A DNA stretch of 64,000 nt from an uncultured Candidatus Saccharibacteria bacterium (GCA_964386905.1 CAYLUP010000001.1:109660-173659); one strand, 5' to 3'; positions 1-64,000 are shown, counted from the stretch's first letter. Notes: a model not told the origin generated them from the letters alone. Made by a program: numbers and translations.

Positions 1-175
1 TTCCGTGGATTCAATCGCATTCGCTAGAGCGCTCCTAAACGTTCCAAAAGGGGATGTGTCAAAAGTTGCATCAAGATTTGCTGGAATCGAGCATGTGACA
101 GCAACTTTACATCCATTCTGGAAACAATATTTTCCAAGTGCGGTTGATGATATTGATATTAAAATTGTTGAATAA
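1..175 (+). CDS. 3' end of an unidentified CDS (partial, runs off window); C-terminus ...SIAFARALLNVPKGDVSKVASRFAGIEHVTATLHPFWKQYFPSAVDDIDIKIVE*
   Basis: Open frame from window edge to TAA at 173-175, followed immediately by hairpin terminator; product not recognised. Confidence 0.4.
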   Translation, partial: SVDSIAFARALLNVPKGDVSKVASRFAGIEHVTATLHPFWKQYFPSAVDDIDIKIVE

Positions 176-200
176 AAAACACGCGTACGCGTGTTTTTTA
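176..200 (+). terminator. Rho-independent terminator (acacgcgtacgcgtgt palindrome + T-run)
   Basis: Perfect GC-rich palindrome flanked by A-run/T-run directly after stop codon. Confidence 0.7.
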
Positions 201-444
201 TTGTGAGAATATGTGAAATTTGTATTTCAAGAGCCGCTTCATCCCTTGTCACATTTGTGGTTTCAGATGAATCTGAATCCATGGTATACAAGCAGGGCTA
301 AAGCTCGCCGGCCGTGTGTTTCAAAAGTACTGATGAATCAGTACTGTGGCGCGACAACGGTGAACCCGGCTCCGCTTTTCTCATCCTCGATGGAGGAAAA
401 AGCAAACCACGAGAACGCTATCGCATTCTCGTGGTGCTTTTTTG

Positions 445-517
445 TCCCCCCTCGAGGACTCGAACCTCGGACCGTCTCGTTAAGAGCGAGCTGCTCTACC
501 AACTGAGCTAAGGAGGG
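445..517 (-). tRNA. tRNA-Lys (anticodon CTT)
   Basis: Hand-folded cloverleaf on minus strand: acceptor CCCTCCT/AGGGGGG (one G-U), D-arm GCTC-AGTTGGTA-GAGC, anticodon stem GCTCG/CGAGA loop CTCTTAA, T-arm CGAGG-TTCGAGT-CCTCG. Confidence 0.85.
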
Positions 518-589
518 ATAGGAGTATATTAGCAAAAGTACATAAAATTGCAAGAGAAAATGCCCACAACATATGTTGTGGGCAGATAT

Positions 590-1040
590 TTAGTCATCAC
601 CTCGCATGACTGAGTATTCAGATGGGGGGATGGAGATGAGGCGCTTTGTCGGCGTGAAGCCGTGCGAGTGAGCGCAGGTGTCGAGATCTTTACACCGCAT
701 GACACCGGTCGTCCGATTCGAACGAACTGGTCCACCGCAGAGTGCACATTTCTCGACCTTCTTGGGTTCCATGAGTCGGATGTCGGACGTCATGGATTCC
801 TTGTCATGAGACACGACGGTCCCGACACTGGACCCAAGTTCTTCCCTAAGTTTCTTGGACAGCATGACAAGCGTGCCGTCCGGAGTGCGAAGGGAAGGGG
901 GATTGAGAAGGTACTTCATATTGTTTAGCCTCAAAGGAGGGGTTGTTGTTGTGTGGCGAGTTGCCACGGTCCTTCGGGATTTTAACACTCCCTGCACATT
1001 TGTCAATTGTGTCATGAAGGAAAAGAACGCATGTACAGAA
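590..1040. other. GC-rich segment without convincing CDS; overlapping weak ORFs on both strands; possible structured RNA or decayed foreign gene
   Basis: Composition visibly GC-richer than flanks; only mutually overlapping 70-160 aa ORFs with no recognisable domains; lies between tRNA-Lys and tRNA-Cys; contains T-arm-like GTTCG-TTCGAAT-CGGAC on minus strand but no full tRNA/tmRNA/RNase P fold found by hand. Confidence 0.25.
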
Positions 1041-1085
1041 AGCAAAAATCCCTCATCGGGATTTTCTTGAGGCACGGGCGGGAAT
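1040..1085. repeat. Direct repeat copy of tRNA-Cys 3' end (about 18 nt) plus 28-nt downstream hairpin flank (second copy at 1244-1289 is the genuine tRNA 3' end)
   Basis: aaaaatccctcatcgggattttcttgaggcacgggcgggaattg occurs at 1040-1085 and 1244-1289; the first copy diverges after gggaattg so it is not a full tRNA. Confidence 0.8.
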
Positions 1086-1271
1086 TGGTGTCAGCTCACA
1101 GCAATATTTTCTTTCGTTGCACTCAGAAAATATTGTGTGGCTCCTACCCGAGCTCGCCAGTCCTCACTCGTAGACTCGCTGCGGACTTGGCTCCACTTTT
1201 CAATTCCCGACGAAAGCACCTAATTGAGGTGCTTTCTCCCGTGCAAAAAATCCCTCATCGGGATTTTCTTG

Positions 1272-1343
1272 AGGCACGGGCGGGAATTGAACCCGCGCAT
1301 GGCGGTTTTGCAGACCGCAGCGTTACCACTTCGCCACCGTGCC
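1272..1343 (-). tRNA. tRNA-Cys (anticodon GCA)
   Basis: Minus-strand cloverleaf: acceptor GGCACGG/CCGTGCC, anticodon stem GCGGT/ACCGC loop CTGCAAA, T-arm GCGGG-TTCAATT-CCCGC. Confidence 0.85.
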
Positions 1344-1439
1344 GTGAGAACACTATAGCAGGATTCACAAGAATTGGCAAAGAATTTTACGAGTAACAGT
1401 GCTTTTCAAAACTGCAATTTTCATGTACGATTGCACTAC

Positions 1440-1523
1440 GCCCGGGTGGCGTAATGGTAGCCGCAGGAGACTTAAAATCTCCCGTCATTATATGACGTGC
1501 GGGTTCGAGTCCCGCCCCGGGCA
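1440..1523 (+). tRNA. tRNA-Leu (anticodon TAA), class II with long variable arm
   Basis: Acceptor GCCCGGG/CCCGGGC, D-arm GGCGTAATGGTAGCC, anticodon stem GGAGA/TCTCC loop CTTAAAA, variable hairpin CGTCATTATATGACG, T-arm GCGGG-TTCGAGT-CCCGC. Confidence 0.9.
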
Positions 1524-1525
1524 CA

Positions 1526-1556
1526 TAAAAAGAGCAAGTCTTCTTGCTCTTTTTTG
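1526..1556 (+). terminator. Rho-independent terminator after tRNA-Leu (aagagcaagtcttcttgctctt + T6)
   Basis: Stable hairpin followed by T-run; same element recurs at end of each downstream repeat unit. Confidence 0.7.
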
Positions 1557-1927
1557 TACACGGGGAAGAAGCAAACTGCTTTGCTTCTGTCGGGACTCGA
1601 AGCCACGGAGCATGTCGCTTGCGACGGCGAGTGGCCGACCGAGAACACGAGATATGTTCGAGTGTGCGAAGAACATATCCGTGATTCTGGGTCGAGTCCC
1701 GCCCCGGGCACATAAAAAGAGCAAGTCTTCTTGCTCTTTTTTGTACACGGGGAAGAAGCAAACTGCTTTGCTTCTGTCGGGACTCGAAGCCACGGAGCAT
1801 GTCGCTTGCGACGGCGAGTGGCCGACCGAGAACACGAGATATGTTCGAGTGTGCGAAGAACATATCCGTGATTCTGGGTCGAGTCCCGCCCCGGGCACAT
1901 AAAAAGAGCAAGTCTTCTTGCTCTTTT
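1556..1927 (+). repeat. Perfect tandem duplication, 2 x 186 bp; each unit is hairpin-rich and ends in a copy of the tRNA-Leu 3' T-arm/acceptor (tctgggtcgagtcccgccccgggca) plus the terminator hairpin
   Basis: Unit 1556-1741 is identical by eye to 1742-1927; last ~58 nt of each unit match tRNA-Leu 3' end + terminator at 1499-1556. Confidence 0.85.
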
Positions 1928-1932
1928 TATGT

Positions 1933-2271
1933 TTACTGATGGTCGAGGAGTTCGTCTACTCTCTGCCTATTGTATTCTCCTTCATCTGCAACAAATGAGA
2001 CAAACGGGATGATATGAAGGCGTGTTTTTTCTTTGAGAAGATCTCGGAAGTCGTCTTTGTGTCTGTTCAGAAAATCAATTGCACCGTGTTCAGCTGTTCG
2101 TGGAAATACGGAAAGCAGAATATTTGCATGCTTTAGATCTCTTGAGAGTTCAATGCGTGTGACAGTAAGAAGTGATTGCCGATTTGAGTGCCTTGCAACG
2201 AATTGGGCTGCCATTTCTTTTAAGAGGTGCTCTGCACGTTCGTCTTTTATTTTTGCAATTCTATCATTCAT
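1933..2271 (-). CDS. rbfA: Ribosome-binding factor A
   Basis: ORF product MNDRIAKIKDERAEHLLKEMAAQFV... RbfA-like size and KH-like profile; start chosen at Met immediately after infB stop (ORF extends to 2340 but would overlap infB by 68 nt). Confidence 0.6.
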   Translation of the reverse strand: MNDRIAKIKDERAEHLLKEMAAQFVARHSNRQSLLTVTRIELSRDLKHANILLSVFPRTAEHGAIDFLNRHKDDFRDLLKEKTRLHIIPFVSFVADEGEYNRQRVDELLDHQ

Positions 2272-2272
2272 A

Positions 2273-3754
2273 TTATTGCTTTTTCTCGATAATAAATGGA
2301 ACGAGAACATCTCTTTCTGCGATAGTAAAACGAGATTCAACCATCAAACCACATTCATTTCCTTCCGTAACTTCTTGAGATTTCATTTTTTGCTGTTGGA
2401 GCTCGAGTATTTTTCCTTCGCCAATTTCTATTCCTTTTCTTAGGATGGTGAAACGTGTATCTTTGATGATTTTTCCTGACTCAACATGGCCACCAAGCAC
2501 CTGTTTGTCTTTTTGTTGAGAAAAGAATCGCAGAATACGGAGTTCGCCGAGTGGAGTTTTTACTTCAATGTGTGGTGCTCGTTCACGTACAAGGTCATCT
2601 ATAAACTCAGTAAGTTTATAGATGATTGTGAAATCATGTATGTTTACATTATTTCGAGTGACAAGGTCCTGTGCAAGCGCATCGTGCTTTACGTTGAATG
2701 CAAGGATTACCGCATTTTCTGATCCAATTGCAAGCTTGACATCATTTTCGGTGACAGCGCCGACCCCTTTTGAAATGATTCTGAGCAAAACGCGAGGGTG
2801 AGTAATTTTAAGGAGCTCTCCTTCAATAGCTTCAAGCGTTCCCGCAACGTCTGCGCGAATGATCACGGGAATGATGACACAGCGCTCATCGTCAGATTGT
2901 TGTTGCATTGATACACACAGAGGGGAATCAGAATCAATAAAACATTCTGCTTCTTTTTTTGAATCAACTGTTGTGACTCGTGCTCCAATTTTTGGCACCG
3001 ACGTCCACCCGGTTATGCGTACAGGTGATGAGAAGGATGCGGACTCAACCGGTTTACCCTGGAAGTTTTCAATAATACGAAGTGGAGCATATGAGCCATC
3101 GCAGACAATGAATTGTCCTTTTCGGACAGTTCCGTTTGTAATAACAAGTGTTGCTGTTGCTCCTTTTTTTGGATCCATTTTGGACTCAATAATGACGCCA
3201 TCAAGAGGTGAAGATGCGTCTCCTGTTAATCCTTCAAGCTCTGCGGTAAGAAGAAGGAGGTCGAGAAGAGCATCAACTCCTTCTCCTGTTTTTGCAGATA
3301 GGAGTACGTAGGAAATATTTCCACCGTATCCTTCGACAAAAATATCAGCCTCTGCGAGTGATTGTTTTGTTCTTTCTGGATTCGCATTCGGCTTATCAAT
3401 CTTATTGATTGCAACGATGAAAGGAATATGTGCTTCTTTTATTGCTTGATATGCTTCAATGGTTTGCGCTTTAACACCATCTTCTGCTGAAACTACAAGC
3501 ACTGCGATATCCGCAACTTTTGCACCACGCGCACGCATTCCAGTGAATGCTTGGTGGCCTGGAGTATCGAGGAAGGTAATGCGCTTTGATCCGCCGTCAC
3601 CAGTCTTATGCTCAACTTCATACGCACTTATGTGCTGGGTGATCCCGCCTGCTTCAGTGGCAACAATATTCGTATGACGAATATAATCGAGAAGAGTAGA
3701 CTTCCCGTGATCAACGTGGCCCATAATAACGATAATTGGTGATCTCTCAGACAT
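2273..3754 (-). CDS. infB: Translation initiation factor IF-2 (short form beginning at the G domain)
   Basis: N-terminus [16 protein letters not shown] (G1), DTPGH (G3), NKID (G4); 493 aa, lacks the long N-terminal region of typical bacterial IF2. Confidence 0.9.
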
Positions 3755-3843
3755 AAAAAAGCGCGTTAGCGGAATAATGACAATATTTTCAAACTACCAC
3801 AAAATATGATATTCGTCTATAAAAAAATAAGCATACTTCATGC

Positions 3844-4293
3844 TTATTCTTTCTCGATAACACAGCGTTCTTCTTCCGTGAGCTCAATGTCAGATTCACG
3901 TCCTGTAACAGGTTTTGCGTACATGCTGACTTTTTCTCTGGTATATAGAGAGGAGATCACTGCTCCATTCCCGTGTTCATCGAGGAATGCAGCTGCAAAG
4001 CTGTGATTTCCACCAGTGCCTGTGTTTTGAAACGGATTAAACCTTTTCAAGACAACACCATGGAGTTTCTTCTGCATGCGAAGATCCAGCTTGTTGAGTT
4101 CTATTCGCATATTATCTTGGAATTCTTTAAATGACTCAATGTCTTCTTGATTTTTGAGGATAATGTGTTCCAGGGAAGTTGCACTGTTCCCAGATAGTAG
4201 GGTGGAAATCTTTTTCTCTAAGAGAATGACCCATATGGTTAAGACAATGACTGACGTCGATAGAAGTCCTATTGCAATGACGGTGTAATGCAT
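3844..4293 (-). CDS. Membrane protein, DUF4446-like (N-terminal TM, conserved RFNPFQNTGTGGNHSF segment)
   Basis: Single N-terminal TM helix then coiled-coil-like region; motif recalls DUF4446 family; start set at Met19 (MHYTVIAIGLL). Confidence 0.45.
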   Translation of the reverse strand: MHYTVIAIGLLSTSVIVLTIWVILLEKKISTLLSGNSATSLEHIILKNQEDIESFKEFQDNMRIELNKLDLRMQKKLHGVVLKRFNPFQNTGTGGNHSFAAAFLDEHGNGAVISSLYTREKVSMYAKPVTGRESDIELTEEERCVIEKE

Positions 4294-4356
4294 GCATGTA
4301 TCATACTGTACGAGTGGGCACTTTTGCAAATCGAAAACGTGTGGCAAAATAGTGGT

Positions 4357-5589
4357 ATGAAACGAACGTACCTTGATTATGCAGCTTCAACCCCACTTGA
4401 TAGCCATGTTGCTGAAATTATGCTTCCTCTTATGACTGTGAGCTATGGAAACCCTTCGGCAATTCACTTTGATGGTATGCTCGCAAAACGAGCTATTGAC
4501 GGAGCGCGTGAGAAAATTGGCAATGTGCTTGGCGTCTCGAAAACGACATGCGTGTTTACTGCATCGGCAACAGAATCTATAGGCCTTGCGCTCCTTGGTA
4601 CCATTGCATACTGGAAGCATATTCATTCAGGAGAGACTCCAGAGATCCTTCTGTCTCCTATTGAACATGAAGCTGTGCGTGCATACGCACGTGCCCTTGA
4701 AAAACAAGGGGTGATTGTTCGTTATCTTCCAGTGAGTGAGGATGGCGTTATATCTCCAAGAGAGGTTTTTGATCGTCTTACTCCAAACACTGTGCTTGTG
4801 AGTGTTGGTTTGGTAAATAACGAAATAGGAACAATCCAACCTATTTCGGAAATTGCCAGAGAGATCCGCCGATACAAAAAGCTCATTCGTGGAGTAACAA
4901 GAGATAAGAGTCCAATTGGAGACGATGTCTACCCACTTCTTCATACTGACGCAACTCAAGCAGTGAATTATCATGACATGAATATCCCTCGTCTTGGGGT
5001 CGACTTGCTTTCTTGTAACGGAGCAAAAATTTATGGTCCGAAAGGTATCGGTTTGCTCTATCGGGGGACTCATGTGCATATTGAATCACATCTGGTTGGT
5101 GGTGGGCAAGAATTTGGGTTGCGCTCCGGAACAGAAGATACAGCTTCAATAGTAGGGTTTGCAGAGGCGATTGTTCGTGCGCAACAGGCTGCACTTGACG
5201 AAACTGTTCGTATTCTTCCAATAAGGGAACACCTTTTTTCTTTGTTGCATGATGTGGCTTCTTCTCTCCGCATCTCAATGCGCGTCAATGGACCACGTGG
5301 AGATTGTCGAGTTGTAAATAACGTTCATGTGTCATTTGATGGCGTCGACCATGAATATCTTGTTATTTTATTGGACAATGAAGGCTTCTCGCTTTCGACG
5401 AAAAGTGCGTGTGATGAGCGAAAAAGCGAAGAATCTTTCGTGCTTTCAACGCTCTCTGAATATTCAGCTGCCCCCAGACCGCTTTCGGGTATTCGTGTTA
5501 CCATGGGGAAGCATACCCTTCCTTCTGATATTGATGCATTTGCTGGGGCGTTGCGCAAAGTGCTTCCATTAGCACAACATACAATTTAA
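4357..5589 (+). CDS. Cysteine desulfurase / class V aminotransferase (NifS/IscS family)
   Basis: MKRTYLDYAASTPLD start, PLP-lysine context SCNGAKIYGPKGIGLLY; start chosen at MKRTY rather than upstream ORF start 4288. Confidence 0.8.
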   Translation: MKRTYLDYAASTPLDSHVAEIMLPLMTVSYGNPSAIHFDGMLAKRAIDGAREKIGNVLGVSKTTCVFTASATESIGLALLGTIAYWKHIHSGETPEILLSPIEHEAVRAYARALEKQGVIVRYLPVSEDGVISPREVFDRLTPNTVLVSVGLVNNEIGTIQPISEIAREIRRYKKLIRGVTRDKSPIGDDVYPLLHTDATQAVNYHDMNIPRLGVDLLSCNGAKIYGPKGIGLLYRGTHVHIESHLVGGGQEFGLRSGTEDTASIVGFAEAIVRAQQAALDETVRILPIREHLFSLLHDVASSLRISMRVNGPRGDCRVVNNVHVSFDGVDHEYLVILLDNEGFSLSTKSACDERKSEESFVLSTLSEYSAAPRPLSGIRVTMGKHTLPSDIDAFAGALRKVLPLAQHTI

Positions 5590-5599
5590 TTTTCATTTT

Positions 5600-6196
5600 A
5601 TGCATTACGAACCAAAAAATTTTACACATCTTCTCGGTATGAGTGGTTTTTCTGATGAACTCCTTCAAAATCACTTTACGCTGTATGAAGGTTATGTAAA
5701 AAACACGAATACACTCCAAGAGAAATTGCAAAACTTCCCACTTGATGAAACCCCACTTGTTGAACGATCGGAGTTGCAGCGACGATTTGGTTGGGAGTAT
5801 AACGGCATGAAACTCCATGAATACTATTTTGAAAACATGACTCAAAATGAGGGCACCCTTCCATCAACAGAACTCACCAATCATATTGCACATCATTTTG
5901 GTTCATTTGAACGCTGGAAACGCGATTTTGTCCAAATTGGTATGATGAGGGGAATTGGTTGGGTTCTTTTGGCCTGTGATGATGCTGGAGTTTTTCGAAA
6001 CACCTGGGTTAGTGAACATGATGGTGGACTTTTGGTGTCTCACAAGCCAGTGTTCGTGATGGACGTGTTTGAGCACAGTTATATACGAGAGTACGGTCTA
6101 AAAAAGGCCTCGTATATTGATGCGTTTTTTTCACATGCCAATTGGCACGTAGTTGAACAAAGAATTTCAAACGCATTGACTAAGACTGAAATATAG
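5600..6196 (+). CDS. sodA: Superoxide dismutase (Fe/Mn family)
   Basis: N-terminal helical-hairpin domain and C-terminal DVFEHSY (DVWEHAYY-type) motif; four metal-ligand positions alignable. Confidence 0.75.
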   Translation: MHYEPKNFTHLLGMSGFSDELLQNHFTLYEGYVKNTNTLQEKLQNFPLDETPLVERSELQRRFGWEYNGMKLHEYYFENMTQNEGTLPSTELTNHIAHHFGSFERWKRDFVQIGMMRGIGWVLLACDDAGVFRNTWVSEHDGGLLVSHKPVFVMDVFEHSYIREYGLKKASYIDAFFSHANWHVVEQRISNALTKTEI

Positions 6197-6225
6197 TGTA
6201 TTATATTCTATAATTTTTTTGACAT

Positions 6226-8922
6226 ATGCCTCCATTTCAGAATTTTACCGCAAAAGCAAGAGATGCAATTCGTAGAGCGCATGAACTTGCAATAGAAAGG
6301 GAACAGACACATGTGACGCCAATGCACTTGCTGGCTGGTCTTTTGCTGCAAGAAGAAAGCATGATTCTTTCAATAATTGAAAAAATGGAAGTCGATGGTT
6401 CTGCTTTTACTGAACAGGTTATTGAAAAAATTGATGATGGGGGAGAGCGTGTTGGAGGAACAGCAGCATCATATCAGCTTTACCTTACTGCCGAGCTTGC
6501 GCAAGTTCTTGAGGCCTCACAGTCTATTGGACTCGAGTTAAAGGATGAGTTTATTTCTACTGAGCACTTATTGCTTGCTTTGCTTTTTGTCCCATCTCCA
6601 GCACAGAACATACTTGAGTCACACAAGATTTCAAAGGACAAGGTGCTGGTTGCTTTGAAACAAATAAAGGATGCAGAGCAGCAAGGGGGTGCTCATCAAG
6701 ACGGTGCAAACACAAAACAACGTGCAATTTCGAAGTATACGCGATCATTAACTAAACTTGCCGAAGAAGATAAATTAGATCCGGTAATTGGTCGTGATGA
6801 AGAGATTGGTAGACTGATCCAGATACTTTCCCGTAGAACAAAAAATAATCCTATTCTCATTGGTGAAGCAGGCACGGGAAAGACTGCTGTTGTTGAGGGG
6901 CTTGCACAGCGCATAGCAAAGGGGGATATCCCTGAGTTTTTACGTGGAAAAGATCTCGTATCTCTTGATCTTGGCTTGTTGATTGCAGGAACAAAATATC
7001 GAGGTGAGTTCGAGGAGCGCTTGAAAGCAATTATGAAAGAGGTTGAGCGTTCAGAGGGAAAAATTATCCTCTTTATCGACGAGATTCATACGATTGTTGG
7101 AGCAGGTGCTGCTGAAGGGTCGATGGATGCTTCAAATATGCTAAAACCCGCTCTTGCGCGCGGAGAGCTTCGCGCGATAGGCGCAACGACAATAAAAGAA
7201 TACCAAAAGCACATCGAAAAGGACCCCGCACTCACGCGCCGCTTTCAACCGGTATATGTTTCAGAGCCATCAATCGAAGATGCGGTTGCAATTCTTCGTG
7301 GGTTAAAGGAGAAATATGAAATATTCCATGGTGTTAAAATTACAGATGATGCGATTCTTGCAGCAGTGAATTTGTCCTCACGATATATTACAGATCGTTC
7401 ACTTCCAGATAAAGCAGTCGACCTGATTGATGAGGCTGCGTCAGCATTGCGCATTGAATTGGAAAACAAGCCTGCGCTCCTTGAACAAGCACACCGTAAA
7501 ATCATGCGCTTAGAAATCGAAAATGAAGCTTTAAAGCATGAAGCAGAAGGCGAAGGAGAAAGCGCAAAGAAAGCAACTGCTCGGATGAAGGTTATCGAGC
7601 GTGAAATTGCGGATCTTCGTGAAGAGACACGCGAGTTTGAGCTTAAGTGGAAAAACGAAAAAGGTCTCGTCGTTGATCTTAAAAATATTAAAAAAGAGCT
7701 TGAGTCTTTGCGAGTGGAAGCAGAGAATGCTGAACTCAAAAGTGATTTATCTAAGGCAGCGGAAATTCGCTACGGACGAATTCCCCTTTTGACGAAGCAG
7801 CTTGAAGAGAAAACAGGTAAGCTGAAAAAGTTGCAATCATCTCGTCGCATTCTCCATGAAGAAGTTGGCGAGCAGGATATTGCAAAGGTGGTGGCACGTT
7901 GGACCGGAGTTCCTGTTTCGCGCATGCTTGAAGAAGAGGTTGCAAAACTTGCACGAATGGAAGATGAGCTTCGAACGCGTGTTGTTGGACAAGATGATGC
8001 AATCGCAAAAATTGCGAATGCTGTACGACGTTCGCGTGTTGGAATTGGTGACCCACATCGCCCCATTGGCTCATTTCTATTTCTCGGCCCAACCGGAGTT
8101 GGAAAGACTGAATTGACAAAGGCGCTTGCAGCATTTCTTTTTGATGACGAAAAGGCGCTTATCCGGGTTGACATGTCTGAATTTATGGAAAAGCATGCCG
8201 TATCAAAACTCGTCGGGGCTCCTCCTGGATATGTTGGTCATGAGGAAGCTGGCTCATTGACAGAATCTGTCCGTCACCGTCCGTATTCGGTTGTGCTCTT
8301 TGACGAAGTAGAAAAAGCACATCCAGAAGTCTTTAATATACTTCTTCAAGTACTTGATGACGGACGTCTTACGGACGCAAAAGGCCGTGTAGTGAATTTT
8401 AAAAATACGGTTATTGTCATGACTTCAAATATAGGTTCCGAGTTTATCGACAGAATGCAGAGTATTGGCTTTGGGACTGGTGATATCAGCGTCGACGCCG
8501 AATACGCACGAACGAAGGAGAAGGTTATTGAGCATCTTAAAGACTATTTCCGACCTGAATTTATTAACCGACTGGATGAAATTATCAATTTTGATATTCT
8601 TTCTCCTGAAGTTGTTCGAAATATTGTTGATGTACAGATTGGGCGTGTCGCGGAGAGGTTGTCGCATAAAGAAATTTCTTTAATTGTAACGACAGATGCT
8701 CTTGAAAAGCTTGGGAAGGAAGGATACAATCCTCAGTTTGGAGCTCGTCCGCTTCGAAGGCTCATTCAAGAGAAAATTCTTAATCCAGTTGCAAATGCAA
8801 TGATTAAGGAGCGTCTGCTTACCCATGCAACCGTTTCCGTGTCTGTGAAAAACGATGATTTTGTTGTGAAAGTAGAAAAAAAGAAAGGACTTGGTCGAAC
8901 AAAAAAAGTTCGAACGTCATAA
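6226..8922 (+). CDS. clpB: Chaperone ClpB (Hsp100 disaggregase)
   Basis: Two AAA+ modules (GEAGTGKT and GPTGVGKT Walker A; DEIH/DEVEKAH Walker B) separated by long coiled-coil M-domain; Clp N-domain repeats at N-terminus. Confidence 0.95.
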
Positions 8923-9016
8923 AGACACCCATAGGGTGTTTTTATGTTGATGGTAATAACTCAGCGGTGCAGGTGTATTCCAGAGAGATCAGAAGGCGAA
9001 ACAATGGAGGGGGTTG

Positions 9017-9087
9017 TCGGGATACCGAGAATCGAACTCGAGCATCACGCACCCGAAACGTGCATACTTCCACTATATTATATCCCG
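9017..9087 (-). tRNA. tRNA-Pro (anticodon CGG)
   Basis: Minus-strand fold: acceptor CGGGATA/TATCCCG, anticodon stem CACGT/GCGTG loop TTCGGGT (G37), T-arm TCGAG-TTCGATT-CTCGG. Confidence 0.75.
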
Positions 9088-9158
9088 TTCAATGTGTATT
9101 TTACAAAAACTCTATATGTAAGTAACGGAATGTACATTTTATGAAAAACATGTTATAA

Positions 9159-10178
9159 TTGAAGCCATTTATGTCTACTTTTTGGAATACATTACCACGT
9201 CCATTCTTTGCTGTTGCTCCAATGGCAGACGTCACTGATCCAGCATTTCGTCGAATGTTTTCTCGATATGGAAAACCAGATGTCATGTGGACAGAATTTG
9301 TATCTGCTGATGGCTTGATGAGTGCTGGACGAGACGTTCTTCTTCGTGATCTCCGTTACGTTGAAGAGGAGCGTCCTATCGTTGCACAAATTTTTAGTAG
9401 TACACCAGAACACATTGAAAAGACGGCGGCACTCATACTTGAACTTGGTTTTGATGGTGTCGATATCAACATGGGGTGTCCAGATAAGAATGTTGAGAAA
9501 CAAGGTGCGGGAGCATTTCTGATAAAGAATCCGACCCTTGCACAGGAGATTATTGCTGCAGCAAAACAAGGAGCAAGAAAAAACGAGAAACATATTTCTG
9601 TTTCTGTAAAAACACGAGTTGGATACAATACAATAGAGGTTGATTCATGGATTCCAAAAATTCTCGAATCACGCCCTGATGCATTGACAATTCATGCACG
9701 TACGCGAAAAGAGATGTCTCTTGTTCCTGCTCGATGGGAGCATGTTGGAGAAGTCGTATCGATGGCAAAGGGGAGTGGAATTCCCATTATTGGAAATGGA
9801 GATGTGGTGAGTCGTGAAGATGGTATCCTCCGTGCGCAAGCATCAGGTGCAGACGGAGTTATGGTGGGTAGGGGGATTTTTGGAAATCCGTGGTTTTTTA
9901 ATCCACATATATCCATAAATAACATAACCATACGACAAAGGCTTGAGGTTATGCTGGAGCACACACGGCTGTTTCTTGAACTCAACGAAGGGAGGAAGAG
10001 TTTTGCGGTCATGAAGAAACATTATAAGGCATATGTTCATGGTTTTGATTGTGCGAAAGATCTTCGTATACTTCTTATGAACGCAGATACTCTGGATGAA
10101 ATTGAACATCATGTTTTTACGTTTATTCGTGAGCATGATGATATTGTTTCGCTGACGCCAGGTGCATTTGTGCAATAA
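9159..10178 (+). CDS. dus: tRNA-dihydrouridine synthase
   Basis: FAVAPMADVTDPAFR... TIM-barrel Dus signature, catalytic Cys in INMGCP. Confidence 0.9.
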   Translation: MKPFMSTFWNTLPRPFFAVAPMADVTDPAFRRMFSRYGKPDVMWTEFVSADGLMSAGRDVLLRDLRYVEEERPIVAQIFSSTPEHIEKTAALILELGFDGVDINMGCPDKNVEKQGAGAFLIKNPTLAQEIIAAAKQGARKNEKHISVSVKTRVGYNTIEVDSWIPKILESRPDALTIHARTRKEMSLVPARWEHVGEVVSMAKGSGIPIIGNGDVVSREDGILRAQASGADGVMVGRGIFGNPWFFNPHISINNITIRQRLEVMLEHTRLFLELNEGRKSFAVMKKHYKAYVHGFDCAKDLRILLMNADTLDEIEHHVFTFIREHDDIVSLTPGAFVQ

Positions 10179-10247
10179 GAAGTTTGTTATGCACAGCCTA
10201 TTAATTATTTCGTGGTAGAATACATGAGTACACGAGAGTGTATTGCG

Positions 10248-10559
10248 ATGAACGACTTTCTCAAAATGGACATCTTCTTTTCTGTGACAACGGCTATTGT
10301 CATAGTCTTCGGTGTTTTTGGGGTAGTCGCTTTTTATTACGTCATTCGGATTTTGAAATACATAACACAGATGGCACGCATTGCCTCTGAGGAAGCGGGA
10401 GAGATTCGTAATGATATTGCAGACATTCGTGCTGAGGTCAGAGAAAAGGGTGCACACATCAAACATATCATCCAATTCTTTACTGGCGCACTGAATGCTC
10501 CTGTGCAACAATCGCGAAAAACAAGGTCAAAAACTAAAACTAACAGTAAGAAAACATAA
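10248..10559 (+). CDS. Small membrane protein, DUF948/YtxG-like (N-terminal TM + coiled coil)
   Basis: TM helix FFSVTTAIVIVFGVFGVVAFYYVI followed by charged helical region; architecture like Bacillus YtxG. Confidence 0.4.
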   Translation: MNDFLKMDIFFSVTTAIVIVFGVFGVVAFYYVIRILKYITQMARIASEEAGEIRNDIADIRAEVREKGAHIKHIIQFFTGALNAPVQQSRKTRSKTKTNSKKT

Positions 10560-10563
10560 TCAT

Positions 10564-11109
10564 ATGGTTAAGGCAAAGAAGGCAGGCCTCGTCGCTGGTA
10601 TTGCGGCAGCAGCAATCGGTGTGGCGGCAGCTGGCGCAGCATCATACTATTTCCTAGGTGCAAAAAATGCCGATAAGAATCGCAAAAAAGCAGCTCGTTG
10701 GGCAAAAGACTTGCAGAAGGATGTGATCAAGAAGGCAAAAAAGCTCAAAAAGATTGATGAGCAGGCAATGCGCACGATTATCGACGAGTCTGTAGATGCA
10801 TATACAACCCTGAAGGATGTATCCGCTGATGATCTTCAGCGTGCTGCAACTGAATTGAAATCAGGATGGGAGCATGTCGCAAAGGAAGTTCGCAGGCTTG
10901 TGCGAGCGGACAAGGAGAAAGTTGCCGCTAAGCTCTCTAAAGACATAAAGGTTGTAAAAAAAGCTGTTAAAACTGCAACAAAGAATGTTGTGCCTGCAGT
11001 AAAGAAGGCAGCTAAAGCAAATCTCTCTCTTGTAAAAAAGAGTGTTGCCAACAAGAAGACGTCTTCTAAAAAGGCTGCTCCAAAGAAAATTACTTCAAAG
11101 AAAAAATAA
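10564..11109 (+). CDS. YtxH-like membrane protein with lysine/alanine-rich histone-H1-like C-terminal tail
   Basis: N-terminus MVKAKKAGLVAGIAAAAIGVAAAGAASYYFLGAKNADKNRKKAARWAKDL resembles YtxH family; C-terminus KKAVKTATKNVVPAVKKAAK...SSKKAAPKKITSKKK. Confidence 0.45.
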   Translation: MVKAKKAGLVAGIAAAAIGVAAAGAASYYFLGAKNADKNRKKAARWAKDLQKDVIKKAKKLKKIDEQAMRTIIDESVDAYTTLKDVSADDLQRAATELKSGWEHVAKEVRRLVRADKEKVAAKLSKDIKVVKKAVKTATKNVVPAVKKAAKANLSLVKKSVANKKTSSKKAAPKKITSKKK

Positions 11110-11135
11110 AAAGCCGTTGGCTTTTTATTTTTTTT
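11109..11135 (+). terminator. Rho-independent terminator (aaagccgttggcttt + T-run)
   Basis: Hairpin immediately after stop, long T-run. Confidence 0.7.
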
Positions 11136-11159
11136 CCTGTCTCATGATATACTAAAGCT

Positions 11160-12056
11160 GTGAATATTCAACGAGAATATGTCCATAAATCATATCACAC
11201 TCATCGTTCTTTGGATCGTGTGTTTTTTTTGTGTGCATATGGATATATTACACTCTTTACTGCACTCTATGTGTGTTTTTGGTTTATTCAGCTTCCAGCA
11301 TTTCGAGTAGAACGTATTGTTGTCGACAGTGGAATGAGTCAGTATGCGCAGCGTATTCAAGAAATCTTTCATATGCACACTTCAATGCCTCTGTTTTGGA
11401 TTTTCCCAAGAAAGAATATATTTCTTTTGCCGAAAGATCGCATTTTGAGCGATATTTATGCACTCGATAGCCGTATTCAGCACGCATCTCTTAGCGGGAG
11501 TCATCCCGATATCCTTCTTCGCACGACGATGTTTACTCCATCGTTTCTGTATATTTCGACTTTTTCAGACACCTCTTGTGATTTGGCTGTCTCTCAGTTT
11601 GCATCAGACGAGAACGCTGAACGTGCACCATGTACTGTTTCTTTGGAAGAACATCGTGTGCCTGATGTTTTTTGGGTCACGCAAGATGGATATGTTTTTG
11701 ACAATGCTCCGCAGTTCACCGGTGCGCCACTCCCCGTATTGTCTCAGGATGATGAGATTGAGGTTCGTGTGGGATCGACTCTTTCTCGTGAATACATGTC
11801 ATATGCCCATGAATATATGCGCGAAAGTGCAGAATACGGCTTATCTCTTCGATCAATACATTTTGGAAAAGAAGGAGATGCTGTCGTGAATTATGGATAC
11901 CGTTGGAATGTGCTTGTTTCGCTTCGTAAGTCTGCACACGACACGGTAGATCAGCTCGCACTCGCGCTTAGAGAGCTCGGGACACTTGCTTTTGATGCTG
12001 GCGGCTCTCTTTCACGAATAGACGTTCGATTTGGAAACAAAGTGTTTTACAAATAG
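11160..12056 (+). CDS. ftsQ: Cell division protein FtsQ/DivIB-like (TM + POTRA + beta domain)
   Basis: Single TM (ITLFTALYVCFWFIQL) followed by FRVERIVVDSGMS POTRA-like start and C-terminal ...SRIDVRFGNKVFYK. Confidence 0.45.
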   Translation: MNIQREYVHKSYHTHRSLDRVFFLCAYGYITLFTALYVCFWFIQLPAFRVERIVVDSGMSQYAQRIQEIFHMHTSMPLFWIFPRKNIFLLPKDRILSDIYALDSRIQHASLSGSHPDILLRTTMFTPSFLYISTFSDTSCDLAVSQFASDENAERAPCTVSLEEHRVPDVFWVTQDGYVFDNAPQFTGAPLPVLSQDDEIEVRVGSTLSREYMSYAHEYMRESAEYGLSLRSIHFGKEGDAVVNYGYRWNVLVSLRKSAHDTVDQLALALRELGTLAFDAGGSLSRIDVRFGNKVFYK

Positions 12057-12152
12057 TATAGCTGCTATATTTACAAAAGTATAAAATACGATAGACTGTG
12101 TATACCACATGCGCGTTGTGGGAAAAATAGGGAGACCTATTTTTTTATTGAA

Positions 12153-12560
12153 ATGTTTACATGGTATACTAATTGCATGTCCGTGTTCTCTCTTTTTCAA
12201 TCATATCTTCTTTGGCACTACGTCTATGCGGTTCGTGACGGATACGCACTTTTGAGAAATGCATTCTGGTTCATTGGAAGGATATTTTCTGTTCCCTTAC
12301 TCATTCGCACATTATTTTCCCCCTGGCATCGTCTTCATGAAGAAGTGCCGCGTTTTTTTGAAAACCCAGGAGAATTTTTTACCAATATCATCGTGAACAT
12401 CATTATGCGATGTGTTGGTTTCTCTGTCCGTTTCGCATACCTTCTCTTGGCATTCATGTTGTGCATTGTTATCGTCGCGTTTTGGATATGTGCTTTGCCG
12501 CTGTGGTATGCGCTACCTCTTTTGTCTACATTATTCTTCCTCGTACCGCTGTTTTTATGA
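12153..12560 (+). CDS. Polytopic membrane protein (135 aa), translationally coupled to downstream Clp-like ATPase
   Basis: 3-4 hydrophobic helices; stop TGA 12558-12560 overlaps ATG 12557-12559 of next gene (ATGA). Confidence 0.5.
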   Translation: MFTWYTNCMSVFSLFQSYLLWHYVYAVRDGYALLRNAFWFIGRIFSVPLLIRTLFSPWHRLHEEVPRFFENPGEFFTNIIVNIIMRCVGFSVRFAYLLLAFMLCIVIVAFWICALPLWYALPLLSTLFFLVPLFL

Positions 12561-15106
12561 TTTTTCAAATAACGCACAAGTACACAACACGGTTTTATTC
12601 TGCAGTATGCTCACTAGACAGAATTTTTTCTCCACGCGCACGCCATATTGTTTCTTGGAGTGCTGGATTTTTTGTTTTCGTTTTTTTGTGCTTGTCTGTT
12701 CTGATAGTCTGGGGACAGCTTGCTCTTCCTCCTTGGGCTTCTTTGTCACTTTCTTACCTCCTCGCTTTCGTTGATCATATCCCAGGTATTGATATTACAA
12801 ATGCAAGTTTTTTATATCGTTTACCAATTAGTGAACACTTTTCTGTTGCCTTTCCGTTTGTTTCAGGGCTTGGGTTTTGGAATATTATATTTGGGTTGAG
12901 TATTGCTACGTATCTTTATACAGCGTTGCTGACAATATTTGCGCGTTCTGCCTATTTTCAAGATCTTGCCTCAGCAGAGTTGTTTCATGAGCGTGTCCTT
13001 TCATATGTAGTTTCTGAAATTTTTCAACAAGCTGAAGAAGGTGACGTGCTCCGATCTTTTGTTCAACATCCAATTGGAAAGCACTTTTTTCAGCGTATTG
13101 AAGTGACACAGAGTGAATTGGGACAATTTCTTGTTACGCGAATGCACATCGTTGACTATCGTGAAGTCCCGAGTGTGTATCGTGTCCATACAATATCGGA
13201 ACTTATCCTTTCTCTCTGTCAATCTGAGGAAGTTGCGTTGTGGTTGCAGCGAAAGGGAATACATTCTGAAGATATTGCTATTGCGGCTTCGTGGGTTGAG
13301 TCAGAATATCGTATCCAAAAAGAACAAGAAAGGTGGTGGGGAAGAGAGGCGCTTGCGCGAATTCCTGTTTTTGGTGAGGAAATAGCATATGGATATGGAT
13401 TACTCATAAAAAAATTCACGACACCAGTGCTCCCGGTGGAGTCTCATCTCCGGTTTACGGGCGTAAGTGCGGAGGATCCTGTGGCACAATTACTGGAGTT
13501 ACTTCAACGCTCCGATGGGACAAATGCACTTATAATTTCCCCAAGTATTGCGCAGGGAATGGATATTATGCAGTCTGCGGTGGCTGAGATTTCTCGTTCA
13601 CAACATCCAAGATTTACACACAAAAAATGTCTTCTGTTCGACATTCCGTATTTTGAGCAACACGCAACTACTGTTAGCGAATTTGAGAGCATTCTTACGT
13701 CGATTCTTCTCGACGCACTCCGCTCGGGGAATTGCATACTTATTATTGACAATATTACCGCATTGATCCAGCGCGGACTTCTCCTTGGAGCTGATGTTGA
13801 CGGAATCCTCCGTCCCATTCTTGAATCAGCAGCTCTTCAAGTGATTGCACTTACGAGTATAGAGCAATTTCATGGACCTCTTTCTGCTCATCAGAATATT
13901 ACTCACGCATTTCATGAATTACACATTGAACAACTCTCTGATATCGAGCATCTTCGTAGACTTATTGTGTATGTAGAGCATCTTGAGCGTGAACAATCGG
14001 TACTCTTTTCAGTGCGTGCAGTGCACCAGATTATTACTGACGCAAATCGTGTTCGCACAAATCGCACACTTTTTGATCAGTCACGAGATATTCTTGCTGG
14101 CATCGTATCGACTACAGAGAAGAGTGCGCCACTCCTTATCACTAAAGATGATGTTGATGAATATGTTGCACAACACACACATATACCGATTGGCCCAACT
14201 GGCAAGGATGAAGAGATCCAGTTGCTCAACCTGGAGAAAGTCTTGCATCAATCTGTTGTTGGCCAAGATAAGGCTATCCATGCGATTTCTCAATCATTAC
14301 GAAGAAGTCGTTTGGGGTTACGTAATGAAAACCGTCCGATTGCCTCGTTCCTATTCTTTGGTCCAACTGGTGTAGGGAAAACAGAAGTCGCAAAAACAAT
14401 TGCGCGGGAATATTTTCATAGTGAAGAAAATATGCACCGTTTTGATATGACAGAATTTTCTGATCATACTGCTTTAGAACGCTTTATTGGTGGTGTAGAT
14501 TCCGGAGATGGTGCACTAGTGACCTGCCTTCTCGAGAGGCCATACGCGGTTTTGCTCCTTGATGAATTCGAGAAAGCGAACAGAAATATTCACGATCTCT
14601 TCTTGCAAATTATTGATGAAGGGTATTTCCATGATGTGAGTTCGAGAAAGATAAATTGTACAAATCTTGTGATTATTGCGACGAGCAATATTGCAGCGGA
14701 GGAAATCTATGCACACATCCGCAATGGAACAGTGCTTACAGATGTGCACGAAAGACAGTTAATTGCTCATACTATTGAACAAGGTCTTCTCAGGTCTGAA
14801 TTATTGAATCGATTTGATGAACTCATTTTGTTTCAGCCTCTGTCATCAGATGCATTGCGGCGTATTGCAGAGCTCATGCTATCGAAATTTGCAAAGCGTT
14901 TACTTGAAAAAGGAGTTGTGCTACAGATTAACGACGTTCTACTTCAATATCTGATGAGTCATGGAGTCGATCCCTTGTTTGGAGCACGTCCAATGCAGCG
15001 TGTTATTCAAAATAGTATCGAGCCTATCATTGCAGAGAAGCTTCTTCGGCACGAATTATCATCCGGTATGAGTTTTGCTTTTACAGAAGCTGATCTTCCA
15101 AAATAA
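12557..15106 (+). CDS. Membrane-anchored Clp/Hsp100-family AAA+ ATPase with degenerate NBD1 and intact NBD2
   Basis: N-terminal TM helices, Clp_N-like helical region, D1-like module lacking Walker A (SPSIAQGM where GEAGTGKT expected) but retaining D1 small-domain homology; D2 intact: [39 protein letters not shown] begins at 12410 but ATG at 12557 overlaps upstream stop. Confidence 0.75.
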   Translation: MIFQITHKYTTRFYSAVCSLDRIFSPRARHIVSWSAGFFVFVFLCLSVLIVWGQLALPPWASLSLSYLLAFVDHIPGIDITNASFLYRLPISEHFSVAFPFVSGLGFWNIIFGLSIATYLYTALLTIFARSAYFQDLASAELFHERVLSYVVSEIFQQAEEGDVLRSFVQHPIGKHFFQRIEVTQSELGQFLVTRMHIVDYREVPSVYRVHTISELILSLCQSEEVALWLQRKGIHSEDIAIAASWVESEYRIQKEQERWWGREALARIPVFGEEIAYGYGLLIKKFTTPVLPVESHLRFTGVSAEDPVAQLLELLQRSDGTNALIISPSIAQGMDIMQSAVAEISRSQHPRFTHKKCLLFDIPYFEQHATTVSEFESILTSILLDALRSGNCILIIDNITALIQRGLLLGADVDGILRPILESAALQVIALTSIEQFHGPLSAHQNITHAFHELHIEQLSDIEHLRRLIVYVEHLEREQSVLFSVRAVHQIITDANRVRTNRTLFDQSRDILAGIVSTTEKSAPLLITKDDVDEYVAQHTHIPIGPTGKDEEIQLLNLEKVLHQSVVGQDKAIHAISQSLRRSRLGLRNENRPIASFLFFGPTGVGKTEVAKTIAREYFHSEENMHRFDMTEFSDHTALERFIGGVDSGDGALVTCLLERPYAVLLLDEFEKANRNIHDLFLQIIDEGYFHDVSSRKINCTNLVIIATSNIAAEEIYAHIRNGTVLTDVHERQLIAHTIEQGLLRSELLNRFDELILFQPLSSDALRRIAELMLSKFAKRLLEKGVVLQINDVLLQYLMSHGVDPLFGARPMQRVIQNSIEPIIAEKLLRHELSSGMSFAFTEADLPK

Positions 15107-15137
15107 AAAGATGAGCACCATAAGTGCTCATCTTTTT
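15107..15137. terminator. Bidirectional hairpin terminator (aaaagatgagcacc ataa ggtgctcatctttt)
   Basis: Perfect 13-bp stem with A-run one side and T-run the other; sits between convergent Clp-like gene and tRNA-Tyr. Confidence 0.75.
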
Positions 15138-15141
15138 ATTG

Positions 15142-15225
15142 TGCGCCGGGTAGGATTCGAACCTACGTAGCCCATTGGGCGACAGATTTACAGTCTGTTG
15201 CGATTGACCGCTCCGCCACCGACGC
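15142..15225 (-). tRNA. tRNA-Tyr (anticodon GTA), class II
   Basis: Acceptor GCGTCGG/CCGGCGC (one G-U), anticodon stem ACAGA/TCTGT loop CTGTAAA, long variable arm, T-arm GTAGG-TTCGAAT-CCTAC. Confidence 0.85.
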
Positions 15226-15317
15226 AGTGAAAACTGTTTTTGTATTATACGGCCAAAATTGAAAATTGCAAGCAATGTGTCGCATTTGTTTCCACAGTGT
15301 GTTTTTCATATTTGTTG

Positions 15318-15323
15318 TATAAT
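15318..15323 (+). promoter_or_regulatory. -10 box TATAAT about 10 nt upstream of histidine-kinase ATG (near-leaderless transcript)
   Basis: ttgttgTATAATagatacaaatATG. Confidence 0.4.
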
Positions 15324-15333
15324 AGATACAAAT

Positions 15334-17148
15334 ATGGAAGTCAGTCCGCTTACAGCGGGTAAGGCGCAATTAGGGAAAGTTACACCACCACATGGAGGAA
15401 GACTCTTAATTACTCTTACCAGTGTCCTTTTGTTCGTCATGATACTCCTCGTCACAGTGTTGACGTATTTTTTGCCAGAAACATTTTTAAATAAATATAC
15501 GACGTCTATTGTTGCAAGTGTCGTTGGTGCATTTTCTATTGTGATTATCATCATGATGCGTATAACCTTGAAGCCCTATTTTGCATATGCAGAGCGCGCT
15601 ATCGAAGTTGTGCAAACCGTTGCTGTTTCAAGTGATCGACATGCTCGTGCGATTATTGGCTCCGGTCTGGGGTATTGGGATTACGATATCATCAGCGGCG
15701 CCGTGTATTTTTCGCCTCATATGATGGCATTACTCGGATATGGGGAACAAGAAAGAAATGATCGCATTGATTTTTGGTATAGTCTTATTCATCCTGACGA
15801 CGTTGAAGGTGTTCGCCGTACAATGACCTATCATTTTGACAGAAGAACGCCGGAATACTCTATCGAATATCGTGTTCGTCGTGCAAATGGAGAGTATATC
15901 TGGGTCGTCGATAAGGGGCGAGCAGAATATGGACTTGACGGGAAAGCCACAAAGCTCTCCGGGGTAACACAAGACATGACGAATCTTCGTCGTGTTCAAG
16001 AAGTTTTGGACGCACGTACTCGCGAGCTTGAAGTCGCAACGAAAAAAATCGTCGAGGAATCTCGAAATGCATTGAAGTTTAAGATGGCAACTGATGGTTC
16101 TGTTCAGGCTGTTGCGATTACTGATCCTGAAGGAAAAATTGTCTACGTGAATCCCGCATGGTCTCAGCTGAATGGATATCTTTTTGCGGAGGTCAATGGC
16201 CAGACGCACCGAATTCTTAAGAGTGCAGACACGCGAGAGGAACTTTTTGCTCAAATGTATCAGGCAATTATGGCAGGAAATGCATTTAAAACAGAAGATA
16301 TTTTTAATATTCGAAAAGATGGTACAAAGTATCAAGCTGCGTTAACCATCGTCCCTATTCGAGAAGATGGAAAAGTGATTTTCTACGTTGGTCTTTCTGA
16401 AGATATTACTCAAAGGAAGGAGGTAGATAAAGCAAAAACAGAGTTCGTTTCATTAGCATCTCATCAACTTCGCACGCCGTTGTCGGCAATTCGATGGTAT
16501 TCCGAAATGCTCTTGTCAAAATATGTTGGTGAATTAAATGAAAAGCAGAGACAGTATGTTCAAGAAATCTATCATGGAAATATCCGTATGGTAGACCTTG
16601 TTAATGCGCTTTTGAATACATCGCGAATCGATCTCGGTACTTTTGCCGTTGAACCCGAGCCCGTTAGTTTGATTGAAATTGCAGAGTCAGTTCTTTCGGA
16701 GCTTACTCCTCAAATCATTGAGCGAAAGCAGGAGATCGAGAAAGTATTTCAAGCTGCTCCGGCTGTCTACAATGCCGACCCTAAACTAATTCGCATCGTC
16801 TTCCAAAACCTTCTCTCAAACTCGGTGAAATATACACAAGTGGGAGGAAAAATTGGAGTCGAAATTAGCACAAAAGGTTCTGATCTCTACTTGAGTGTTT
16901 GGGATAACGGATACGGTATTCCACGACACCAACAAAGTCAGATGTTCCAAAAATTGTTCCGTGCTGATAATGTGCGACAAAAGGATACGGAGGGTACTGG
17001 TTTGGGTATGTATATCATTAAGGCCATTGTTGAATCGGCGAAAGGCCGAATCTGGTTTGATTCTGAAGAAAATAAGGGAACAAAATTCCACGTATTAATG
17101 CCACTTTCTGGCATGATTAAGAAGACGGGAACAAAAGGGCTTTCATAA
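15334..17148 (+). CDS. Sensor histidine kinase with N-terminal TM helices and tandem PAS domains (HisKA + HATPase_c)
   Basis: H-box SHQLRTPLSAIRWYSEMLL, N/G1/G2 boxes (NLLSNSVKYT, DNGYGIP, GTGLGM), two PAS-like segments; start at MEVSPL downstream of TATAAT. Confidence 0.85.
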   Translation: MEVSPLTAGKAQLGKVTPPHGGRLLITLTSVLLFVMILLVTVLTYFLPETFLNKYTTSIVASVVGAFSIVIIIMMRITLKPYFAYAERAIEVVQTVAVSSDRHARAIIGSGLGYWDYDIISGAVYFSPHMMALLGYGEQERNDRIDFWYSLIHPDDVEGVRRTMTYHFDRRTPEYSIEYRVRRANGEYIWVVDKGRAEYGLDGKATKLSGVTQDMTNLRRVQEVLDARTRELEVATKKIVEESRNALKFKMATDGSVQAVAITDPEGKIVYVNPAWSQLNGYLFAEVNGQTHRILKSADTREELFAQMYQAIMAGNAFKTEDIFNIRKDGTKYQAALTIVPIREDGKVIFYVGLSEDITQRKEVDKAKTEFVSLASHQLRTPLSAIRWYSEMLLSKYVGELNEKQRQYVQEIYHGNIRMVDLVNALLNTSRIDLGTFAVEPEPVSLIEIAESVLSELTPQIIERKQEIEKVFQAAPAVYNADPKLIRIVFQNLLSNSVKYTQVGGKIGVEISTKGSDLYLSVWDNGYGIPRHQQSQMFQKLFRADNVRQKDTEGTGLGMYIIKAIVESAKGRIWFDSEENKGTKFHVLMPLSGMIKKTGTKGLS

Positions 17149-17170
17149 AAACACCTCCAAGGGTGTTTTT
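17147..17170 (+). terminator. Hairpin terminator (aaaacacctccaagggtgttttt)
   Basis: Stem-loop + T-run after HK stop. Confidence 0.6.
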
Positions 17171-17216
17171 ATGTGGATATGCAAAGAGTTTATTTCTGAT
17201 ACAATATGATAATCAT

Positions 17217-17633
17217 ATGAATTCACAAGAACGTACCCAGACTGTTCTCGTCGTCGAGGATGAAAAACAGCTTTCATTTGCTGTTACGGAGGCACTTCAT
17301 GCACACGGATTTACCGTATACAACGCAATTTCTTTAGATACAGCAATAGAGCAATTGCAATCAATTGGTACTGTTGATGTTATTTGGCTTGACCACTACT
17401 TGATGGGCGCAGGGAACGGTATCGATTTTGTGGTAAAATTAAAGAGTGACCCGAGATGGAGTCAGATTCCTGTATTTATTGTTTCAAATACAGCATCAAC
17501 ACAAAATGTTCATTCATATATTCAGCTTGGCGTAACAAATTATTATACAAAGGCTGATTATGATATTGGACAAATTATTAGTGATATCAAGTATACGCTT
17601 GCGCAGAATGCGTCGCTTACGCATACAATATAA
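17217..17633 (+). CDS. Single-domain response regulator (CheY-like receiver only)
   Basis: VLVVEDE...DVIWLDHYLMG phosphoacceptor Asp context; no output domain; start at MNSQERT. Confidence 0.8.
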   Translation: MNSQERTQTVLVVEDEKQLSFAVTEALHAHGFTVYNAISLDTAIEQLQSIGTVDVIWLDHYLMGAGNGIDFVVKLKSDPRWSQIPVFIVSNTASTQNVHSYIQLGVTNYYTKADYDIGQIISDIKYTLAQNASLTHTI

Positions 17634-17638
17634 ACATT

Positions 17639-18022
17639 ATGGCAACATTGTTAAATAAAAAAGTTCTTGTCACTGAAGATGAAGCGCCGCTTCGGAATGC
17701 CGTCTCTGATATTTTGACATTTGAGGGCTTCACCGTATTTCAAGCGAAAAATGGACAAGAAGGTCTTGATATCGCTTTAAAAGAGCATCCAGATCTCATC
17801 CTTCTTGATTTGATGATGCCGGTCATGGATGGCCTGACGATGCTCCAAAAGCTTCGTGAGGATGAATGGGGAAAAACTGCTGCGGTTATTCTTTTGACAA
17901 ATATCAATGATCCAGAAAAAGTCGCTGCTGCAACAGATGCGGGGACGTATGATTTTCTTGTGAAGTCTGATTGGAATATCGAGGATGTTGTTGGCAAAAT
18001 CAAAACCCGACTCGGTGTCTAA
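17639..18022 (+). CDS. Single-domain response regulator (CheY-like receiver only)
   Basis: KVLVTEDEAPLRN...LILLDLMMPVMDG...VKSDW receiver motifs; 127 aa. Confidence 0.85.
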   Translation: MATLLNKKVLVTEDEAPLRNAVSDILTFEGFTVFQAKNGQEGLDIALKEHPDLILLDLMMPVMDGLTMLQKLREDEWGKTAAVILLTNINDPEKVAAATDAGTYDFLVKSDWNIEDVVGKIKTRLGV

Positions 18023-18145
18023 GTTTATGGTTTTGAAGAAATAACCCTTAGTTCGATACGTGACACGTTTACTATGTTTTAAGCACGGCCCACTTGTGTT
18101 CACGCCTCTCCGACAGGCGCAATTTCATTCAAAATTTTGAGTGTA

Positions 18146-18168
18146 TAAAAAACGGCCTAGGCCGTTTT
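18146..18168. terminator. Bidirectional hairpin terminator (aaaaaacggcctaggccgtttt)
   Basis: Perfect palindrome between convergent RR and cysS genes. Confidence 0.7.
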
Positions 18169-18170
18169 AT

Positions 18171-19562
18171 TTATGCGGGACGGATAATAGTATGTCCATC
18201 TTTCGTGTCTTCGAGGGTGAATCCGCGAGACGCGATACGTATTCGTATCTCATCTGCACGATTCCAGTTTTTGGCAATTTTCGCTATACGTCTTTCTTCT
18301 GAAAGGCGAACAATATCTTCTGGTATTTCGAACGAGGTGAGTTCTTCATCGCAAGAGATGAGTAAGCCCAAACCTAGAAGCTCATCAATTTTTGCAATTG
18401 TTGCCTTGTCAATATCGCTTCCTGTCGAAAGAAAGGTATGAAGGAGGGCAAGAACGCCAGAAGTGTTTAGGTCTTTATTGATGAATTCCGTTACAGCATC
18501 AATATATTCTTGCTTTGGTGAAGTTCCTGAGGGGAGTTCCGCAACTTTCTTCCTAAGCCGTATGAGTGCGGTTTCGGCGGCACGTACTGCCTCTGCAGTA
18601 AAGTTGACTTGCGTCCTATAGTGAGAGGTGAGAAGCCAATAACGGTATCCCAAAGGGGAGATCTCAAATTTATCTTGAAGTTCTGTGACGCGATATGTGT
18701 TTCCAAGAGATTTGCTCATTTTTTGCCCATCAACATTCATAAACGCAACATGCATCCAATATCGCGCAAATGGCTTCTCCGTTGCACACTCGCTCTGGGC
18801 AATTTCATTTGTGTGGTGCACAGGGATATGATCGATACCTCCAGTGTGAATATCTATGGTTTCAGAATCTAAACATTTCATAGACATTGCTGAACACTCA
18901 ATGTGCCAGCCGGGAAAACCGACACCCCATGGTGAGTCCCACTCTTGAAGACGATGTTCCCCGGAAGTGTTGAGTTTCCATAAAGCGAAATCAGTTGAAT
19001 GACGCTTCTCTCCAATGTCAACACGTTCTCCGGCAGAAAGCCCAGTCAAGTCAAGGCGTGCGAAGTCTGGGTAGTGAGAAAATTTTGATGTATCAAAATA
19101 TACTCCATCGCGCGTTAGATAGGTGTACCCTTTTTGTTCAAGCACACGAATAAGTGCGATTTGCTCAGAAATATGTTTGGTAGCTCTTGGGTAGTCGTGT
19201 GCTCGGCGGATGTTCAGGGCATCAGAATCTGACAGGAAAGCCTCTGTATACTTTTGAATGATGGTCTCGACATTCGTTCCGTCTCTCTTTGCTCCGACTT
19301 CGATTTTATCCTCGCCCTCATCAGCATCGGAAACGAGATGTCCAACATCGGTGATATTGATGACTTGTTTTGTTGTATAGCCATTCCACTCGAGCGCCCT
19401 GCGGAGTGTATCTGCAAAAACGTACGCACGCATATTTCCAATATGCGCATAATTATAGACGGTTGGGCCACAATGATATAACAATACTTCTTTTGAGTTC
19501 GTTCTTGGAATAAATGGAATAAGATCTCGCTGTGCGGTATTGTAGATGTAGAGTTCTTGCAT
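18171..19562 (-). CDS. cysS: Cysteine--tRNA ligase
   Basis: HIGN (HIGH-class) motif CGPTVYNYAHIGNMR, KMSKS motif, zinc-binding Cys positions. Confidence 0.95.
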   Translation of the reverse strand: MQELYIYNTAQRDLIPFIPRTNSKEVLLYHCGPTVYNYAHIGNMRAYVFADTLRRALEWNGYTTKQVINITDVGHLVSDADEGEDKIEVGAKRDGTNVETIIQKYTEAFLSDSDALNIRRAHDYPRATKHISEQIALIRVLEQKGYTYLTRDGVYFDTSKFSHYPDFARLDLTGLSAGERVDIGEKRHSTDFALWKLNTSGEHRLQEWDSPWGVGFPGWHIECSAMSMKCLDSETIDIHTGGIDHIPVHHTNEIAQSECATEKPFARYWMHVAFMNVDGQKMSKSLGNTYRVTELQDKFEISPLGYRYWLLTSHYRTQVNFTAEAVRAAETALIRLRKKVAELPSGTSPKQEYIDAVTEFINKDLNTSGVLALLHTFLSTGSDIDKATIAKIDELLGLGLLISCDEELTSFEIPEDIVRLSEERRIAKIAKNWNRADEIRIRIASRGFTLEDTKDGHTIIRPA

Positions 19563-19563
19563 A

Positions 19564-20481
19564 TTATTTCTTTCCTTGATGCTTGTGACTTAATATCATA
19601 TAGGTCAATATGAGAGTTGCAAGCGTGGCTGTAGTAATAAACCAAAATCCATATTTCATGCCATGAATTGGAGATCCACCAGCATCCACAAGCAAGAGGG
19701 TCGCAAGAAGTGTTGAGAGAAAGATGGGAACAGATGCAACAGTAAGTGCACGCATGGCCGTATTTGTTTTTGCGGCAAGCAGAGAGTCGTTTGTTGAGCG
19801 GAGTGCGTTGACCATCTCCTTTCTGTCTTCGAGTTTCTCTTCAACTTTTAAATATTCCGACATGAGTTTGGATGCCCAATGATGGAAGTCACCATTAAAT
19901 AGCACAGACGCATGTTCTTCAAGCGTGCGTAATACTGTTTTGTGGTGGCGCAGGGCACGGTTATATAGCAAGACATCGCGGTGAATCTTTGAAAGCTCTT
20001 CAACCATATATTGTTCTTTGCCGTGGAATATTCCATCCTCGGCTTTTCCAAGACGTTCCCCAATATGAGAAAGCGAGATAAGGGTAGAGTCGTAGAGTTT
20101 TCTGAGAAGGAAATACAAAAAGTAGCCAGCGTGATTGAGTTCCGGTTTTGATTCTAAGATGGCATCGAGTTGAAATGATTGAACAAAGGTATTTTGTGGA
20201 TCGTGATCATCGTATCGAACGGTTATAAGTTCATTTCGAAGTAATACAAAGTCAACTTCGGAAAGTGCCCTGTCTCTTTCTACGGTGAGGACAGGGAAGT
20301 GAAGAACGAGATAAAGTATTTCCCCATATTGCTCTACTCGTTGTCGAAGCGATGGCATGAGAAGGTCTTCGCAAAGGAGGTGGTGGAGCTGAAATTCTTC
20401 GCGAATAGCGGAGATATCGTTTAGCGTTGGCTTGTGAATATCTATCCATGTGATATCTCCAATAGTGTGTCTTTGTATCAT
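19564..20481 (-). CDS. corA: CorA-family divalent cation (Mg2+/Co2+) transporter
   Basis: Cytoplasmic funnel domain + two C-terminal TM helices with GMKY (GMN-like) motif; start set at MIQRHTIGDITWID (ORF extends to 20601 into divergent promoter region). Confidence 0.7.
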   Translation of the reverse strand: MIQRHTIGDITWIDIHKPTLNDISAIREEFQLHHLLCEDLLMPSLRQRVEQYGEILYLVLHFPVLTVERDRALSEVDFVLLRNELITVRYDDHDPQNTFVQSFQLDAILESKPELNHAGYFLYFLLRKLYDSTLISLSHIGERLGKAEDGIFHGKEQYMVEELSKIHRDVLLYNRALRHHKTVLRTLEEHASVLFNGDFHHWASKLMSEYLKVEEKLEDRKEMVNALRSTNDSLLAAKTNTAMRALTVASVPIFLSTLLATLLLVDAGGSPIHGMKYGFWFITTATLATLILTYMILSHKHQGKK

Positions 20482-20539
20482 AATATAGAGTATATCATGG
20501 AGGTTTGACTGATTCTTAAATATTCCCCATAATAGGGGC

Positions 20540-21868
20540 ATGAAAGATACCCTCGCAAGGCTGTATTCAAAAACAGGTACATATATCTTGTTTGGCCTCA
20601 CAATATTTGTTGTAGGTCTTCTTGTTGGATATTATCGCGCACCTGAGGTGAGTAAAGTTGCTGGCATTATTAATGCGACCCCGGACATTCAGCAGTTGGA
20701 AGCCTCTGGAACTGTCTTGAAATGCACAGATGCGCTTGGGAATGATGTTTCTTGCAATGAGACGGAAAAAGTAAAAGATAGAATCTTAACAATCCCATCT
20801 CATTCTGTCGCTGACTTTAATCAATTTTGGAGAGCGTGGAATTTGATTAACGAGCGATACGTGCCAGTAAAGGGAGAAGAGATTTCTCAGCAAGAAAAAA
20901 TATGGGGAGCCATTGCAGGCCTTGCTGATTCACTCGGAGATCCATATACATTTTTTCTCCCACCAAAAGAAAAGAAGCTTTTTGAACAAGACGTTGCTGG
21001 TTCATTTGGTGGAGTCGGGATGCAGATTGGAATGAAAGATGGCGTCCCTACGGTTATTTCTCCTTTGAAGAATTCTCCTGCAGAGCGAGCAGGAATTATG
21101 TCAGGAGATAAAATTGTTGAAATAGATACAGAAACAGTCAAAGGACTTTCAATTGACACTGTTTTGTATAAAATTCGTGGGGAGATCGGAACAAAAGTTG
21201 AAATCGCACTCCTCCATGCAGACCAAACAACACCCTACCGTGTGACTATTACTCGCGAAGAGATTAAGGCGCCAACACTAGAGACCGAGAAAAAAGACGG
21301 GGTGTTTATTATTCGTCTCTTTAGTTTCTCTCAGACCGCAGGAGAGCTCTTTGCCGACGCAATTACCGCATTTCAACAGTCCGGAACAAAAAAGCTTATT
21401 GTGGATTTACGCGGAAATCCCGGAGGATATCTAGAAACATCCGTTGATATCGCGTCTTGGTTTCTTCCCGCAGGTAAAATTGTTGTAGAGGAGAGTGGTC
21501 GCGGAGAACATTATGCATATCGAAGCTACGGCCATCCGGGTCAAGTAAAGGATGCAAAAATTGTAGTATTGGTTGACGAAGGGTCAGCTTCCGCGTCTGA
21601 AATTCTAGCTGGAGCACTGCAGCAGCACGGAATTGCAACTCTTGTTGGTACGAAAACATTTGGAAAGGGAAGCGTTCAGGAGCTTATCCCAATTACAATG
21701 GAAACCTCACTTAAGTTGACTGTTGCTCGATGGATTATGCCAAACGGGAAAACGCTCACTGATGGCGGGATTGATCCTGACATTGACGTTCCAATGACAA
21801 AAGATGATGTTGAAAAGGGGAAAGACCCCCAACTGATTCGTGCTTTAGAGTTTTTAAACGATCGATAA
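20540..21868 (+). CDS. ctpA: Carboxyl-terminal processing protease (S41 family)
   Basis: N-terminal TM, PDZ domain (GVGMQIGMKDG...ISPLKNSPAERAGIMSGDKIVEID), S41 catalytic region VDLRGNPGG...TFGKGSVQ. Confidence 0.9.
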   Translation: MKDTLARLYSKTGTYILFGLTIFVVGLLVGYYRAPEVSKVAGIINATPDIQQLEASGTVLKCTDALGNDVSCNETEKVKDRILTIPSHSVADFNQFWRAWNLINERYVPVKGEEISQQEKIWGAIAGLADSLGDPYTFFLPPKEKKLFEQDVAGSFGGVGMQIGMKDGVPTVISPLKNSPAERAGIMSGDKIVEIDTETVKGLSIDTVLYKIRGEIGTKVEIALLHADQTTPYRVTITREEIKAPTLETEKKDGVFIIRLFSFSQTAGELFADAITAFQQSGTKKLIVDLRGNPGGYLETSVDIASWFLPAGKIVVEESGRGEHYAYRSYGHPGQVKDAKIVVLVDEGSASASEILAGALQQHGIATLVGTKTFGKGSVQELIPITMETSLKLTVARWIMPNGKTLTDGGIDPDIDVPMTKDDVEKGKDPQLIRALEFLNDR

Positions 21869-21892
21869 ACGTACACGATAGTGTGCGTTTTT
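21867..21892 (+). terminator. Hairpin terminator (aaacgtacacgatagtgtgcgttttt)
   Basis: Stem-loop + T-run after ctpA. Confidence 0.6.
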
Positions 21893-21988
21893 GCTTGCGA
21901 AAATGTTTGCTTGTGATATGATGCGTATTACCACTAAAAGCCCCGTGGACGTTTTATTTTGTCCCGGTTTAAGTAATTAAAGAACAAT

Positions 21989-22432
21989 ATGAAGGTAGTA
22001 TTATTACAACACGTTCCAAAGGTCGGTAAAAAATATGAGATCGTTGAGGTCGCACCAGGATATGCACGGAACTTTCTTGTTGCACGCGGTCTTGCAGAAG
22101 CAGTCACACGCGCAAATGTCGCACGTGTTGAGGAGTTGAAGAAGCGCCGCGCTCTTGAGGTTACGAAGGAACATGCACGCATGGAGAAGGCCGCAGGCGA
22201 GCTTGCTGGGAAAAGGATTGAAATTTCTCGCGAGACGAATGAAGAAGGGGGTTTGTACGCACAGATTTCTCTCCATGATATCGCACAACTCATTGAGGAA
22301 AAGACCCAAGTTGCTTTGCCAGTACACCATATCCATCTCGCACATCAGGTGAAGACGACTGGTGAACATGCCGTAAAGGTGGAGTTCGGAGAAAAGACCG
22401 TAGAATTCACCCTTGTCGTAAGCGCAGCATAA
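21989..22432 (+). CDS. rplI: 50S ribosomal protein L9
   Basis: MKVVLLQHVPKVGKKYEIVEVAPGYARNFL... canonical L9 N-domain. Confidence 0.95.
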   Translation: MKVVLLQHVPKVGKKYEIVEVAPGYARNFLVARGLAEAVTRANVARVEELKKRRALEVTKEHARMEKAAGELAGKRIEISRETNEEGGLYAQISLHDIAQLIEEKTQVALPVHHIHLAHQVKTTGEHAVKVEFGEKTVEFTLVVSAA

Positions 22433-22460
22433 AAAACACGTAAATGACGTGTTTTTTTGT
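22433..22460 (+). terminator. Hairpin terminator (aaaaaacacgtaaatgacgtgttttttt)
   Basis: Stem-loop + T-run after rplI. Confidence 0.7.
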
Positions 22461-22475
22461 ATGTTGGACGTGCTA

Positions 22476-22503
22476 TTGACAGAATTAATTGACATGATAT
22501 AAT
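22476..22503 (+). promoter_or_regulatory. Sigma70-type promoter (-35 TTGACA 22476-22481, 16-nt spacer, -10 TATAAT 22498-22503)
   Basis: Consensus hexamers with proper spacing upstream of the GC-rich gene; a near-identical ttgacagaat(t)aat...tataat promoter recurs at 23792-23819. Confidence 0.6.
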
Positions 22504-22636
22504 ATAAACAGTCGGGGTTTTGTACCATCGTGGTACAGTTACCCTAAAGCTCTTCAATGCAGCCCTGCATAACACATGATGTACTGTGTGGGGCTGGTCG
22601 CACCACTTACTGGTGCTCACAGGCCAAGGAGGCCAC

Positions 22637-23704
22637 ATGTTCAAGAACATCATTTTCGCGATCATCTTCGCGGTGATCGGGTCCATGAGCCTTCTGGCTC
22701 AGCCGAGCACCACGAGTGTTTCGGCCGGTGTCACCGACATTCCCGGGGCCTACCAGACCCTGGATGACATCACCGCCGCCTACAAGGCCGGTCACCTGGA
22801 GTACTACACTCCTCGTGACCCGCGTGGAAAGAACGTGAATGCCCCGGACGGGAAGAGAATTCTCGCCGCTCCCATGGGAAGGCTCACGTTCGCGGAGCTT
22901 CAGATCTTGGGCGGAAAGGCTTGGGTCGCAATCAAGCCGACGGATATCGTCCGTCGTCTTGCGGGCCGAACCACGCCTTTTGCTCTCGACTGGTGTGGGA
23001 ATCGGATCTATCGGATCGCATATCCGAATCCTCTCCCCACGCGTGAGCTGCCTCCTCCGGTCAAGCCCGAAGCTGGAACTGTCACCGTGAACAACGATGT
23101 CAATGTTCCAGTGCAGCCTGTCACTGAGGTGGTTGAACAAGGAGGAGATACGGTTGTCAACAATCGTATCACTCTCCCGGCCGCTTCTGCTCCCGTGGTC
23201 TACAGGAAGGGCAACGTAACGGTGAATAACCGCATCGTCGTTGCTCCCCCCCAGACTCAGGTTGGGCCTCCGGCCCCCGCCACTGTCGTTCGGCCGCTGC
23301 CTCCTCCCATCGTCGCTCCTTCGAGTGACCAGATGGGTCCGCAGGCTCCGCGCCTGCAGGTTCCTGCTCCCGCGCCCTACCAGCCTCAGCCCTACACCCC
23401 TGTGGTGAAGAAGGGTTGGTCGACCGGAACGAAGATCCTGTTTGGTGTTGGCATTGCTGGCGGTGCCTACCTTCTCTCCAAGGCCTTCAAAAAGGAAGAC
23501 AAGAATGGCCCCCCGAGCGGTGATACGCTTGGAGAGGGTGGCGCTCCCTCCGGTGGCCTTGCTGCCCCTCTCAAAATGGGGAGTGGCGACGCTGCGCTCC
23601 TGCGGAGCATGCAGGGGCAGGCATTTCGGCCTGGGTTCAACCCCGCCGAGTTCGCCGCCGCTAATGGCCGCGGTGTATATATTAGCATCGGCCGTCGGTT
23701 TTAG
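22637..23704 (+). CDS. GC-rich secreted/membrane protein: signal peptide, VTVNN-repeat beta region, proline-rich segment, one TM, short C-terminal tail
   Basis: Strong SD (ccaAGGAGGccac) then ATG 22637; signal peptide MFKNIIFAIIFAVIGSMSLLAQP; codon usage (GC-rich third positions) completely unlike neighbours; antisense ORF 22607-23725 is a GC-driven shadow. Confidence 0.7.
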   Translation: MFKNIIFAIIFAVIGSMSLLAQPSTTSVSAGVTDIPGAYQTLDDITAAYKAGHLEYYTPRDPRGKNVNAPDGKRILAAPMGRLTFAELQILGGKAWVAIKPTDIVRRLAGRTTPFALDWCGNRIYRIAYPNPLPTRELPPPVKPEAGTVTVNNDVNVPVQPVTEVVEQGGDTVVNNRITLPAASAPVVYRKGNVTVNNRIVVAPPQTQVGPPAPATVVRPLPPPIVAPSSDQMGPQAPRLQVPAPAPYQPQPYTPVVKKGWSTGTKILFGVGIAGGAYLLSKAFKKEDKNGPPSGDTLGEGGAPSGGLAAPLKMGSGDAALLRSMQGQAFRPGFNPAEFAAANGRGVYISIGRRF

Positions 23705-23752
23705 ACGGCCGCAGGCAAAACGCATGAGGATTTTCCCTCTGCTAGTACTATC

Positions 23753-23780
23753 AACCCCCGTGTTACGGCATGGGGGTTTT
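23753..23780 (+). terminator. Hairpin terminator (aacccccgtgttacggcatgggggtttt)
   Basis: GC stem + T-run after GC-rich gene. Confidence 0.7.
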
Positions 23781-23791
23781 GGTTTTATATA

Positions 23792-23819
23792 GTTGACAGA
23801 ATAATATAATCTGGTATAA
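23792..23819 (+). promoter_or_regulatory. Sigma70-type promoter (-35 TTGACA, 16-nt spacer, -10 TATAAT) for the surface-protein gene
   Basis: gTTGACAgaataatataatctggTATAATatattgc. Confidence 0.55.
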
Positions 23820-23917
23820 TATATTGCATATCACGATATTTCCTTGTAGAACTTGGAATATCTGTGAAAGGTATTATTAATACGCCGAAAGGCACAGAAC
23901 ACAACAAAAAAATTATT

Positions 23918-26446
23918 ATGTCTACACTCAAGAAAATTTCAGCACTCTTTGCACTTGCTGCTGCTTTCTTCCTTGCGGGAACGCACGGAGTATTTGCTGC
24001 AACATGTGACTCTGCATTGCTTAATGGGTACGTCAATCCAAATGGCTATCCGACTCAGGCGTGGTTCGAATACGATACCAATAGTTCTGATGTTTCAAAT
24101 GGAAATGGAACGAAAACTGCGAAGCAGACTTTTTCTGTTCCTTCATATTATAAGCAATCAATCACCGGGCTTTCAGAGAATACTACATACTATTACCGAG
24201 CTGCTTTCTCTAATCAGGCTGGTACTGCGTATGGCAGTGTAAAGTCATTTCAGACACTCGATTGTTCAGATCAGGGTGGTGATGCACCAGAAGTAACAAC
24301 AAATGCAGCAACAAATGTGCAGGATACTTCTGCAACGTTGCGCGGATATGTTGATGTAAACGGATCAGATGATACGGTTCGCTGGTTTGAGTGGGGTCGC
24401 TCTTCTAGCGATCTTGATCGGACAACGAGCCGCATATCGATGTCAGATTCGGGGAGTGTTTCTGTGTCGATTTCAGACCTCTCACCAAATACTCGCTACT
24501 ACTTTCGTTTACATGCAGAGAATGACGCAGGTTCAGACTCTGGAAGTACACTATCCTTCACAACTTCTGATGATGGTGGATCAGATGATGATTTACCCGA
24601 AGCCCGCACTCGGTCTGCATCAGACATTGATGAAGATTCAGCAACACTCAACGGATATATTGATACAAATGGAACAGATAACGTAGAGCGTTGGTTTGAG
24701 TGGGGCCGATCTTCTTCAGATCTCGATCGCACAACTTCTCGCTCAACAATTTCAAGCTCACGTGATGTGTCAGCGTATATTTCCGGACTTGACGAAGATA
24801 CAACGTACTACTTCCGTGTTGTTGCACGCAATGACGCAGGAACTGTGCGTGGAAGCACGTACTCATTCCGAACTGACGATAATGGTTCAGGTGATGACGA
24901 TGATCTTCCTTCAGTTTCGACACGATCAGCGACAAACATCAATTCAACTTCTGCGACATTGAATGGGTACGTGAATACAAATGGGACTGATGATGTGGAA
25001 CGTTGGTTTGAGTGGGGGCGTTCTTCCTCAGATCTTGATAACACCACATCCCGAAATTCGATTGGATATTCCGGTGATGCATCGGCATATATTTCCGGTC
25101 TGAATTCAAACACAACCTATTATTTTCGTATCGTAGCTCGCAATGATGCTGGCACTGTGTATGGGTCTGTATATTCATTTACAACACGCGGAAGCGGTGG
25201 TGGTGACAACGGAGACGCTCCAATAGTGACAACACGATCTGCAACATCTGTTACAACCAATACTGCGACACTCAATGGACACGTCGATGCAAATGGTGGT
25301 TCAGATACATCTGCATGGTTTGAGTGGGGGACGACAGAGAGCATGACAAATGTCACAACACGTCGCAATCAGGGTGATTCGTCAGCAAATATTTCTGCTG
25401 CTCTTACTGGCCTTCGTGCAGATACTGTGTATTATTTCCGTGCTGTTGCACAGAATAGCCGTGGCACGTCGCGTGGAACAATGTATACATTTACCACAGC
25501 ACGCTCTGGTGGCGGTTCACAGGGGCAAGTTCCGACAGTGATCACAACGCTTCCGACGAATATCACAGGATATTCTGCAACATTCAACTCCTTGATTCTA
25601 CAGAGTGGAAACTCATCATCAGAAGCATGGTTTGAGTGGGGATCATCTGAGGCCCTCGGACGTCGAACATCAACAAAGAGTGTTGGCTCAGCACCTTCTT
25701 TGCGTCATACAGAGACAGTGAACGAATTGACGCCGGGTGTAACATACTATTACCGTATCGTTGCGGAAAATCAGTATGGTCGTAATTATGGAACACTTCA
25801 GAAATTCGTTACTCGTTCTTCTGTCGTAACCCCACCACCAACACCTAAGCCAACTCCTAAGCCAATACCAAAGCCAGTTCCGGTTCCAACACCAAAACCA
25901 ACTGTGGTATACGCTGAAGGGGTGAATAGCTTGGTTATGTTGACGATTGTTGGCGAAGAAGAGGGTGTTTCTAAAAATGAACAACAAACCTATACGATTA
26001 CATGGCACAACAAAAGCGAACAGACATTGAAAGATGTTGTCTTGCGTATCATGATTCCAGCACAGTTGTCGTTTATTAGTGCAGATGATGGACAATACTC
26101 AACAACAGATGGTATTCATACACTTGAACTAGGAACCCTTAAGGGCTCTGAGACAGGTGAATTGAACATTGTCTTGAAGGGAAGTCAGGTATTGGTCCCA
26201 GGTGACCTTATTGTAACAACAGCAAATCTTGTCTATACAGATGAGTCGAATGTACAGGGTGACGCTCTCGCATATGTAACGCAGCGCGGTGAAGCCGGTG
26301 GGTCAGTCCTCGGTGCAAGCGCAGCAGGAGGAGCATTCCCATATGTTCTCTTAGGTTGGCTTCTCTTAATTATTCTTCTCATCATCTTGGTTATCTTGAG
26401 TCATCACTTATACAAGCGATTATCTCAGAAGAATACGCAAGCGTAA
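23918..26446 (+). CDS. Large cell-surface protein: signal peptide, six tandem ~90-aa Fn3-like (WFEWG...YYFR) repeats, Pro/Thr/Lys linker, DUF11-like beta domain, C-terminal TM anchor
   Basis: Repeat consensus T-x-SATLNGYV-x-NG-x-D-x-WFEWG-SSS-LD-TTSR...NTTYYFR-VA-NDAGT-GS-SF-T repeated 6x; TPPPTPKPTPKPIPKPVPVPTPKPT linker; C-terminal LLGWLLLIILLIILVIL; start at MSTLKKISALFALAAAFFLAGTHGVFA. Confidence 0.8.
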   Translation: MSTLKKISALFALAAAFFLAGTHGVFAATCDSALLNGYVNPNGYPTQAWFEYDTNSSDVSNGNGTKTAKQTFSVPSYYKQSITGLSENTTYYYRAAFSNQAGTAYGSVKSFQTLDCSDQGGDAPEVTTNAATNVQDTSATLRGYVDVNGSDDTVRWFEWGRSSSDLDRTTSRISMSDSGSVSVSISDLSPNTRYYFRLHAENDAGSDSGSTLSFTTSDDGGSDDDLPEARTRSASDIDEDSATLNGYIDTNGTDNVERWFEWGRSSSDLDRTTSRSTISSSRDVSAYISGLDEDTTYYFRVVARNDAGTVRGSTYSFRTDDNGSGDDDDLPSVSTRSATNINSTSATLNGYVNTNGTDDVERWFEWGRSSSDLDNTTSRNSIGYSGDASAYISGLNSNTTYYFRIVARNDAGTVYGSVYSFTTRGSGGGDNGDAPIVTTRSATSVTTNTATLNGHVDANGGSDTSAWFEWGTTESMTNVTTRRNQGDSSANISAALTGLRADTVYYFRAVAQNSRGTSRGTMYTFTTARSGGGSQGQVPTVITTLPTNITGYSATFNSLILQSGNSSSEAWFEWGSSEALGRRTSTKSVGSAPSLRHTETVNELTPGVTYYYRIVAENQYGRNYGTLQKFVTRSSVVTPPPTPKPTPKPIPKPVPVPTPKPTVVYAEGVNSLVMLTIVGEEEGVSKNEQQTYTITWHNKSEQTLKDVVLRIMIPAQLSFISADDGQYSTTDGIHTLELGTLKGSETGELNIVLKGSQVLVPGDLIVTTANLVYTDESNVQGDALAYVTQRGEAGGSVLGASAAGGAFPYVLLGWLLLIILLIILVILSHHLYKRLSQKNTQA

Positions 26447-26511
26447 CAAAAATACACCGAAAGGTGTTTTTTGTTTGTTCTATTCAAAAAAATAAACACG
26501 CGAGTGCGTGT

Positions 26512-26787
26512 TTATTTTGCAATGTATGCCATTTTGTGGCTCTTGCGATTGCCATCAAAACCAATCTTGCGAACAGTCTTGAATTTCACAGTACCATCCT
26601 GGACTGCGAATAAGGTGTGATCTTTGCCCACTTTGACACCCTCACCGGCAACGACGCGTGTGCCGCGCTGGCGAACAATGATGTTGCCAACGATAGCCTT
26701 CTGCCCGTCGTGGAGCTTAACGCCAAGATATTTTGGCTTTGAGTCGGTGAGGTTCCGCGCGGTACCTCCGGCCTTTTTGGTCGACAT
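26512..26787 (-). CDS. rpmA: 50S ribosomal protein L27
   Basis: [24 protein letters not shown]...[26 protein letters not shown] canonical L27. Confidence 0.95.
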
Positions 26788-27038
26788 GGTGTGTTGGGAT
26801 TATGAATAATAAGCGCCGTGCACTCACGGTGCTCAACGTGCTGATTAGTATAACAGAATGTTGAAAATAATCAAGTGATTCATTCACATCTCGGAAATAA
26901 AAGTAGCACATAATACCTTTCTTTACATTTTGATAATTTATTAGTATAAATTGACACTCCATGAGGCCTTGTGTATACTTACTACGCATTCCAAACTAAA
27001 CATTTGGGTAATTTATTACTCATATTTAAAGCATCCGC

Positions 27039-27359
27039 ATGAAGAAATACACGAAAAAGTCAATTCATTCACCAATCGAAAATACCCTTCAGGTGATCGG
27101 GAGCAAGTGGACCGTACTCATTATCCGCGAGCTCATGGATGGAACTCGTCGTTTTGGCGAACTTGAGCGCGCACTTACTGGTATCAGCCCAAGGACACTC
27201 TCAATGCGTCTTGGTGATATGGAAGGGCATGGAATCATCGAAAGAAAAGTATTTCCTGAGGTCCCCCCACGTGTAGAATATAAACTTTCACCACTCGGAA
27301 AATCTCTCGAACCAGTCTTGAAAACCCTGTCACAGTGGGGACAGGAACTCAAAAAATAA
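27039..27359 (+). CDS. HxlR-family winged-helix transcriptional regulator
   Basis: IGSKWTVLIIRELMDGTRRFGELERALTGISPRTLSMRL signature. Confidence 0.85.
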   Translation: MKKYTKKSIHSPIENTLQVIGSKWTVLIIRELMDGTRRFGELERALTGISPRTLSMRLGDMEGHGIIERKVFPEVPPRVEYKLSPLGKSLEPVLKTLSQWGQELKK

Positions 27360-27412
27360 CCGAATGGTTATTTTTTGTTGCGCAAGATCGAAAGTCTGTG
27401 TATGATGCGTGC

Positions 27413-28513
27413 ATGTCATTGTCTATTGGAATTGTTGGCCTTCCAAATGTTGGAAAATCAACGCTGTTTAACGCTTTAACAAAAAAAGGCGCAGAAACTG
27501 CTAATTACCCTTTTTGTACTATTGACCCATCTGTGGGTGTAGTTACTGTTCCAGATCACCGTTTGTGGAAACTTGCAGAATTTTCTCGTACACAAAAAAC
27601 GGTTCCTGCCATTGTTGAATTCGTAGACATTGCAGGTTTAGTGAAGGGTGCGTCTGAGGGACAGGGTCTCGGAAATAAGTTTCTCGCAAATATTCGAGAG
27701 ACAGATGCGATCGCGGAGGTTGTGCGTATTTTTGAGGATAGCGACATTATTCACGTTGATGGAAAAATCGATCCTGTATCAGATGTCGAAGTAATAAATA
27801 TGGAGCTTATTCTTGCTGATCTTCAAACTGTTACTACGCGAGAACAAAATATCGGGCGCGATGTGAAGCGGGGAGACAAGGTCGCGATAAAAGAAAATGC
27901 AATATTAAAGAAGCTTCGGGTGATTCTAGAATCTGAGCATTTGGCGAATACCATACAATTTGAGGATGAGGAAGAGGCTCGTATTGCAAAACAGCTCAAT
28001 CTCCTAACCCTAAAACCATTCTTGTATATTTTGAATAAGAAGGCCGGAGGAAAGAATCTTGACGAAATGCAGGACCCTCGTTTTGAAAAGCTCATATCTT
28101 ACCTTAAGGAACGAAAAGCACAGTATTGTATTGTCGACGCTCGAATTAGCGAAGAGTTAAATGCGTTTGAGGGTGAAGAACGTGCAGAATTTGCGAAAGA
28201 ACTTGGTGTTAAGGATGATGGTATTGATGTCCTTATCAGGGCGGGGTATGAGCTCCTTGGTCTTGTGACATATTTTACGACGGGCGAAAAAGAAACACGC
28301 GCCTGGACGATTAAAAAATATTCAACAGCACCAGTTGCGGGTATGGCAATCCATACGGATTTCAAGGATAAATTTATTCGTGCAGAAGTCATCGAATGGG
28401 ATACGCTGCTTGCCGCCGGATCGTATGGAAACGCACGAGAAAAGGGGCTTGTACGCACAGAAGGAAAGGAATATATTGTACAAGATGGAGATGTCATTGA
28501 ATTTAAGATTTAA
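27413..28513 (+). CDS. ychF: Ribosome-binding ATPase YchF (Obg-like GTPase family)
   Basis: [20 protein letters not shown]1, TGS C-terminal domain; start at MSLSIG rather than upstream ORF start. Confidence 0.9.
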
Positions 28514-28611
28514 CACACGAGAATGTCTTGTGTGTTTTTTGTTATACACAGTATGGAAACATGATATGCATGATATACTATGGGCAGCATTTACATTGTG
28601 CTTCTTTACCC

Positions 28612-29838
28612 ATGTCTTCACCTCGTGTACTTATGCTTGGATGGGAATTGCCGCCACACAACAGTGGCGGTCTTGGCGTTGCCTGTGAGGGGCTGACGAA
28701 GGGCCTTGCGGACCTTGGTGTCCAGATTGATTTTCTCTTACCATTTGCTGGAGTTGATGATACGCATCCCTATATGCGCGTACATGCAATGGTTAATGCA
28801 GCGGTAGCAGACAAGGAGACACTTGCACAATATGCGCGCCTGCTTGCATCCCCATATATGTCTGAAGAGGAATATGCGACTTTAATCCAGAAAACTCCCG
28901 GGCTATCGCTATATGGTGCGTCACTTTTTCAGCTTGTTGAGCTTTTTGTGGATTATGCCGAGAGAAAATCACGAGACCTCTCTTTCGATGTTATTCACGC
29001 GCATGATTGGTTGACATATTTAGCCGGTATCCGTATCAAGGAGCGTACAGGAAAACCTCTTATTGTACATGTTCATGCAACAGAATACGACAGGACAGGG
29101 GACAATCCAAACCCCCGTATAAAAGAAATTGAACTTCTCGGCCTTCATGTTGCAGATGCTGTGATTACTGTCTCTGGACACACAAAAAAGATCGTTGCAA
29201 CCAAATATCATATCGAAGAAGACAAGATTTTTGTCGTTCATAATGGAGTTTTGCCTATTCATCCTGTGAAGCGTCTTCCCCCTGCCATTGGCCTTCTTCG
29301 CGCTCAGGGTTATCATATTGTTCTTTTTGTCGGCCGCATCACTATACAAAAGGGGCCAGAATATTTTTTGTATATGGCTCAAAAAGTGTTGCACTATATT
29401 CCAAAGACTGTTTTTGTTGTATCTGGATCAGGGGATATGGAACACCAAATGATGACGCTTGCTGCGTCTCTCGGGATTAGCCAAAGTGTAATGTTTGCAG
29501 GATTCCTTCGCGGGAATGAACTCATGGAGGTGTATGGTGGATCAGATGTGTACGTCATGCCTTCCGTTTCGGAGCCATTCGGAATTACCGCTCTCGAAGC
29601 AGCACAACATGGCTCTTCACTCCTCCTTTCAAAACAGTCTGGTGCGCGAGAAGTTATTGGTGGTGCATTTGTTGCAGACTTTTGGGATACCGATGAAATG
29701 GCAAATATTGTTGTAAATATTATCCGAAGTCCTGGGCTTCGAAAGACCATTCGTGACCACGCGAAAGAAGATGCTGCACGTGCGACTTGGGATCTCGCAG
29801 CAGAAAAAACCTTAGCAGTCTATTCACGATACTCATAA
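28612..29838 (+). CDS. Glycosyltransferase, glycogen/alpha-glucan synthase-like (GT4/GT5 fold)
   Basis: N-terminal LMLGWELPPHNSGGLGVACEGL (KTGGL-like) and C-terminal GT-B domain E-x7-E region; start at MSSPRV. Confidence 0.7.
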   Translation: MSSPRVLMLGWELPPHNSGGLGVACEGLTKGLADLGVQIDFLLPFAGVDDTHPYMRVHAMVNAAVADKETLAQYARLLASPYMSEEEYATLIQKTPGLSLYGASLFQLVELFVDYAERKSRDLSFDVIHAHDWLTYLAGIRIKERTGKPLIVHVHATEYDRTGDNPNPRIKEIELLGLHVADAVITVSGHTKKIVATKYHIEEDKIFVVHNGVLPIHPVKRLPPAIGLLRAQGYHIVLFVGRITIQKGPEYFLYMAQKVLHYIPKTVFVVSGSGDMEHQMMTLAASLGISQSVMFAGFLRGNELMEVYGGSDVYVMPSVSEPFGITALEAAQHGSSLLLSKQSGAREVIGGAFVADFWDTDEMANIVVNIIRSPGLRKTIRDHAKEDAARATWDLAAEKTLAVYSRYS

Positions 29839-29840
29839 TT

Positions 29841-31043
29841 ATGCCTTCACTTTGCTTTTACTTTCAAATTCATCAGCCATATCGTGTAAGAAAGATGCGT
29901 GTTTTTGATGTAGGTTCCCACGGAGGATATTTCGATGAAGAACACGATACGCTAAGGAATAACCGGAAGATTGCTGAGAAGGTGGCGATAAAGTCATATA
30001 TCCCAATGCTTCGTTTGTTAAAGCATCTCTTAGACGTTCATCCTGAATTTCGTTTTTCTTTTTCTATTTCTGGTGTTGCCCTCAAACAGTTTGAGGATTG
30101 GGTGCCAGAAGTTATAGCGCTCTTGCAAGATCTTGCGCGAACAGGGCGTGTGGAATTTTTGAGTGAAACATTTCACCACTCGTTGTCGTTTTTATACTCA
30201 AAGCGTGAATTTCAAAGACAAGTGGAGGCGCACAAGCACTATATTGAACGCTTGTTTGGTGTTACTCCAACATCATTTCGTAATACAGAATTAATCTATA
30301 ATAACGAACTCGCAAAACTTGTCGAAGACATGGGGTATGTCGCAATCCTTTCTGAGGGGTGGGATCCACTCCTCCAGGGAAGGTCTCCAAACTTCGTATA
30401 TCAAGCACCAAATGTGTCACGAATCGTTACCTTACTAAAGAACTACAAACTCTCAGATGATATTGCTTTTCGTTTCGGTTGCCAAGGATGGGAATCCTGG
30501 CCGTTAACATCTGAAAAGTTCGCGCATTGGGTACACCAGACAGCCGGTAATGGCGAGCTCGTCAATCTGTTTATGGATTTTGAGACCTTTGGTGAACACC
30601 AGTGGTCTGAGACTGGCATCTTTGATTTTATGAAGGCACTTCCGGGAGAAGTTCTTAAGCATCCAGATTTTGACTTTGTTACTGTTACAGAAGCAGCAAC
30701 GCGTTATCCTGTCCGAGGAATATATGATGCACATGCTCCAGTGACTTGGGCAGATACAGAAAGAGATCTTACCGCATGGATGGGTAACCCTATGCAGAGA
30801 GAGGCACTTAGAGCATGTTACGCGCTCGAAGATGCAGTGTACGAAACTGCAGCAACAGACATTATCGAAGACTGGAGAAAGCTCACAACATCTGATCATT
30901 TTTACTACATGTGTACAAAATACTTTGCTGACGGAGACGTCCACAAATACTTCAGTCCATTTGAATCACCATATGATGCGTTTGTGGCGTACTCAAACGC
31001 ACTTGCAGATATGCGTTCTCGGCTCCATTTGCACTCAAAATAA
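29841..31043 (+). CDS. Glycoside hydrolase family 57 (alpha-amylase / 4-alpha-glucanotransferase type)
   Basis: HQPYR start motif, GH57 catalytic-region conservation; ATG 3 nt after upstream stop. Confidence 0.7.
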   Translation: MPSLCFYFQIHQPYRVRKMRVFDVGSHGGYFDEEHDTLRNNRKIAEKVAIKSYIPMLRLLKHLLDVHPEFRFSFSISGVALKQFEDWVPEVIALLQDLARTGRVEFLSETFHHSLSFLYSKREFQRQVEAHKHYIERLFGVTPTSFRNTELIYNNELAKLVEDMGYVAILSEGWDPLLQGRSPNFVYQAPNVSRIVTLLKNYKLSDDIAFRFGCQGWESWPLTSEKFAHWVHQTAGNGELVNLFMDFETFGEHQWSETGIFDFMKALPGEVLKHPDFDFVTVTEAATRYPVRGIYDAHAPVTWADTERDLTAWMGNPMQREALRACYALEDAVYETAATDIIEDWRKLTTSDHFYYMCTKYFADGDVHKYFSPFESPYDAFVAYSNALADMRSRLHLHSK

Positions 31044-31047
31044 TACT

Positions 31048-33021
31048 ATGCGTTCATTTTCATACGGAAACGGGTCAACACTTCTTATGGTAGACAATCT
31101 CGGAAGAATTCGAGATTGTTATTTTCCATATGTCGGTCTTGAGAATCACATTGGGTCAAATCAAATGCACCGTATTGGTGTGTGGATTGATGGAGTTTTT
31201 TCCTGGACCGATGATGGGACATGGGCGATAACATGTTCAAGCGACACGTCGTATGTGGGGCATGTTTCATTTGTATCAGAGTCTCTCGGGCTTATTCTGG
31301 AATGTGAAGATGTTCTTTATAATGGAAAAAATATTTTCATTCGTCGTATTCATGCTTTGAACACACGAAATGGAAAGCGAGTGTTGCGCATCTTTTTCTA
31401 TTCACAGTTTGAGATTGCAGCAACGGCAAAAGGGGATACTGTTTTTTATGATCCTTCTATTAATGCAATTATTCACTATGAAGGATCGCGCGCTTTCTTA
31501 CTTGCGGGTGATGTTGCTGGAAGAGGGATGAGTGATTGGACTGTCGGTTTGTCACAGATTGAGGGTAAAGAGGGAACATATAAAGATGCAGAGGATGGTG
31601 TCTTGTCTCAGAATCCGATTGAACATGGCCGTGTTGATTCAACATTTGCACTCGAAGGTGAATTGGACGACAATCTGCCGACTGTATTTTCTCAATGGCT
31701 GTGTATTGCTGAAAGTATTGAACAGGTACTTGATTTGCATGCAGACGTACTTTCTCGATCGCCTGAATATCTTGCTTCATCTGCACGAAGTTACTGGCAT
31801 GCATGGATTACTCGCAGTGATTGGAATTTTTATGCTCTCCCGGCTTCAGTTGTTGATCTCTTTTTGAAATCACAATTTATTCTACGTTCACACGCAGATA
31901 AAAATGGGGCAGTTATTGCCTCAGGTGATGCAGATATGCTTCAGGGTGGCCGAGATACGTACTGTTATATGTGGCCACGTGATGGAGCGTACATCGCAAG
32001 TGCATTTATATTATCTGATGATTATGCCCCAGCTCGACGATTTTTTGAATTTTGTTCTCATGTTCTGACACATGAAGGATATATGCAACACAAATATCGT
32101 CCAGATGGAGCACTGGGTTCTTCCTGGCACGGCTGGGTTGTCAATCATAAAAAAGAACTCCCTATTCAGGAAGATGAGACTGCGCTTGTGCTTTGGGCGC
32201 TAAAAGAGTACTGGTTGGCGACAAGAGATATGGAGTTTATTGAAAATATGTACGACTCGTTTATAAAAAGAGCGGGTTATTTTCTCGTGTCGCACAGAGA
32301 TGTCTATACCGGACTCCCAAAGCCATCTTATGATTTATGGGAAGAACGTTTTGGTGTTCATACGTATACAGCAGCTGCAACATATGCTGGCCTGGTTGCC
32401 GCCGCAGAGTTTTCCTCGTTGCTAGGAAAAGAGCGAAATGCGTCTGATTTTCTGCAGGTTGCCGAAGACATGCGATCTGCAATCCTTAATCACCTCTACG
32501 ATGCATCTTCTGGGAACTTTTATCGTTTGCTTTATGTGTCTCCAGACAACATATATCTTCCAGATCTAACGATTGATGCTTCAAGCGCATATGGGATATT
32601 TATGTTTGGTGTACTAGACAAAAATGATAGTAGGTTGGTTACGGCAATGAAACAATCAAAAAAGGCTTTGTCTGTAATGACTCCTGTTGGCGGAATCGCT
32701 CGGTATGTCGGTGATAAATATTACAACACAACAAACATTGCGGAGGGAAATCCTTGGATTATCACGAGTCTTTGGTGGTCCCAATATGACATTGCCCGTG
32801 CTCAAAATGATGATGATCTTGACCATGTTCGTCAGAGCCTCGAACGCATCGCTCGTTTTGGTGGAGCGACTGGTATCCTTCCTGAACAGCTGCACCCAAA
32901 TACTGCTGCGCCGCTTTCGGCCTCTCCGCTTGCATGGAGTCATGCAGAATACGTTCGCACTGTAGTTTTGTACCTAGAAAAGTGTAAAACGCTCGGCATT
33001 ATCCCTCACATTCATCAATGA
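31048..33021 (+). CDS. Glycoside hydrolase family 15 (glucoamylase/glucodextranase-like)
   Basis: N-terminal beta-sandwich + (alpha/alpha)6 domain with YCYMWPRDGAY and WHGW motifs; start MRSFSYG immediately after GH57 stop. Confidence 0.75.
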   Translation: MRSFSYGNGSTLLMVDNLGRIRDCYFPYVGLENHIGSNQMHRIGVWIDGVFSWTDDGTWAITCSSDTSYVGHVSFVSESLGLILECEDVLYNGKNIFIRRIHALNTRNGKRVLRIFFYSQFEIAATAKGDTVFYDPSINAIIHYEGSRAFLLAGDVAGRGMSDWTVGLSQIEGKEGTYKDAEDGVLSQNPIEHGRVDSTFALEGELDDNLPTVFSQWLCIAESIEQVLDLHADVLSRSPEYLASSARSYWHAWITRSDWNFYALPASVVDLFLKSQFILRSHADKNGAVIASGDADMLQGGRDTYCYMWPRDGAYIASAFILSDDYAPARRFFEFCSHVLTHEGYMQHKYRPDGALGSSWHGWVVNHKKELPIQEDETALVLWALKEYWLATRDMEFIENMYDSFIKRAGYFLVSHRDVYTGLPKPSYDLWEERFGVHTYTAAATYAGLVAAAEFSSLLGKERNASDFLQVAEDMRSAILNHLYDASSGNFYRLLYVSPDNIYLPDLTIDASSAYGIFMFGVLDKNDSRLVTAMKQSKKALSVMTPVGGIARYVGDKYYNTTNIAEGNPWIITSLWWSQYDIARAQNDDDLDHVRQSLERIARFGGATGILPEQLHPNTAAPLSASPLAWSHAEYVRTVVLYLEKCKTLGIIPHIHQ

Positions 33022-33022
33022 T

Positions 33023-34297
33023 ATGATTATGAAGTATTCTTCCAGGCACGTTAAAAAGCGCGTACTACCACTTGTCACAACATCGCGTATGCAGCGTATT
33101 CATGCACTCCAAAAAAGCTCTATCCATGAATACCAAGAGTATCTTGATGTTTTGAAAGCGCCTTTCGACCCACAGTTCATTGTTCACTCAGAACTGATGG
33201 TAAAAAAGTTGTACAGCAATAACTTGAAATGCATTTTTGTCGTTGGTATTGGCGGATCAAGTTTGGGTACAAAGGCGATTGTTTCTGCGCTACCAAGAAG
33301 AAGTGGTCAGCCTGAAATCATTTTTCTTGAGTCTCTGGAATCTGCTGTGTTTGAACGATGTGAGTATACAATATCCCAACTGAACAATAACGATGAATTC
33401 GTTGTTTGTCTTATTTCAAAAGCAGGTGGAACTACAGAATCAATAGCAAACTTTTCTGTATTATTACGTCTTCTTGAACACATACCAGGGTATGCTGAAC
33501 GTGTCGTTGCTATTACGATTCCCAAGAGCCCTCTTGCAGACGTTGCAAAACAGCAAGGCTATCAATGTCTCTATATCCCCGAGCGTGTTTCTGGCCGTTT
33601 TTCGGTATTTACCCATGTTGGCATATTCCCACTCCTTCTTGCGGGATACCCTGTAGTAAGTGTTTTGGAGGGCGCTCGACATGCTGCAGCGTCTCTTGGT
33701 ACACCTTACGATCCCACAAGGAGACTCACAGAAGATATTCTTTCGTCCGTACATGAAGGTTTAATTGGGATTGATTTCTTTTTCTTTAATTCTGAGTTAG
33801 AAGATCTTGGGAAATGGTCTAGGCAACTTTATGCGGAAAGTCTTGGAAAAGAACACGATAACGATGGGAGGGAGGTCCATGCGGGAGTATTTCCAACAGT
33901 TACAATAGGGAGTGTGGATCTGCACTCTATGGTTCAATTGTACTTTGGTGGGCCAAAACGCCATACAACCATTTTTATTCCACCACTTACGGGAAAATCA
34001 TTTGTGATTCCAGCGCACCCAGCCACCACTATTGTTCCAGGCGTTGCAGGTCGCACACATCATGAAATTAATAGGGCAATTTATGAAGGCGTGAAAGAGG
34101 CCTACGCGCAACACGCACTTCCGTATGTGGAAATGGAATTTGCTGCATTGAATGCTGAAATGCTCGGGTTTTATTTGCAGCTCCACATGCAAACTGTTGC
34201 TCTTTTGGCTTCTGCATTTCATATTGAAGGGTTTACTCAGCCAAATGTGGAAGATTATAAAATAATTACAAAACGCATACTCTCAAAAGGCCTATGA
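33023..34297 (+). CDS. pgi: Glucose-6-phosphate isomerase (short PGI form)
   Basis: VVGIGGSSLGTKAI SIS motif and C-terminal PGI catalytic region. Confidence 0.75.
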   Translation: MIMKYSSRHVKKRVLPLVTTSRMQRIHALQKSSIHEYQEYLDVLKAPFDPQFIVHSELMVKKLYSNNLKCIFVVGIGGSSLGTKAIVSALPRRSGQPEIIFLESLESAVFERCEYTISQLNNNDEFVVCLISKAGGTTESIANFSVLLRLLEHIPGYAERVVAITIPKSPLADVAKQQGYQCLYIPERVSGRFSVFTHVGIFPLLLAGYPVVSVLEGARHAAASLGTPYDPTRRLTEDILSSVHEGLIGIDFFFFNSELEDLGKWSRQLYAESLGKEHDNDGREVHAGVFPTVTIGSVDLHSMVQLYFGGPKRHTTIFIPPLTGKSFVIPAHPATTIVPGVAGRTHHEINRAIYEGVKEAYAQHALPYVEMEFAALNAEMLGFYLQLHMQTVALLASAFHIEGFTQPNVEDYKIITKRILSKGL

Positions 34298-35139
34298 CAT
34301 TCGCACTATATGATATTGGAGGGACAAAGACACGTATCGCCATTAGTCGTGATGGAATCAATTTTGAAGAACCTCAAATTATTAATACCCCGAAAGACTA
34401 TCGTGAAGGCATCGACAAGATTGCCCATATTACAAAAGAGCTCGCACAAGGTGAAATTACGGCGGCCGGAGGCGGAATAGCAGGAGTTCTTTCAAAAGAC
34501 AGATCTCTTTTTCTTGAAGGTCCACACTTACTCGGTTGGGGTGGTCGAGCAATTCCAAAGCTATTGTCTGATGCACTTGAGTGCCCTGTGTATCTGGAAA
34601 ATGATACTGCAATTGTGGGTCTCGGAGAGGCCCATAACGGGGCAGGGCGCGGAGGTGAAATTGTTGCATATATGACTGTTTCGACTGGTGTTGGTGGTGT
34701 TCGAATTGTTCATGGGAAAATTGATGTTGCTACTTTTGGTTTTGAACCGGGACATCAGATCTTCGACGCAGGAGGTGCACTTCATAAGGGTGTTGCTGGG
34801 TATGGCATTGATCTCGAGGGTTATATTTCAGGAAGCGCGGTTGAAATGCGTTACGGAAAGAAACCTTTTGAGATTACAGATCATGCGTTTTGGGATGAGA
34901 TGGCCCGTCTTCTTGCATATGGATTGAATAACACGATCGTTCACTGGTCTCCAGATGTTGTTGTTATCGGAGGTTCGATGATGAAACAGATTGGTATTCC
35001 AATAAATAGAGTTCGTGAGCATCTTGCGGGTATTTTGCATATCTATCCACAGCTTCCACGTATTGTTAAGGCTGAACTCGGAGATATTGGAGGAATTCAT
35101 GGTGCGTTGCAACATGTAAAAAACTCTCTCAAAAAATAA
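34294..35139 (+). CDS. ROK-family glucokinase
   Basis: ALYDIGGTKTRIAI N-terminal ATPase motif, ROK glycine-rich segments; ATGA overlap with pgi stop. Confidence 0.8.
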   Translation: MTFALYDIGGTKTRIAISRDGINFEEPQIINTPKDYREGIDKIAHITKELAQGEITAAGGGIAGVLSKDRSLFLEGPHLLGWGGRAIPKLLSDALECPVYLENDTAIVGLGEAHNGAGRGGEIVAYMTVSTGVGGVRIVHGKIDVATFGFEPGHQIFDAGGALHKGVAGYGIDLEGYISGSAVEMRYGKKPFEITDHAFWDEMARLLAYGLNNTIVHWSPDVVVIGGSMMKQIGIPINRVREHLAGILHIYPQLPRIVKAELGDIGGIHGALQHVKNSLKK

Positions 35140-35163
35140 AAAGGACGTTTCGTCCTTTTTGTT
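35139..35163 (+). terminator. Hairpin terminator (aaaaaggacgtttcgtccttttt)
   Basis: Stem-loop + T-run. Confidence 0.7.
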
Positions 35164-35195
35164 TTCATTTTTCAAATATTCGTTATACTTCAAGC

Positions 35196-36413
35196 ATGCT
35201 TCGATTTGAAATAACAAAACGGTTTGGAAAACTTGGAAGAACGGGGATTATCCATACCCCTCATGGAAAAATTCAGACTCCTGCATTTATAACCGTTGGG
35301 ACAAAAGCGACTGTCAAGGCTCTGACTCCTGAAATGGTAAAAAGCCTTGGAGCACAAGCAACACTCGAAAATACATATCACTTATATTTGCAACCAGGAG
35401 ACGATGTTGTGTGTGATGCGGGAGGAGTTGCAAAATTTATGCATTGGGACGGTCCGACCTTTACAGACTCAGGAGGATTTCAAGTCTTCTCTTTAGGTGC
35501 CGCATTTGGAAAAGGTGTTTCGAAGGTTGCCTCTGGTGAGAATTCAGATATGAGTGAAGATGGGAGGTCTCGTCCGCAGACCACGCATGCTGCGCTTGCA
35601 CACATTGATGAAGAGGGTGTTTCGTTTAAATCTCATATTGACGGGAGTGCACATCGCTTCACTCCTGAAAAATCCATGGAAATCCAGCATAATCTTGGTG
35701 CAGATATTACGTTTGCATTTGACGAGTGCACATCCCCACACGATCCAGAAGACTATCAAGTAGAGGCGTTAGATCGAACACACCGTTGGGCAAAACGCTC
35801 GCTTGCGCGGCACGAGCAACTTGGTGTGTCTTCTGCAACAGGGAAACAGCAGGCATTGTATGGTGTTGTTCAGGGGGGAAAGTATAAAAACCTGCGTGAA
35901 TATTCTGCAAAGACTCTTGGGGAAATGGATTTCGATGGATATGGTATAGGCGGATCGTTCAATAAGGAGGATATTGGGACTGCAGTTGCATGGGTGAATG
36001 CAGTTCTTCCTGAGGATAAGCCGCGTCACCTTCTTGGGATTGGTGAACCAATTGACCTTTTTCTTGGATGTGAAAATGGTGTTGATACATTTGACTGCGT
36101 CGCTCCGACTCGTTTAGGGAGGAATGGGGGAGCATATACAAGAGAAGGAAGAATCAATTTACGTAACGCACAATACGTAAAAGATCTTGCACCGATTGAT
36201 GAGAAGTGCCCTTGTTATACCTGTACGCATTATACAAAAGCGTACGTTGCACACCTCTTTCGTGCAGAAGAAATGCTCGCCGCAACGTTACTTTCTATCC
36301 ATAATTTGTATTTTATTACACGTCTCGTTGATGAAATTCGAGTACACATGGAGACGGGGGCAGGATATGATGAATTTAAAAGGAATTTCCTTCAAGGATA
36401 CTATAAAACATAG
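35196..36413 (+). CDS. tgt: Queuine tRNA-ribosyltransferase (tRNA-guanine transglycosylase)
   Basis: TPAFITVGTKATVK, catalytic Asp regions, zinc site CPCYTCTHYTKAYVAHL. Confidence 0.9.
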   Translation: MLRFEITKRFGKLGRTGIIHTPHGKIQTPAFITVGTKATVKALTPEMVKSLGAQATLENTYHLYLQPGDDVVCDAGGVAKFMHWDGPTFTDSGGFQVFSLGAAFGKGVSKVASGENSDMSEDGRSRPQTTHAALAHIDEEGVSFKSHIDGSAHRFTPEKSMEIQHNLGADITFAFDECTSPHDPEDYQVEALDRTHRWAKRSLARHEQLGVSSATGKQQALYGVVQGGKYKNLREYSAKTLGEMDFDGYGIGGSFNKEDIGTAVAWVNAVLPEDKPRHLLGIGEPIDLFLGCENGVDTFDCVAPTRLGRNGGAYTREGRINLRNAQYVKDLAPIDEKCPCYTCTHYTKAYVAHLFRAEEMLAATLLSIHNLYFITRLVDEIRVHMETGAGYDEFKRNFLQGYYKT

Positions 36414-36473
36414 ATATACCCAGGAATATTTTCTTTCGCTATTACTCTAGAATAATTACGGTACAATAGGAAT

Positions 36474-36845
36474 ATGAAAAAGCTGGTTATTGCATGTGTG
36501 CTGTTACTCCCAATATCTCTTTTTGCACAATCCGTAGATTATGACTGTGAAGGAAAGGGTGTTATTTGTAATCCCCTAATTCACCAGACTGTTAATGGAG
36601 AACAAGTAGAAACGCTTCCACAGTTGTTAAACTTCCTTCTCGACTTGCTCGTTCGTGTGTCTATACCAATTATTACTGTCGCTATTATTTGGACTGGTTT
36701 TGTCTATGCTACCTCTAAGGGTGATCCTACAAAGCTAAAAAAAGCTCATGCAATGGCATTATATATTGTTCTTGGCGCAGGACTTGTTTTTCTGTCAAAG
36801 GGTCTGCAGCTCGCCATTCAATCAACAATAGATACATTGAAATAG
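36474..36845 (+). CDS. Small secreted two-TM-helix protein, VirB2/TrbC pilin-like topology (paralog 1 of 6)
   Basis: Sec signal peptide (..SLFAQS), Cys pair, then hydrophobic hairpin IPIITVAIIWTGFVYATSKGD...AMALYIVLGAGLVFLSKG. Confidence 0.6.
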   Translation: MKKLVIACVLLLPISLFAQSVDYDCEGKGVICNPLIHQTVNGEQVETLPQLLNFLLDLLVRVSIPIITVAIIWTGFVYATSKGDPTKLKKAHAMALYIVLGAGLVFLSKGLQLAIQSTIDTLK

Positions 36846-36846
36846 T

Positions 36847-37185
36847 ATGAATAAATTTTCTCTCGTTATCGTGTTCATTTCATTTCCAGCACTTGCCGTT
36901 GCTGCGAATTTTCGAGATGCTGCTGAGTTCGCACTTGGGGTTGTTTCGACACTAATGCAAACGTTATTTGCTTTTATTTCCTTGGGGATTATATATACAG
37001 TATATAGGTATATTTCGGCTGTTAGGAAAGGAGATAAAGACGCCGTACGGTTTCGCTCAATGCTCATATGGGCTATTGTCGGGCTTGCAGTTGCCTTTGC
37101 GTTGTGGGGGATTATCACGCTTCTGGCAAATACTCTTGGATGGTCGAATGTTGGAATCCCACAGTTAAAAGCACCTACACTTTAG
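36847..37185 (+). CDS. Small secreted two-TM-helix protein, VirB2/TrbC pilin-like (paralog 2)
   Basis: Signal peptide (..ALAVAANF) then FISLGIIYTVYRYISAVRKGDKD...MLIWAIVGLAVAFALWGIITLL. Confidence 0.6.
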   Translation: MNKFSLVIVFISFPALAVAANFRDAAEFALGVVSTLMQTLFAFISLGIIYTVYRYISAVRKGDKDAVRFRSMLIWAIVGLAVAFALWGIITLLANTLGWSNVGIPQLKAPTL

Positions 37186-37188
37186 CCT

Positions 37189-37542
37189 ATGACAAAACGT
37201 ATTTTCTATTTGTTTAGTCTCTCAATTTTCATTTTTCCAGTTATTGTTTTTGCCGCACCTGGAGATAATGTACAGTCGCTTTGGTCATATGCAATGACGA
37301 TTATTCAACGCCTCACACAGTTGTTTTGGGTGCTCTCTGTGATGACTTTTTTGTGGGGCTTGATTGATTATCTTCGAAAACAAGATTCTCCTGCCGAGCA
37401 GGCGAAAGCAAAGCAATTGATGATTCACGCAGTTATTGCTTTTACGATTGCAGTGTCATTTTGGGCATTCGTATCATATGTTATTCGATCTGCAAATCTT
37501 GATGCTGGGCAACAATCAATTCCTAAGGTATATGCAAAATAA
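37189..37542 (+). CDS. Small secreted two-TM-helix protein, VirB2/TrbC pilin-like (paralog 3)
   Basis: Signal peptide (..VIVFAAPG) then VLSVMTFLWGLIDYLRKQDSP...LMIHAVIAFTIAVSFWAFVSYV. Confidence 0.6.
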   Translation: MTKRIFYLFSLSIFIFPVIVFAAPGDNVQSLWSYAMTIIQRLTQLFWVLSVMTFLWGLIDYLRKQDSPAEQAKAKQLMIHAVIAFTIAVSFWAFVSYVIRSANLDAGQQSIPKVYAK

Positions 37543-37567
37543 AAAACTCCTTACGGAGTTTTTTTAT
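37541..37567. terminator. Bidirectional hairpin terminator (aaaaaactccttacggagttttttt) between convergent paralogs 3 and 4
   Basis: Palindrome flanked by A-run and T-run. Confidence 0.7.
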
Positions 37568-37938
37568 TATCTGTCGATAACATCAGGGATAACATTGCTG
37601 ATGTTGTCTGGTGTACCAGCCACTTCAAGAGTTTGGTTGTCGAGGCCAACTGTTTTTGAAACATAACCAAGAATGCTCCAAATTCCTACCATAAGGAAGA
37701 GGGCAACGCCTGAGTTCACCATGATCTGTTTTCCTTGCTTTTTAAGTTCTGCATTTTCTGCATTCTGGATGAACTTGATAAGACCCCAGAAAAAGAATGC
37801 GACTGCAAGTGGAACTGCAATACCAAGGAAAAAATTGAGTACACGTTTAATTGTGTCGAGCGTGTCGTCGAGTGGTGTCTGCGCCGATGCAATAAATGGC
37901 ATTGCAAGCACTGCTGCAAAAATATATCGTTTATACAT
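37567..37938 (-). CDS. Small secreted two-TM-helix protein, VirB2/TrbC pilin-like (paralog 4, opposite strand)
   Basis: Start at MYKRYIFAAVLAMPFIASAQTP (signal peptide) then FLGIAVPLAVAFFFWGLIKFIQNAENAE...IMVNSGVALFLMVGIWSILGYV. Confidence 0.55.
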   Translation of the reverse strand: MYKRYIFAAVLAMPFIASAQTPLDDTLDTIKRVLNFFLGIAVPLAVAFFFWGLIKFIQNAENAELKKQGKQIMVNSGVALFLMVGIWSILGYVSKTVGLDNQTLEVAGTPDNISNVIPDVIDR

Positions 37939-38056
37939 AAGTAATGTAATACTAATAATCAATTGATTACTCTTATAGTATACGGTGTTGATAGCGCATT
38001 GGAAAGGATGTTGTCCACAGTGCGATGATATAAAATGGTTGTGATATACTATAAAC

Positions 38057-38401
38057 ATGAAAAAAAGTGCGATTCCGCTGGCGTTTTCCATGATTGCCGT
38101 ATTGCCTCAGATTGTTTTAGCGGTCGAAATTACTCATTCAGTCAGTAGCTTTATGGGGAAGGTGTACGAAAATATCGTTAACCCAGCGATAACTGTTTTA
38201 TTCGCAATTGCAATTTTATACCTCTCCTGGTCGGTTTTTCAATATACATTTCAAGGAGATAAGGTAGACAAAGACAAACTCAAGGCCTCACTCATCTATG
38301 GTGTCCTTGGTGTGTTTATTATGTCAACGGTGTTTGCAATTGTGAAATTTATTGCGACTTCAGTTGGTGGTGATGCAAACAGTGTAATGAACAGCATTTA
38401 A
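38057..38401 (+). CDS. Small secreted two-TM-helix protein, VirB2/TrbC pilin-like (paralog 5)
   Basis: Signal peptide (..IVLAVEI) then ITVLFAIAILYLSWSVFQYTFQGDKVDKD...LIYGVLGVFIMSTVFAIVKFI. Confidence 0.6.
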   Translation: MKKSAIPLAFSMIAVLPQIVLAVEITHSVSSFMGKVYENIVNPAITVLFAIAILYLSWSVFQYTFQGDKVDKDKLKASLIYGVLGVFIMSTVFAIVKFIATSVGGDANSVMNSI

Positions 38402-38414
38402 ATATGATAATCGT

Positions 38415-38783
38415 ATGATGAAATATATCTTTACTGTAACGGCATATTCCTTGGTTCTGTGTTTTCCAGTATTTACATTCGCAGCAGGCCAAAATCTTGA
38501 TTCAACATTTTCCTACATCTTTAACATTCTCGAGAAGATCTCTCAAATGCTCATTCCAGCTGGTTTTCTCTTCTTCCTTTTCCGAATGATGCGATTTATG
38601 AAGGATTCTCATTCTGGATCAACCGATCTCGCCAAGAGCAAGAGCATGCTGATTTGGTCAGCGATAGCATTATTTTTTATGGTAGGGATCTGGTCAGTTG
38701 TTGCATATGTTCAAGGAACAGTATTTGGTGGAAACATGCAAAGTGATATTACCAATCGTCCAGCACTTCCGACTTCTCTTTAA
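38415..38783 (+). CDS. Small secreted two-TM-helix protein, VirB2/TrbC pilin-like (paralog 6)
   Basis: Signal peptide (..VFTFAAGQ) then MLIPAGFLFFLFRMMRFMKDSHSGS...MLIWSAIALFFMVGIWSVVAYV. Confidence 0.6.
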   Translation: MMKYIFTVTAYSLVLCFPVFTFAAGQNLDSTFSYIFNILEKISQMLIPAGFLFFLFRMMRFMKDSHSGSTDLAKSKSMLIWSAIALFFMVGIWSVVAYVQGTVFGGNMQSDITNRPALPTSL

Positions 38784-38822
38784 TCCAATACAAAAAGCCC
38801 CGCAATATGCGGGGCTATATGA

Positions 38823-39935
38823 TTATCGTGCTATAAGGACAATTCCGATGCGATTGTTCCCCGAATAGAGGTCAATCTGCATCTGGCCATCCGTGCGACC
38901 GAGGAACTGTCCGGAGACATTTCCTTGTCTCCACGTTCCGGAGCAGGAGCTCCCACGCACAATCCCTTCAAGGATTACGTGTTCGGCGCCTTGTGGGGCA
39001 ATGACCGTGAGCAGAATTCTTGATGAAGTAATTTGCCCTGTTGTATGAGTTTCGACTTCTCCCATTCCAAGGAAGGAGAGTGGTTCTTGAACTCCAACAA
39101 CCTCGGTTTTGAGATAATCGTCTCCATGAGTTGGTGCGAGAGAGGGCTCTACCTGGGGCTGGGGCTGCGACTGAATCTCGGATTTTTCAATCCGAAATCG
39201 TTCAGCAGCACCATCTTCACTCACGACAGCAATGGGCCCATCGCTATCAAGGTATTCCCCCTCAATGGGGCGAGCGGCAGTGATGCTTCCATGCAGAGAG
39301 CTGCGCGCTGCAAGGTTTTGTGCGCGCTCTTTTTCAAGACGCTCGCGTCGCACCGTATCAATCTTCTTCAGGAAGTTTAGCTTCTGATCCCAAAGAATCA
39401 TGATATGGGTGCCAAGACTGATGCGCTTGTCTCCAATCTTTGCATGCCAGAAACCAATGAGAATAATGGCAGCAATGACGATTCCAAGAATCGGCTTAGA
39501 CTTCTCCCAAACCGCTTTCATCAGTTTTGTTGTTTCTGTTTCTGCCTGTTGTGCTGTCATCCAGCTCATCCCCGCGCTTGCAATAAGAAGCAGGAGAAGT
39601 GCTGCAATTCCACTCAGGACAGGTGCTCTATCAAAGGGTAGGGTGATGAGTGCTATCCACCCAATCGTGTGATAAGCGACTGGACGTGCGGCTGCTCTCT
39701 TTTTGTCAGGGTCACTTCCAAAAAGACTAGAGGTAGCAGCGACGATAATAATCAGAAGGGTTGAGAGTAGGGTAAGAAGAAAGAGCGTACCCATGTCTTC
39801 ATATCCAGTTGCAAATTTCAGCCCGACTGCCGAAATGAGCAAAATGACATAAAGAATGAGCAAGGCAATTCCCCAGCCAGACTTCAGGTACTTGAGATCA
39901 AACCCTGTTGTGGTGCTCGGCGTCTCATCGGCCAT
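38823..39935 (-). CDS. Polytopic integral membrane protein (about 6 TM) with C-terminal soluble domain; function unknown
   Basis: Good SD (taggagctacATG) upstream; multiple hydrophobic helices in first 200 aa; hairpin terminator on its strand at 38793-38817. Confidence 0.55.
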   Translation of the reverse strand: MADETPSTTTGFDLKYLKSGWGIALLILYVILLISAVGLKFATGYEDMGTLFLLTLLSTLLIIIVAATSSLFGSDPDKKRAAARPVAYHTIGWIALITLPFDRAPVLSGIAALLLLLIASAGMSWMTAQQAETETTKLMKAVWEKSKPILGIVIAAIILIGFWHAKIGDKRISLGTHIMILWDQKLNFLKKIDTVRRERLEKERAQNLAARSSLHGSITAARPIEGEYLDSDGPIAVVSEDGAAERFRIEKSEIQSQPQPQVEPSLAPTHGDDYLKTEVVGVQEPLSFLGMGEVETHTTGQITSSRILLTVIAPQGAEHVILEGIVRGSSCSGTWRQGNVSGQFLGRTDGQMQIDLYSGNNRIGIVLIAR

Positions 39936-40076
39936 GGTAGCTCCTATAATTGTGAAGGAAAGGACGGTTTTTGGGCTACTATCGTTCTACCATACAATTT
40001 CCATTATGGCAAGTATAATCCTAATATATACAAAATGGCTTAAATAGGCTATGATTTGACGGCAGAAAACAGATTT

Positions 40077-40157
40077 GCCCGGGTGGTGAAATGGTAGACA
40101 CGCCTGCCTTAGGAGCAGGTCTCGCAAGAGGTGGAGGTTCAAGTCCTCTCCCGGGCA
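40077..40157 (+). tRNA. tRNA-Leu (anticodon TAG), class II
   Basis: Acceptor GCCCGGG/CCCGGGC, anticodon stem CCTGC/GCAGG loop CTTAGGA, long variable arm, T-arm GGAGG-TTCAAGT-CCTCT. Confidence 0.9.
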
Positions 40158-40163
40158 CAGTCC

Positions 40164-40194
40164 AAAAATCTCAGTTTTTAAACTGAGATTTTTG
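40164..40194 (+). terminator. Hairpin terminator after tRNA-Leu (aaaaatctcagttt ttaa aactgagattttt)
   Basis: Perfect palindrome with A/T runs. Confidence 0.7.
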
Positions 40195-40244
40195 TTTACT
40201 GTGACCTGGGAAGCAAGTGCCTCAAAAAGGCACTTGCGTGAGGG

Positions 40245-40425
40245 CTTGAAAAGTCCTAAATCATAGTCGTGTGCAAAGCCATACTCCGTGTTCAGGATAA
40301 ACTCCGCCAAGCCCGCAGTGAGTCTTCGGGATAATCTTGAAAAGTCCTGAATCATAGTCGCGATAAGAATCGCTCCTCGTTCAGGATAAGCTCCGTCAAT
40401 TCCGGAGTGAAGCCTCGAGTGAGGA
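40245..40425. repeat. Two tandem imperfect ~90-bp direct repeats in a 550-bp non-coding region (possible sRNA/regulatory element)
   Basis: Both units start cttgaaaagtcct(a/g)aatcatagtcg and share ttcaggataa(a/g)ctccg; variable inserts form different local hairpins (gcgataagaatcgc; ctccgtcaattccggag). Confidence 0.6.
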
Positions 40426-40787
40426 CTGGTGGGTAACACACGCAGATTTATAATGAAGGAAGTGTATATACAGAAGTGCCATGAACCAAGATTCTTTCTG
40501 TGTATTAAAGTCACCATACCTATGTTACAAAAAAGCACGCAACATGCCTACGTGCTGACTGATCAGTAACAAAAGGGTGCTGTCTCTACCGGTGGAAGAA
40601 AGGTGCCTGCACGAACAAGAACATAAATGCACCACCGCACATGGAAGCTGCAATTCGCCCAGCCTTGAAAAAGAAATAATTGACCAATACCGACCTTGTG
40701 TAAATCCGGCTCAATTAAGCCTAGAAATACAAGAAATCCCTTGACCTTTTTAAAATAGTTTGCTAATATATATAGACCGAATCCAGA

Positions 40788-41006
40788 ATGTCGGAAACTA
40801 CTACAAACGAATCATTTATAAACGGCGAAATCATAGAGGCGTTACCAAACACCTTTTTTCGTGTCGAACTCCAAGATGGCCGAGAGGTCATCGGTTTTCT
40901 GTCAGGAAAAATGCGTATGCACCGTATCCGTGTACTCGTTGGAGATAAAGTGATCCTTGCGGATAATCCGCATGGAGGAAAGTTTCGTATAGTAAAGCGC
41001 GTCTAG
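40788..41006 (+). CDS. infA: Translation initiation factor IF-1
   Basis: S1-like OB fold: GEIIEALPNTFFRVELQDGREVIGFLSGKMRMHRIRVLVGDKV. Confidence 0.95.
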   Translation: MSETTTNESFINGEIIEALPNTFFRVELQDGREVIGFLSGKMRMHRIRVLVGDKVILADNPHGGKFRIVKRV

Positions 41007-41278
41007 TCATCTTTTGGCGCACCTGGCACTGTTTCGTCACTGAACTCGCTCGATGTACTTCAAGTACACCTCGCTTGAGTTTCGGTGACTCCAACAGTGC
41101 CACTTGCATCCAAAATCTGACTAGCCGTAGAGAGAATGGCTTTAGAGCCTTTTTCTAGCCGATGCTTTTTCCCTTATCAGAGTATTGGAAGTCATGCTCC
41201 ACATGACCCCTGTATTCATTGGACGGCCTGGAAGTCCTGGAGAAAAAAGTTGAGGTGTTATTCATCAGCAAATAAACT

Positions 41279-41392
41279 ATGCGCGTTCGAGCATCAGTAA
41301 AAACAATTTGCGCTAAGTGTAAGTCGGTTCGCCGCCGCGGAGTACTCCGTGTGATCTGCGATAACCCACGACACAAGCAAAAGCAAGGTTAA
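41279..41392 (+). CDS. rpmJ: 50S ribosomal protein L36 (below ORF-track length cutoff, found by hand)
   Basis: [37 protein letters not shown] with C-x2-C-x12-C-x4-H zinc ribbon; sits in canonical infA-rpmJ-rpsM position. Confidence 0.9.
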
Positions 41393-41409
41393 TTATCTGT
41401 CAAAACCAT

Positions 41410-41787
41410 ATGCGTATTTCAGGTATTACCGTTCCAGATGAGAAGCAGCTTTGGGTTGGCCTCACCGTATTTTACGGAATTGGTTTTTCAACTGCAAAGA
41501 AGATTCTCAAGAATGCTGGAGTTTCCGAGGATAAAAAGCCCGGAGACCTCTCAGAGACTGAGGAGGCACATATCCGTAAGCAAGTAGAGTCTATGACACT
41601 TGAGGGTGACCTTAAGCGTGAAAAAGCTGCTAATATTAAGCGCTTGAAAGATATTCACTGCTATCGCGGTACACGCCACTCAAAGGGACTTCCATCACGA
41701 GGTCAACGTACCAAGACCAATGCTCGCACCTTGAAAGGTGTGAAGAAAACCATGGGTTCTGGTCGTCGCAAAGTAGAAAAGAAATAG
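41410..41787 (+). CDS. rpsM: 30S ribosomal protein S13
   Basis: MRISGITVPDEKQLWVGLTVFYGIGFSTAKKIL... canonical S13. Confidence 0.95.
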   Translation: MRISGITVPDEKQLWVGLTVFYGIGFSTAKKILKNAGVSEDKKPGDLSETEEAHIRKQVESMTLEGDLKREKAANIKRLKDIHCYRGTRHSKGLPSRGQRTKTNARTLKGVKKTMGSGRRKVEKK

Positions 41788-41884
41788 TTATTGAGAGTTT
41801 CTCTCAATTACGTTCTTCACAGGAATGTCGCCGATGTAATATGTCGTGTGCACATTCCTCTTAATCATTTAGTTAAATTGTACA

Positions 41885-42319
41885 ATGGGTAAGAAGCGTA
41901 TCGTCAAGAAGGCTGGCTCATCTGTTGACCAGGGTCTCAAGGCTCGCGCACTCGCACGTTCTTCAAAGAGAAAGGTTGCTCATGGTGTGCTCAACATCCA
42001 GTCGACGTACAACAATACAATTGTGACGCTCACAGACGCAGAGGGGAAGGTCCTCATGTGGTCATCTTCAGGTTCACTCGGGTTTGCAGGTGCAAAGAAG
42101 GGTACTCCATTCGCTGCTGCAAAGATTGGTGAACTTATCGCCGAGAAAGCACAGATGATTGGCTTGAAGTCTGTTGACGCAGTTGTAAAAGGAGTAGGAT
42201 CAGGCCGTGAGGCTCCAATCCGCTCATTTATTGCAAAGGGAATTGAGGTTAGCTCAATTCGTGATGTCACGCCGGTTCCACACAATGGTCCTCGTGCGAA
42301 AAAACCACGTCGCATCTAA
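41885..42319 (+). CDS. rpsK: 30S ribosomal protein S11
   Basis: ...NIQSTYNNTIVTLTDAEGKVLMWSSSGSLGFAGAKKGTPFAA... canonical S11. Confidence 0.95.
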   Translation: MGKKRIVKKAGSSVDQGLKARALARSSKRKVAHGVLNIQSTYNNTIVTLTDAEGKVLMWSSSGSLGFAGAKKGTPFAAAKIGELIAEKAQMIGLKSVDAVVKGVGSGREAPIRSFIAKGIEVSSIRDVTPVPHNGPRAKKPRRI

Positions 42320-42331
42320 CGTAAGACTTAT

Positions 42332-42958
42332 ATGGCAAAGAAGAATACATGTAAAACATGCCGACGCCTTGGTGAGTCTCTCGTACTCCGTGGTGGAAAA
42401 TGTGCATCAGGAAAGTGTGCGTTTGCACGCCGACCGACTCCGCCAGGAAAGCCAATGGCAGAGCGCAAGCATCGCTCAACCATGACTGAATATGGTATGC
42501 AGATGCGTGAAAAGCAGAAGGTTCGTTTCTCGTATGAAATCTCAGAGAAGCAATTCGCTGGATACGTCAAAGAAGCAGCTCATGCAAAGGGTGTTGCCCC
42601 AACAGAAGCTCTTTACGAGCGTTTGGAGCGTCGCCTTGATAACGTTGCATTTGTTCTCGGTTTTCCAAAAAGCCGCGCGCATGCACGCCAAATCGTTTCT
42701 CATGGTCACGTTACTGTGAATGGGAAGAAAATGACAATTCCTTCATATCAAGTTCGCGAAGGAGATGTTGTTGCTGTCCGTGAGGGGAGCAAGTCATCAC
42801 CAATCTTCGCAACAGCGCGTGAGGATATGTCAAAAGCTCCAGAGTGGATTTCAGTTGATTCTTCAAAGCTTGCCGCAACCGTAAAGGGTATGCCAAAGCT
42901 CGACAAGAACCGCATGACGTTCAACCTGCAGTCAGTTATTGAGTTCTACTCACGCTAG
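42332..42958 (+). CDS. rpsD: 30S ribosomal protein S4
   Basis: MAKKNTCKTCRRLGESL zinc-finger N-terminus and S4 RNA-binding domain. Confidence 0.95.
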   Translation: MAKKNTCKTCRRLGESLVLRGGKCASGKCAFARRPTPPGKPMAERKHRSTMTEYGMQMREKQKVRFSYEISEKQFAGYVKEAAHAKGVAPTEALYERLERRLDNVAFVLGFPKSRAHARQIVSHGHVTVNGKKMTIPSYQVREGDVVAVREGSKSSPIFATAREDMSKAPEWISVDSSKLAATVKGMPKLDKNRMTFNLQSVIEFYSR

Positions 42959-43088
42959 TTGAGTGTGCTCAAGTCAATTGTTTTGAACACAAAACTTTTG
43001 TTTTTCATAACAGTAATTTAGACGACTGTACAAAAATGTGGTACAGTAGAGTCAATTATTGTTTCACTAATAATATTATCTTTTCGCT

Positions 43089-44066
43089 ATGCCTGACTAT
43101 AACGTTGCATTGCCATCAAAGCCAAAGCCAGTTCTTGAAGAGGGAAACCTTGGTATTTTTGAAATCGAAGGTCTCTATCCTGGCTACGGACACACTCTCG
43201 GCAACTCGCTTCGCCGTATCATTTTGTCATCACTTCCTGGGGCAGCAATCACTGGACTCAAGATCGATGGTGTACTTCATGAGTTTACGGCCATGGAGGG
43301 GGTTAAAGAAGATGTCGTCGCACTTATTTTGAATCTCAAAAAAGTACGTTTTGCTTTATTTGGTGACGATCCGCAAACATTGACACTCAGTGTTCAGGGT
43401 CCGGCAGTCGTTACTGCTGCAAACATTATTCCCAATGGTCAGTGTGAAGTGCTTACTCCAGAGCAATATATCTGTGAACTAACAGACAAGAATACAAATC
43501 TTGTCATGGAGATGACAATCGAGAAAGGTCTGGGATATCTCCCAAAAGAGATGATTCAGAAAGAGAAGGTGGATATCGGTGCAATTGCACTTGATGCAGC
43601 CTTTACCCCAATCCGCCGTGTGAACTACGAAGTAGAACCAATGCGTGTCGGAGATCGTACAGACTACAACCGATTGAAGATTTCTATTGAAACGGATGGA
43701 ACACTTACACCACGTAAGGCAATTGAAGATGCAATCGAGATCATAATTCATCAACTCAAGGCCATCGTAGGTTTTAAGGAGGAGGAAGTACTTCCAGAAA
43801 CAATCCCAACACCTGAAGAAATTCGTGAGGAGGCAACTCCAATGCAGGAAGAAAAGGTTGATACAGAGTTTTTGAAAATTCGTATTGATTCACTTGATCT
43901 TTCTGCACGAACATTGAATGCACTTGGGAATGCAGGTATTCGAACTCTTGGTGGACTTGTGCGGAAAACCGCAGATGACCTCCTGGATATCGAGGGGCTT
44001 GGCGAAAAGGGCTTACAGGAGATCAAACGCGCACTATCAAATTTTGGTGTGACGTTGAAGCAATAA
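43089..44066 (+). CDS. rpoA: DNA-directed RNA polymerase subunit alpha
   Basis: N-terminal dimerisation domain GYGHTLGNSLRRIILSSLPGAAITGLKIDGVLHEF and C-terminal helix-hairpin-helix domain. Confidence 0.95.
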   Translation: MPDYNVALPSKPKPVLEEGNLGIFEIEGLYPGYGHTLGNSLRRIILSSLPGAAITGLKIDGVLHEFTAMEGVKEDVVALILNLKKVRFALFGDDPQTLTLSVQGPAVVTAANIIPNGQCEVLTPEQYICELTDKNTNLVMEMTIEKGLGYLPKEMIQKEKVDIGAIALDAAFTPIRRVNYEVEPMRVGDRTDYNRLKISIETDGTLTPRKAIEDAIEIIIHQLKAIVGFKEEEVLPETIPTPEEIREEATPMQEEKVDTEFLKIRIDSLDLSARTLNALGNAGIRTLGGLVRKTADDLLDIEGLGEKGLQEIKRALSNFGVTLKQ

Positions 44067-44072
44067 TTCGTC

Positions 44073-44432
44073 ATGAGGCATCATAATTCAGTAAAGAAGT
44101 TCGGACGACAATCAGGTCAGCGCCTCGCGCTCATGCGTTCACTGATGAACAATATGATCACACATGGTCGTATTGTCACCACTGAAGCTAAAGCGAAGGC
44201 ACTTCGTCCAGCTATTGAAAAGCTTGTCACTAAGGCACGATCAGTTGACGTTGCGACAATTCGTGACATCACTGCTCGGCTTGGAAACAACAAGGAGACG
44301 ACCACAAAGCTGACTAAGGAGATTGCTCCGAAGTATGTTGGTCGTAACGGTGGATACACCCGTATTATTAAACTTGGGGCACGCTCAGGTCGTGGTGATG
44401 CAAGCCCTATGGCACTCATTGAATTCATTTAA
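44073..44432 (+). CDS. rplQ: 50S ribosomal protein L17
   Basis: MRHHNSVKKFGRQSGQRLALMRSLMNNMITHGRIVTTEAKAK canonical L17. Confidence 0.95.
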   Translation: MRHHNSVKKFGRQSGQRLALMRSLMNNMITHGRIVTTEAKAKALRPAIEKLVTKARSVDVATIRDITARLGNNKETTTKLTKEIAPKYVGRNGGYTRIIKLGARSGRGDASPMALIEFI

Positions 44433-44434
44433 TT

Positions 44435-44779
44435 ATGGAACACATCATTGATGCTAAGGGTCAATCACTTGGCCGCGTTGCAAGCGAAGCAGCTCACGTC
44501 TTACTTGGTAAGGATACAGTCGATTTCGCAAAAAACGTTGTCCGAAAAGTAAAGGTGAAGGTTATCAACGCATCTCAACTCTCTATTGATGAGAAGAAGA
44601 TGGGTCAGAAAACATACCACATTTACACCGGATATGTAGGTAACCAAAAAAGCCCAACCCTCGCACAGGTCGTAGCCAAGAAGGGGTATGGGGAGGCTGT
44701 GAAGATTGCGGTAAAGGGTATGCTTCCAGGCAATACTCTTCGTGACAAGCGTCTCAAGAACCTATCTGTTGAAGAATAA
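44435..44779 (+). CDS. rplM: 50S ribosomal protein L13
   Basis: IIDAKGQSLGRVASEAAHVLLGK...HIYTGYVGNQKS canonical L13. Confidence 0.9.
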   Translation: MEHIIDAKGQSLGRVASEAAHVLLGKDTVDFAKNVVRKVKVKVINASQLSIDEKKMGQKTYHIYTGYVGNQKSPTLAQVVAKKGYGEAVKIAVKGMLPGNTLRDKRLKNLSVEE

Positions 44780-44780
44780 T

Positions 44781-45197
44781 ATGACAACAGCAAAGAAAAA
44801 GGTTGGTCCTTCATATATTGAAGGCATTGGTCGCCGAAAAACAGCTGTCGCACGCGTCCGTATTATCGCGGGAGGAAAAAACTCCATGGTAGTAAACGGA
44901 AAGGATGTTACAGAGTATTTTGGCCCAGAAAAGCTTGCCGCAGTTGCTCTTTCTCCTGTCACACGTGATGGTGCAGAAGGGAAGTACGAGGTAAGCGTGA
45001 AGGTTTTGGGCGGTGGCCCTTCAGCACAAGCTGAGGCAATTCGCCACGGACTTTCACGAGCTCTTGTTATGGAGGTTGCTGACGTAAAGAGCTCATTAAA
45101 AGCTCTTGGATATCTCAAGCGAGATTCTCGCGAGGTTGAGCGTAAGCACTTTGGTTTCAAGAAGGCACGCAAGGCTTCACAGTGGAGCAAGCGATAA
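44781..45197 (+). CDS. rpsI: 30S ribosomal protein S9
   Basis: YIEGIGRRKTAVARVRII...GGGPSAQAEAIRHGLSRAL...C-terminal KKARKASQWSKR; start at MTTAKKK 1 nt after rplM stop. Confidence 0.9.
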   Translation: MTTAKKKVGPSYIEGIGRRKTAVARVRIIAGGKNSMVVNGKDVTEYFGPEKLAAVALSPVTRDGAEGKYEVSVKVLGGGPSAQAEAIRHGLSRALVMEVADVKSSLKALGYLKRDSREVERKHFGFKKARKASQWSKR

Positions 45198-45219
45198 AAA
45201 ATCCCGTATGGGATTTTTT
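45195..45219 (+). terminator. Hairpin terminator (aaaaaatcccgtatgggatttttt)
   Basis: Stem-loop + T-run after rpsI. Confidence 0.7.
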
Positions 45220-45252
45220 ATATACCAACGAATGCTATGGTATACTAGTAGT

Positions 45253-46374
45253 ATGTTGAAGCGAGTATCAGCACTTTTTGCGTCAGATAAACGCCCTGTA
45301 GATTACGTATTTTTGACACTGCTTGTGACATTGATTATCGTTGGCTTGTTTATTTTTTTCTCAGCCAGCCTCCAATCCCTCGGCCAGGCAAAGTGGAATA
45401 GTCTTATGGTCAGGCAAATTGGATATAGTTTGGGTATTGGAGGTACGCTATTGTTTGCATTCTCACGCTTTCAGTACAAAGCTCTTGCTCCATGGGGACT
45501 CGGTCTTCTCATTGCTGCTTTTGGTGTTTCTTCCCTTGTATTTATTCCTGGACTAGGTATGACGCATGGAGGTGGACAGCGCTGGTTGGATCTTGGCGTA
45601 ATTAATGTTCAGCCTGGTGAGTTTTTGAAATTTGCATCCGTTGTTTTTTTTGCTGTTTGGTTTGCGAAATGGAAGAGAAAACTTGAGGATTGGAAATTTA
45701 GCGTGCTCCCACTTGTTATAGTAGTTGGGTCTATTGGTCTCTTATTGTTTCTACAGAAAGATATAGGGACACTTGTGATCATTGCGTCAACGGTCTTTTT
45801 TATGTTTTTAGTAAGCAATGCATCTCGAAAACACGTTCTTCTTGTTCTTTTGTGTGGCTTCTGTTTTGCAGGTGCTGCAGCTGTTTTTATTCCACACGTC
45901 AAGCAACGAGTTATGACTTTTATTTCTCTCGATGATCCACAAGGAGCTGGTTGGCAGGTTCGCCAATCTCTTATCGCTGTTGGATCTGGTGGAGTGGTTG
46001 GGAAGGGTTATCTGCAAAGTGTTCAACGTTTTAACTATCTTCCTGAAGCCCATGGTGACTCTATCTTTGCTGTAGTTTCAGAAGAATTTGGCTTTATCGG
46101 TTCATCACTTCTTATTATTTTGTATGTCCTTTTCGCACTTCGTGCATTTAAAATAGCAAATAAAGCCCCTGACGATTTTTCAATGCTTCTTGCTACCGGG
46201 TTTACCTCGATGATTATTGTACAATCTTTTTTGAACATTGGCTCTGTTATTAACCTTATTCCATTTACTGGAGAGCCACTTGTATTTATCAGTCAGGGAG
46301 GAACAGCACTTGTTATTGCTATGTCTGCGTCAGGAATTATTTTAAATATTTCTCGTTATCAAAAAGGTCTATGA
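45253..46374 (+). CDS. ftsW: SEDS-family peptidoglycan glycosyltransferase FtsW/RodA
   Basis: 10-TM SEDS profile, conserved GQAKWN, QPGEFLK, EAHGDSIFAVVSEEFG motifs; start at MLKRVSAL downstream of TATACT. Confidence 0.85.
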   Translation: MLKRVSALFASDKRPVDYVFLTLLVTLIIVGLFIFFSASLQSLGQAKWNSLMVRQIGYSLGIGGTLLFAFSRFQYKALAPWGLGLLIAAFGVSSLVFIPGLGMTHGGGQRWLDLGVINVQPGEFLKFASVVFFAVWFAKWKRKLEDWKFSVLPLVIVVGSIGLLLFLQKDIGTLVIIASTVFFMFLVSNASRKHVLLVLLCGFCFAGAAAVFIPHVKQRVMTFISLDDPQGAGWQVRQSLIAVGSGGVVGKGYLQSVQRFNYLPEAHGDSIFAVVSEEFGFIGSSLLIILYVLFALRAFKIANKAPDDFSMLLATGFTSMIIVQSFLNIGSVINLIPFTGEPLVFISQGGTALVIAMSASGIILNISRYQKGL

Positions 46375-47501
46375 AAATACTATTTACTGGAGGTGGCACA
46401 GGTGGTCATTTTTATCCAATTATTGCAGTTGCGGATGCTGTCCGTTCCGTAGCAAAGGAAGAGCATGTTCAGGTCCCAGATTTATATTTTGTTTCAGATA
46501 ATCCCATAGACGCATCGCTTCTTGCGGCACTTGATATTGGCTATATTGAGGTTATGGCAGGAAAAAAACGAACGTATGCAGCTCTGCAAAATATTCTTGA
46601 TATCTTTAAAACACTCTCTGGCATTTGCATTGCTATTTGGAAGCTTTTCTCTATATATCCTGACGTCGTTTTTGGAAAAGGTGGATATGCAAGTTTTCCA
46701 ATTCTTTTTGCTGCACGAATACTACGTATTCCTGTTGTTATTCATGAAAGTGATTCAGTCCCTGGCAGAGTAAATGCATGGGCAGGAAAATTTGCGCAAT
46801 ATATTGCAGTATCATATCCAGAAGCATCCTCCGCATTTCCTTCAGGAGCGCACATTGCTCACACAGGACAACCTGTTCGAAAGATCCTCTTGACCCCTGT
46901 TGATATTGATGTCTATGAGACTTTCGGGTTGCCAAAAGACAAGCCAGTTTTGCTTGTGCTTGGTGGTTCTCAGGGATCACAAGCCATTAATGACGTCCTC
47001 CTTGATTCGCTCCCAGAACTTCTTCATCACTACATTATTATTCATCAAGCAGGAGAATCAAATCTGGAATGGGTTCGATTGAGAGCGAGCAGCCTCCTTT
47101 CTGGCCATCCACATGCAGAGCAGTATCTTCCGTATGGCTTTATTGATGGACAAACCCTTCGTGCATTTGGGTCAATAGCTACGCTCGTGATTTCGCGTGC
47201 TGGATCGACAATCTTTGAAATTTCTATGTGGGGAAAGCCATCGATCTTAATTCCTCTTCCAATTGCCCATGGTGATCACCAGCGTGTAAATGCGTATGGA
47301 TATGCACGAAAAGGTGCTGCTCTTGTCCTCGAGCAGACAAATTTGAAGTCTTCAATTTTTGTGACAACCATTACTCGCTTAATAGCTAATACGCATCGTT
47401 TGGAAGAAATGTCTCACGCCGCGAAAGAGTTTTTTATCCCAGATGCGCCAGAAAAAATCGCACACGTTCTTCTTTCTATTGCAACATCTCATCAGAAATA
47501 G
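46371..47501 (+). CDS. murG: Lipid II synthase MurG (UDP-GlcNAc:undecaprenyl-PP-MurNAc-pentapeptide GlcNAc transferase)
   Basis: MKILFTGGGTGGHFYPIIAV G-loop, GT-B C-terminal domain; ATGA overlap with ftsW stop. Confidence 0.9.
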   Translation: MKILFTGGGTGGHFYPIIAVADAVRSVAKEEHVQVPDLYFVSDNPIDASLLAALDIGYIEVMAGKKRTYAALQNILDIFKTLSGICIAIWKLFSIYPDVVFGKGGYASFPILFAARILRIPVVIHESDSVPGRVNAWAGKFAQYIAVSYPEASSAFPSGAHIAHTGQPVRKILLTPVDIDVYETFGLPKDKPVLLVLGGSQGSQAINDVLLDSLPELLHHYIIIHQAGESNLEWVRLRASSLLSGHPHAEQYLPYGFIDGQTLRAFGSIATLVISRAGSTIFEISMWGKPSILIPLPIAHGDHQRVNAYGYARKGAALVLEQTNLKSSIFVTTITRLIANTHRLEEMSHAAKEFFIPDAPEKIAHVLLSIATSHQK

Positions 47502-47572
47502 CAAAAATACTATAGTTGTGAATCCATTGTCATGGAAGAGAAACGTGATAGAATGGCTATAAATAAGGAAAT

Positions 47573-48925
47573 ATGGAAAATTCATCCACTAAGATTATTA
47601 CTCGATTTGCGCCATCACCAACTGGCAAATTTCATGTTGGCGGCATACGCACAGCACTCTATAACTATCTGTATGCTCGCAAAATGCAAGGCACTTTTAT
47701 TTTGCGTTGCGAAGACACTGATCCTATCCGTTCAAAAAAAGAATACGAGGATTATTTTCTTGAGCTATTTGAATGGCTTGGTCTAGAGTACGATGCATAT
47801 TATCGTCAAAGCGAAAGAACTCATATCTACAAAAAGTATCTTGAAAAACTGATTGCTGAAGACAAAGCGTATGTTTCAAAGGAAATTCCCAAAGAAGAGG
47901 GGCAGCGCGATGAAGTCATACGTTTGAGAAATCCTGGTAAGGTTGTAACCTTCCATGATGAAGTTCTTGGGGATATTTCTGTTGATACGACGGACTTGGG
48001 TGATTTTGTGATTGCTCGAGAACTCGATTCGCCCGTATATCATTTTACTGTTGTTGTTGATGATTATGAAATGGGCGTGACACATATTATTCGAGGGCAA
48101 GAGCATGTTTCAAATACACCTCGTCAAATCTTGATTCAAGAGGCAATTGGTGCTCCTCGACCAAAGTATGCCCATGCTTCTGTTATTTTAAATAATGAAC
48201 GAGCAAAGTTAAGCAAACGTGATCCTCTCGTTCGGCCCGCTCTTGAATATAAGACTGAAGGATACTTACCACTCGGAATGTTGAACTTCATGGCACTCCT
48301 TGGATGGAACCCTGGTACAGAACAAGAAATTTTTTCAAAAGATGATCTCATTCATGCATTTTCATTGGAAAAACTTCAAAAGCCTGGTGCAATTTTCAAT
48401 CCTGAGAAGCTGGAGTGGGTAAATCGAGAGCACATAAAACTGATGAGCGCGGAGAATCGCATCGCTATGGCAAAAGCATATTTCCCTGAGGATGTTCGGA
48501 ACCACCCCGCATTCGACAAAATGTATTCCGTTTTTGCCCCGTTGCTTATTGAGCGTATTTCGCATTTTGGGGAAATTGCTGACCTTGTTGCGCAAGGAGA
48601 AATTGATTTTTATCTCAATCCTCCACAAATTACACGTGAACAATTATTTTGGAAAGAAGAAGCTGATCCAGTACAGATTGAAAAAAGGCTTCGCGTTGTC
48701 CGTGAAAGAGTACAGCAACTTGCCGACGATATTACCCCAGAAAGTGCAAAAAATGCTCTCTGGGATTATGCAGAAGAAGAGGGGAGGGGTCAGGTGCTAT
48801 GGCCAACTCGCGTTGCTCTTTCTGGGAAAGAAAAATCACCAGATCCTTTTACACTTCTTTCGCAGCTTGGAAAACAGGAATCACTTGCTCGGATTGATCG
48901 TGCAATTGGAGTCTGTCGTATTTAA
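47573..48925 (+). CDS. gltX: Glutamate--tRNA ligase
   Basis: TRFAPSPTGKFHVGGIRTALYNYL (HIGH-type), KLSKR motif; class I GluRS/GlnRS core. Confidence 0.9.
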   Translation: MENSSTKIITRFAPSPTGKFHVGGIRTALYNYLYARKMQGTFILRCEDTDPIRSKKEYEDYFLELFEWLGLEYDAYYRQSERTHIYKKYLEKLIAEDKAYVSKEIPKEEGQRDEVIRLRNPGKVVTFHDEVLGDISVDTTDLGDFVIARELDSPVYHFTVVVDDYEMGVTHIIRGQEHVSNTPRQILIQEAIGAPRPKYAHASVILNNERAKLSKRDPLVRPALEYKTEGYLPLGMLNFMALLGWNPGTEQEIFSKDDLIHAFSLEKLQKPGAIFNPEKLEWVNREHIKLMSAENRIAMAKAYFPEDVRNHPAFDKMYSVFAPLLIERISHFGEIADLVAQGEIDFYLNPPQITREQLFWKEEADPVQIEKRLRVVRERVQQLADDITPESAKNALWDYAEEEGRGQVLWPTRVALSGKEKSPDPFTLLSQLGKQESLARIDRAIGVCRI

Positions 48926-48931
48926 TCTCTT

Positions 48932-50224
48932 ATGTTCACAAAAAAGTCCTTTTTGAAGTATCAATTATATGCAGGGATCCTTGCGCTTGTGGTAGGCGCA
49001 AGTTTTTCAGTATCTCATCGTGCAATAGCACAGACCGCTACGGCGATTCAGGATAAAATCGAAAACCACAAAGACTCACTTGAAAAGCTAAATGAAGAAA
49101 TCGGACAATTAAAAAATCAGATTGATACGATTGGCAAGCAAAAAAAGACCCTCCAGAATGAAATAAAAAGTATAGAACTTGTCCGGCAAAAAATACAAAA
49201 AGAGGCAGAAATTACTAGAATTAAAGCACAACGGACAAATACTGCAATTTCATCTTTAGAAAGAAGCATTAAGGATAAACAGCTCGCGGTCGCTCGCCAA
49301 AAAGAGGCTGTAACATTTGCAATACAGCGTATTGCAGAATATGATAACCGCTCCATGCTTGAAATGCTTCTTTCCGCCGATTCACTTTCCGATGCGTTTG
49401 AGGAGGCTGACCAGCTGGAGCAGGTACAATCTTCGTTTGTAGAGCACATGAGAACACTCCAGGGTCTTACGAAGGATCTTGAAACAGATAAAATACGTCA
49501 ACAAGAGGAACATAAAAAAGCAAAAGCGTATTCGAAAGAACTTACCGAACAAGAAGGACTCGTTAATGAAAAAAAACTAGAGCGCACAGCTCTTGTAAAG
49601 GAAACCAGTAATAAAGAGTCGCAATACCAAGCGCAGCTTGCAGAAAAAGAAAGAAGAAAAAAACAGTTTGAGCAAGAGCTCCAGCAATTTGAAGCAAGCT
49701 TGAAAGCAAGTGTTGATTCAACAACATTTCCAAAGGCAGGTACAAAAGTATTCCTTATGCCTATTGCGAGTACTCGAATTACTCAACATTTTGGCTATAC
49801 CGCTGCAGCAAAGTATCTGTACGCTTCAGGAAAACACTCAGGGACAGATTTTGCCGCACAGGTTGGTACTCCGGTGGTATCAGTTGCACCTGGTATCGTT
49901 GAGGCTACGGGAGATACGGATATCGCATGTCGTGGTGCTTCTTATGGTAAATATGTCTATGTAAAGCACAAAAATGGCCTCTCTACGCTGTATGCACACT
50001 TGAGTCGAATATCGGTCGCACAGGGTCAGGAAGTCGGCGCACAAGAGCTCCTGGGCTATTCTGGGAATACAGGATACTCAACTGGACCGCACTTACACCT
50101 TGGGTTGTACGTGTCCTCAGCAACGAAGGTAGACAATGTGCCGAGCCAATCCTGTCGTGGTGCAGTATTTCGAATGCCTGTTGCACCAAAAGAAGCATAC
50201 CTTGATTTTGAGAACTATATCTAA
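48932..50224 (+). CDS. M23-family metallopeptidase with N-terminal coiled coil (EnvC-like murein hydrolase activator/peptidase)
   Basis: Signal/TM then ~250 aa coiled coil, C-terminal M23 domain HSGTDFAA...GNTGYSTGPHLHLGLY. Confidence 0.85.
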   Translation: MFTKKSFLKYQLYAGILALVVGASFSVSHRAIAQTATAIQDKIENHKDSLEKLNEEIGQLKNQIDTIGKQKKTLQNEIKSIELVRQKIQKEAEITRIKAQRTNTAISSLERSIKDKQLAVARQKEAVTFAIQRIAEYDNRSMLEMLLSADSLSDAFEEADQLEQVQSSFVEHMRTLQGLTKDLETDKIRQQEEHKKAKAYSKELTEQEGLVNEKKLERTALVKETSNKESQYQAQLAEKERRKKQFEQELQQFEASLKASVDSTTFPKAGTKVFLMPIASTRITQHFGYTAAAKYLYASGKHSGTDFAAQVGTPVVSVAPGIVEATGDTDIACRGASYGKYVYVKHKNGLSTLYAHLSRISVAQGQEVGAQELLGYSGNTGYSTGPHLHLGLYVSSATKVDNVPSQSCRGAVFRMPVAPKEAYLDFENYI

Positions 50225-50257
50225 AAAAACCACCCTATATTATTAGAGGTGGTTTTT
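50224..50257 (+). terminator. Hairpin terminator (aaaaaaccaccctatattattagaggtggttttt)
   Basis: Stem-loop + T-run. Confidence 0.65.
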
Positions 50258-50653
50258 AAAACAACACATATTAAGAGGGGGGTCAATGGTATTAAAAACA
50301 ACACTGCGGAAAGCAGCACATAGGTTTGATGGTTGCAGATGGAAAGATCCTCGCACGAGATGGTATATGCATAAGACAGTAATTATCTAGATCGGAAAGC
50401 ACACGTGAATGTTCATGAGTGCGCGTATTGTGGTGTTCGTTGAAAACGGGCGCTGGTAGATAGTGCGCATGCTATATACATAGCTATATTATTGCATATA
50501 TAATGTCGTAAAAGATATATTGTGCGACATATCTAAATATACTGAATAGTTCAAGGTATTGATCAATCCATCCCTATAAACCCCTTTTCCCTGCCCAGTA
50601 CACAACAAAAAAGCCCACCCCTTGTTTTAGGATATGTGGGCATTATTGATTGC

Positions 50654-51169
50654 TTATGACACGAGACTGGCTTCTTCTCTTGGAAACAGGATATCAGGTG
50701 GCGCCGCAGAGAGTATGAGCTCAAAGAGCGGGTCTATCCACGTAGTATTTATCACAGCAATGACTTCACAGGCATTCATTCCTGAAAAGAGTTTTTGCCA
50801 AGCAAGATACTTTCTTTCTGTGACGATGCTCTGTTCATTTGATGTTGATGAATCAAGGCTCGGCTTAATATGTACGCGCTCTATACAGTTCGCAAACTCA
50901 AGTGGAGAAAGAGTCCGGACGGCTCCGGCTGGTGCGTGAATAGTGTTAAACTGAGAAATAGATGCGATATGTATCGATGAATGAATCCAACGTGCCTGTA
51001 GCTCAATGCAGACTTCTTCTGCAGTCATGCACGGGAACAAGGATTCCCAACTCCCCTTTTCTTCGAGTGGCACAGAGACAATACTGATGGTGGTTATTCC
51101 GGTATGTCTGCGAGGGTGGCGTAGATGCGATACAAAGATGGTCATAAGAACCCCTATAATAATGAGCAC
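50654..51169 (-). CDS. Hypothetical protein with N-terminal TM helix
   Basis: 171-aa ORF, hydrophobic N-terminus MLIIIGVLMTIFV; no recognised domain. Confidence 0.35.
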   Translation of the reverse strand: MLIIIGVLMTIFVSHLRHPRRHTGITTISIVSVPLEEKGSWESLFPCMTAEEVCIELQARWIHSSIHIASISQFNTIHAPAGAVRTLSPLEFANCIERVHIKPSLDSSTSNEQSIVTERKYLAWQKLFSGMNACEVIAVINTTWIDPLFELILSAAPPDILFPREEASLVS

Positions 51170-51225
51170 AACCTGTATATATTGTACTCTTTTTGTGTGT
51201 TCCTATACAAAAATACTGTGTATAT

Positions 51226-51831
51226 CTATTTGAGGGTTAAGGAGAATAGCGGGGTGTGTGAAATGTTTCCTTGCGCTATTCTATCTCGTCGGAAGATACA
51301 GAGGGTATCAAGTCGTAATACAGAAAGACGTTCTGTAATATCGCATGGTGGGACAATCGAATTGAGCAATGTCCCCTCCTCTGTTTTTGCGATAGTGATA
51401 TGTGGGGCAGATATTTTTGCTCCAGATGCTCTTCTCCCTTTTCTATCTCTTGTAAATCTCCATGTTCCAATTTTCCAGCACGACTCCTCGAGCTCCTCGA
51501 CGAGTTTCTCGTACCATGAATTGCTATCATAGCGTATCCATAGCCTATCAGGTTCGTCTGGTCTCATAACGAGCAAACGCCCATTTTTGCAGGTTATTGG
51601 ATGGATGCGTGAAGCAGTGTTTTCGATAATGGTGATAAGTGACTGAAGAGTGCTCTGATAGATTTTTCCGAGCGACAAGAGCGTGATGAAATGGCCCCCA
51701 GTGTGAGGAATAAGGAGTGGGTCGATGTCATGATCTTCGAGGAGTGTGTGAATTTCGTTTGAATGCGCCTCAGAGACCAAAAACCCTATTGAGAGGAATA
51801 TCTCATTTGGATGGTGTGTGGATTGGTTCAT
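51226..51831 (-). CDS. 2H phosphoesterase superfamily protein (LigT-like 2'-5' RNA ligase / cyclic phosphodiesterase)
   Basis: Two H-x-T/S-x motifs: HFITLLSLG and HITIAKT, correctly spaced. Confidence 0.6.
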   Translation of the reverse strand: MNQSTHHPNEIFLSIGFLVSEAHSNEIHTLLEDHDIDPLLIPHTGGHFITLLSLGKIYQSTLQSLITIIENTASRIHPITCKNGRLLVMRPDEPDRLWIRYDSNSWYEKLVEELEESCWKIGTWRFTRDRKGRRASGAKISAPHITIAKTEEGTLLNSIVPPCDITERLSVLRLDTLCIFRRDRIAQGNISHTPLFSLTLK

Positions 51832-52471
51832 AAATACTTGTAATTGAAGGGCTACGGTTACGCATTACATCAGAAAACATTTTTAATCGAGCAAAGTATT
51901 CGCGAACATACTGTTTTGCAATAACAATATTGTTTCGTGATCCTGGGACGACATACGCTATTGCATCTATACCATTCCAATGCGCAATATATAAGGCACG
52001 CTCTGCATGATATCGCTGGGTGATAATAATTGGGTTATTGATTCCGAATACATCACGGGAACGAAGGATTGAGTCATATGTGTCTCTGCCTGCGAAATCC
52101 TCAATGATTGCATTTTCTGGGATTCCATATAGCAGTAACGCATGTTTCATTGCGCGCGGTTCATTGTAATACTTTGTGCGATTATCCCCAGAGACAATAA
52201 TTTGTCGAATCACACCTTCTTGATAAAGGCGTACAGCTCCGGCAATACGTTCTGTGAAGTACGTATTTGATTCGCCCTGAGCTGTTTTTGGTGTTGTCCC
52301 AAGTATGAGTCCTACCGTATATTGTGAAGGTATTTGCTCGTATTTTGAAAATATTTGTTCTTGCTTTGATATGTGTATATAGATATGAAAACAGAGAGAT
52401 AACACAAAAAGCACAATTATTGCGAAGACTACATGCTGAACAAATGATTGGAGTGTACGGTTGTGTGTCAT
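51803..52471 (-). CDS. DUF218 (SanA/YdcF/ElyC-like) membrane-associated protein
   Basis: N-terminal TM and conserved IIVSGDN...ALLLYGIPENAII...IIITQRYHAERALYIA core. Confidence 0.7.
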   Translation of the reverse strand: MTHNRTLQSFVQHVVFAIIVLFVLSLCFHIYIHISKQEQIFSKYEQIPSQYTVGLILGTTPKTAQGESNTYFTERIAGAVRLYQEGVIRQIIVSGDNRTKYYNEPRAMKHALLLYGIPENAIIEDFAGRDTYDSILRSRDVFGINNPIIITQRYHAERALYIAHWNGIDAIAYVVPGSRNNIVIAKQYVREYFARLKMFSDVMRNRSPSITSIYEPIHTPSK

Positions 52472-52514
52472 CTATGTACTCATTATATAGAATTAATGAA
52501 AAAGTACACGGATT

Positions 52515-53717
52515 TTACTGTGTACTTTCACCGATAACAATATACTTTCTATTCCAGTCTTTATTTAAGAGTAATCTTGAAACAAAATGTGGCTTTTCCT
52601 GACGATAAAGTGATTCTGGGTCAAACAGATACAATCCCTGAATATCACCTGAATGAGTCTCTGCGTAGCCAACTGCAAGAACAAGGTGTGGACGTTTAAT
52701 ACCAAAAAGTTGTTTTGCTACTGAAAGTATGACGAGATTTCCTTTTTTGAGTTCCCAGACAACATCATCTATAATTCCACCCTCTGTGCGATATCCGGAG
52801 AGCCCATATGAGGTCGCCATATCTACTATGCCTTGATGATACCACCCGAATGACTCTGTGAAATATCCTTTTTCTTTTGCTGTTGAGCATAGTGTCTCAA
52901 TTGAAGATATGGGTTTGTAAAAATGATCTAAAATCATTGCAAGGCAGACGCCCCCACATGCCCTATTCGTCCAATATGGATTCGAAATATCAAGAAGTTG
53001 AGAAAAGTAATGAACTGAATGAATATGCTTTTGGTACCCAATTTTTTCCCCATGTGCGAGGTAATGAAGCAGATTGTGTGTGGAGTATAGGTCAGTTCTA
53101 TCCTGTGGAATAGTAACGCAGTATCTAGGCTCATTCATCTCCCCCATCCTTCGATATCCGACAATGTGGCGAAACGATGGTGCAGCATCAAGGTCTTGTA
53201 CATACGTGCCATTGATAGAACGACTCGAATGGAGCACTTTGCCTTCTCCGAGATAGATGCCGACATGATCAACGCCCTCAGGAACAACCGTGCCGTGCCT
53301 CCATTCGATTGATGCGTAGTGGATCTTCCCTTCTCCTGAGTTTGAAAATATCAAATCGCCATATTGAAGATCACCTTTTTGTATCTCCTCAAGAAAAATA
53401 TATTTATCTACAGTAATGGATGGCATCCATGAAAGTCCTGCAACAGTTGCAATATAGCTCACAAGGGAAGAGCAAGAAAATGCATTTGGGGCATCTTTTT
53501 GCATGATTGACGGGTTTTTGTACGCTGAGCCAATAAGTGTAGGGACTACATTTTCAATACGAGCACGTGGTGTTTTGAACGTAAATTGAAAATTATTTTG
53601 CTGAAGTGCGTACACGATATCATCATGCGACACGGTGTTTCCAAAGAACGCCTTTGCATCGTCAAGAGAAAAACCAATTTTATATTCCCAGGACATACTA
53701 TATAGAACCTTGAGCAA
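52515..53717 (-). CDS. Two-domain cysteine peptidase: N-terminal NlpC/P60-like + C-terminal peptidase-C39-like domain
   Basis: NlpC/P60 Cys/His context (FSCSSLVSYIATVAGL ... HVGIYLGEGKVLHSS) and second papain-like module with CGGVCLAMIL catalytic-Cys context. Confidence 0.55.
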   Translation of the reverse strand: MLKVLYSMSWEYKIGFSLDDAKAFFGNTVSHDDIVYALQQNNFQFTFKTPRARIENVVPTLIGSAYKNPSIMQKDAPNAFSCSSLVSYIATVAGLSWMPSITVDKYIFLEEIQKGDLQYGDLIFSNSGEGKIHYASIEWRHGTVVPEGVDHVGIYLGEGKVLHSSRSINGTYVQDLDAAPSFRHIVGYRRMGEMNEPRYCVTIPQDRTDLYSTHNLLHYLAHGEKIGYQKHIHSVHYFSQLLDISNPYWTNRACGGVCLAMILDHFYKPISSIETLCSTAKEKGYFTESFGWYHQGIVDMATSYGLSGYRTEGGIIDDVVWELKKGNLVILSVAKQLFGIKRPHLVLAVGYAETHSGDIQGLYLFDPESLYRQEKPHFVSRLLLNKDWNRKYIVIGESTQ

Positions 53718-54582
53718 TAAGCGTATTCATAAATATAATACCAATAGTGATTGCAACAAGCATAAAGCCGTTTGCAATGAGAATGGGGTGTTGTTTTTGA
53801 ATGCGAATCACGGCCGCAAGAACAAGCGCTACAATGGCAACGATAATGATTGCATATTGTAATGAGATAGAAAATTTCGGTATATAAGAGATAGTTTTCT
53901 CGATCAACGAAAGAGGCTTCTGTTCAACTGATGTTCCGAGAACAGAATTTTGCTGATGTTGCGATGCTGTTTCTTGAAGTTTTGGTATGCGTTGCGCTTG
54001 TGTGGCAGGTGTATTGTGTCTTCGTCCAAAATGTTGAACAACAAAAATTGCATCTCTCCCCTTGTATTTCCCTACCGCTGTAGCAATTCCGATTTCAGAA
54101 AATTTTGCATTCAGTATATTGTCTCGATGTGTCGGAGAGTTCATCCACGCTGTTGTGACATCTGATGACTCAATAAAATTAACTGCGAGATTTTCTCCAG
54201 CATTTTGATATTGGTAACCTGCTTGTTTAAACCAGTACCACGGCGTTGTTCCGTCAGGTGAATTGTGAGCAAAATATCCATACTGAGCCATATGGTCTGC
54301 CTTCATTTGTGCAGATGAAACAAGTTGTTCATTTGTTGTTAATGATGGAAGAAGTGTTTTTGTGCGCTCGGTGTTTGTTTGTTCAACAAGAGTTGAGGCA
54401 ATAACAGCTGCAACTTGAGAGTTCCCCGGAGCGATAACAAAAGCATATGTAAGGTAAAACGCCTGTGCGAGAAGCACGAGAATGAGAAGGGTTTGAACGT
54501 TATCAGAACGAAGAAAATGAGGTTTATGGTCATTTTTTTCGTGTGGGATGAATAAGTCAACAACAATTTCGAGGATTCTCAT
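53698..54582 (-). CDS. CAP/SCP/PR1-like domain protein (YkwD-like) with C-terminal TM anchor
   Basis: CAP motifs HYTQMVW-like (GYFAHNSPDGTTPWYWF...GENLAV...WMNSPTHRDNIL) followed by hydrophobic tail. Confidence 0.7.
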   Translation of the reverse strand: MRILEIVVDLFIPHEKNDHKPHFLRSDNVQTLLILVLLAQAFYLTYAFVIAPGNSQVAAVIASTLVEQTNTERTKTLLPSLTTNEQLVSSAQMKADHMAQYGYFAHNSPDGTTPWYWFKQAGYQYQNAGENLAVNFIESSDVTTAWMNSPTHRDNILNAKFSEIGIATAVGKYKGRDAIFVVQHFGRRHNTPATQAQRIPKLQETASQHQQNSVLGTSVEQKPLSLIEKTISYIPKFSISLQYAIIIVAIVALVLAAVIRIQKQHPILIANGFMLVAITIGIIFMNTLIAQGSI

Positions 54583-54642
54583 AAGGTCATTTCAACATAA
54601 ATATTCAGATTTTGCAATAGAAAACACATAGGAACTATGTGT

Positions 54643-55725
54643 TTAGAAATACGGCGTGGAGAGATGAAATACAACACCAAGAACGGCTAGAATCATGGAA
54701 ATTACCCAGTAACGCATTGTGACTTTGTATGGAGGCCATCCTATTGCTTGAAAGTGATTATGTAGTGGTGCAACAAGAAAAACCTTCTTACCGTTTCTTA
54801 GTTTTTTGGAAAGTATTTGAATTGCGCTTGAACCAGCGGTAACAATAAGCGGAAGTGCAATAATGAGTGTTACAAATTCTGCGTTTGCAAGAAAAGCAAC
54901 CGTTACAAGAGAGGTTGTGAGGCCCATGGTTCCTGTTTCAGAATTGAAAAATCGTGCAGGTGGAATATTAAACCAAAGAAACGCCAGGAGGCCACCAACG
55001 ACGACTGAACAGAACGCCGCAAGATCGATCTGGTTATTGGAAAATGCAATAATTGCGAGCGCAGCATAGATTGCTGTAAAAACGCCACCAGATAGACCAT
55101 CAACACCGTCAATAACTCCGCCTGAATACATTCCAATAAGATACAAGATAAACACAGGAATAAAGAAGATTCCAAGAGTAATTGTTCCGAAGAATGGAAG
55201 ATCAACGGTGTTCATTCCAAGTTTAAAATAAAACCACAATGAACCGATGATGCCAAGAAGAAACACAAAACCAAGTCGAATTGTCGGCGATAAGCCCCCA
55301 CCTGCATACTTGCCGCTATCCTTCTCTTGGCAGACAAGGTAATCATCAATAAGACCGCAAAGTGCACCAGCAATAAGCGTAAACATTGGTAGCCAAACTT
55401 GTTCGCGGGAGAAATAGTTTAATTTTTGAAAGAGATCTGCAAATTGAGAGTGATCAAACACAAGCGCTAATACAAAAAGGGCAAGCGTTGTTATTGCTGT
55501 CGATCCCCAAATTACTACTCCTCCCATTCGTGGAGTTTTTCGTTCCTCATCTCCATGAATTTTTGCTGTTATCGGAGCAGTCCCGCCCCCTGTTGCCCCC
55601 TGAACACTTTTCTTCTTCCACATTTTGTGTTTAAACAAAAAATGAGTGAGAATTGGTGTTCCAAGAATACCAATAATAAATGAGAGCAGAGTAGGAAATA
55701 ATATTTTAATTACATCGATCGTCAT
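54643..55725 (-). CDS. mraY: Phospho-N-acetylmuramoyl-pentapeptide transferase MraY
   Basis: KTPRMGG, IDDYL, DGVDGL, APLHNHFQAIGW motifs typical of MraY. Confidence 0.85.
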   Translation of the reverse strand: MTIDVIKILFPTLLSFIIGILGTPILTHFLFKHKMWKKKSVQGATGGGTAPITAKIHGDEERKTPRMGGVVIWGSTAITTLALFVLALVFDHSQFADLFQKLNYFSREQVWLPMFTLIAGALCGLIDDYLVCQEKDSGKYAGGGLSPTIRLGFVFLLGIIGSLWFYFKLGMNTVDLPFFGTITLGIFFIPVFILYLIGMYSGGVIDGVDGLSGGVFTAIYAALAIIAFSNNQIDLAAFCSVVVGGLLAFLWFNIPPARFFNSETGTMGLTTSLVTVAFLANAEFVTLIIALPLIVTAGSSAIQILSKKLRNGKKVFLVAPLHNHFQAIGWPPYKVTMRYWVISMILAVLGVVFHLSTPYF

Positions 55726-55737
55726 AGTTTATCAAGG

Positions 55738-56700
55738 TTATTGCACATTTACTGTTTCCCGTGCGGCTGCAAGGAGGAGTTGCACATCGTCAAATCGGGA
55801 TGATTTAGTTGATCCTAAAACAACAATAATGAGTGGCTTCTGAACCCCCACATCAACGACTACTGCCAAGTTTCCACCGGCAAGGTCTGTGTACCCTGTC
55901 TTTCCACCAATAATTCCAGGGGTCATGGAGGCAATTTCATTTGTATTTTTTGCAACATGCGCCTGTTTCATGTTCGTTGTAAACACCATTTCTGGTAGTG
56001 CTGTGTATTGCATGATGTTGCTATGTTTCTTGATGACGTATTCAAGCATTCGCGCAACATCACGCGCACTCCCCTCCCCACCTGCGATACCGTACTCGTC
56101 TAATCCTGTTGCATTTGTAAACGCGAATGAAGTCAAACCAAGTTCCTTAGCTCGCTTATTCATCCCTTGAACGCACGCAGCAACCGCACTAGCATGTGGT
56201 GCAGCTTCCCCAAGTATGCTTTTTCCAACAGCAGAGGCAAGCGCAGTGGTGCCATCATTAGATGAAAGAATTAAAGAAAACGCTAAGAGGTCCTCGGTTT
56301 TCCATTGTTCGTTGAGAACAAGGCCGGAATAGCCCTCAACATCTATGTCATCTTGAGAGATCGTGATGAAGTCACTTGGCTGCAGAGCTTCAGATGCAAG
56401 GATTGCAGACATTACTTTTGTGATGGATGCAAGTGGGCGTTTTGTTTCTGCATTCTTTGCATACAGTACTTTTTGTGCTTGAACGTCAAATACGTATGCA
56501 CTTTTTGCCTGAATATTAAGTTGGTCAAAGTATGATGTATGTTTTTGCTGTGTTCGATCGCTTGCGAGCCCCACGCTACTTGTTGATGCAATCTGTGTCT
56601 TTGGTTCAAAAAATTGCTTCGCAAAAATCCTTGGACCGACAAGGAAGCCAGCAAGGATAAAAATCAAAAGCAATTTAATGTCATTTTTTGTAATAAACAT
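55738..56700 (-). CDS. D-alanyl-D-alanine carboxypeptidase (S11, PBP5/DacA-like)
   Basis: SITK (SxxK) active-site motif in LASITKVMSAILA, SxN and KTG-like segments; N-terminal signal/TM. Confidence 0.8.
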   Translation of the reverse strand: MFITKNDIKLLLIFILAGFLVGPRIFAKQFFEPKTQIASTSSVGLASDRTQQKHTSYFDQLNIQAKSAYVFDVQAQKVLYAKNAETKRPLASITKVMSAILASEALQPSDFITISQDDIDVEGYSGLVLNEQWKTEDLLAFSLILSSNDGTTALASAVGKSILGEAAPHASAVAACVQGMNKRAKELGLTSFAFTNATGLDEYGIAGGEGSARDVARMLEYVIKKHSNIMQYTALPEMVFTTNMKQAHVAKNTNEIASMTPGIIGGKTGYTDLAGGNLAVVVDVGVQKPLIIVVLGSTKSSRFDDVQLLLAAARETVNVQ

Positions 56701-56720
56701 ACACTCTTATTCCTATTAGA

Positions 56721-57509
56721 TTATACAGCGTTGTGATCCTCGCTGGTTGGATGAATATACTCTTTCGCAGCAAGATTCTCATCAAGAACATCTGCATAAT
56801 TTTCTTCGATGGAAGTGGTGTCTACGCACTCTTCCTCAGTCAGTATGCCGTCCCCATTAGTATCGCAGGTAACTGCTCGTGTGTCAGAAGAATCATCCCG
56901 AGATGTTTCATTTGAGAGATCCTCTCGTGTTTCTTTAAATGAAGCTATTTGCGCAAGAATAACATCATACTCAGGGAGTTCCTCGATACGTGTAATCCCC
57001 ATAAACTCAAGCGCCTGTGTTGTTGGTGCGTATAATGCGGCACGCATATCACGAGGATTGTCGCGTTTTTCGATAATTCCACGAATAAGGAGATTTCGAA
57101 GAATAAACGTTGAATTTACACCACGAACATAATCTATTTCGGAACGTGTGAGCGGGCCACTATAGCAAATTATGGCGAGTGTTTCTAATGCAGCCTTTGA
57201 CAATTCTTTACTGAGTTCATCCCTCGTGATTTCTTCAATAAGTGCACTTGCCTCAGGGGTCGTACCGAGAACGTATTCATCATCAAGAGAAATTAACCGA
57301 ATACCTGAATGAGAATGCGAGAGACGTTCTTTGAGGAGGTCGAGTGCGACTCGAACCTCACCAACAGTTGTTTTTGTGATCGATGCGAGTTTTTTTATGC
57401 TATGGTGATCTGCTGTATAAAATAAAATAGCTTCGACGAGAGAAGATAGGTGCTCTGGTGTATGTTTAATCTTGTCCATATTTTGGTGTGTGAAGTTCAA
57501 TTGGCTCAA
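56721..57509 (-). CDS. scpB: Segregation and condensation protein B with acidic C-terminal extension
   Basis: Tandem winged-helix ScpB profile (LSSLVEAILFYTADHHSIKKLASITK...); Asp/Glu-rich tail. Confidence 0.8.
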   Translation of the reverse strand: MSQLNFTHQNMDKIKHTPEHLSSLVEAILFYTADHHSIKKLASITKTTVGEVRVALDLLKERLSHSHSGIRLISLDDEYVLGTTPEASALIEEITRDELSKELSKAALETLAIICYSGPLTRSEIDYVRGVNSTFILRNLLIRGIIEKRDNPRDMRAALYAPTTQALEFMGITRIEELPEYDVILAQIASFKETREDLSNETSRDDSSDTRAVTCDTNGDGILTEEECVDTTSIEENYADVLDENLAAKEYIHPTSEDHNAV

Positions 57510-58242
57510 TGCTCATATCATCAAAATCTTGTTGCTGTGTTACATGTACAATGCCTTGTTTTACAAGCTCGAGCATCGCTAAAAAAGAAATGATAACATG
57601 TACCTTCTCTTCCTTTGGAAGGTGCCTGCCTTTTGTGTATGAGGAAAAACTTGAGAATCCCATGCGAAGATTTTCCGTAACACGAGACGCAAGACGTGTC
57701 ATCATTTCTTCGATTGATACAACTTTTTTTATGGTTGCTTTTGGAAGTTCTTGTTTTTTTGGTAATGCGTGAATGACCCGCTGTGCAGCCACATGTAATT
57801 CATGTGATGTGAGTGTATGGTCTGGGGCAAATATTTCAACGTGCTCTGCTCTGCTTGTTTTTTCGAAAATAATACTTCTCCCGTAGCATGTTCGAATATA
57901 CTCCGCAACATTTTTGAAAAGTTCATGAAGTGCAAGCCTGCGTTTGAGGTCACCAATATCCTCCTCTTCTTCCACTGTCAGGTTGAGGTCTGGGAGAATA
58001 GATTTAGATTTAATAAGAACAAGTGTAGATGCAATGAGGAGAAAGTTGGCAACGTCATCCATCGGATATGACTCGAAGCTTCGAACTTTTGCAATATAAT
58101 CATCAGCAACTTGAGACAATGAAAAATCATTAATAAAGAGTTTCCTCTTTTCGATAAGAGAAAGCAGGAGGTCAAGAGGCCCTTGAAAGTGCTCCGTATG
58201 GATATGAAAATCAACTTTTGTGTCTCCTGCAATAGAGTCCAT
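57466..58242 (-). CDS. scpA: Segregation and condensation protein A (kleisin)
   Basis: FHIHTEHFQGPLDLLLSLIEKRKLFINDFSLSQVADDY N-terminal kleisin motif. Confidence 0.85.
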   Translation of the reverse strand: MDSIAGDTKVDFHIHTEHFQGPLDLLLSLIEKRKLFINDFSLSQVADDYIAKVRSFESYPMDDVANFLLIASTLVLIKSKSILPDLNLTVEEEEDIGDLKRRLALHELFKNVAEYIRTCYGRSIIFEKTSRAEHVEIFAPDHTLTSHELHVAAQRVIHALPKKQELPKATIKKVVSIEEMMTRLASRVTENLRMGFSSFSSYTKGRHLPKEEKVHVIISFLAMLELVKQGIVHVTQQQDFDDMSIEPIELHTPKYGQD

Positions 58243-58328
58243 GTATATATGAAGTATATCACAAATTATGGCCTCAATAAGCCATTATCTGTTTTTCTGT
58301 GTATAAATAAAACATCGCATGCGATGTT

Positions 58329-59726
58329 TTATTTCTTTTCAATGACGAGCCCAAGTTCTTTGAGCTGCCTTTGTTTCATTGGGCTTGGGCTTCCGGTCAT
58401 CAATTCTTTACCCTCCCCATTCTTTGCAAACGCAATGACTTCACGAATATTTGGTTCATTTTGAAGAATTGCGACCAAGCGATCGTATCCCCAAGCAATT
58501 CCCCCGTGAGGTGGAGCTCCGAAGCTAAACGCATCAAGCATGTGGCCTACAGAGTGCCGTGTTTCCTCTTCAGAATACCCCATAATACGATAGACTGCTT
58601 TCAGTGCTTCTGGGTTGTGGTTTCGTACAGAGCCACCACCGATCTCGAATCCATTCAAGACAATGTCATACTGCGCGGTGATAATGTTCTGGATATTTGT
58701 TCCATTCATGAGATCCTGCTCATATTCTGGCATTGCGGCGCTGAACGGATTATGTGTAAACGTCCACCCACCTTCATCAGTTTTTTCAAAAAATGGAAAG
58801 TCGATGACCCAACAAAATGCGAGAAGATTTGGGTCATCTTTGTCTTCTCGGATATCTGGTCTATCTGTTTGATATTTCTCCATTGCGTCCTTATAGCTCA
58901 TTCGGGGAAAGGGTATTTGTTGTATACGCTTCTGCGGGTAGAGTTCTTTTACTAATCCAATCAGGAGCTGCTCGTTGATCTGCATGACCTCTTCCCTGTC
59001 AGTAAAGGAAATTTCCATATCAAGCTGGGTAAACTCCGGCTGGCGGTCTCCACGAAGATCCTCATCACGAAAGCAGCGTGCAAATTGGAAGTAACGTTCA
59101 AAACCTGAAGCCATCAGAAGTTGTTTATATTGCTGCGGTGATTGTGGAAGTGCAAAACATTTCCCATTTTCAACACGGGATGGAACTATATAATCACGCG
59201 CACCCTCAGCAGTCGCAACGGTCAAAATTGGTGTGTCAATTTCTGCGAATCCAAGCGCGTCCAATTTGTTGCGCAGGTATAATGCTCCCTTGTGGCGCAT
59301 ACGAATATTTTCTTGAAGCCGAGATCGACGCAAATCGAGATAGCGATATCTGAGACGAACGTCTTCACCAATATCCATTCCGCTCCCCCGGATATCGAAT
59401 GGGGGTGTATTTGATTGATTCAATATACAAATTTCTAGGACCTCGATCTCGATTGATCCATTGAGTTCGTCTGGATTTATGTTTTTCTCTGGTCGAGAGT
59501 TTACTTTTCCAGTAACACGCAAGACCCATTCTGGGCGGACCTTCTCTGCATGTTCGTGCGCCTCTTTGTGAAACGGGAGGGCAACCATCTGCACCTTTCC
59601 GGTCGTATCGCGAAAATCAATAAAGATAAGTTTCCCCTGATCTCTCCTAACATCTACCCACCCCATAATATTTACCTCCTCACCTACATGAGAAGACAGG
59701 TCTCGAATATATGTTCGCTGTGTCAT
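58329..59726 (-). CDS. aspS: Aspartate--tRNA ligase (short form without GAD insertion domain)
   Basis: N-terminal OB anticodon-binding domain, class II motifs (FRDEDLRGDRQPEFTQLDME; GGGSVRNHN...; GIAWGYDR); 465 aa. Confidence 0.9.
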   Translation of the reverse strand: MTQRTYIRDLSSHVGEEVNIMGWVDVRRDQGKLIFIDFRDTTGKVQMVALPFHKEAHEHAEKVRPEWVLRVTGKVNSRPEKNINPDELNGSIEIEVLEICILNQSNTPPFDIRGSGMDIGEDVRLRYRYLDLRRSRLQENIRMRHKGALYLRNKLDALGFAEIDTPILTVATAEGARDYIVPSRVENGKCFALPQSPQQYKQLLMASGFERYFQFARCFRDEDLRGDRQPEFTQLDMEISFTDREEVMQINEQLLIGLVKELYPQKRIQQIPFPRMSYKDAMEKYQTDRPDIREDKDDPNLLAFCWVIDFPFFEKTDEGGWTFTHNPFSAAMPEYEQDLMNGTNIQNIITAQYDIVLNGFEIGGGSVRNHNPEALKAVYRIMGYSEEETRHSVGHMLDAFSFGAPPHGGIAWGYDRLVAILQNEPNIREVIAFAKNGEGKELMTGSPSPMKQRQLKELGLVIEKK

Positions 59727-59729
59727 ATG

Positions 59730-60668
59730 TTATATGCTAATTCCTATCGTGTTTCTAATAGCATGCATTTTAATCTGTGCAATATGTCGTGCTTGCTCAC
59801 TTCCCTTTTTGAGAAGATCGACAACATCAGAATCTGAAATTTCATTGCGTTTTTCACGCATAGGAGAAAAGTATGTATCAATTGCTTCTATGAGTGATTC
59901 TTTCAAAATCTTGTATTTTCCACGATTGTGCTCATACAATGCATGAAGAGTAATTTCGTCAACAAAAAGGCGGTGGATTGCGTAGACATTTTGAGGAATA
60001 TCACCAGAAGAATCTGTGACAATGGACATCACGTGTTTTGCAATTTCATCTCGTGATGCAAAGAGCGGTATGATATTCCCATAACTCTTGCTCATTTTTT
60101 TTCCATCTGTACCTGGAACGATGCCTACATGCTGTAAGATCATTTCTTTTGGTTCTTTAAAAAGTGGGCTGAAGAGAGTGTTAAATTTATGTGCAGCTTC
60201 TCGTGTATATTCGATGTGTTGCCGTTGGTCTTCGCCCGTTGGAACCACGTCTGTATCGTAAAGTAGAATATCTGCGGCCATGAGCATCGGATATGTAAAG
60301 AGGCCTGCATTTGCTTCAAGACCTTTTGCTACCTTATCTTTATACGAATGCGCCTGCATTAAGAATGGCACACTTACAAGACAATTAAATATCCATGCAA
60401 GCTCTGTGTGTTCTGGTACTTGTGATTGCTGGAAAACGAGTGCATGAGATGGATTTACCCCAACTGCAATATAGTCTTTTACTATATCAATGATATGTCT
60501 ACGCATACTCTCTGGGTCTTTTGATGTTGTCAGCGCATGATAATCTGCGACCATGATTGTACTTTCGTATTCCTCATATACGTCTAAAAATGGCTTTAAC
60601 GCACCAAAATAGTTACCAATATGAAGGTTCCCAGAAGGTTGCAGACCAGTCAGGAGTTTCTGTTTCAT
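59730..60668 (-). CDS. trpS: Tryptophan--tRNA ligase
   Basis: TGLQPSGNLHIGNYFGA (HIGH-type), KMSKS motif. Confidence 0.95.
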   Translation of the reverse strand: MKQKLLTGLQPSGNLHIGNYFGALKPFLDVYEEYESTIMVADYHALTTSKDPESMRRHIIDIVKDYIAVGVNPSHALVFQQSQVPEHTELAWIFNCLVSVPFLMQAHSYKDKVAKGLEANAGLFTYPMLMAADILLYDTDVVPTGEDQRQHIEYTREAAHKFNTLFSPLFKEPKEMILQHVGIVPGTDGKKMSKSYGNIIPLFASRDEIAKHVMSIVTDSSGDIPQNVYAIHRLFVDEITLHALYEHNRGKYKILKESLIEAIDTYFSPMREKRNEISDSDVVDLLKKGSEQARHIAQIKMHAIRNTIGISI

Positions 60669-60724
60669 TCTCTAATACTAGCAAATATTGATGTCTCCGT
60701 CTAATAAAAAATGGCTTTCGCCAT

Positions 60725-61738
60725 TTAAATTTCCAGGAATTCTGTCTGGGAGGGTGTTTCTGGTTTGACAAGTGTCATGCAACCTTCTTTCGGAAGCTCA
60801 ATTGTAAATATTGCTCCTTTCCCAGGACCAGGAGAGTCAATATGAATTTGCCCGTGCATACCAGAGATCAGTTTCTTTGAAATATAGAGACCTAAGCCAG
60901 ATCCATCTGTAAATTGACGTGCACCGCGTTCTCCGCGTTGAAATTTTCCAAACAAAAGGCGAATGTCTTCGTGTGCTATGCCAATCCCTGTATCCGAAAC
61001 TTCGATGAGTTGAGTATTATTGTCGCTATTTTTTATACAAATCGTAACTTTTCCTTGAGGAGTGTAGTTTATTGCATTATCGACGATATTATGCAGTACC
61101 TCTCTGAGTTTTTGCTCGTCTGCGAGCGCAAGATATGGGGTTTCTGATGGTTGAACATCGATAAACAGATGCAGATTTTTTTCTGTAGCCTTCTGGGAAA
61201 ATTCGTCAACAACTTCGTGAACAAGGTGGACGGTATCTATTGGTGTAATGTCATATGCAAGATCTCCTTGTTCTATACGTGAAATTCGCAAAAGCTCATT
61301 TACAAGATTTGTAAGCCTTACAGCAGACTTGTGCGCTCGTGTGATGGGCATGTTCAATTCAATTGGAATTTGTCCGTAAGAATGTTCAAGAATCATTGAA
61401 AGATATCCTGTGAGGGCTGTGAGCGGTGTGCGAAGCTGATGTGATGCTATAGATATAAATTCATTTTTGCGTTCAGAAGAGATGCGGAGCTGTTCGTTGC
61501 TCCTTGCGAGTTCCCAGTTTTTATTTGAGAGACTCCTGGAAAGTTCTCGAAGGCGAACAGCATCCATGCTTGCATGAATGATTGCCCTCCGTGTGATATA
61601 GAAAACTACTGGCATTGTTGCAAGAAGAACAATGCCCAAAATTCGTTCGTTCCATGTTTTTGAGAACACAAAAAGAAGTGCCCCTATAGTCATTTGTACA
61701 AGAAAGACGAGAATGAACATGCGTACAAATCTATTCAT
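60725..61738 (-). CDS. Sensor histidine kinase (short; TM + HisKA + HATPase_c), no adjacent response regulator
   Basis: H-box SIASHQLRTPLTALTGYL, N box HNIVDNAINYT, G boxes DTGIGI / GSGLGLYI. Confidence 0.85.
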   Translation of the reverse strand: MNRFVRMFILVFLVQMTIGALLFVFSKTWNERILGIVLLATMPVVFYITRRAIIHASMDAVRLRELSRSLSNKNWELARSNEQLRISSERKNEFISIASHQLRTPLTALTGYLSMILEHSYGQIPIELNMPITRAHKSAVRLTNLVNELLRISRIEQGDLAYDITPIDTVHLVHEVVDEFSQKATEKNLHLFIDVQPSETPYLALADEQKLREVLHNIVDNAINYTPQGKVTICIKNSDNNTQLIEVSDTGIGIAHEDIRLLFGKFQRGERGARQFTDGSGLGLYISKKLISGMHGQIHIDSPGPGKGAIFTIELPKEGCMTLVKPETPSQTEFLEI

Positions 61739-61794
61739 GTATATAAGTGTATCACAAATTTATATACGTATCCGTGGATAATAAAACGAGAAGG

Positions 61795-62856
61795 CTAGTA
61801 CCCTTCTCGTTCTAATTCTTTTAAAAGCTCTTTTGCTTTTTTTGATGGGCGGGATGGTTGCTCAAAGAGGAGTTTGATAAGAATATCGCTTGGTTTCCCT
61901 CGTCGTATTCCAGGAATCCCTTTCTCTTTCATTCTCAGTATCGTTCCAACGGAAGTTCTTTCTGGGATATCAATTTCAAATTCATCACCTTTCACTGACT
62001 TGAGTGTTTTCTTTGTGCCAAGAATCGCTTCAGTCATTTTGATTGGCAATTCAATGTATAGATCATCGCCATCACGTTTCCATGTCTTATGCGGTTCAAC
62101 GTGAACGGTTATGTATAGATCTCCTGGTATTCCATGGGGGATTGCCTCACCTTTTCCTGTCATGCGAAGCGTCTCACCATTTCGGACTCCTGGGGGAATT
62201 GGGATTGCAATCTCTTCCTCCTTCCTCGTGACGCCGTCACCTCCACAATCACGGCAAAGCTCTTCTGGAATTCTTCCTGCGCCATCACATGCATTACACA
62301 CAACACTCGTTTGTATTGAGCCAAGTATTGTCTGCTGAATACGTATGGTTTTACCTTTTCCATGACACTCTCCGCATGTTTTGAGTTTCGACCCAGGCTT
62401 TGCGCCACTTCCACTGCATGTTGAACATGCAGTGTGTTTTCGTAGTCGTGTAGTTTTTGTCGCACCATACACAGAATCAGCGAATGACATTTGAATATCA
62501 ATTTGGATATCTCTCCCCTGTGGTGTTCTCTGTGATCGTGCGCCGCCGCCGGAAAACATATCAAATATGTCACCCATATCAAAACCTCCTTGAAATCCTG
62601 AAAAATCAAAACCTCCAAAGCCTCCCCCTGCTCCGTTGAATTGAGGACCGTCTGCTGACCCATATTGATCATATCGCGAACGCTTCTCATCGTCTGAGAG
62701 AACTTGGTAGGCCTCGTTGACCTCTTTGAACCGCTTTTCGTCGCCGGTCTTTTTATCTGGATGATATTGATGTGCAAGTTTGTAGAATGCTTTCTTGATC
62801 TCGTCTTTTGACGCGTTTTTTGATACACCGAGTGTGTTGTAGTAATCTTTTGGCAT
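61795..62856 (-). CDS. dnaJ: Chaperone DnaJ
   Basis: J domain with HPD (YHPDKK), G/F-rich region, four CxxCxGxG zinc-finger repeats. Confidence 0.95.
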   Translation of the reverse strand: MPKDYYNTLGVSKNASKDEIKKAFYKLAHQYHPDKKTGDEKRFKEVNEAYQVLSDDEKRSRYDQYGSADGPQFNGAGGGFGGFDFSGFQGGFDMGDIFDMFSGGGARSQRTPQGRDIQIDIQMSFADSVYGATKTTRLRKHTACSTCSGSGAKPGSKLKTCGECHGKGKTIRIQQTILGSIQTSVVCNACDGAGRIPEELCRDCGGDGVTRKEEEIAIPIPPGVRNGETLRMTGKGEAIPHGIPGDLYITVHVEPHKTWKRDGDDLYIELPIKMTEAILGTKKTLKSVKGDEFEIDIPERTSVGTILRMKEKGIPGIRRGKPSDILIKLLFEQPSRPSKKAKELLKELEREGY

Positions 62857-63023
62857 GGCGGTTTAAAATATGTATTGCATTATAGTCTTTTTTGTGAAAC
62901 TGACAATAAATGAGCTTGAATGCAATGTATAAAAGAAAACAGTTTTACATTCGTAATATACAATATGCACTATTGAGTGGCTTTTGAGAAAATACACAAC
63001 CAAAGTTGTGTATTTTCTTTGGA

Positions 63024-64000
63024 CTATATGTCCCGCACAGTATCAGAATCACCAGACTTTGCAGCTCCATCTGCTGAATTTGTCCCAGCATTTTCTGTTG
63101 ATTGTTGTTTTGCCATCGCTTCACCAATCGTGCTCAATGCAGAGCTCAGTTCCTCTGTGCCTTTTTTGATTGCATCCAAATCATTTCCTGAAACAAGAGC
63201 TTTCAGTGCAGACGCTTTCTCATCAACATTCTTCTTGATATCTTCGGGGATTTTCCCTTCGTTATCTTTTAATGATTTTTCTGCGGTGTATAGTATCGTT
63301 TCTGCAAGATTCTTTACTTCAACAGCTTCCTTCTTTTTCTTGTCTTCATCAGCATGGATTTCAGCTTCTTTTGTCATACGCTCAATGTCGGCATCAGAAA
63401 GAGTAGATCGTGATTCAATCCTAATAGTTTGTTCTTTGCCGGATGTTTTGTCTTTCGCTTTCACATTGAGAATACCATCGACATTTACATCAAACGTCAC
63501 TTCAACCTGCGGAACGCCTCGGGGAGCTGGTGGGATGCCGTCGAGAATGAATCGACCGAGTGTTTTATTGTCAGCCGCCATTGGACGCTCGCCTTGAACG
63601 ATATGAATTTCAACAGAGGTTTGATTGTCGGCAGCTGTCGAAAATATCTGCGACTTACTTGCTGGGATTGTCGTGTTTCGCTCAATAAGTTTTGTTGCAA
63701 CATTACCCATTGTTTCAATACCAAGAGAAAGTGGAATGACATCAAGAAGTAAAACATCGTGAACATCGCCCTGGAGGATTCCGCCTTGGATCGCTGCTCC
63801 AATCGCCACAACTTCGTCAGGATTAACTGACATGTTTGGCTTCTTGCCAAAGAAGTCTTCAACTGCTTTTTGTATTGCTGGCATACGTGTTTGGCCGCCA
63901 ACCATGACAATCTCATGGATTTCTGTTTTCGGGAAAGGTGCCGCATCGATAGCACGCTTTGTTATCATCATCGCACGGTCAATGAATTCTTGAGAGAGTT
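63024..64000 (-). CDS. dnaK: Chaperone DnaK (C-terminal part; 5' end beyond window)
   Basis: ATPase-domain tail [17 protein letters not shown], substrate-binding beta domain, helical lid; runs off the window. Confidence 0.95.

Follow-up and report, generated by a model that had tools for sequence, protein, structure and literature searches.

In a 64,000-nucleotide stretch of DNA from an uncultured Candidatus Saccharibacteria bacterium (the whole of this stretch is called the window), a small gene, ORF A, is followed directly by a gene for a membrane-anchored ATPase, ORF B. This two-gene unit is real, widespread in CPR and apparently undescribed. Judged from its sequence, ORF B belongs to a large family of membrane-anchored class-I Clp/Hsp100 proteins that has no name so far; we found this family in CPR/Patescibacteria and in a second clade. 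Our main reading, with a probability of about 0.6, is that ORF B would act as a membrane-anchored remodeller that is independent of both ClpP and DnaK, with the D2 domain as its sole driver and the ORF A protein as an obligate membrane adaptor. The initial annotation had proposed an additional, membrane-tethered Hsp100 paralogue with a single active ring, which sequence, profile, structure prediction and family comparison support. All features are listed in Table 1.

Table 1. Positions of the gene pair, its predicted domains and motifs, and two neighbouring genes, counted from the first letter of the window; residue numbers refer to the ORF B protein
Feature	Position	Strand	Remark
ClpB-type gene	6226-8922	+	898 aa; M-domain, two intact nucleotide-binding domains; context, outside the unit
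FtsQ/DivIB-like gene	11160-12056	+	298 aa, N-terminal membrane helix; profile of 48 orthologues
Small partner gene (ORF A)	12177-12560	+	127 aa from ATG 12177; 135 aa from 12153
ATGA overlap	12557-12560	+	partner's stop codon within the start of the ATPase gene
ATPase gene (ORF B)	12557-15106	+	849 aa; membrane-anchored, Clp/Hsp100-type; open frame from 12410
Membrane helix 1	12632-12718	+	residues 26-54; hydropathy, AlphaFold2
Inter-helix insert	12719-12856	+	residues 55-100 (~45); short helix and beta hairpin
Membrane helix 2	12857-12955	+	residues 101-133; continues straight into the N-domain
Helical N-domain	12959-13330	+	residues 135-258; divergent, putatively Clp_N-like fold
Family-specific Trp-rich linker	13325-13417	+	query QERWWGREALARIPVFGEEIAYGYGLLIKKF
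Degenerate D1 module	13463-14116	+	residues 303-520; fold retained, catalytic and pore residues gone
D1 Walker A relic	13538-13561	+	SPSIAQGM where ClpB has GEAGTGKT
D1 pore-loop relic	13661-13690	+	TTVSEFE where ClpB has KYRGEFE; Tyr gone
D1 Walker B relic	13736-13759	+	IIDN; DE of ClpB replaced by DN, Glu gone
D1 Arg-finger relic	13898-13918	+	HAF where ClpB has RRF
D2 large domain	14213-14836	+	Pfam AAA_2 (PF07724), E=1.2e-32, above gathering score
D2 Walker A	14360-14383	+	GPTGVGKT
D2 pore loop, shortened, without Tyr	14483-14518	+	FIGGVDSGDGAL
D2 Walker B	14552-14578	+	LLLDEFEKA
D2 sensor 1	14672-14689	+	IIATSN
D2 Arg finger	14795-14821	+	NRFDE
D2 small domain	14840-15067	+	ClpB_D2-small (PF10431), E=1.7e-20, above gathering score
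D2 sensor 2	14978-15001	+	FGARPMQR

The gene pair and its family

The junction of the two genes reads TTTTTATGATT, and the TGA stop codon of ORF A is located inside the ATGA. In NCBI's version the ORF B product also starts at 12557 and is 849 aa in length; the alignment of homologues with ORF B begins at about residue 16. The start of ORF A is more likely the ATG at 12177, which is NCBI's choice and the column at which all homologues start. Among 76 related loci, 74 possess an in-frame ATPase start between -8 and +12 nt from the partner's stop codon, and the identical 4-nt overlap is present in 27 of these 76; the ATGA coupling proposed in the initial annotation is supported. The partner gene lies directly upstream of the ATPase gene, on the same strand, in all 81 testable loci, and the second clade also has the partner gene and then the ATPase in ~50 testable loci. 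Because the same pair is present in every testable related locus, it is not due to chance; by sequence comparison, the small partner is the invariant upstream gene and is usually, as predicted from the spacing, translationally coupled. Promoter and terminator scans of positions 10100-15400 gave results at chance level, therefore the limits of the operon are based on spacing alone. The Rfam scan of the window detected tRNAs only.

According to hydropathy and charge profile, the ORF A protein is composed of two parts. The conserved N-terminal part is ~85 aa in size, soluble or amphipathic, and it contains the motifs WHY..., FS.P.L.RTLF.PW.R and VN..MR.VG...R; of these, WHY, RTLFxPWxR and VNxxMRxVG mark the upstream gene of the family. 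It is followed by one C-terminal two-helix membrane hairpin. A 135-aa polytopic membrane protein had been described at this position; the membrane hairpin agrees with that description, but the soluble or amphipathic N-terminal part shows that the protein is not polytopic throughout, and a length of 127 aa is more likely. Neither Pfam nor NCBIfam has a family for the small partner, and no relative of it was found in the PDB.

Exhaustive HMMER search recovered 334 cluster representatives of the ORF B family at E<=1e-10, whereas word-indexed homologue searches, performed with the N-terminal 537 aa or with the family alignment, gave essentially no matches. The distribution of such TM-Clp proteins in CPR, a point raised at the outset, is broad: at least 541 family loci are present in species-representative genomes, and the best 80 of these loci all carry CPR or uninformative names. 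ORF B possesses the traits of the family, namely an N-terminal membrane hairpin, a non-canonical D1, an LLLDEFEK-type D2 and a short D2 pore loop. Members of the second clade retain the D1 P-loop, but DD prevails in their Walker B (4 of 31 have DE). One MAG of this clade is labelled Ca. Dormibacteraeota; the contigs are at most 1.2 Mb in size, with 50-60% GC. In databases, members of the family are named 'ATP-dependent Clp protease ATP-binding subunit' or 'ClpC'. The literature searched contained no account of such a family, most subscription journals being outside the reach of the search.

Domain architecture of the ATPase

The hydropathy of ORF B peaks at residues 30-57 and 98-130, and the AlphaFold2 model (pLDDT 89.3, pTM 0.82) contains two long helices there (Table 1), in agreement with the two to three N-terminal TM helices claimed originally. 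The segment before helix 1 is positively charged, with 5 K/R in residues 1-32. The inter-helix insert is confined to the subclade of the query; in most of the family, a short loop takes its place. Modelled alone, the N-domain has a pLDDT of 91, and the top of its Foldseek list consists exclusively of Clp N-domains, those of HSP101, ClpC, ClpC1 and ClpA, with TMq values of 0.45-0.51 and E values of 0.4-2. At the sequence level, the N-domain gave no match to Pfam Clp_N and none in the PDB profile search, and hhalign returned a probability of 1.3% against the N-domain of the window's ClpB. Of the Clp_N-like region proposed before, the likeness in predicted fold (TM ~0.5) is thus retained and the sequence signal is not; the N-domain appears weakly Clp_N-like. 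The linker behind it has the family consensus ERWWSRExLxRIPGIGKDWAYGxTYxLEKY.

D1 of ORF B aligns with the D1 domains of ClpB and ClpA, but its catalytic and pore residues are replaced (Table 1). As had been claimed, D1 has lost Walker A and keeps small-domain homology: the ClpB alignment places SPSIAQGM at the P-loop, and the fold is retained. At the Walker A position, the closest homologues have APNKKIAE, APSVELAL and SDSHDLAL. None of 121 family members contains a canonical D1 P-loop, and the D1 pore position is never aromatic in them; the twelve commonest forms listed all have DD, DN or EN, and never DE, as their D1 Walker B dipeptide. The remaining D1 motifs are still conserved across the family. 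An intermediate state, GxxGxGK followed by a hydrophobic residue, also exists in the family, and the window copy represents the fully eroded P-loop. A frameshift or sequencing error concealing the D1 P-loop was rejected, since the reading frame is unbroken, ORF B runs collinear with ClpB, and the P-loop is likewise missing from its closest homologues. Judged by these replacements, the D1 tier is one that keeps its fold yet would be unable to hydrolyse ATP. ORF B also has no M-domain: the corresponding region is 76 aa in length, whereas that of the window's ClpB has 207 aa, and 98 of the 121 members are like the query in this respect. The AlphaFold2 model of ORF B contains no coiled coil.

D2 had been described as fully intact. 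Every catalytic motif is indeed present; GPTGVGKT is kept in 111 of the 121 members, and LLLDEFEK, ATSN, NRFD and FGARP are conserved too. The pore loop does not fit that description, being 5 residues shorter than that of ClpB in the query (4-6 residues shorter, and variable, in the family), with Val and no aromatic residue in place of the Tyr. It is deleted in 33 of the 121 members; Phe or Tyr is retained in about half of the family, and none of the 31 second-clade members has an aromatic residue there. Between D2 sensor 1 and the Arg finger, we found no [ILV]-G-[FL] ClpP-docking loop in the query; the tripeptide occurs in 1 of the 121 members, and a 34-aa spacer is fixed across the family. 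The remark that no ClpP-binding IGF/LGF loop was obvious is confirmed by this check. By its complete catalytic motifs, D2 is the predicted active motor domain.

Relation to known AAA+ machines

Sequence and predicted structure place ORF B within the class-I Clp/Hsp100 superfamily: it contains AAA_2 and ClpB_D2-small, and its protomer fold has two tiers. The ClpA model aligns to residues 306-838. In the phmmer search of the PDB, D2 scored 247 bits and D1 23-29 bits; by Foldseek, ~575 residues of D1 and D2 match ClpC/ClpB/ClpA protomers with TM values of 0.77-0.82. On the curated models, ORF B scored 306 bits for ClpB (TIGR03346, cut-off 1232) and 288 and 216 bits for ClpA (TIGR02639, cut-off 993; NF008263, cut-off 1350). 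On the ClpV/TssH model it reached 228 bits against a cut-off of 885, and neither the window nor the related loci contain T6SS genes; ClpV/TssH (type VI secretion) was rejected on both grounds.

The window encodes its own ClpB-type protein upstream, as the initial annotation had stated. It contains Clp_N, AAA, AAA_lid_9, AAA_2 and ClpB_D2-small, and it scored 1180 bits over the full length of TIGR03346, slightly missing the cut-off. Its D2 shares ~36% identity with that of ORF B. Like ClpB/Hsp104, ORF B has an N-D1-D2 arrangement in two tiers, ClpB_D2-small, the D2 catalytic motifs and no ClpP loop. Compared to ClpB/Hsp104, however, it is membrane-anchored, its D1 is dead, it has no M-domain, and both pore-loop tyrosines are missing. 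Absence of the M-domain implies that there is no DnaK coupling, and a DnaK-coupled disaggregase was therefore rejected.

The best overall fold matches of ORF B are ClpC, ClpC1 and ClpA (N-domain TM ~0.5), and like ClpA it lacks a long M-domain. ClpA and ClpC have dedicated N-domain adaptors, ClpS and MecA, and the adaptor idea fits the obligate small partner of ORF B; that partner, however, is a membrane protein with no relation to ClpS or MecA. Different from ClpA/ClpC, ORF B is membrane-anchored and has a dead D1, and the docking loop is absent in 120 of the 121 members. A ClpP partner of the ClpA/ClpC/ClpE kind was rejected because the docking loop is absent and the scores are below the ClpA cut-offs.

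Pex1/Pex6 is a eukaryotic double-ring AAA+ machine with an inactive, structural D1 ring and with D2 as its motor; Pex15/Pex26, a small membrane protein, keeps it at the membrane, from which it extracts its client. In outline, the working of Pex1/Pex6 with Pex15/Pex26 resembles what we propose for ORF B and its partner. However, Pex1/Pex6 belongs to the classic type II AAA+ clade, not to Clp/Hsp100, and has aromatic D2 pore loops; it is recruited by its anchor and, unlike ORF B, has no membrane helices of its own. Torsin with LAP1/LULL1 is likewise a Clp-D2-related AAA+ protein that is membrane-associated, depends on a membrane partner and has non-canonical pore loops, but it contains a single AAA+ domain, receives its Arg finger from the partner and resides in the ER lumen. 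The Pfam Torsin model gave E=0.013 on ORF B (16 bits, cut-off 27); Torsin membership was rejected, owing to the two tiers and to an Arg finger of its own, NRFD, conserved family-wide. FtsH and Msp1/ATAD1 share the predicted geometry of ORF B, with N-terminal membrane helices, a hexamer at the cytoplasmic face and the pore entry toward the bilayer. They are classic AAA proteins that form a single ring and have aromatic pore loops; their homology with ORF B is confined to the AAA+ core, and FtsH, unlike ORF B, has a protease domain. Human CLPB/Skd3 resembles ORF B in having one active D2-type ATPase domain (PDB matches with E of ~1e-29 to 1e-31); it differs in that ankyrin repeats replace N-D1, the pore-loop Tyr is kept and the processed protein is soluble.

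Proposed function and its alternatives

The ATPase would form a two-tier hexamer suspended from the membrane on its cytoplasmic side. Because a single residue separates the end of helix 2 (residue 133) from the start of the N-domain (residue 135), the N-domain/D1 face is expected at the membrane; the N-domain and the dead D1 would adjoin the bilayer, D1 as a structural ring and D2 as the sole motor. The small protein would be present in roughly equal amounts and serve as a membrane-embedded adaptor or regulator, in a role possibly akin to that of MecA/ClpS for ClpC/ClpA or of Pex15/Pex26 for Pex1/Pex6. ATP hydrolysis by D2 would pull or remodel membrane-embedded or membrane-associated clients, with no feeding of ClpP and no control by DnaK. 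In the model, the N-terminal anchor brings the face by which substrates usually enter up to the membrane, a geometry that fits extraction and counts against outward secretion. Owing to the frequent FtsQ neighbour, divisome or envelope proteins are the leading candidates for clients.

The FtsQ-like assignment of that neighbour is based on its family profile, since the window's protein alone matched nothing in Pfam or NCBIfam. The profile of 48 orthologues matched six distinct FtsQ structures in the PDB (8hhf_Q with E=2.4e-8; 5z2w, 2vh1 and 6h9n with ~1e-7); Pfam POTRA_1 was detected in 26 of the 48 orthologues and FtsQ_DivIB_C in 9. Among 52 loci with both flanks, FtsQ adjoins the pair in 35, and it is kept in three gene orders (SerRS-FtsQ-small-ATPase-Dus, Dus-FtsQ-small-ATPase and SerRS-small-ATPase-FtsQ-Dus). 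The gap between FtsQ and the small gene is short, ~10-25 nt in many loci, and ftsQ does not come after ftsW-murG (45106-47501) in the window. All this favours a divisome-dedicated remodeller, in which the pair assembles, disassembles or turns over FtsQ or FtsQ complexes at the septum. However, adjacent FtsQ is missing from 17 of the 52 loci and from the entire second clade, and no further division gene is located nearby. The unrelated housekeeping genes SerRS and Dus are linked equally often, the block SerRS-FtsQ-small-ATPase-Dus being common to 29 of the 52 loci, and for this reason we downgraded the adjacency as functional evidence. It may be inherited gene order instead of a functional link, and dedication to the divisome seems rather doubtful to us.

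As the D2 pore loop is non-aromatic in the query and in the second clade and is deleted in 33 of the 121 members, models that need processive threading are weakened. In the style of Torsin-LAP1/LULL1, the D2 ring could instead be an ATP switch or scaffold that alters a membrane partner or complex with no translocation of polypeptide; the canonical Tyr missing from both pore loops, the short and variable D2 loop with its deletions, its lack of aromatic residues in the second clade, the obligate membrane partner and the faint Torsin match are in line with this. We consider it unlikely, because the family, unlike Torsin, strictly conserves both the Arg finger and sensor 2, so the D2 ring should be self-sufficient for hydrolysis; in addition, the D2 loop still has Phe or Tyr in about half of the members, and the complete two-tier Clp architecture is preserved. 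Export, the second role suggested in the initial annotation, is highly improbable, although the ATPase is membrane-attached, a membrane partner is present and the fold of its N-domain is matched best, among many Clp N-domains, by that of HSP101. Such a motor, modelled on PTEX HSP101-EXP2, would push unfolded proteins out via a channel of membrane helices and small protein, but the N-terminal anchor joins the N-domain directly, so that D2, the usual exit face, would be turned from the membrane toward the cytoplasm; most members have minimal external loops, weak pore loops also count against export, and no conserved secretion genes are located nearby. The database names would suit a merely divergent ClpB/ClpC/ClpA-type chaperone or ClpP partner. 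This is hardly credible, given the scores on the ClpB and ClpA models, the membrane helices, the dead D1 and the absence of M-domain and ClpP loop; these features refute a placement of ORF B in ClpB, ClpA or ClpC. Nor is ORF B a decaying pseudogene, since the large conserved family, the intact ORFs and the high-confidence fold exclude decay.

The membrane-anchored remodeller driven by D2 is the reading we keep. In a fuller form, which we put forward tentatively, it would be an Hsp100-type hexamer with a structural D1, a Tyr-less D2 motor and a permanent small adaptor, a widespread and undescribed CPR membrane machine that, needing neither ClpP nor DnaK, extracts or reorganises membrane proteins of division and the envelope, FtsQ complexes among them; D1 would have died in steps, as documented by the second clade with its retained P-loop. 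Hsp100/Clp motors are known from textbooks as soluble machines, either disaggregases or ClpP feeders. A large, conserved branch that is membrane-anchored, uses D1 for structure only, departs from the canonical pore loops and has a small membrane protein as its obligate partner would broaden this repertoire, and the 'ClpC' and Clp protease subunit annotations of its genes are misleading. The natural series of D1 decay, from the intact P-loop through GxxGxGK with a hydrophobic residue to the eroded form, would be useful for understanding why an inactive AAA+ tier is kept. To our knowledge, the envelope biology of CPR is almost wholly unknown; the family would offer a handle on membrane-protein handling in these organisms, and possibly on their cell division.

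The gene pair and its partner

The ORF scan found both ORFs where the initial annotation had placed them, and the ATGA overlap proposed at 12557–12560 is indeed present: the end of ORF A, the small membrane-protein gene (...CTGTTTTTATGA), puts its TGA inside the start of ORF B, the gene of the membrane-anchored ATPase. The 849-aa form of ORF B starting at 12557 is the form found in NCBI (P0001), and alignments with its homologues begin near residue 16. For ORF A, the more probable start is ATG 12177 (127 aa); the NCBI form (P0004) has the same start, and every homologue begins at that column.

An ORF A homologue lies directly upstream of the ATPase gene, on the same strand, in all related loci having upstream DNA (81/81); the seven related loci lacking one have the ATPase at a contig edge. 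Of 76 non-redundant loci, 74 have an in-frame start for the ATPase gene at −8 to +12 nt from the partner stop, and 27 have the same 4-nt overlap as the window. The partner is obligate to the ATPase and tightly spaced with it. L022 (4919–5974) is the only related locus in which the two genes stand apart, with ∼660 nt between them.

Comparison of the partner family with Pfam, NCBIfam and PDB identified no relative. Its conserved residues (W21, Y23, F45, S46, R60, N82, R86, G89 and R93) and the RTLFxPWxR motif are located within the N-terminal ∼85 aa, which are followed by one 50-aa hydrophobic block with arginines just ahead of it. The block reads as a two-helix hairpin with its turn at the conserved W..LP; together, the conserved N-terminal part, the hairpin block and the preceding arginines suggest a head in the cytoplasm held by a hairpin in the membrane.

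Features of the window, of the ORF B model and of related loci
Feature	Position	Strand	Remarks
ClpB	6226–8922	+	Full-length TIGR03346 alignment, 1180 bits, just under curated cut-off 1232; divergent, strict annotation rules might not name it
204-aa protein	10495–11109	+	Lys/Ala-rich, one N-terminal hydrophobic helix, no family match; closest relative (L002) has a 184-aa gene in the same place, between Dus and FtsQ
FtsQ-like gene	11160–12056		298 aa; orthologue profile
ORF A	12177–12560	+	Partner
ORF B	12557–15106	+	ATPase
tRNA-Tyr	15141–15225	−	Directly after ORF B
Kinase/regulator trio	15259–18022	+	Just downstream of the pair; PAS/PAS histidine kinase, then two receiver-only response regulators; same trio after the pair in L002 (12028–14541)
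Two open strands, 372 codons	22586–23704; 22607–23725	+; −	53% GC (genome 43%); plus-strand product, probably a surface protein, has a signal-peptide-like start (after internal Met), Pro/Val-rich middle, C-terminal hydrophobic helix and no Pfam match
860-aa protein	23864–26446	+	FN3-like, PhoD_N/purple-acid-phosphatase-N-like and DUF11 repeats; probably a large cell-surface protein
Glucan-metabolism run	28528–35139	+	GT4/GT5 glycosyltransferase, GH57, GH15, phosphoglucose-isomerase-like gene, ROK kinase
ftsW-murG	45106–47501	+	Followed by GluRS and M23 peptidase
ORF B long helices	residues 26–54, 101–133		AlphaFold2; short helix and beta hairpin between them
ORF B N-domain	residues 135–258		AlphaFold2; eight helices, then a lower-confidence linker and two AAA+ tiers
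Second-clade locus L121	4001–6720		
Second-clade locus L112			Contig of 1.24 Mb

Architecture of the ATPase and its family

From an alignment of 70 family sequences, AlphaFold2 gave a confident model of ORF B (pLDDT 89.3, pTM 0.82), in which the D1 and D2 tiers (∼575 residues) superpose on ClpC, ClpB, ClpC1 and ClpA protomers with target-normalised TM values of 0.77–0.82. Five K/R within the first 32 residues fit an N-in, C-in hairpin, which would leave the entire ATPase cytoplasmic. Modelled alone, the N-domain reaches a pLDDT of 91. In the PDB, its best fold matches are without exception N-domains of Clp proteins (Plasmodium HSP101, ClpC, ClpC1 and ClpA), with TM of 0.45–0.51 though E-values of only 0.4–2, and the unrelated matches all have TM of ∼0.2–0.3. 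The Clp_N-like region of the initial annotation is faintly echoed by the predicted fold, but sequence-profile searches with the N-domain gave no match; a divergent Clp_N-like fold is weakly supported.

Pfam recognizes only AAA_2 (residues 593–755) and ClpB_D2-small (762–837) in ORF B. The NCBIfam models of ClpB, ClpA, ClpV, ClpG and ClpK match, all far under their cut-offs (ClpB, 306 bits versus 1232; ClpA, 288 versus 993). In the comparison with solved structures, the match of D2 to Thermus ClpB scores 247 bits, whereas that of residues 303–517 to ClpB D1 is weak, at 23–29 bits. By D2 and the two-tier fold, ORF B belongs to the Clp/Hsp100 class-I superfamily. On those of their defining features that could be tested, it does not qualify as a ClpB, ClpA/ClpC, ClpV or Torsin.

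Residue-level alignment bears out the dead D1 described initially: Walker A is changed from GEAGTGKT to SPSIAQGM, Walker B from DE to DN, the Arg finger from RRF to HAF and the pore loop from KYRGEFE to TTVSEFE. D2, which had been called fully intact, does retain Walker A, Walker B, sensor 1, Arg finger and sensor 2; however, its pore loop (FIGGVDSGDGAL) is five residues shorter than that of the window's ClpB and has no Tyr. ORF B has no M-domain, its D1 small-domain region being 76 aa versus 207 aa in the window's ClpB. A motif search of ORF B for the [ILV]-G-[FL] ClpP-docking loop, of which none had been obvious by eye, found none.

Exhaustive HMMER search with the N-terminal 537 aa of ORF B, which leaves out the ClpB-like D2, returned 1061 cluster representatives at E≤1e-3, of which 334 reach E≤1e-10; lengths are mostly 780–860 aa. 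When a single genome of each species was scanned for two D2 peptides specific to the family (LLLDEFEK and Vx[ND]LFLQILD), at least 541 loci were found. Among the best 80 of these, no name comes from outside the CPR: the labels are CPR/Patescibacteria ones in nearly all cases, including Paceibacterota, Parcubacteria, Minisyncoccia, Taylor-, Lloyd-, Vogel-, Kaiser-, Yonath-, Nomura-, Zambryski- and Andersenbacteria and many generic 'Saccharibacteria', and a few are just 'bacterium'.

Across 121 full-length representatives, the D2 motifs are nearly invariant. Canonical D1 Walker A occurs in none of the 121; 29 have GxxGxGK with M, L or I as the next residue, and in the others the motif has eroded. 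At D1 Walker B, the twelve commonest forms listed all have DD, DN or EN as the dipeptide and none has DE, and no representative (0/121) has an aromatic residue at the D1 pore position. The rest of D1 is well conserved (EANALLVG, AGNIILVI, PYL.S..LQ.IAL and FTY.A...SA.RYF...DKA.DLL), and one Trp-rich family-specific motif, ERWWSRExLxRIPGIGKDWAYG, is located between the N-domain and D1. Since D1 is dead across the family and otherwise well conserved, the sequences indicate that its inactivation is an old, maintained trait, not single-genome decay. The D2 pore loop is 4–6 residues shorter than that of ClpB in all 121; its key position is Phe in 57, Tyr in 6 and deleted in 33, with other residues elsewhere (Val in ORF B).

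The second clade and the gene neighbourhood

Metagenome scanning with the partner motif RTLF[AS]PW[RKH]R gave 265 loci and revealed a second clade of the pair; the best 80 loci (L089–L168) are mostly on soil or rhizosphere contigs of 45–60% GC and up to 1.2 Mb. Pairing could be tested in ∼50 loci with at least ∼850 nt downstream of the partner gene, and a family ATPase follows immediately in all but one, L125, where the only downstream match is weak and displaced. Sources call these ATPases 'ClpC' or 'AAA family ATPase [Candidatus Dormibacteraeota]'; one MAG bears the label Ca. Dormibacteraeota. At L144 (4351–6716) the ATPase is split into two ORFs (4351–6174 and 6168–6716), the result of a frameshift or else of faulty assembly.

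Like ORF B, the second-clade ATPases have the membrane hairpin and no M-domain. Among 31 examined, the canonical D1 P-loop (e.g. GPDGIGKTS) is kept in 29, the D1 Walker B dipeptide is DD in 23 but DE in 4, and none has a D1 Arg finger; the D2 loop is Tyr-less, with an aromatic in 0/31. Genes conserved around these pairs encode a MacB-type ABC transporter, a CvpA-trypsin fusion, BacA and UMP kinase.

Searched alone, the 298-aa product upstream of the window's pair gave no match, whereas a profile of its 48 orthologues matched six different structures of FtsQ, the best at E=2.4e-8; POTRA_1 was detected in 26 and FtsQ_DivIB_C in 9 of the 48. The division/cell-wall cluster is fragmented in the window: ftsW-murG does not continue into murC-ddl-ftsQ-ftsA-ftsZ, and the sole FtsQ-like gene there is the one beside the pair. 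FtsQ adjacency persists in two rearranged gene orders, one of them the window's Dus-...-FtsQ-small-ATPase, which gives mild support to a functional link between FtsQ and the pair. However, among 52 loci with both flanks, the housekeeping genes SerRS and Dus (33 each) are linked as well as FtsQ (35), so inherited gene order would explain much of the adjacency. The order SerRS-FtsQ-small-ATPase-Dus is common to 29 of the 52, the pair stands alone in 17, and no FtsQ gene was found near the second-clade pair. We consider a divisome-specific role of the pair unlikely.

A candidate membrane-anchored remodeller

We favour, with a probability of about 0.6, a general model in which the pair is a remodeller anchored in the membrane and driven by D2, with the small protein as its obligate adaptor, whatever its client. 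From what is known of Hsp100 and other AAA+ proteins, the ATPase would form a hexamer of two stacked rings, the D1 ring being structural, like its counterpart in Pex1/Pex6, and D2 the sole motor. The N-domain begins at residue 135, just after the last residue of membrane helix 2 (133), which would press the N-domain/D1 face onto the inner membrane face, with D2 toward the cytoplasm. In ClpA, ClpB and ClpC, substrates enter at the N-domain/D1 face, and FtsH and Msp1 use such entry-face-to-membrane geometry for pulling proteins from the membrane; for pushing proteins outward, the geometry would be the wrong way round. Having no ClpP loop and no M-domain, the machine would not feed ClpP, nor would it be a disaggregase under DnaK control. 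The partner is presumably produced together with the ATPase, with its conserved head at the membrane surface; an adaptor or regulator is the best reading of it.

The chief problem for this general model lies in the pore loops, which are weak and variable. The motor may grip poorly and take short strokes, or it may be a switch rather than a translocase; such a non-threading switch, which the pore loops favour, strikes us as quite improbable. The nearest functional analogues of the remodeller are Pex1/Pex6-Pex15 and FtsH/Msp1, and for partner dependence Torsin-LAP1. Full-text literature search found no paper on such a family, which is not proof of absence, as most subscription journals lie outside its coverage. 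The family that the ATPase and its partner form is real and conserved.

Follow-up and report, generated by a model that had tools for sequence, protein, structure and literature searches.

Our analysis of a 64-kb stretch of DNA (64,000 nucleotides, hereafter the window) makes it probable that the locus described here is a chromosomal array of six pilin-like genes of the VirB2/TrbC superfamily (Pfam T4SS_pilin; P1–P6) with a conserved, lineage-specific membrane protein of 370 aa (M370), and that the pilin-like products form a structure for host contact or exchange whose assembly depends on a VirB4-powered T4SS. Arrays of this kind are already published for the phylum, and the locus is a further example; added here are the one-to-one orthology of the six genes, the linkage to M370 and the finding that the nearby tRNA-Leu is not a landmark of integration.

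The six small genes adjoin one another across positions 36474–38783, five on the plus strand and one on the minus strand, and ORF calling gives products of 112–123 aa (Table 1); all six of the consecutive genes that the first-pass annotation had placed here, at 110–125 aa, exist as open reading frames. P1–P2–P3 (gaps of 1 and 3 bp) and P5–P6 (13 bp) are spaced as if in two small operons. P4 begins at the ATG at 37938 (MYKRY...), a 174-aa frame reaching to 38091 being an upstream extension. In the P4/P5 interval two sigma-70-like matches, at 37930–37959 (+), beginning just within the P4 start, and at 38005–37977 (-), are not above chance. The idea that each copy carries its own bidirectional terminator does not hold: there are just two hairpins within the cluster, both at the ends of convergent genes, and the region holds no more terminators than shuffled sequence would lead one to expect.

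Table 1. Features of the array and its surroundings, numbered from the first letter of the window.
Feature	Position	Strand	Description
P1	36474-36845	+	123 aa; signal peptide, Cys...Cys-N-P-L motif in N-terminal segment, hairpin with S-K-G-D-P loop
P2	36847-37185	+	112 aa pilin-like paralog; starts 1 bp past P1, apparently same operon
P3	37189-37542	+	117 aa pilin-like paralog; 3 bp from P2
Terminator hairpin, bidirectional	37541-37564	both	Between convergent P3/P4; 10-bp stem, A-run and T-run flanks
P4	37567-37938	-	123 aa pilin-like paralog, opposite strand; best family match of the array
Divergent P4/P5 intergenic region	37939-38056		118 bp; promoters in both directions presumed
P5	38057-38401	+	114 aa pilin-like paralog
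P6	38415-38783	+	122 aa pilin-like paralog; 13 bp beyond P5
Terminator hairpin, GC-rich	38796-38816		Between convergent P6/M370; 9-bp stem, 7 G-C pairs; inverted repeat I9
M370	38823-39935	-	370 aa ORF, membrane protein
tRNA-Leu(tag)	40077-40158	+	Confirmed

Evidence that the six products belong together came firstly from their architecture. Each begins with a K/R-rich stretch, continues into a hydrophobic h-region and has a conserved proline some six residues ahead of an x-x-A cleavage-type site (predicted sites being read from the -3/-1 pattern), and hydropathy and alignment place two hydrophobic segments with a polar loop between them in all six, the loops being as first annotated. The signal peptide and hydrophobic helical hairpin originally claimed for each product are thereby borne out; the tryptophan said to be conserved in helix 1 is present in four of the six paralogs and missing from the other two. 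An AF2 model of the P4 monomer, a check that the first-pass annotation had proposed, likewise shows a predicted signal helix (3–20) followed by a two-helix hairpin (23–58 and 63–96; pLDDT about 80) and a disordered tail. The six are significant but distant paralogs: pairwise identity is 15–33%, E-values reach about 1e-15 (P3/P6 and P4/P6, the closest paralog of P6 being P4, at 2e-15), P1 is the outlier, and a profile made from the six finds exactly six matches in the window.

The assignment to a family was further examined with profiles. PF18895 (T4SS_pilin) is the top Pfam match of all six, and three reach its curated gathering score of 26.6 bits: P4 (41.6 bits, E 1.3e-10), P3 (34.4, E 2.3e-8) and P1 (27.0). 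Below the cutoff lie P5 (24.8 bits, E 2.4e-5), P2 (20.5, E 5e-4) and P6 (18.4, E 2.3e-3, its top and only match), all three being significant paralogs of members above it. The VirB2/TrbC-type assignment made at first pass is thus upheld, with a qualification as to PF04956 (TrbC/VirB2; gathering score 27.9 bits), the family originally named: P1 alone exceeds the cutoff, at 29.6 bits, with P5 at 17.7 and no match for the remaining four. NCBIfam models of pilin-like conjugal-transfer proteins are the best weak matches of P3, P4 and P5, that of P4 to NF045849 scoring 32.8 bits against a curated cutoff of 40, and precomputed Pfam marks on the orthologs in relatives agree with the pilin assignment.

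TGT and the genes flanking the array match Patescibacteria/Paceibacterota MAGs; the source is an ultrasmall, Paceibacteria-like member of the Patescibacteria with, as had been supposed, a reduced genome. On one side of the array lies tgt and on the other the infA-rpsM-rpoA ribosomal cluster, and this synteny is conserved in relatives. Four other complete loci (L083, L085, L089 and L092) carry one-to-one orthologs of all six genes without any change of order or orientation, and three partial loci (L087, L088 and L091) are consistent with this arrangement. Ortholog identities are 37–43% for P1 (in L083, L085 and L089), 53–59% for P2, 41–46% for P3, 48–58% for P4 – always inverted with respect to the other five – 45–56% for P5 and 39–44% for P6; this range, 37–59%, compares with at most 41% in cross-matches between window and relatives, the exception being one of 43% (the P6-type protein of L089 against P4). 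The positional counterpart of P1 in L092 matches the P1-group HMM at 181 bits, and even in the distant arrays L093 and L094 the P1 type can be told apart. Instead of T4SS parts, such arrays often have a secreted PG-binding protein beside them.

A critical issue is what the multiplication to six copies signifies. The first-pass annotation saw in it diversifying selection on a surface-exposed or membrane-active molecule. On such a reading the paralogs would be interchangeable antigenic or host-range variants of the kind proposed for VirB2 of Bartonella and Anaplasma. The pilins do evolve faster than most neighbouring genes: the orthologs of TGT are 77% identical, those of ROK 82%, RpoA 92% and S11 99%. 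Moreover, the termini that are predicted to be exposed are the most variable parts among orthologs, the hairpin helices the most conserved, and versatility in host adaptation was raised as a possibility in a survey of the phylum (PMC12102498). Nonetheless, we regard this reading as improbable and already largely contradicted. All complete loci share one copy number, order and orientation, each paralog can be paired with an ortholog of its own, and comparison of these loci showed no gene-conversion tracts and no duplications or losses confined to one lineage. The paralogs are only 15–33% identical, which indicates ancient splits, and redundancy is further disfavoured by Southlakia epibionticum, in which every individual pilin visible in a published Tn-seq table is scored essential (PMC10633639). 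Six one-to-one orthologs keep their order and orientation in every relative recovered: these are six distinct proteins whose set is ancient and fixed, rather than a recent diversifying expansion.

The linkage to M370 extends this picture. M370 has four to five predicted N-terminal membrane helices – not the six first counted; beyond these lie a charged helix, a variable linker and, at the C-terminus, a conserved beta-rich domain carrying the motif G-[ST]-W-[RH]-Q-G; the reading frame, its convergent orientation and its neighbourhood with the array stand as annotated. M370 matches nothing in Pfam, NCBIfam or PHROGs, and with its seven homologs it gives no Pfam or NCBIfam match even at E<=1; a search of 1.84 billion representatives finds only six members of the family at E<1e-3, and its AF2 model is unusable (pLDDT 44.6). 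Its members are always convergent to the last gene of the array in eight genomes – that of the window and those of L083, L085, L087, L088, L089, L091 and L092 – a count that takes in every member with retrievable context. M370 is therefore a tiny orphan family linked to the pilin array and, as the first-pass annotation had it, a genuine conserved neighbour and candidate partner. An identification with the VirB6/TrbL platform was rejected: there is no detectable similarity to TrbL/VirB6 or PrgH profiles, the membrane helices number four to five, where such a platform would have at least five and a large extracytoplasmic loop, and the domain is C-terminal, not central. To the "extended VirB6" proteins M370 is alike in outline only (a TM bundle plus a hydrophilic domain, adjoining pilin genes). 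We propose, weakly, that it may help to assemble or anchor the pilin-like subunits or act as their platform.

The surroundings also bear on a quite different account, in which P1–P6 are secreted bacteriocin-like or holin-like peptides with M370 as immunity or export partner, or in which the locus is an island integrated at tRNA-Leu. Small secreted hydrophobic products in tandem, and a tRNA gene close by, are what such an account would draw upon, and the first-pass annotation had offered both bacteriocin-like peptides and the tRNA as an integration landmark. We give it almost no credence. There is no bacteriocin, holin or immunity family match in Pfam, NCBIfam or PHROGs; immunity genes and transporter genes, among the latter any ABC exporter, are lacking, as are double-glycine leaders, the leaders being Sec-type; and the neighbours are housekeeping genes. 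Neither an integrase nor an att-like repeat is present, and the conserved synteny between tgt and the ribosomal cluster already contradicts an island. The tRNA-Leu, although confirmed beside the 370-aa gene, is locally inverted relative to relatives and absent beside the module in L089. Finally, the GC content of the array (0.40–0.45, against 0.40–0.46 typically in the window) is only slightly below the window mean.

The machinery with which these proteins would work is a central issue. The window contains no gene for VirB4, VirD4, VirB6, PrgI or TrsD, and no VirB4/VirD4/VirB11-like ATPase: the ORFs of 400 aa or more are all housekeeping genes, as the absence of a T4SS ATPase noted at first pass had suggested. 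Nor is there a T4SS gene within 10 kb of the array in L083, L085, L089, L092, L093 or L094. T4SS dependence is therefore argued by analogy only. A dataset of 3,035 Patescibacteria genomes holds 2,474 virB4 genes (PMC12102498), and because VirB4 is present in most of the Patescibacteria genomes surveyed it is probably encoded elsewhere in this genome too. No T4SS pilus has yet been observed in any Patescibacteria (PMC12857230), and the role of the T4SS has been called "completely unknown" (PMC11665869).

By analogy with VirB2-type pilins and the S. epibionticum array, we infer that P1–P6 may serve as T4SS-dependent pilus or channel subunits. Signal peptidase would cleave the leaders and leave the hairpins in the cytoplasmic membrane, from which a VirB4-powered T4SS of monoderm type, encoded elsewhere in the genome, would extract them to build a heteromeric structure that resembles a pilus or lines a channel. 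Each of the six subunits would have a role of its own that the others could not fill, with the P1 type standing furthest apart; the exposed parts would be the variable stretches at the N-terminus and the tails at the C-terminus; and the structure could serve host-cell contact or exchange.

It is conceivable that P1–P6 and M370 instead form a self-contained membrane or surface complex independent of any T4SS, their likeness to VirB2 reflecting ancestry or a simple fold and not machinery. Neither in the window nor in eight related loci is the module linked to T4SS genes, it is always accompanied by a polytopic membrane protein of its own, the PG-binding protein often found beside such arrays stands where T4SS parts might be, and monoderm T4SSs are otherwise without pilins (PMC12102498). 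We consider this unlikely: in S. epibionticum, PF18895 pilins form part of the T4SS cluster and, like it, are reported essential (PMC10633639), pilin genes are near virB4 in 1,135 of 1,948 Patescibacteria assemblies, about 58% – if only that – of those with both (PMC12102498), and the probable presence of VirB4 here also counts against it. A bolder version, which we think quite unlikely, is that P1–P6 and the M370-family protein make up an apparatus of seven components, fixed in composition and peculiar to this Paceibacteria lineage, a heteromeric filament or conduit in which M370 replaces VirB6 as platform. Each ancient paralog would then hold a defined position, comparable to major and minor pilins, and the apparatus might work without canonical VirB4 machinery.

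For the T4SS-dependent role that we favour, the closest precedents come from the same phylum. A survey of Patescibacteria found 441 VirB2 arrays of 2–11 genes with a mean identity of about 25% (Quinonero-Coronel et al. 2025, PMC12102498; summarised in the review PMC12857230), against 15–33% here. That survey defined an array as 2–11 PF04956 or PF18895 genes (i-E<0.001, >50% profile coverage), in tandem or with one non-pilin gene between, and of low mutual identity. Our genes are contiguous, and five of the six have a whole-protein E<0.001 with >50% coverage, P6 standing at 0.0023. In S. epibionticum ML1, six PF18895 pilins (SEML1_0014–0019) adjoin genes for VirB6-like, VirB4 and PrgI proteins (Wang et al. 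2023, PMC10633639). Common to these arrays and P1–P6 are PF18895 (with or without PF04956), the phylum, the size class, the signal-peptide-plus-hairpin architecture and the tandem arrangement, and the S. epibionticum array too has six genes. It lies within a T4SS cluster, however, whereas the array here lies outside one; one gene is inverted here; and the polytopic neighbour of the array is an orphan of 370 aa rather than a recognisable VirB6-like protein of about 1,100 aa.

The canonical pilins – VirB2 of the Agrobacterium T-pilus, TrbC of RP4, TraA of F, family PF04956 – have, as predicted here, a cleaved leader, two hydrophobic helices and a short polar or basic loop, and P1 exceeds the gathering score of their family. 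The leaders of VirB2 and TraA are long, whereas those of P1–P6 are ordinary and short (about 19–23 aa). The mature proteins are longer here (about 90–104 aa), with disordered C-tails; the host is monoderm; there are six copies, not one; and they are not beside virB3/virB4. P1–P6 have no pairwise similarity to any plasmid-encoded protein. The NF045849 proteins (Mbov_0395/MMCAP2_0565 family) of Mycoplasma ICEs – the best NCBIfam match of P4, with P3 and P5 weaker and all under 40 bits – likewise are small, form a hairpin and come from wall-less or monoderm bacteria, but are encoded by single-copy genes inside ICE conjugation modules, in contrast to a six-gene array. Finally, the T4SSs of Bartonella and Anaplasma, cited as an analogy in the survey (PMC12102498), have multiple divergent VirB2 genes in tandem, as here. 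Those paralogs are interpreted as antigenic or host-range variants, whereas the strict one-to-one orthology of P1–P6 argues for fixed, distinct roles.

Six small adjacent ORFs, here named P1 to P6 in locus order, lie in the window between tgt (35196-36413) and a convergent ORF encoding a 370-aa membrane protein, M370 (see table). P1 and P2 are separated by 1 bp, P2 and P3 by 3 bp, and P5 and P6 by 13 bp; P4 is a single gene, divergently transcribed, 118 bp from P5. A profile built from the six finds exactly six matches in the 64-kb window, P1-P6 themselves. The first-pass annotation had described this row of genes correctly apart from small details, and had given each gene a terminator of its own: hairpin terminators are present, but they are confined to the two convergent junctions.

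Coordinates of the pilin-like array and of features that flank it in the window and in related loci (L numbers)
Feature	Sequence	Position	Strand	Remark
P1	window	36474-36845	+	ORF
P2	window	36847-37185	+	ORF
P3	window	37189-37542	+	ORF
hairpin terminator	window	37541-37564		convergent junction
P4	window	37567-37938	-	ORF; true start is ATG at 37938, upstream extension to 38091 discounted
P5	window	38057-38401	+	ORF
P6	window	38415-38783	+	ORF
hairpin terminator	window	38796-38816		convergent junction
M370	window	38823-39935	-	convergent to P6
tRNA-Leu(tag)	window	40077-40158		
PG_binding_1 protein	L083	11585-12673		
PG_binding_1 protein	L085	11624-12685		
PG_binding_1 protein	L092	8408-9472		
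PG_binding_1 protein	L003	11300-11749		

The six products (112-123 aa) share one architecture. An n-region containing K/R is followed by a hydrophobic h-region; a Pro lies some six residues ahead of an x-x-Ala site, beyond which are two hydrophobic stretches with a short polar loop between them. They are paralogs with pairwise identities of 15-33% and BLASTP E-values down to about 1e-15 (P3/P6 and P4/P6), P1 being the outlier. PF18895 (T4SS_pilin) is the best Pfam match for 6/6, its gathering score of 26.6 bits being reached by P4 (41.6), P3 (34.4) and P1 (27.0), with P5 (24.8), P2 (20.5) and P6 (18.4) below it. P1 also passes the cutoff of PF04956 (TrbC/VirB2; 29.6 vs 27.9), the profile against which the first-pass annotation had proposed to check its call of a VirB2/TrbC-type pilin family; at the level of profiles that call is borne out. 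The NCBIfam matches, all sub-threshold, are to conjugal-transfer proteins of Mycoplasma ICEs described as pilin-like.

PHROGs gave zero matches for all seven proteins (P1-P6 and M370), and tblastn of P1 and P4 against 72,556 plasmids matched nothing. In an AF2 model of P4, built from an 18-sequence alignment (mean pLDDT 70.7; hairpin about 80), a signal helix precedes a helical hairpin (helices 23-58 and 63-96), and the tail is disordered. Searches of solved structures by structure and sequence returned generic helical or transmembrane matches only; with the pilin profile and P1 as sequence queries these were compositional transmembrane matches (GPCRs, a K+ channel). The tie to canonical pilins is thus one of curated profiles rather than of pairwise or fold evidence. 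We are confident that P1-P6 are VirB2-superfamily pilin-like proteins of the array type known from Patescibacteria.

When P4 orthologs and M370 homologs were looked up as exact proteins, the locus turned up in seven more genomes: L083 (GCA_027330905.1), L085 (ENA groundwater), L087, L088, L089/L090, L091 (GCA_013573125.1) and L092 (GCA_035583355.1). The complete loci, five in all (window, L083, L085, L089 and L092), each carry six pilin-like genes, no more and no fewer, arranged P1-P2-P3-P4(inverted)-P5-P6, and the partial loci are consistent with this order. Each paralog is closest to its positional counterpart (37-59% identity), window-to-relative cross-matches reaching at most 41% with one exception (43%, the L089 P6-type against P4); the L092 pilins were assigned one-to-one by group-specific HMMs. 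With the same six genes, in the same order and with their own counterparts in all complete loci, the hexad is old and stable.

The first-pass annotation had seen in the multiplication of the genes a sign of diversifying selection. The pilins have indeed changed more quickly than most of the genes around them (TGT 77%, ROK 82%, RpoA 92%, S11 99%), PGI, also a neighbour, being just 50% identical; in each ortholog group conservation is highest in the two helices, and variation is greatest in the N-terminal mature segment and C-tail. However, one-to-one orthology in fixed order and orientation largely contradicts the idea that P1-P6 are interchangeable variants under such selection, which we regard as improbable. 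From sequence comparison, the stability of the hexad favours six distinct roles and speaks against duplication and diversification as continuing processes.

In more distant arrays (L093 and L094) the P1 type alone stays clearly distinct, as the first gene of the array, with a Cys...Cys-N-P-L-like motif and a loop of the K-G-[DN]-P type. In P1 itself the motif, Cys-x(2-6)-Cys-(L)-N-(T)-P-L, falls in the mature N-terminal segment (residues 25-32; window 36540-36575); common to the P1-type pilins of the window, L083, L085, L092 and L094 and absent in L089, it points to a disulfide-bonded loop peculiar to the array's first gene. The L093 array also includes a 264-aa fused double pilin with two T4SS_pilin/TrbC-like domains (5625-6419).

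Comparison of the tgt region in relatives was an approach the first-pass annotation had put forward. A tgt-anchored search of GTDB species representatives gave 80 loci, one of them syntenic (L003), its contig stopping 534 bp past tgt, inside a PG-binding gene; near tgt in the rest the six-paralog profile found zero pilins. It was the look-ups of P4 orthologs that recovered synteny. All syntenic relatives carry a secreted PG_binding_1 protein of 353-362 aa between tgt and the first pilin gene. By tblastn its ortholog is absent from the window, where just 60 bp (36414-36473) occupy the place. Two PG_binding_1 proteins likewise flank the L093 array, a hint that pilin arrays recurrently have a cell-wall-binding companion.

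M370 matches nothing in Pfam, NCBIfam or PHROGs. HMMER, run exhaustively over 1.84 billion representatives, yielded no more than five relatives at E<1e-3, and in Pfam at E<=1 no family recurs among the eight members. Every member with retrievable context is convergent to the last pilin gene. M370, put forward earlier as a six-TM candidate partner, is a genuine conserved array partner, but the family has 4-5 N-terminal membrane helices, followed by a charged helix, a variable linker and a beta-rich C-terminal domain with the motif G-[ST]-W-[RH]-Q-G. The AF2 model (pLDDT 44.6, 6-sequence alignment) was too poor to use. We rejected an 'extended VirB6' identity, the likeness being one of loose outline. 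In L083 (contig DAHVZP010000020.1) an intact 365-aa ortholog occupies 8029-9126 (+), the deposited calls over it (127 aa and 232 aa, minus strand) being antisense artefacts.

The tRNA-Leu, previously read as an integration landmark, is simply a neighbour: no repeat of it flanks the array, and a search around it found neither att-like repeats nor an RNA family. Relative to L083 (7497-7578) and L085 (7432-7513) it is locally inverted (87 bp, 88.5% identity, minus strand) with infA and M370 collinear, a small local inversion, and it is absent near the array and M370 in L089. That the array is an island, or else encodes a bacteriocin or holin, is hardly credible. The 630-bp spacer from tRNA-Leu to infA holds two direct copies of an approximately 90-nt unit (40245-40417; 25-nt core 96% identical, 45-nt core 78%); L083 and L085 lack an equivalent spacer, and Rfam gave nothing for it. 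A 183-aa ORF over it (39987-40538, minus strand), overlapping the tRNA, is probably spurious.

Housekeeping genes surround the array: glycogen and sugar metabolism (GT, GH57, GH15, PGI, ROK), tgt, infA-rpsM-rpsK-rpsD-rpoA, FtsW, MurG, tRNA synthetases, two ClpB-like ATPases and a histidine kinase. TGT shares 77% identity with that of a 'bacterium' MAG and 61-64% with those of Taylorbacteria and Paceibacteria MAGs, and one syntenic relative is labelled Candidatus Paceibacterota; the source organism is, judging by these affinities, a Patescibacteria of Paceibacteria type. The ClpB-like proteins (898 aa each; 6226-8922 and 12410-15106) lie 3.5 kb apart, and since the second matches only C-terminal AAA_2 and ClpB_D2-small domains, its N-terminal half is divergent or novel. 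Two fully overlapping antisense 372-aa ORFs (22586-23704, plus; 22607-23725, minus) occupy a high-GC segment (0.53 vs about 0.43) and lack Pfam or Rfam matches; the plus-strand product resembles a surface protein that is signal-anchored and rich in Pro/Val/Ala, its C-terminal segment being hydrophobic. Three further genes are envelope-related: their products, an 860-aa protein that combines DUF11 with several FN3/PhoD_N-like repeats (23864-26446), a Peptidase_M23 protein (48932-50224) and a protein joining NlpC/P60 and Peptidase_C39-like domains (52515-53717), are candidates for surface adhesion and cell-wall hydrolysis, and could stand in for VirB1-type activity.

As the first-pass annotation had stated, the 64-kb window holds no VirB4, VirD4 or VirB11-like ATPase. 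P1-P6 and M370 might then form an autonomous module, linked as they are, but we think this unlikely. We propose instead that P1-P6 would be exported by Sec and cleaved by signal peptidase, that their hairpins would reside in the membrane, and that a VirB4-type T4SS encoded elsewhere would extract and assemble them into a heteromeric pilus-like or channel structure, variable termini exposed, for use in host contact or exchange. Taken in full, from Sec export to host contact, this account seems to us somewhat probable. That six are kept stably, each conserved on its own, speaks for such a heteromeric structure, its subunits differing in role, rather than for antigenic variation.

The kind of locus is already described, arrays away from virB4 included. 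Scanning 3,035 Patescibacteria genomes with PF04956 and PF18895, Quinonero-Coronel et al. 2025 (PMC12102498) reported 441 VirB2 arrays in 383 assemblies, each array having 2-11 genes (mean identity 25%), with pilin genes near virB4 in 1,135/1,948 assemblies; our relatives' assemblies are absent from its supplements. A pilus has not been seen in Patescibacteria, a conduit to the host being speculated (PMC12857230), and the role of T4SS and pilins there has been called completely unknown (PMC11665869). The observation is real and the advance incremental: in a second class all six paralogs are strictly conserved, each with its own orthologs; a pilin array can stand completely apart from the T4SS core; and a small orphan membrane-protein family emerges as a candidate accessory factor. 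Anyone modelling or dissecting the apparatus should find these constraints useful, but the published picture stays unchanged.

Among known systems, the Mycoplasma ICE proteins are similar to P4 at 32.8 bits, below the cutoff of 40. The closer parallel is Southlakia epibionticum, a cultivated member of the Patescibacteria in which the T4SS and its pilin array belong to the small number of systems shown to be essential for life as an epibiont. Wang et al. 2023 (PMC10633639) place a series of predicted pilins within its essential T4SS cluster; their tables hold six PF18895 genes (SEML1_0014-0019), scored essential in the entries available to us. The same paralog number is kept here in a different class, as a stable, individually conserved set, but whereas the six of S. 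epibionticum lie inside the T4SS cluster, those described here are unlinked from T4SS genes.
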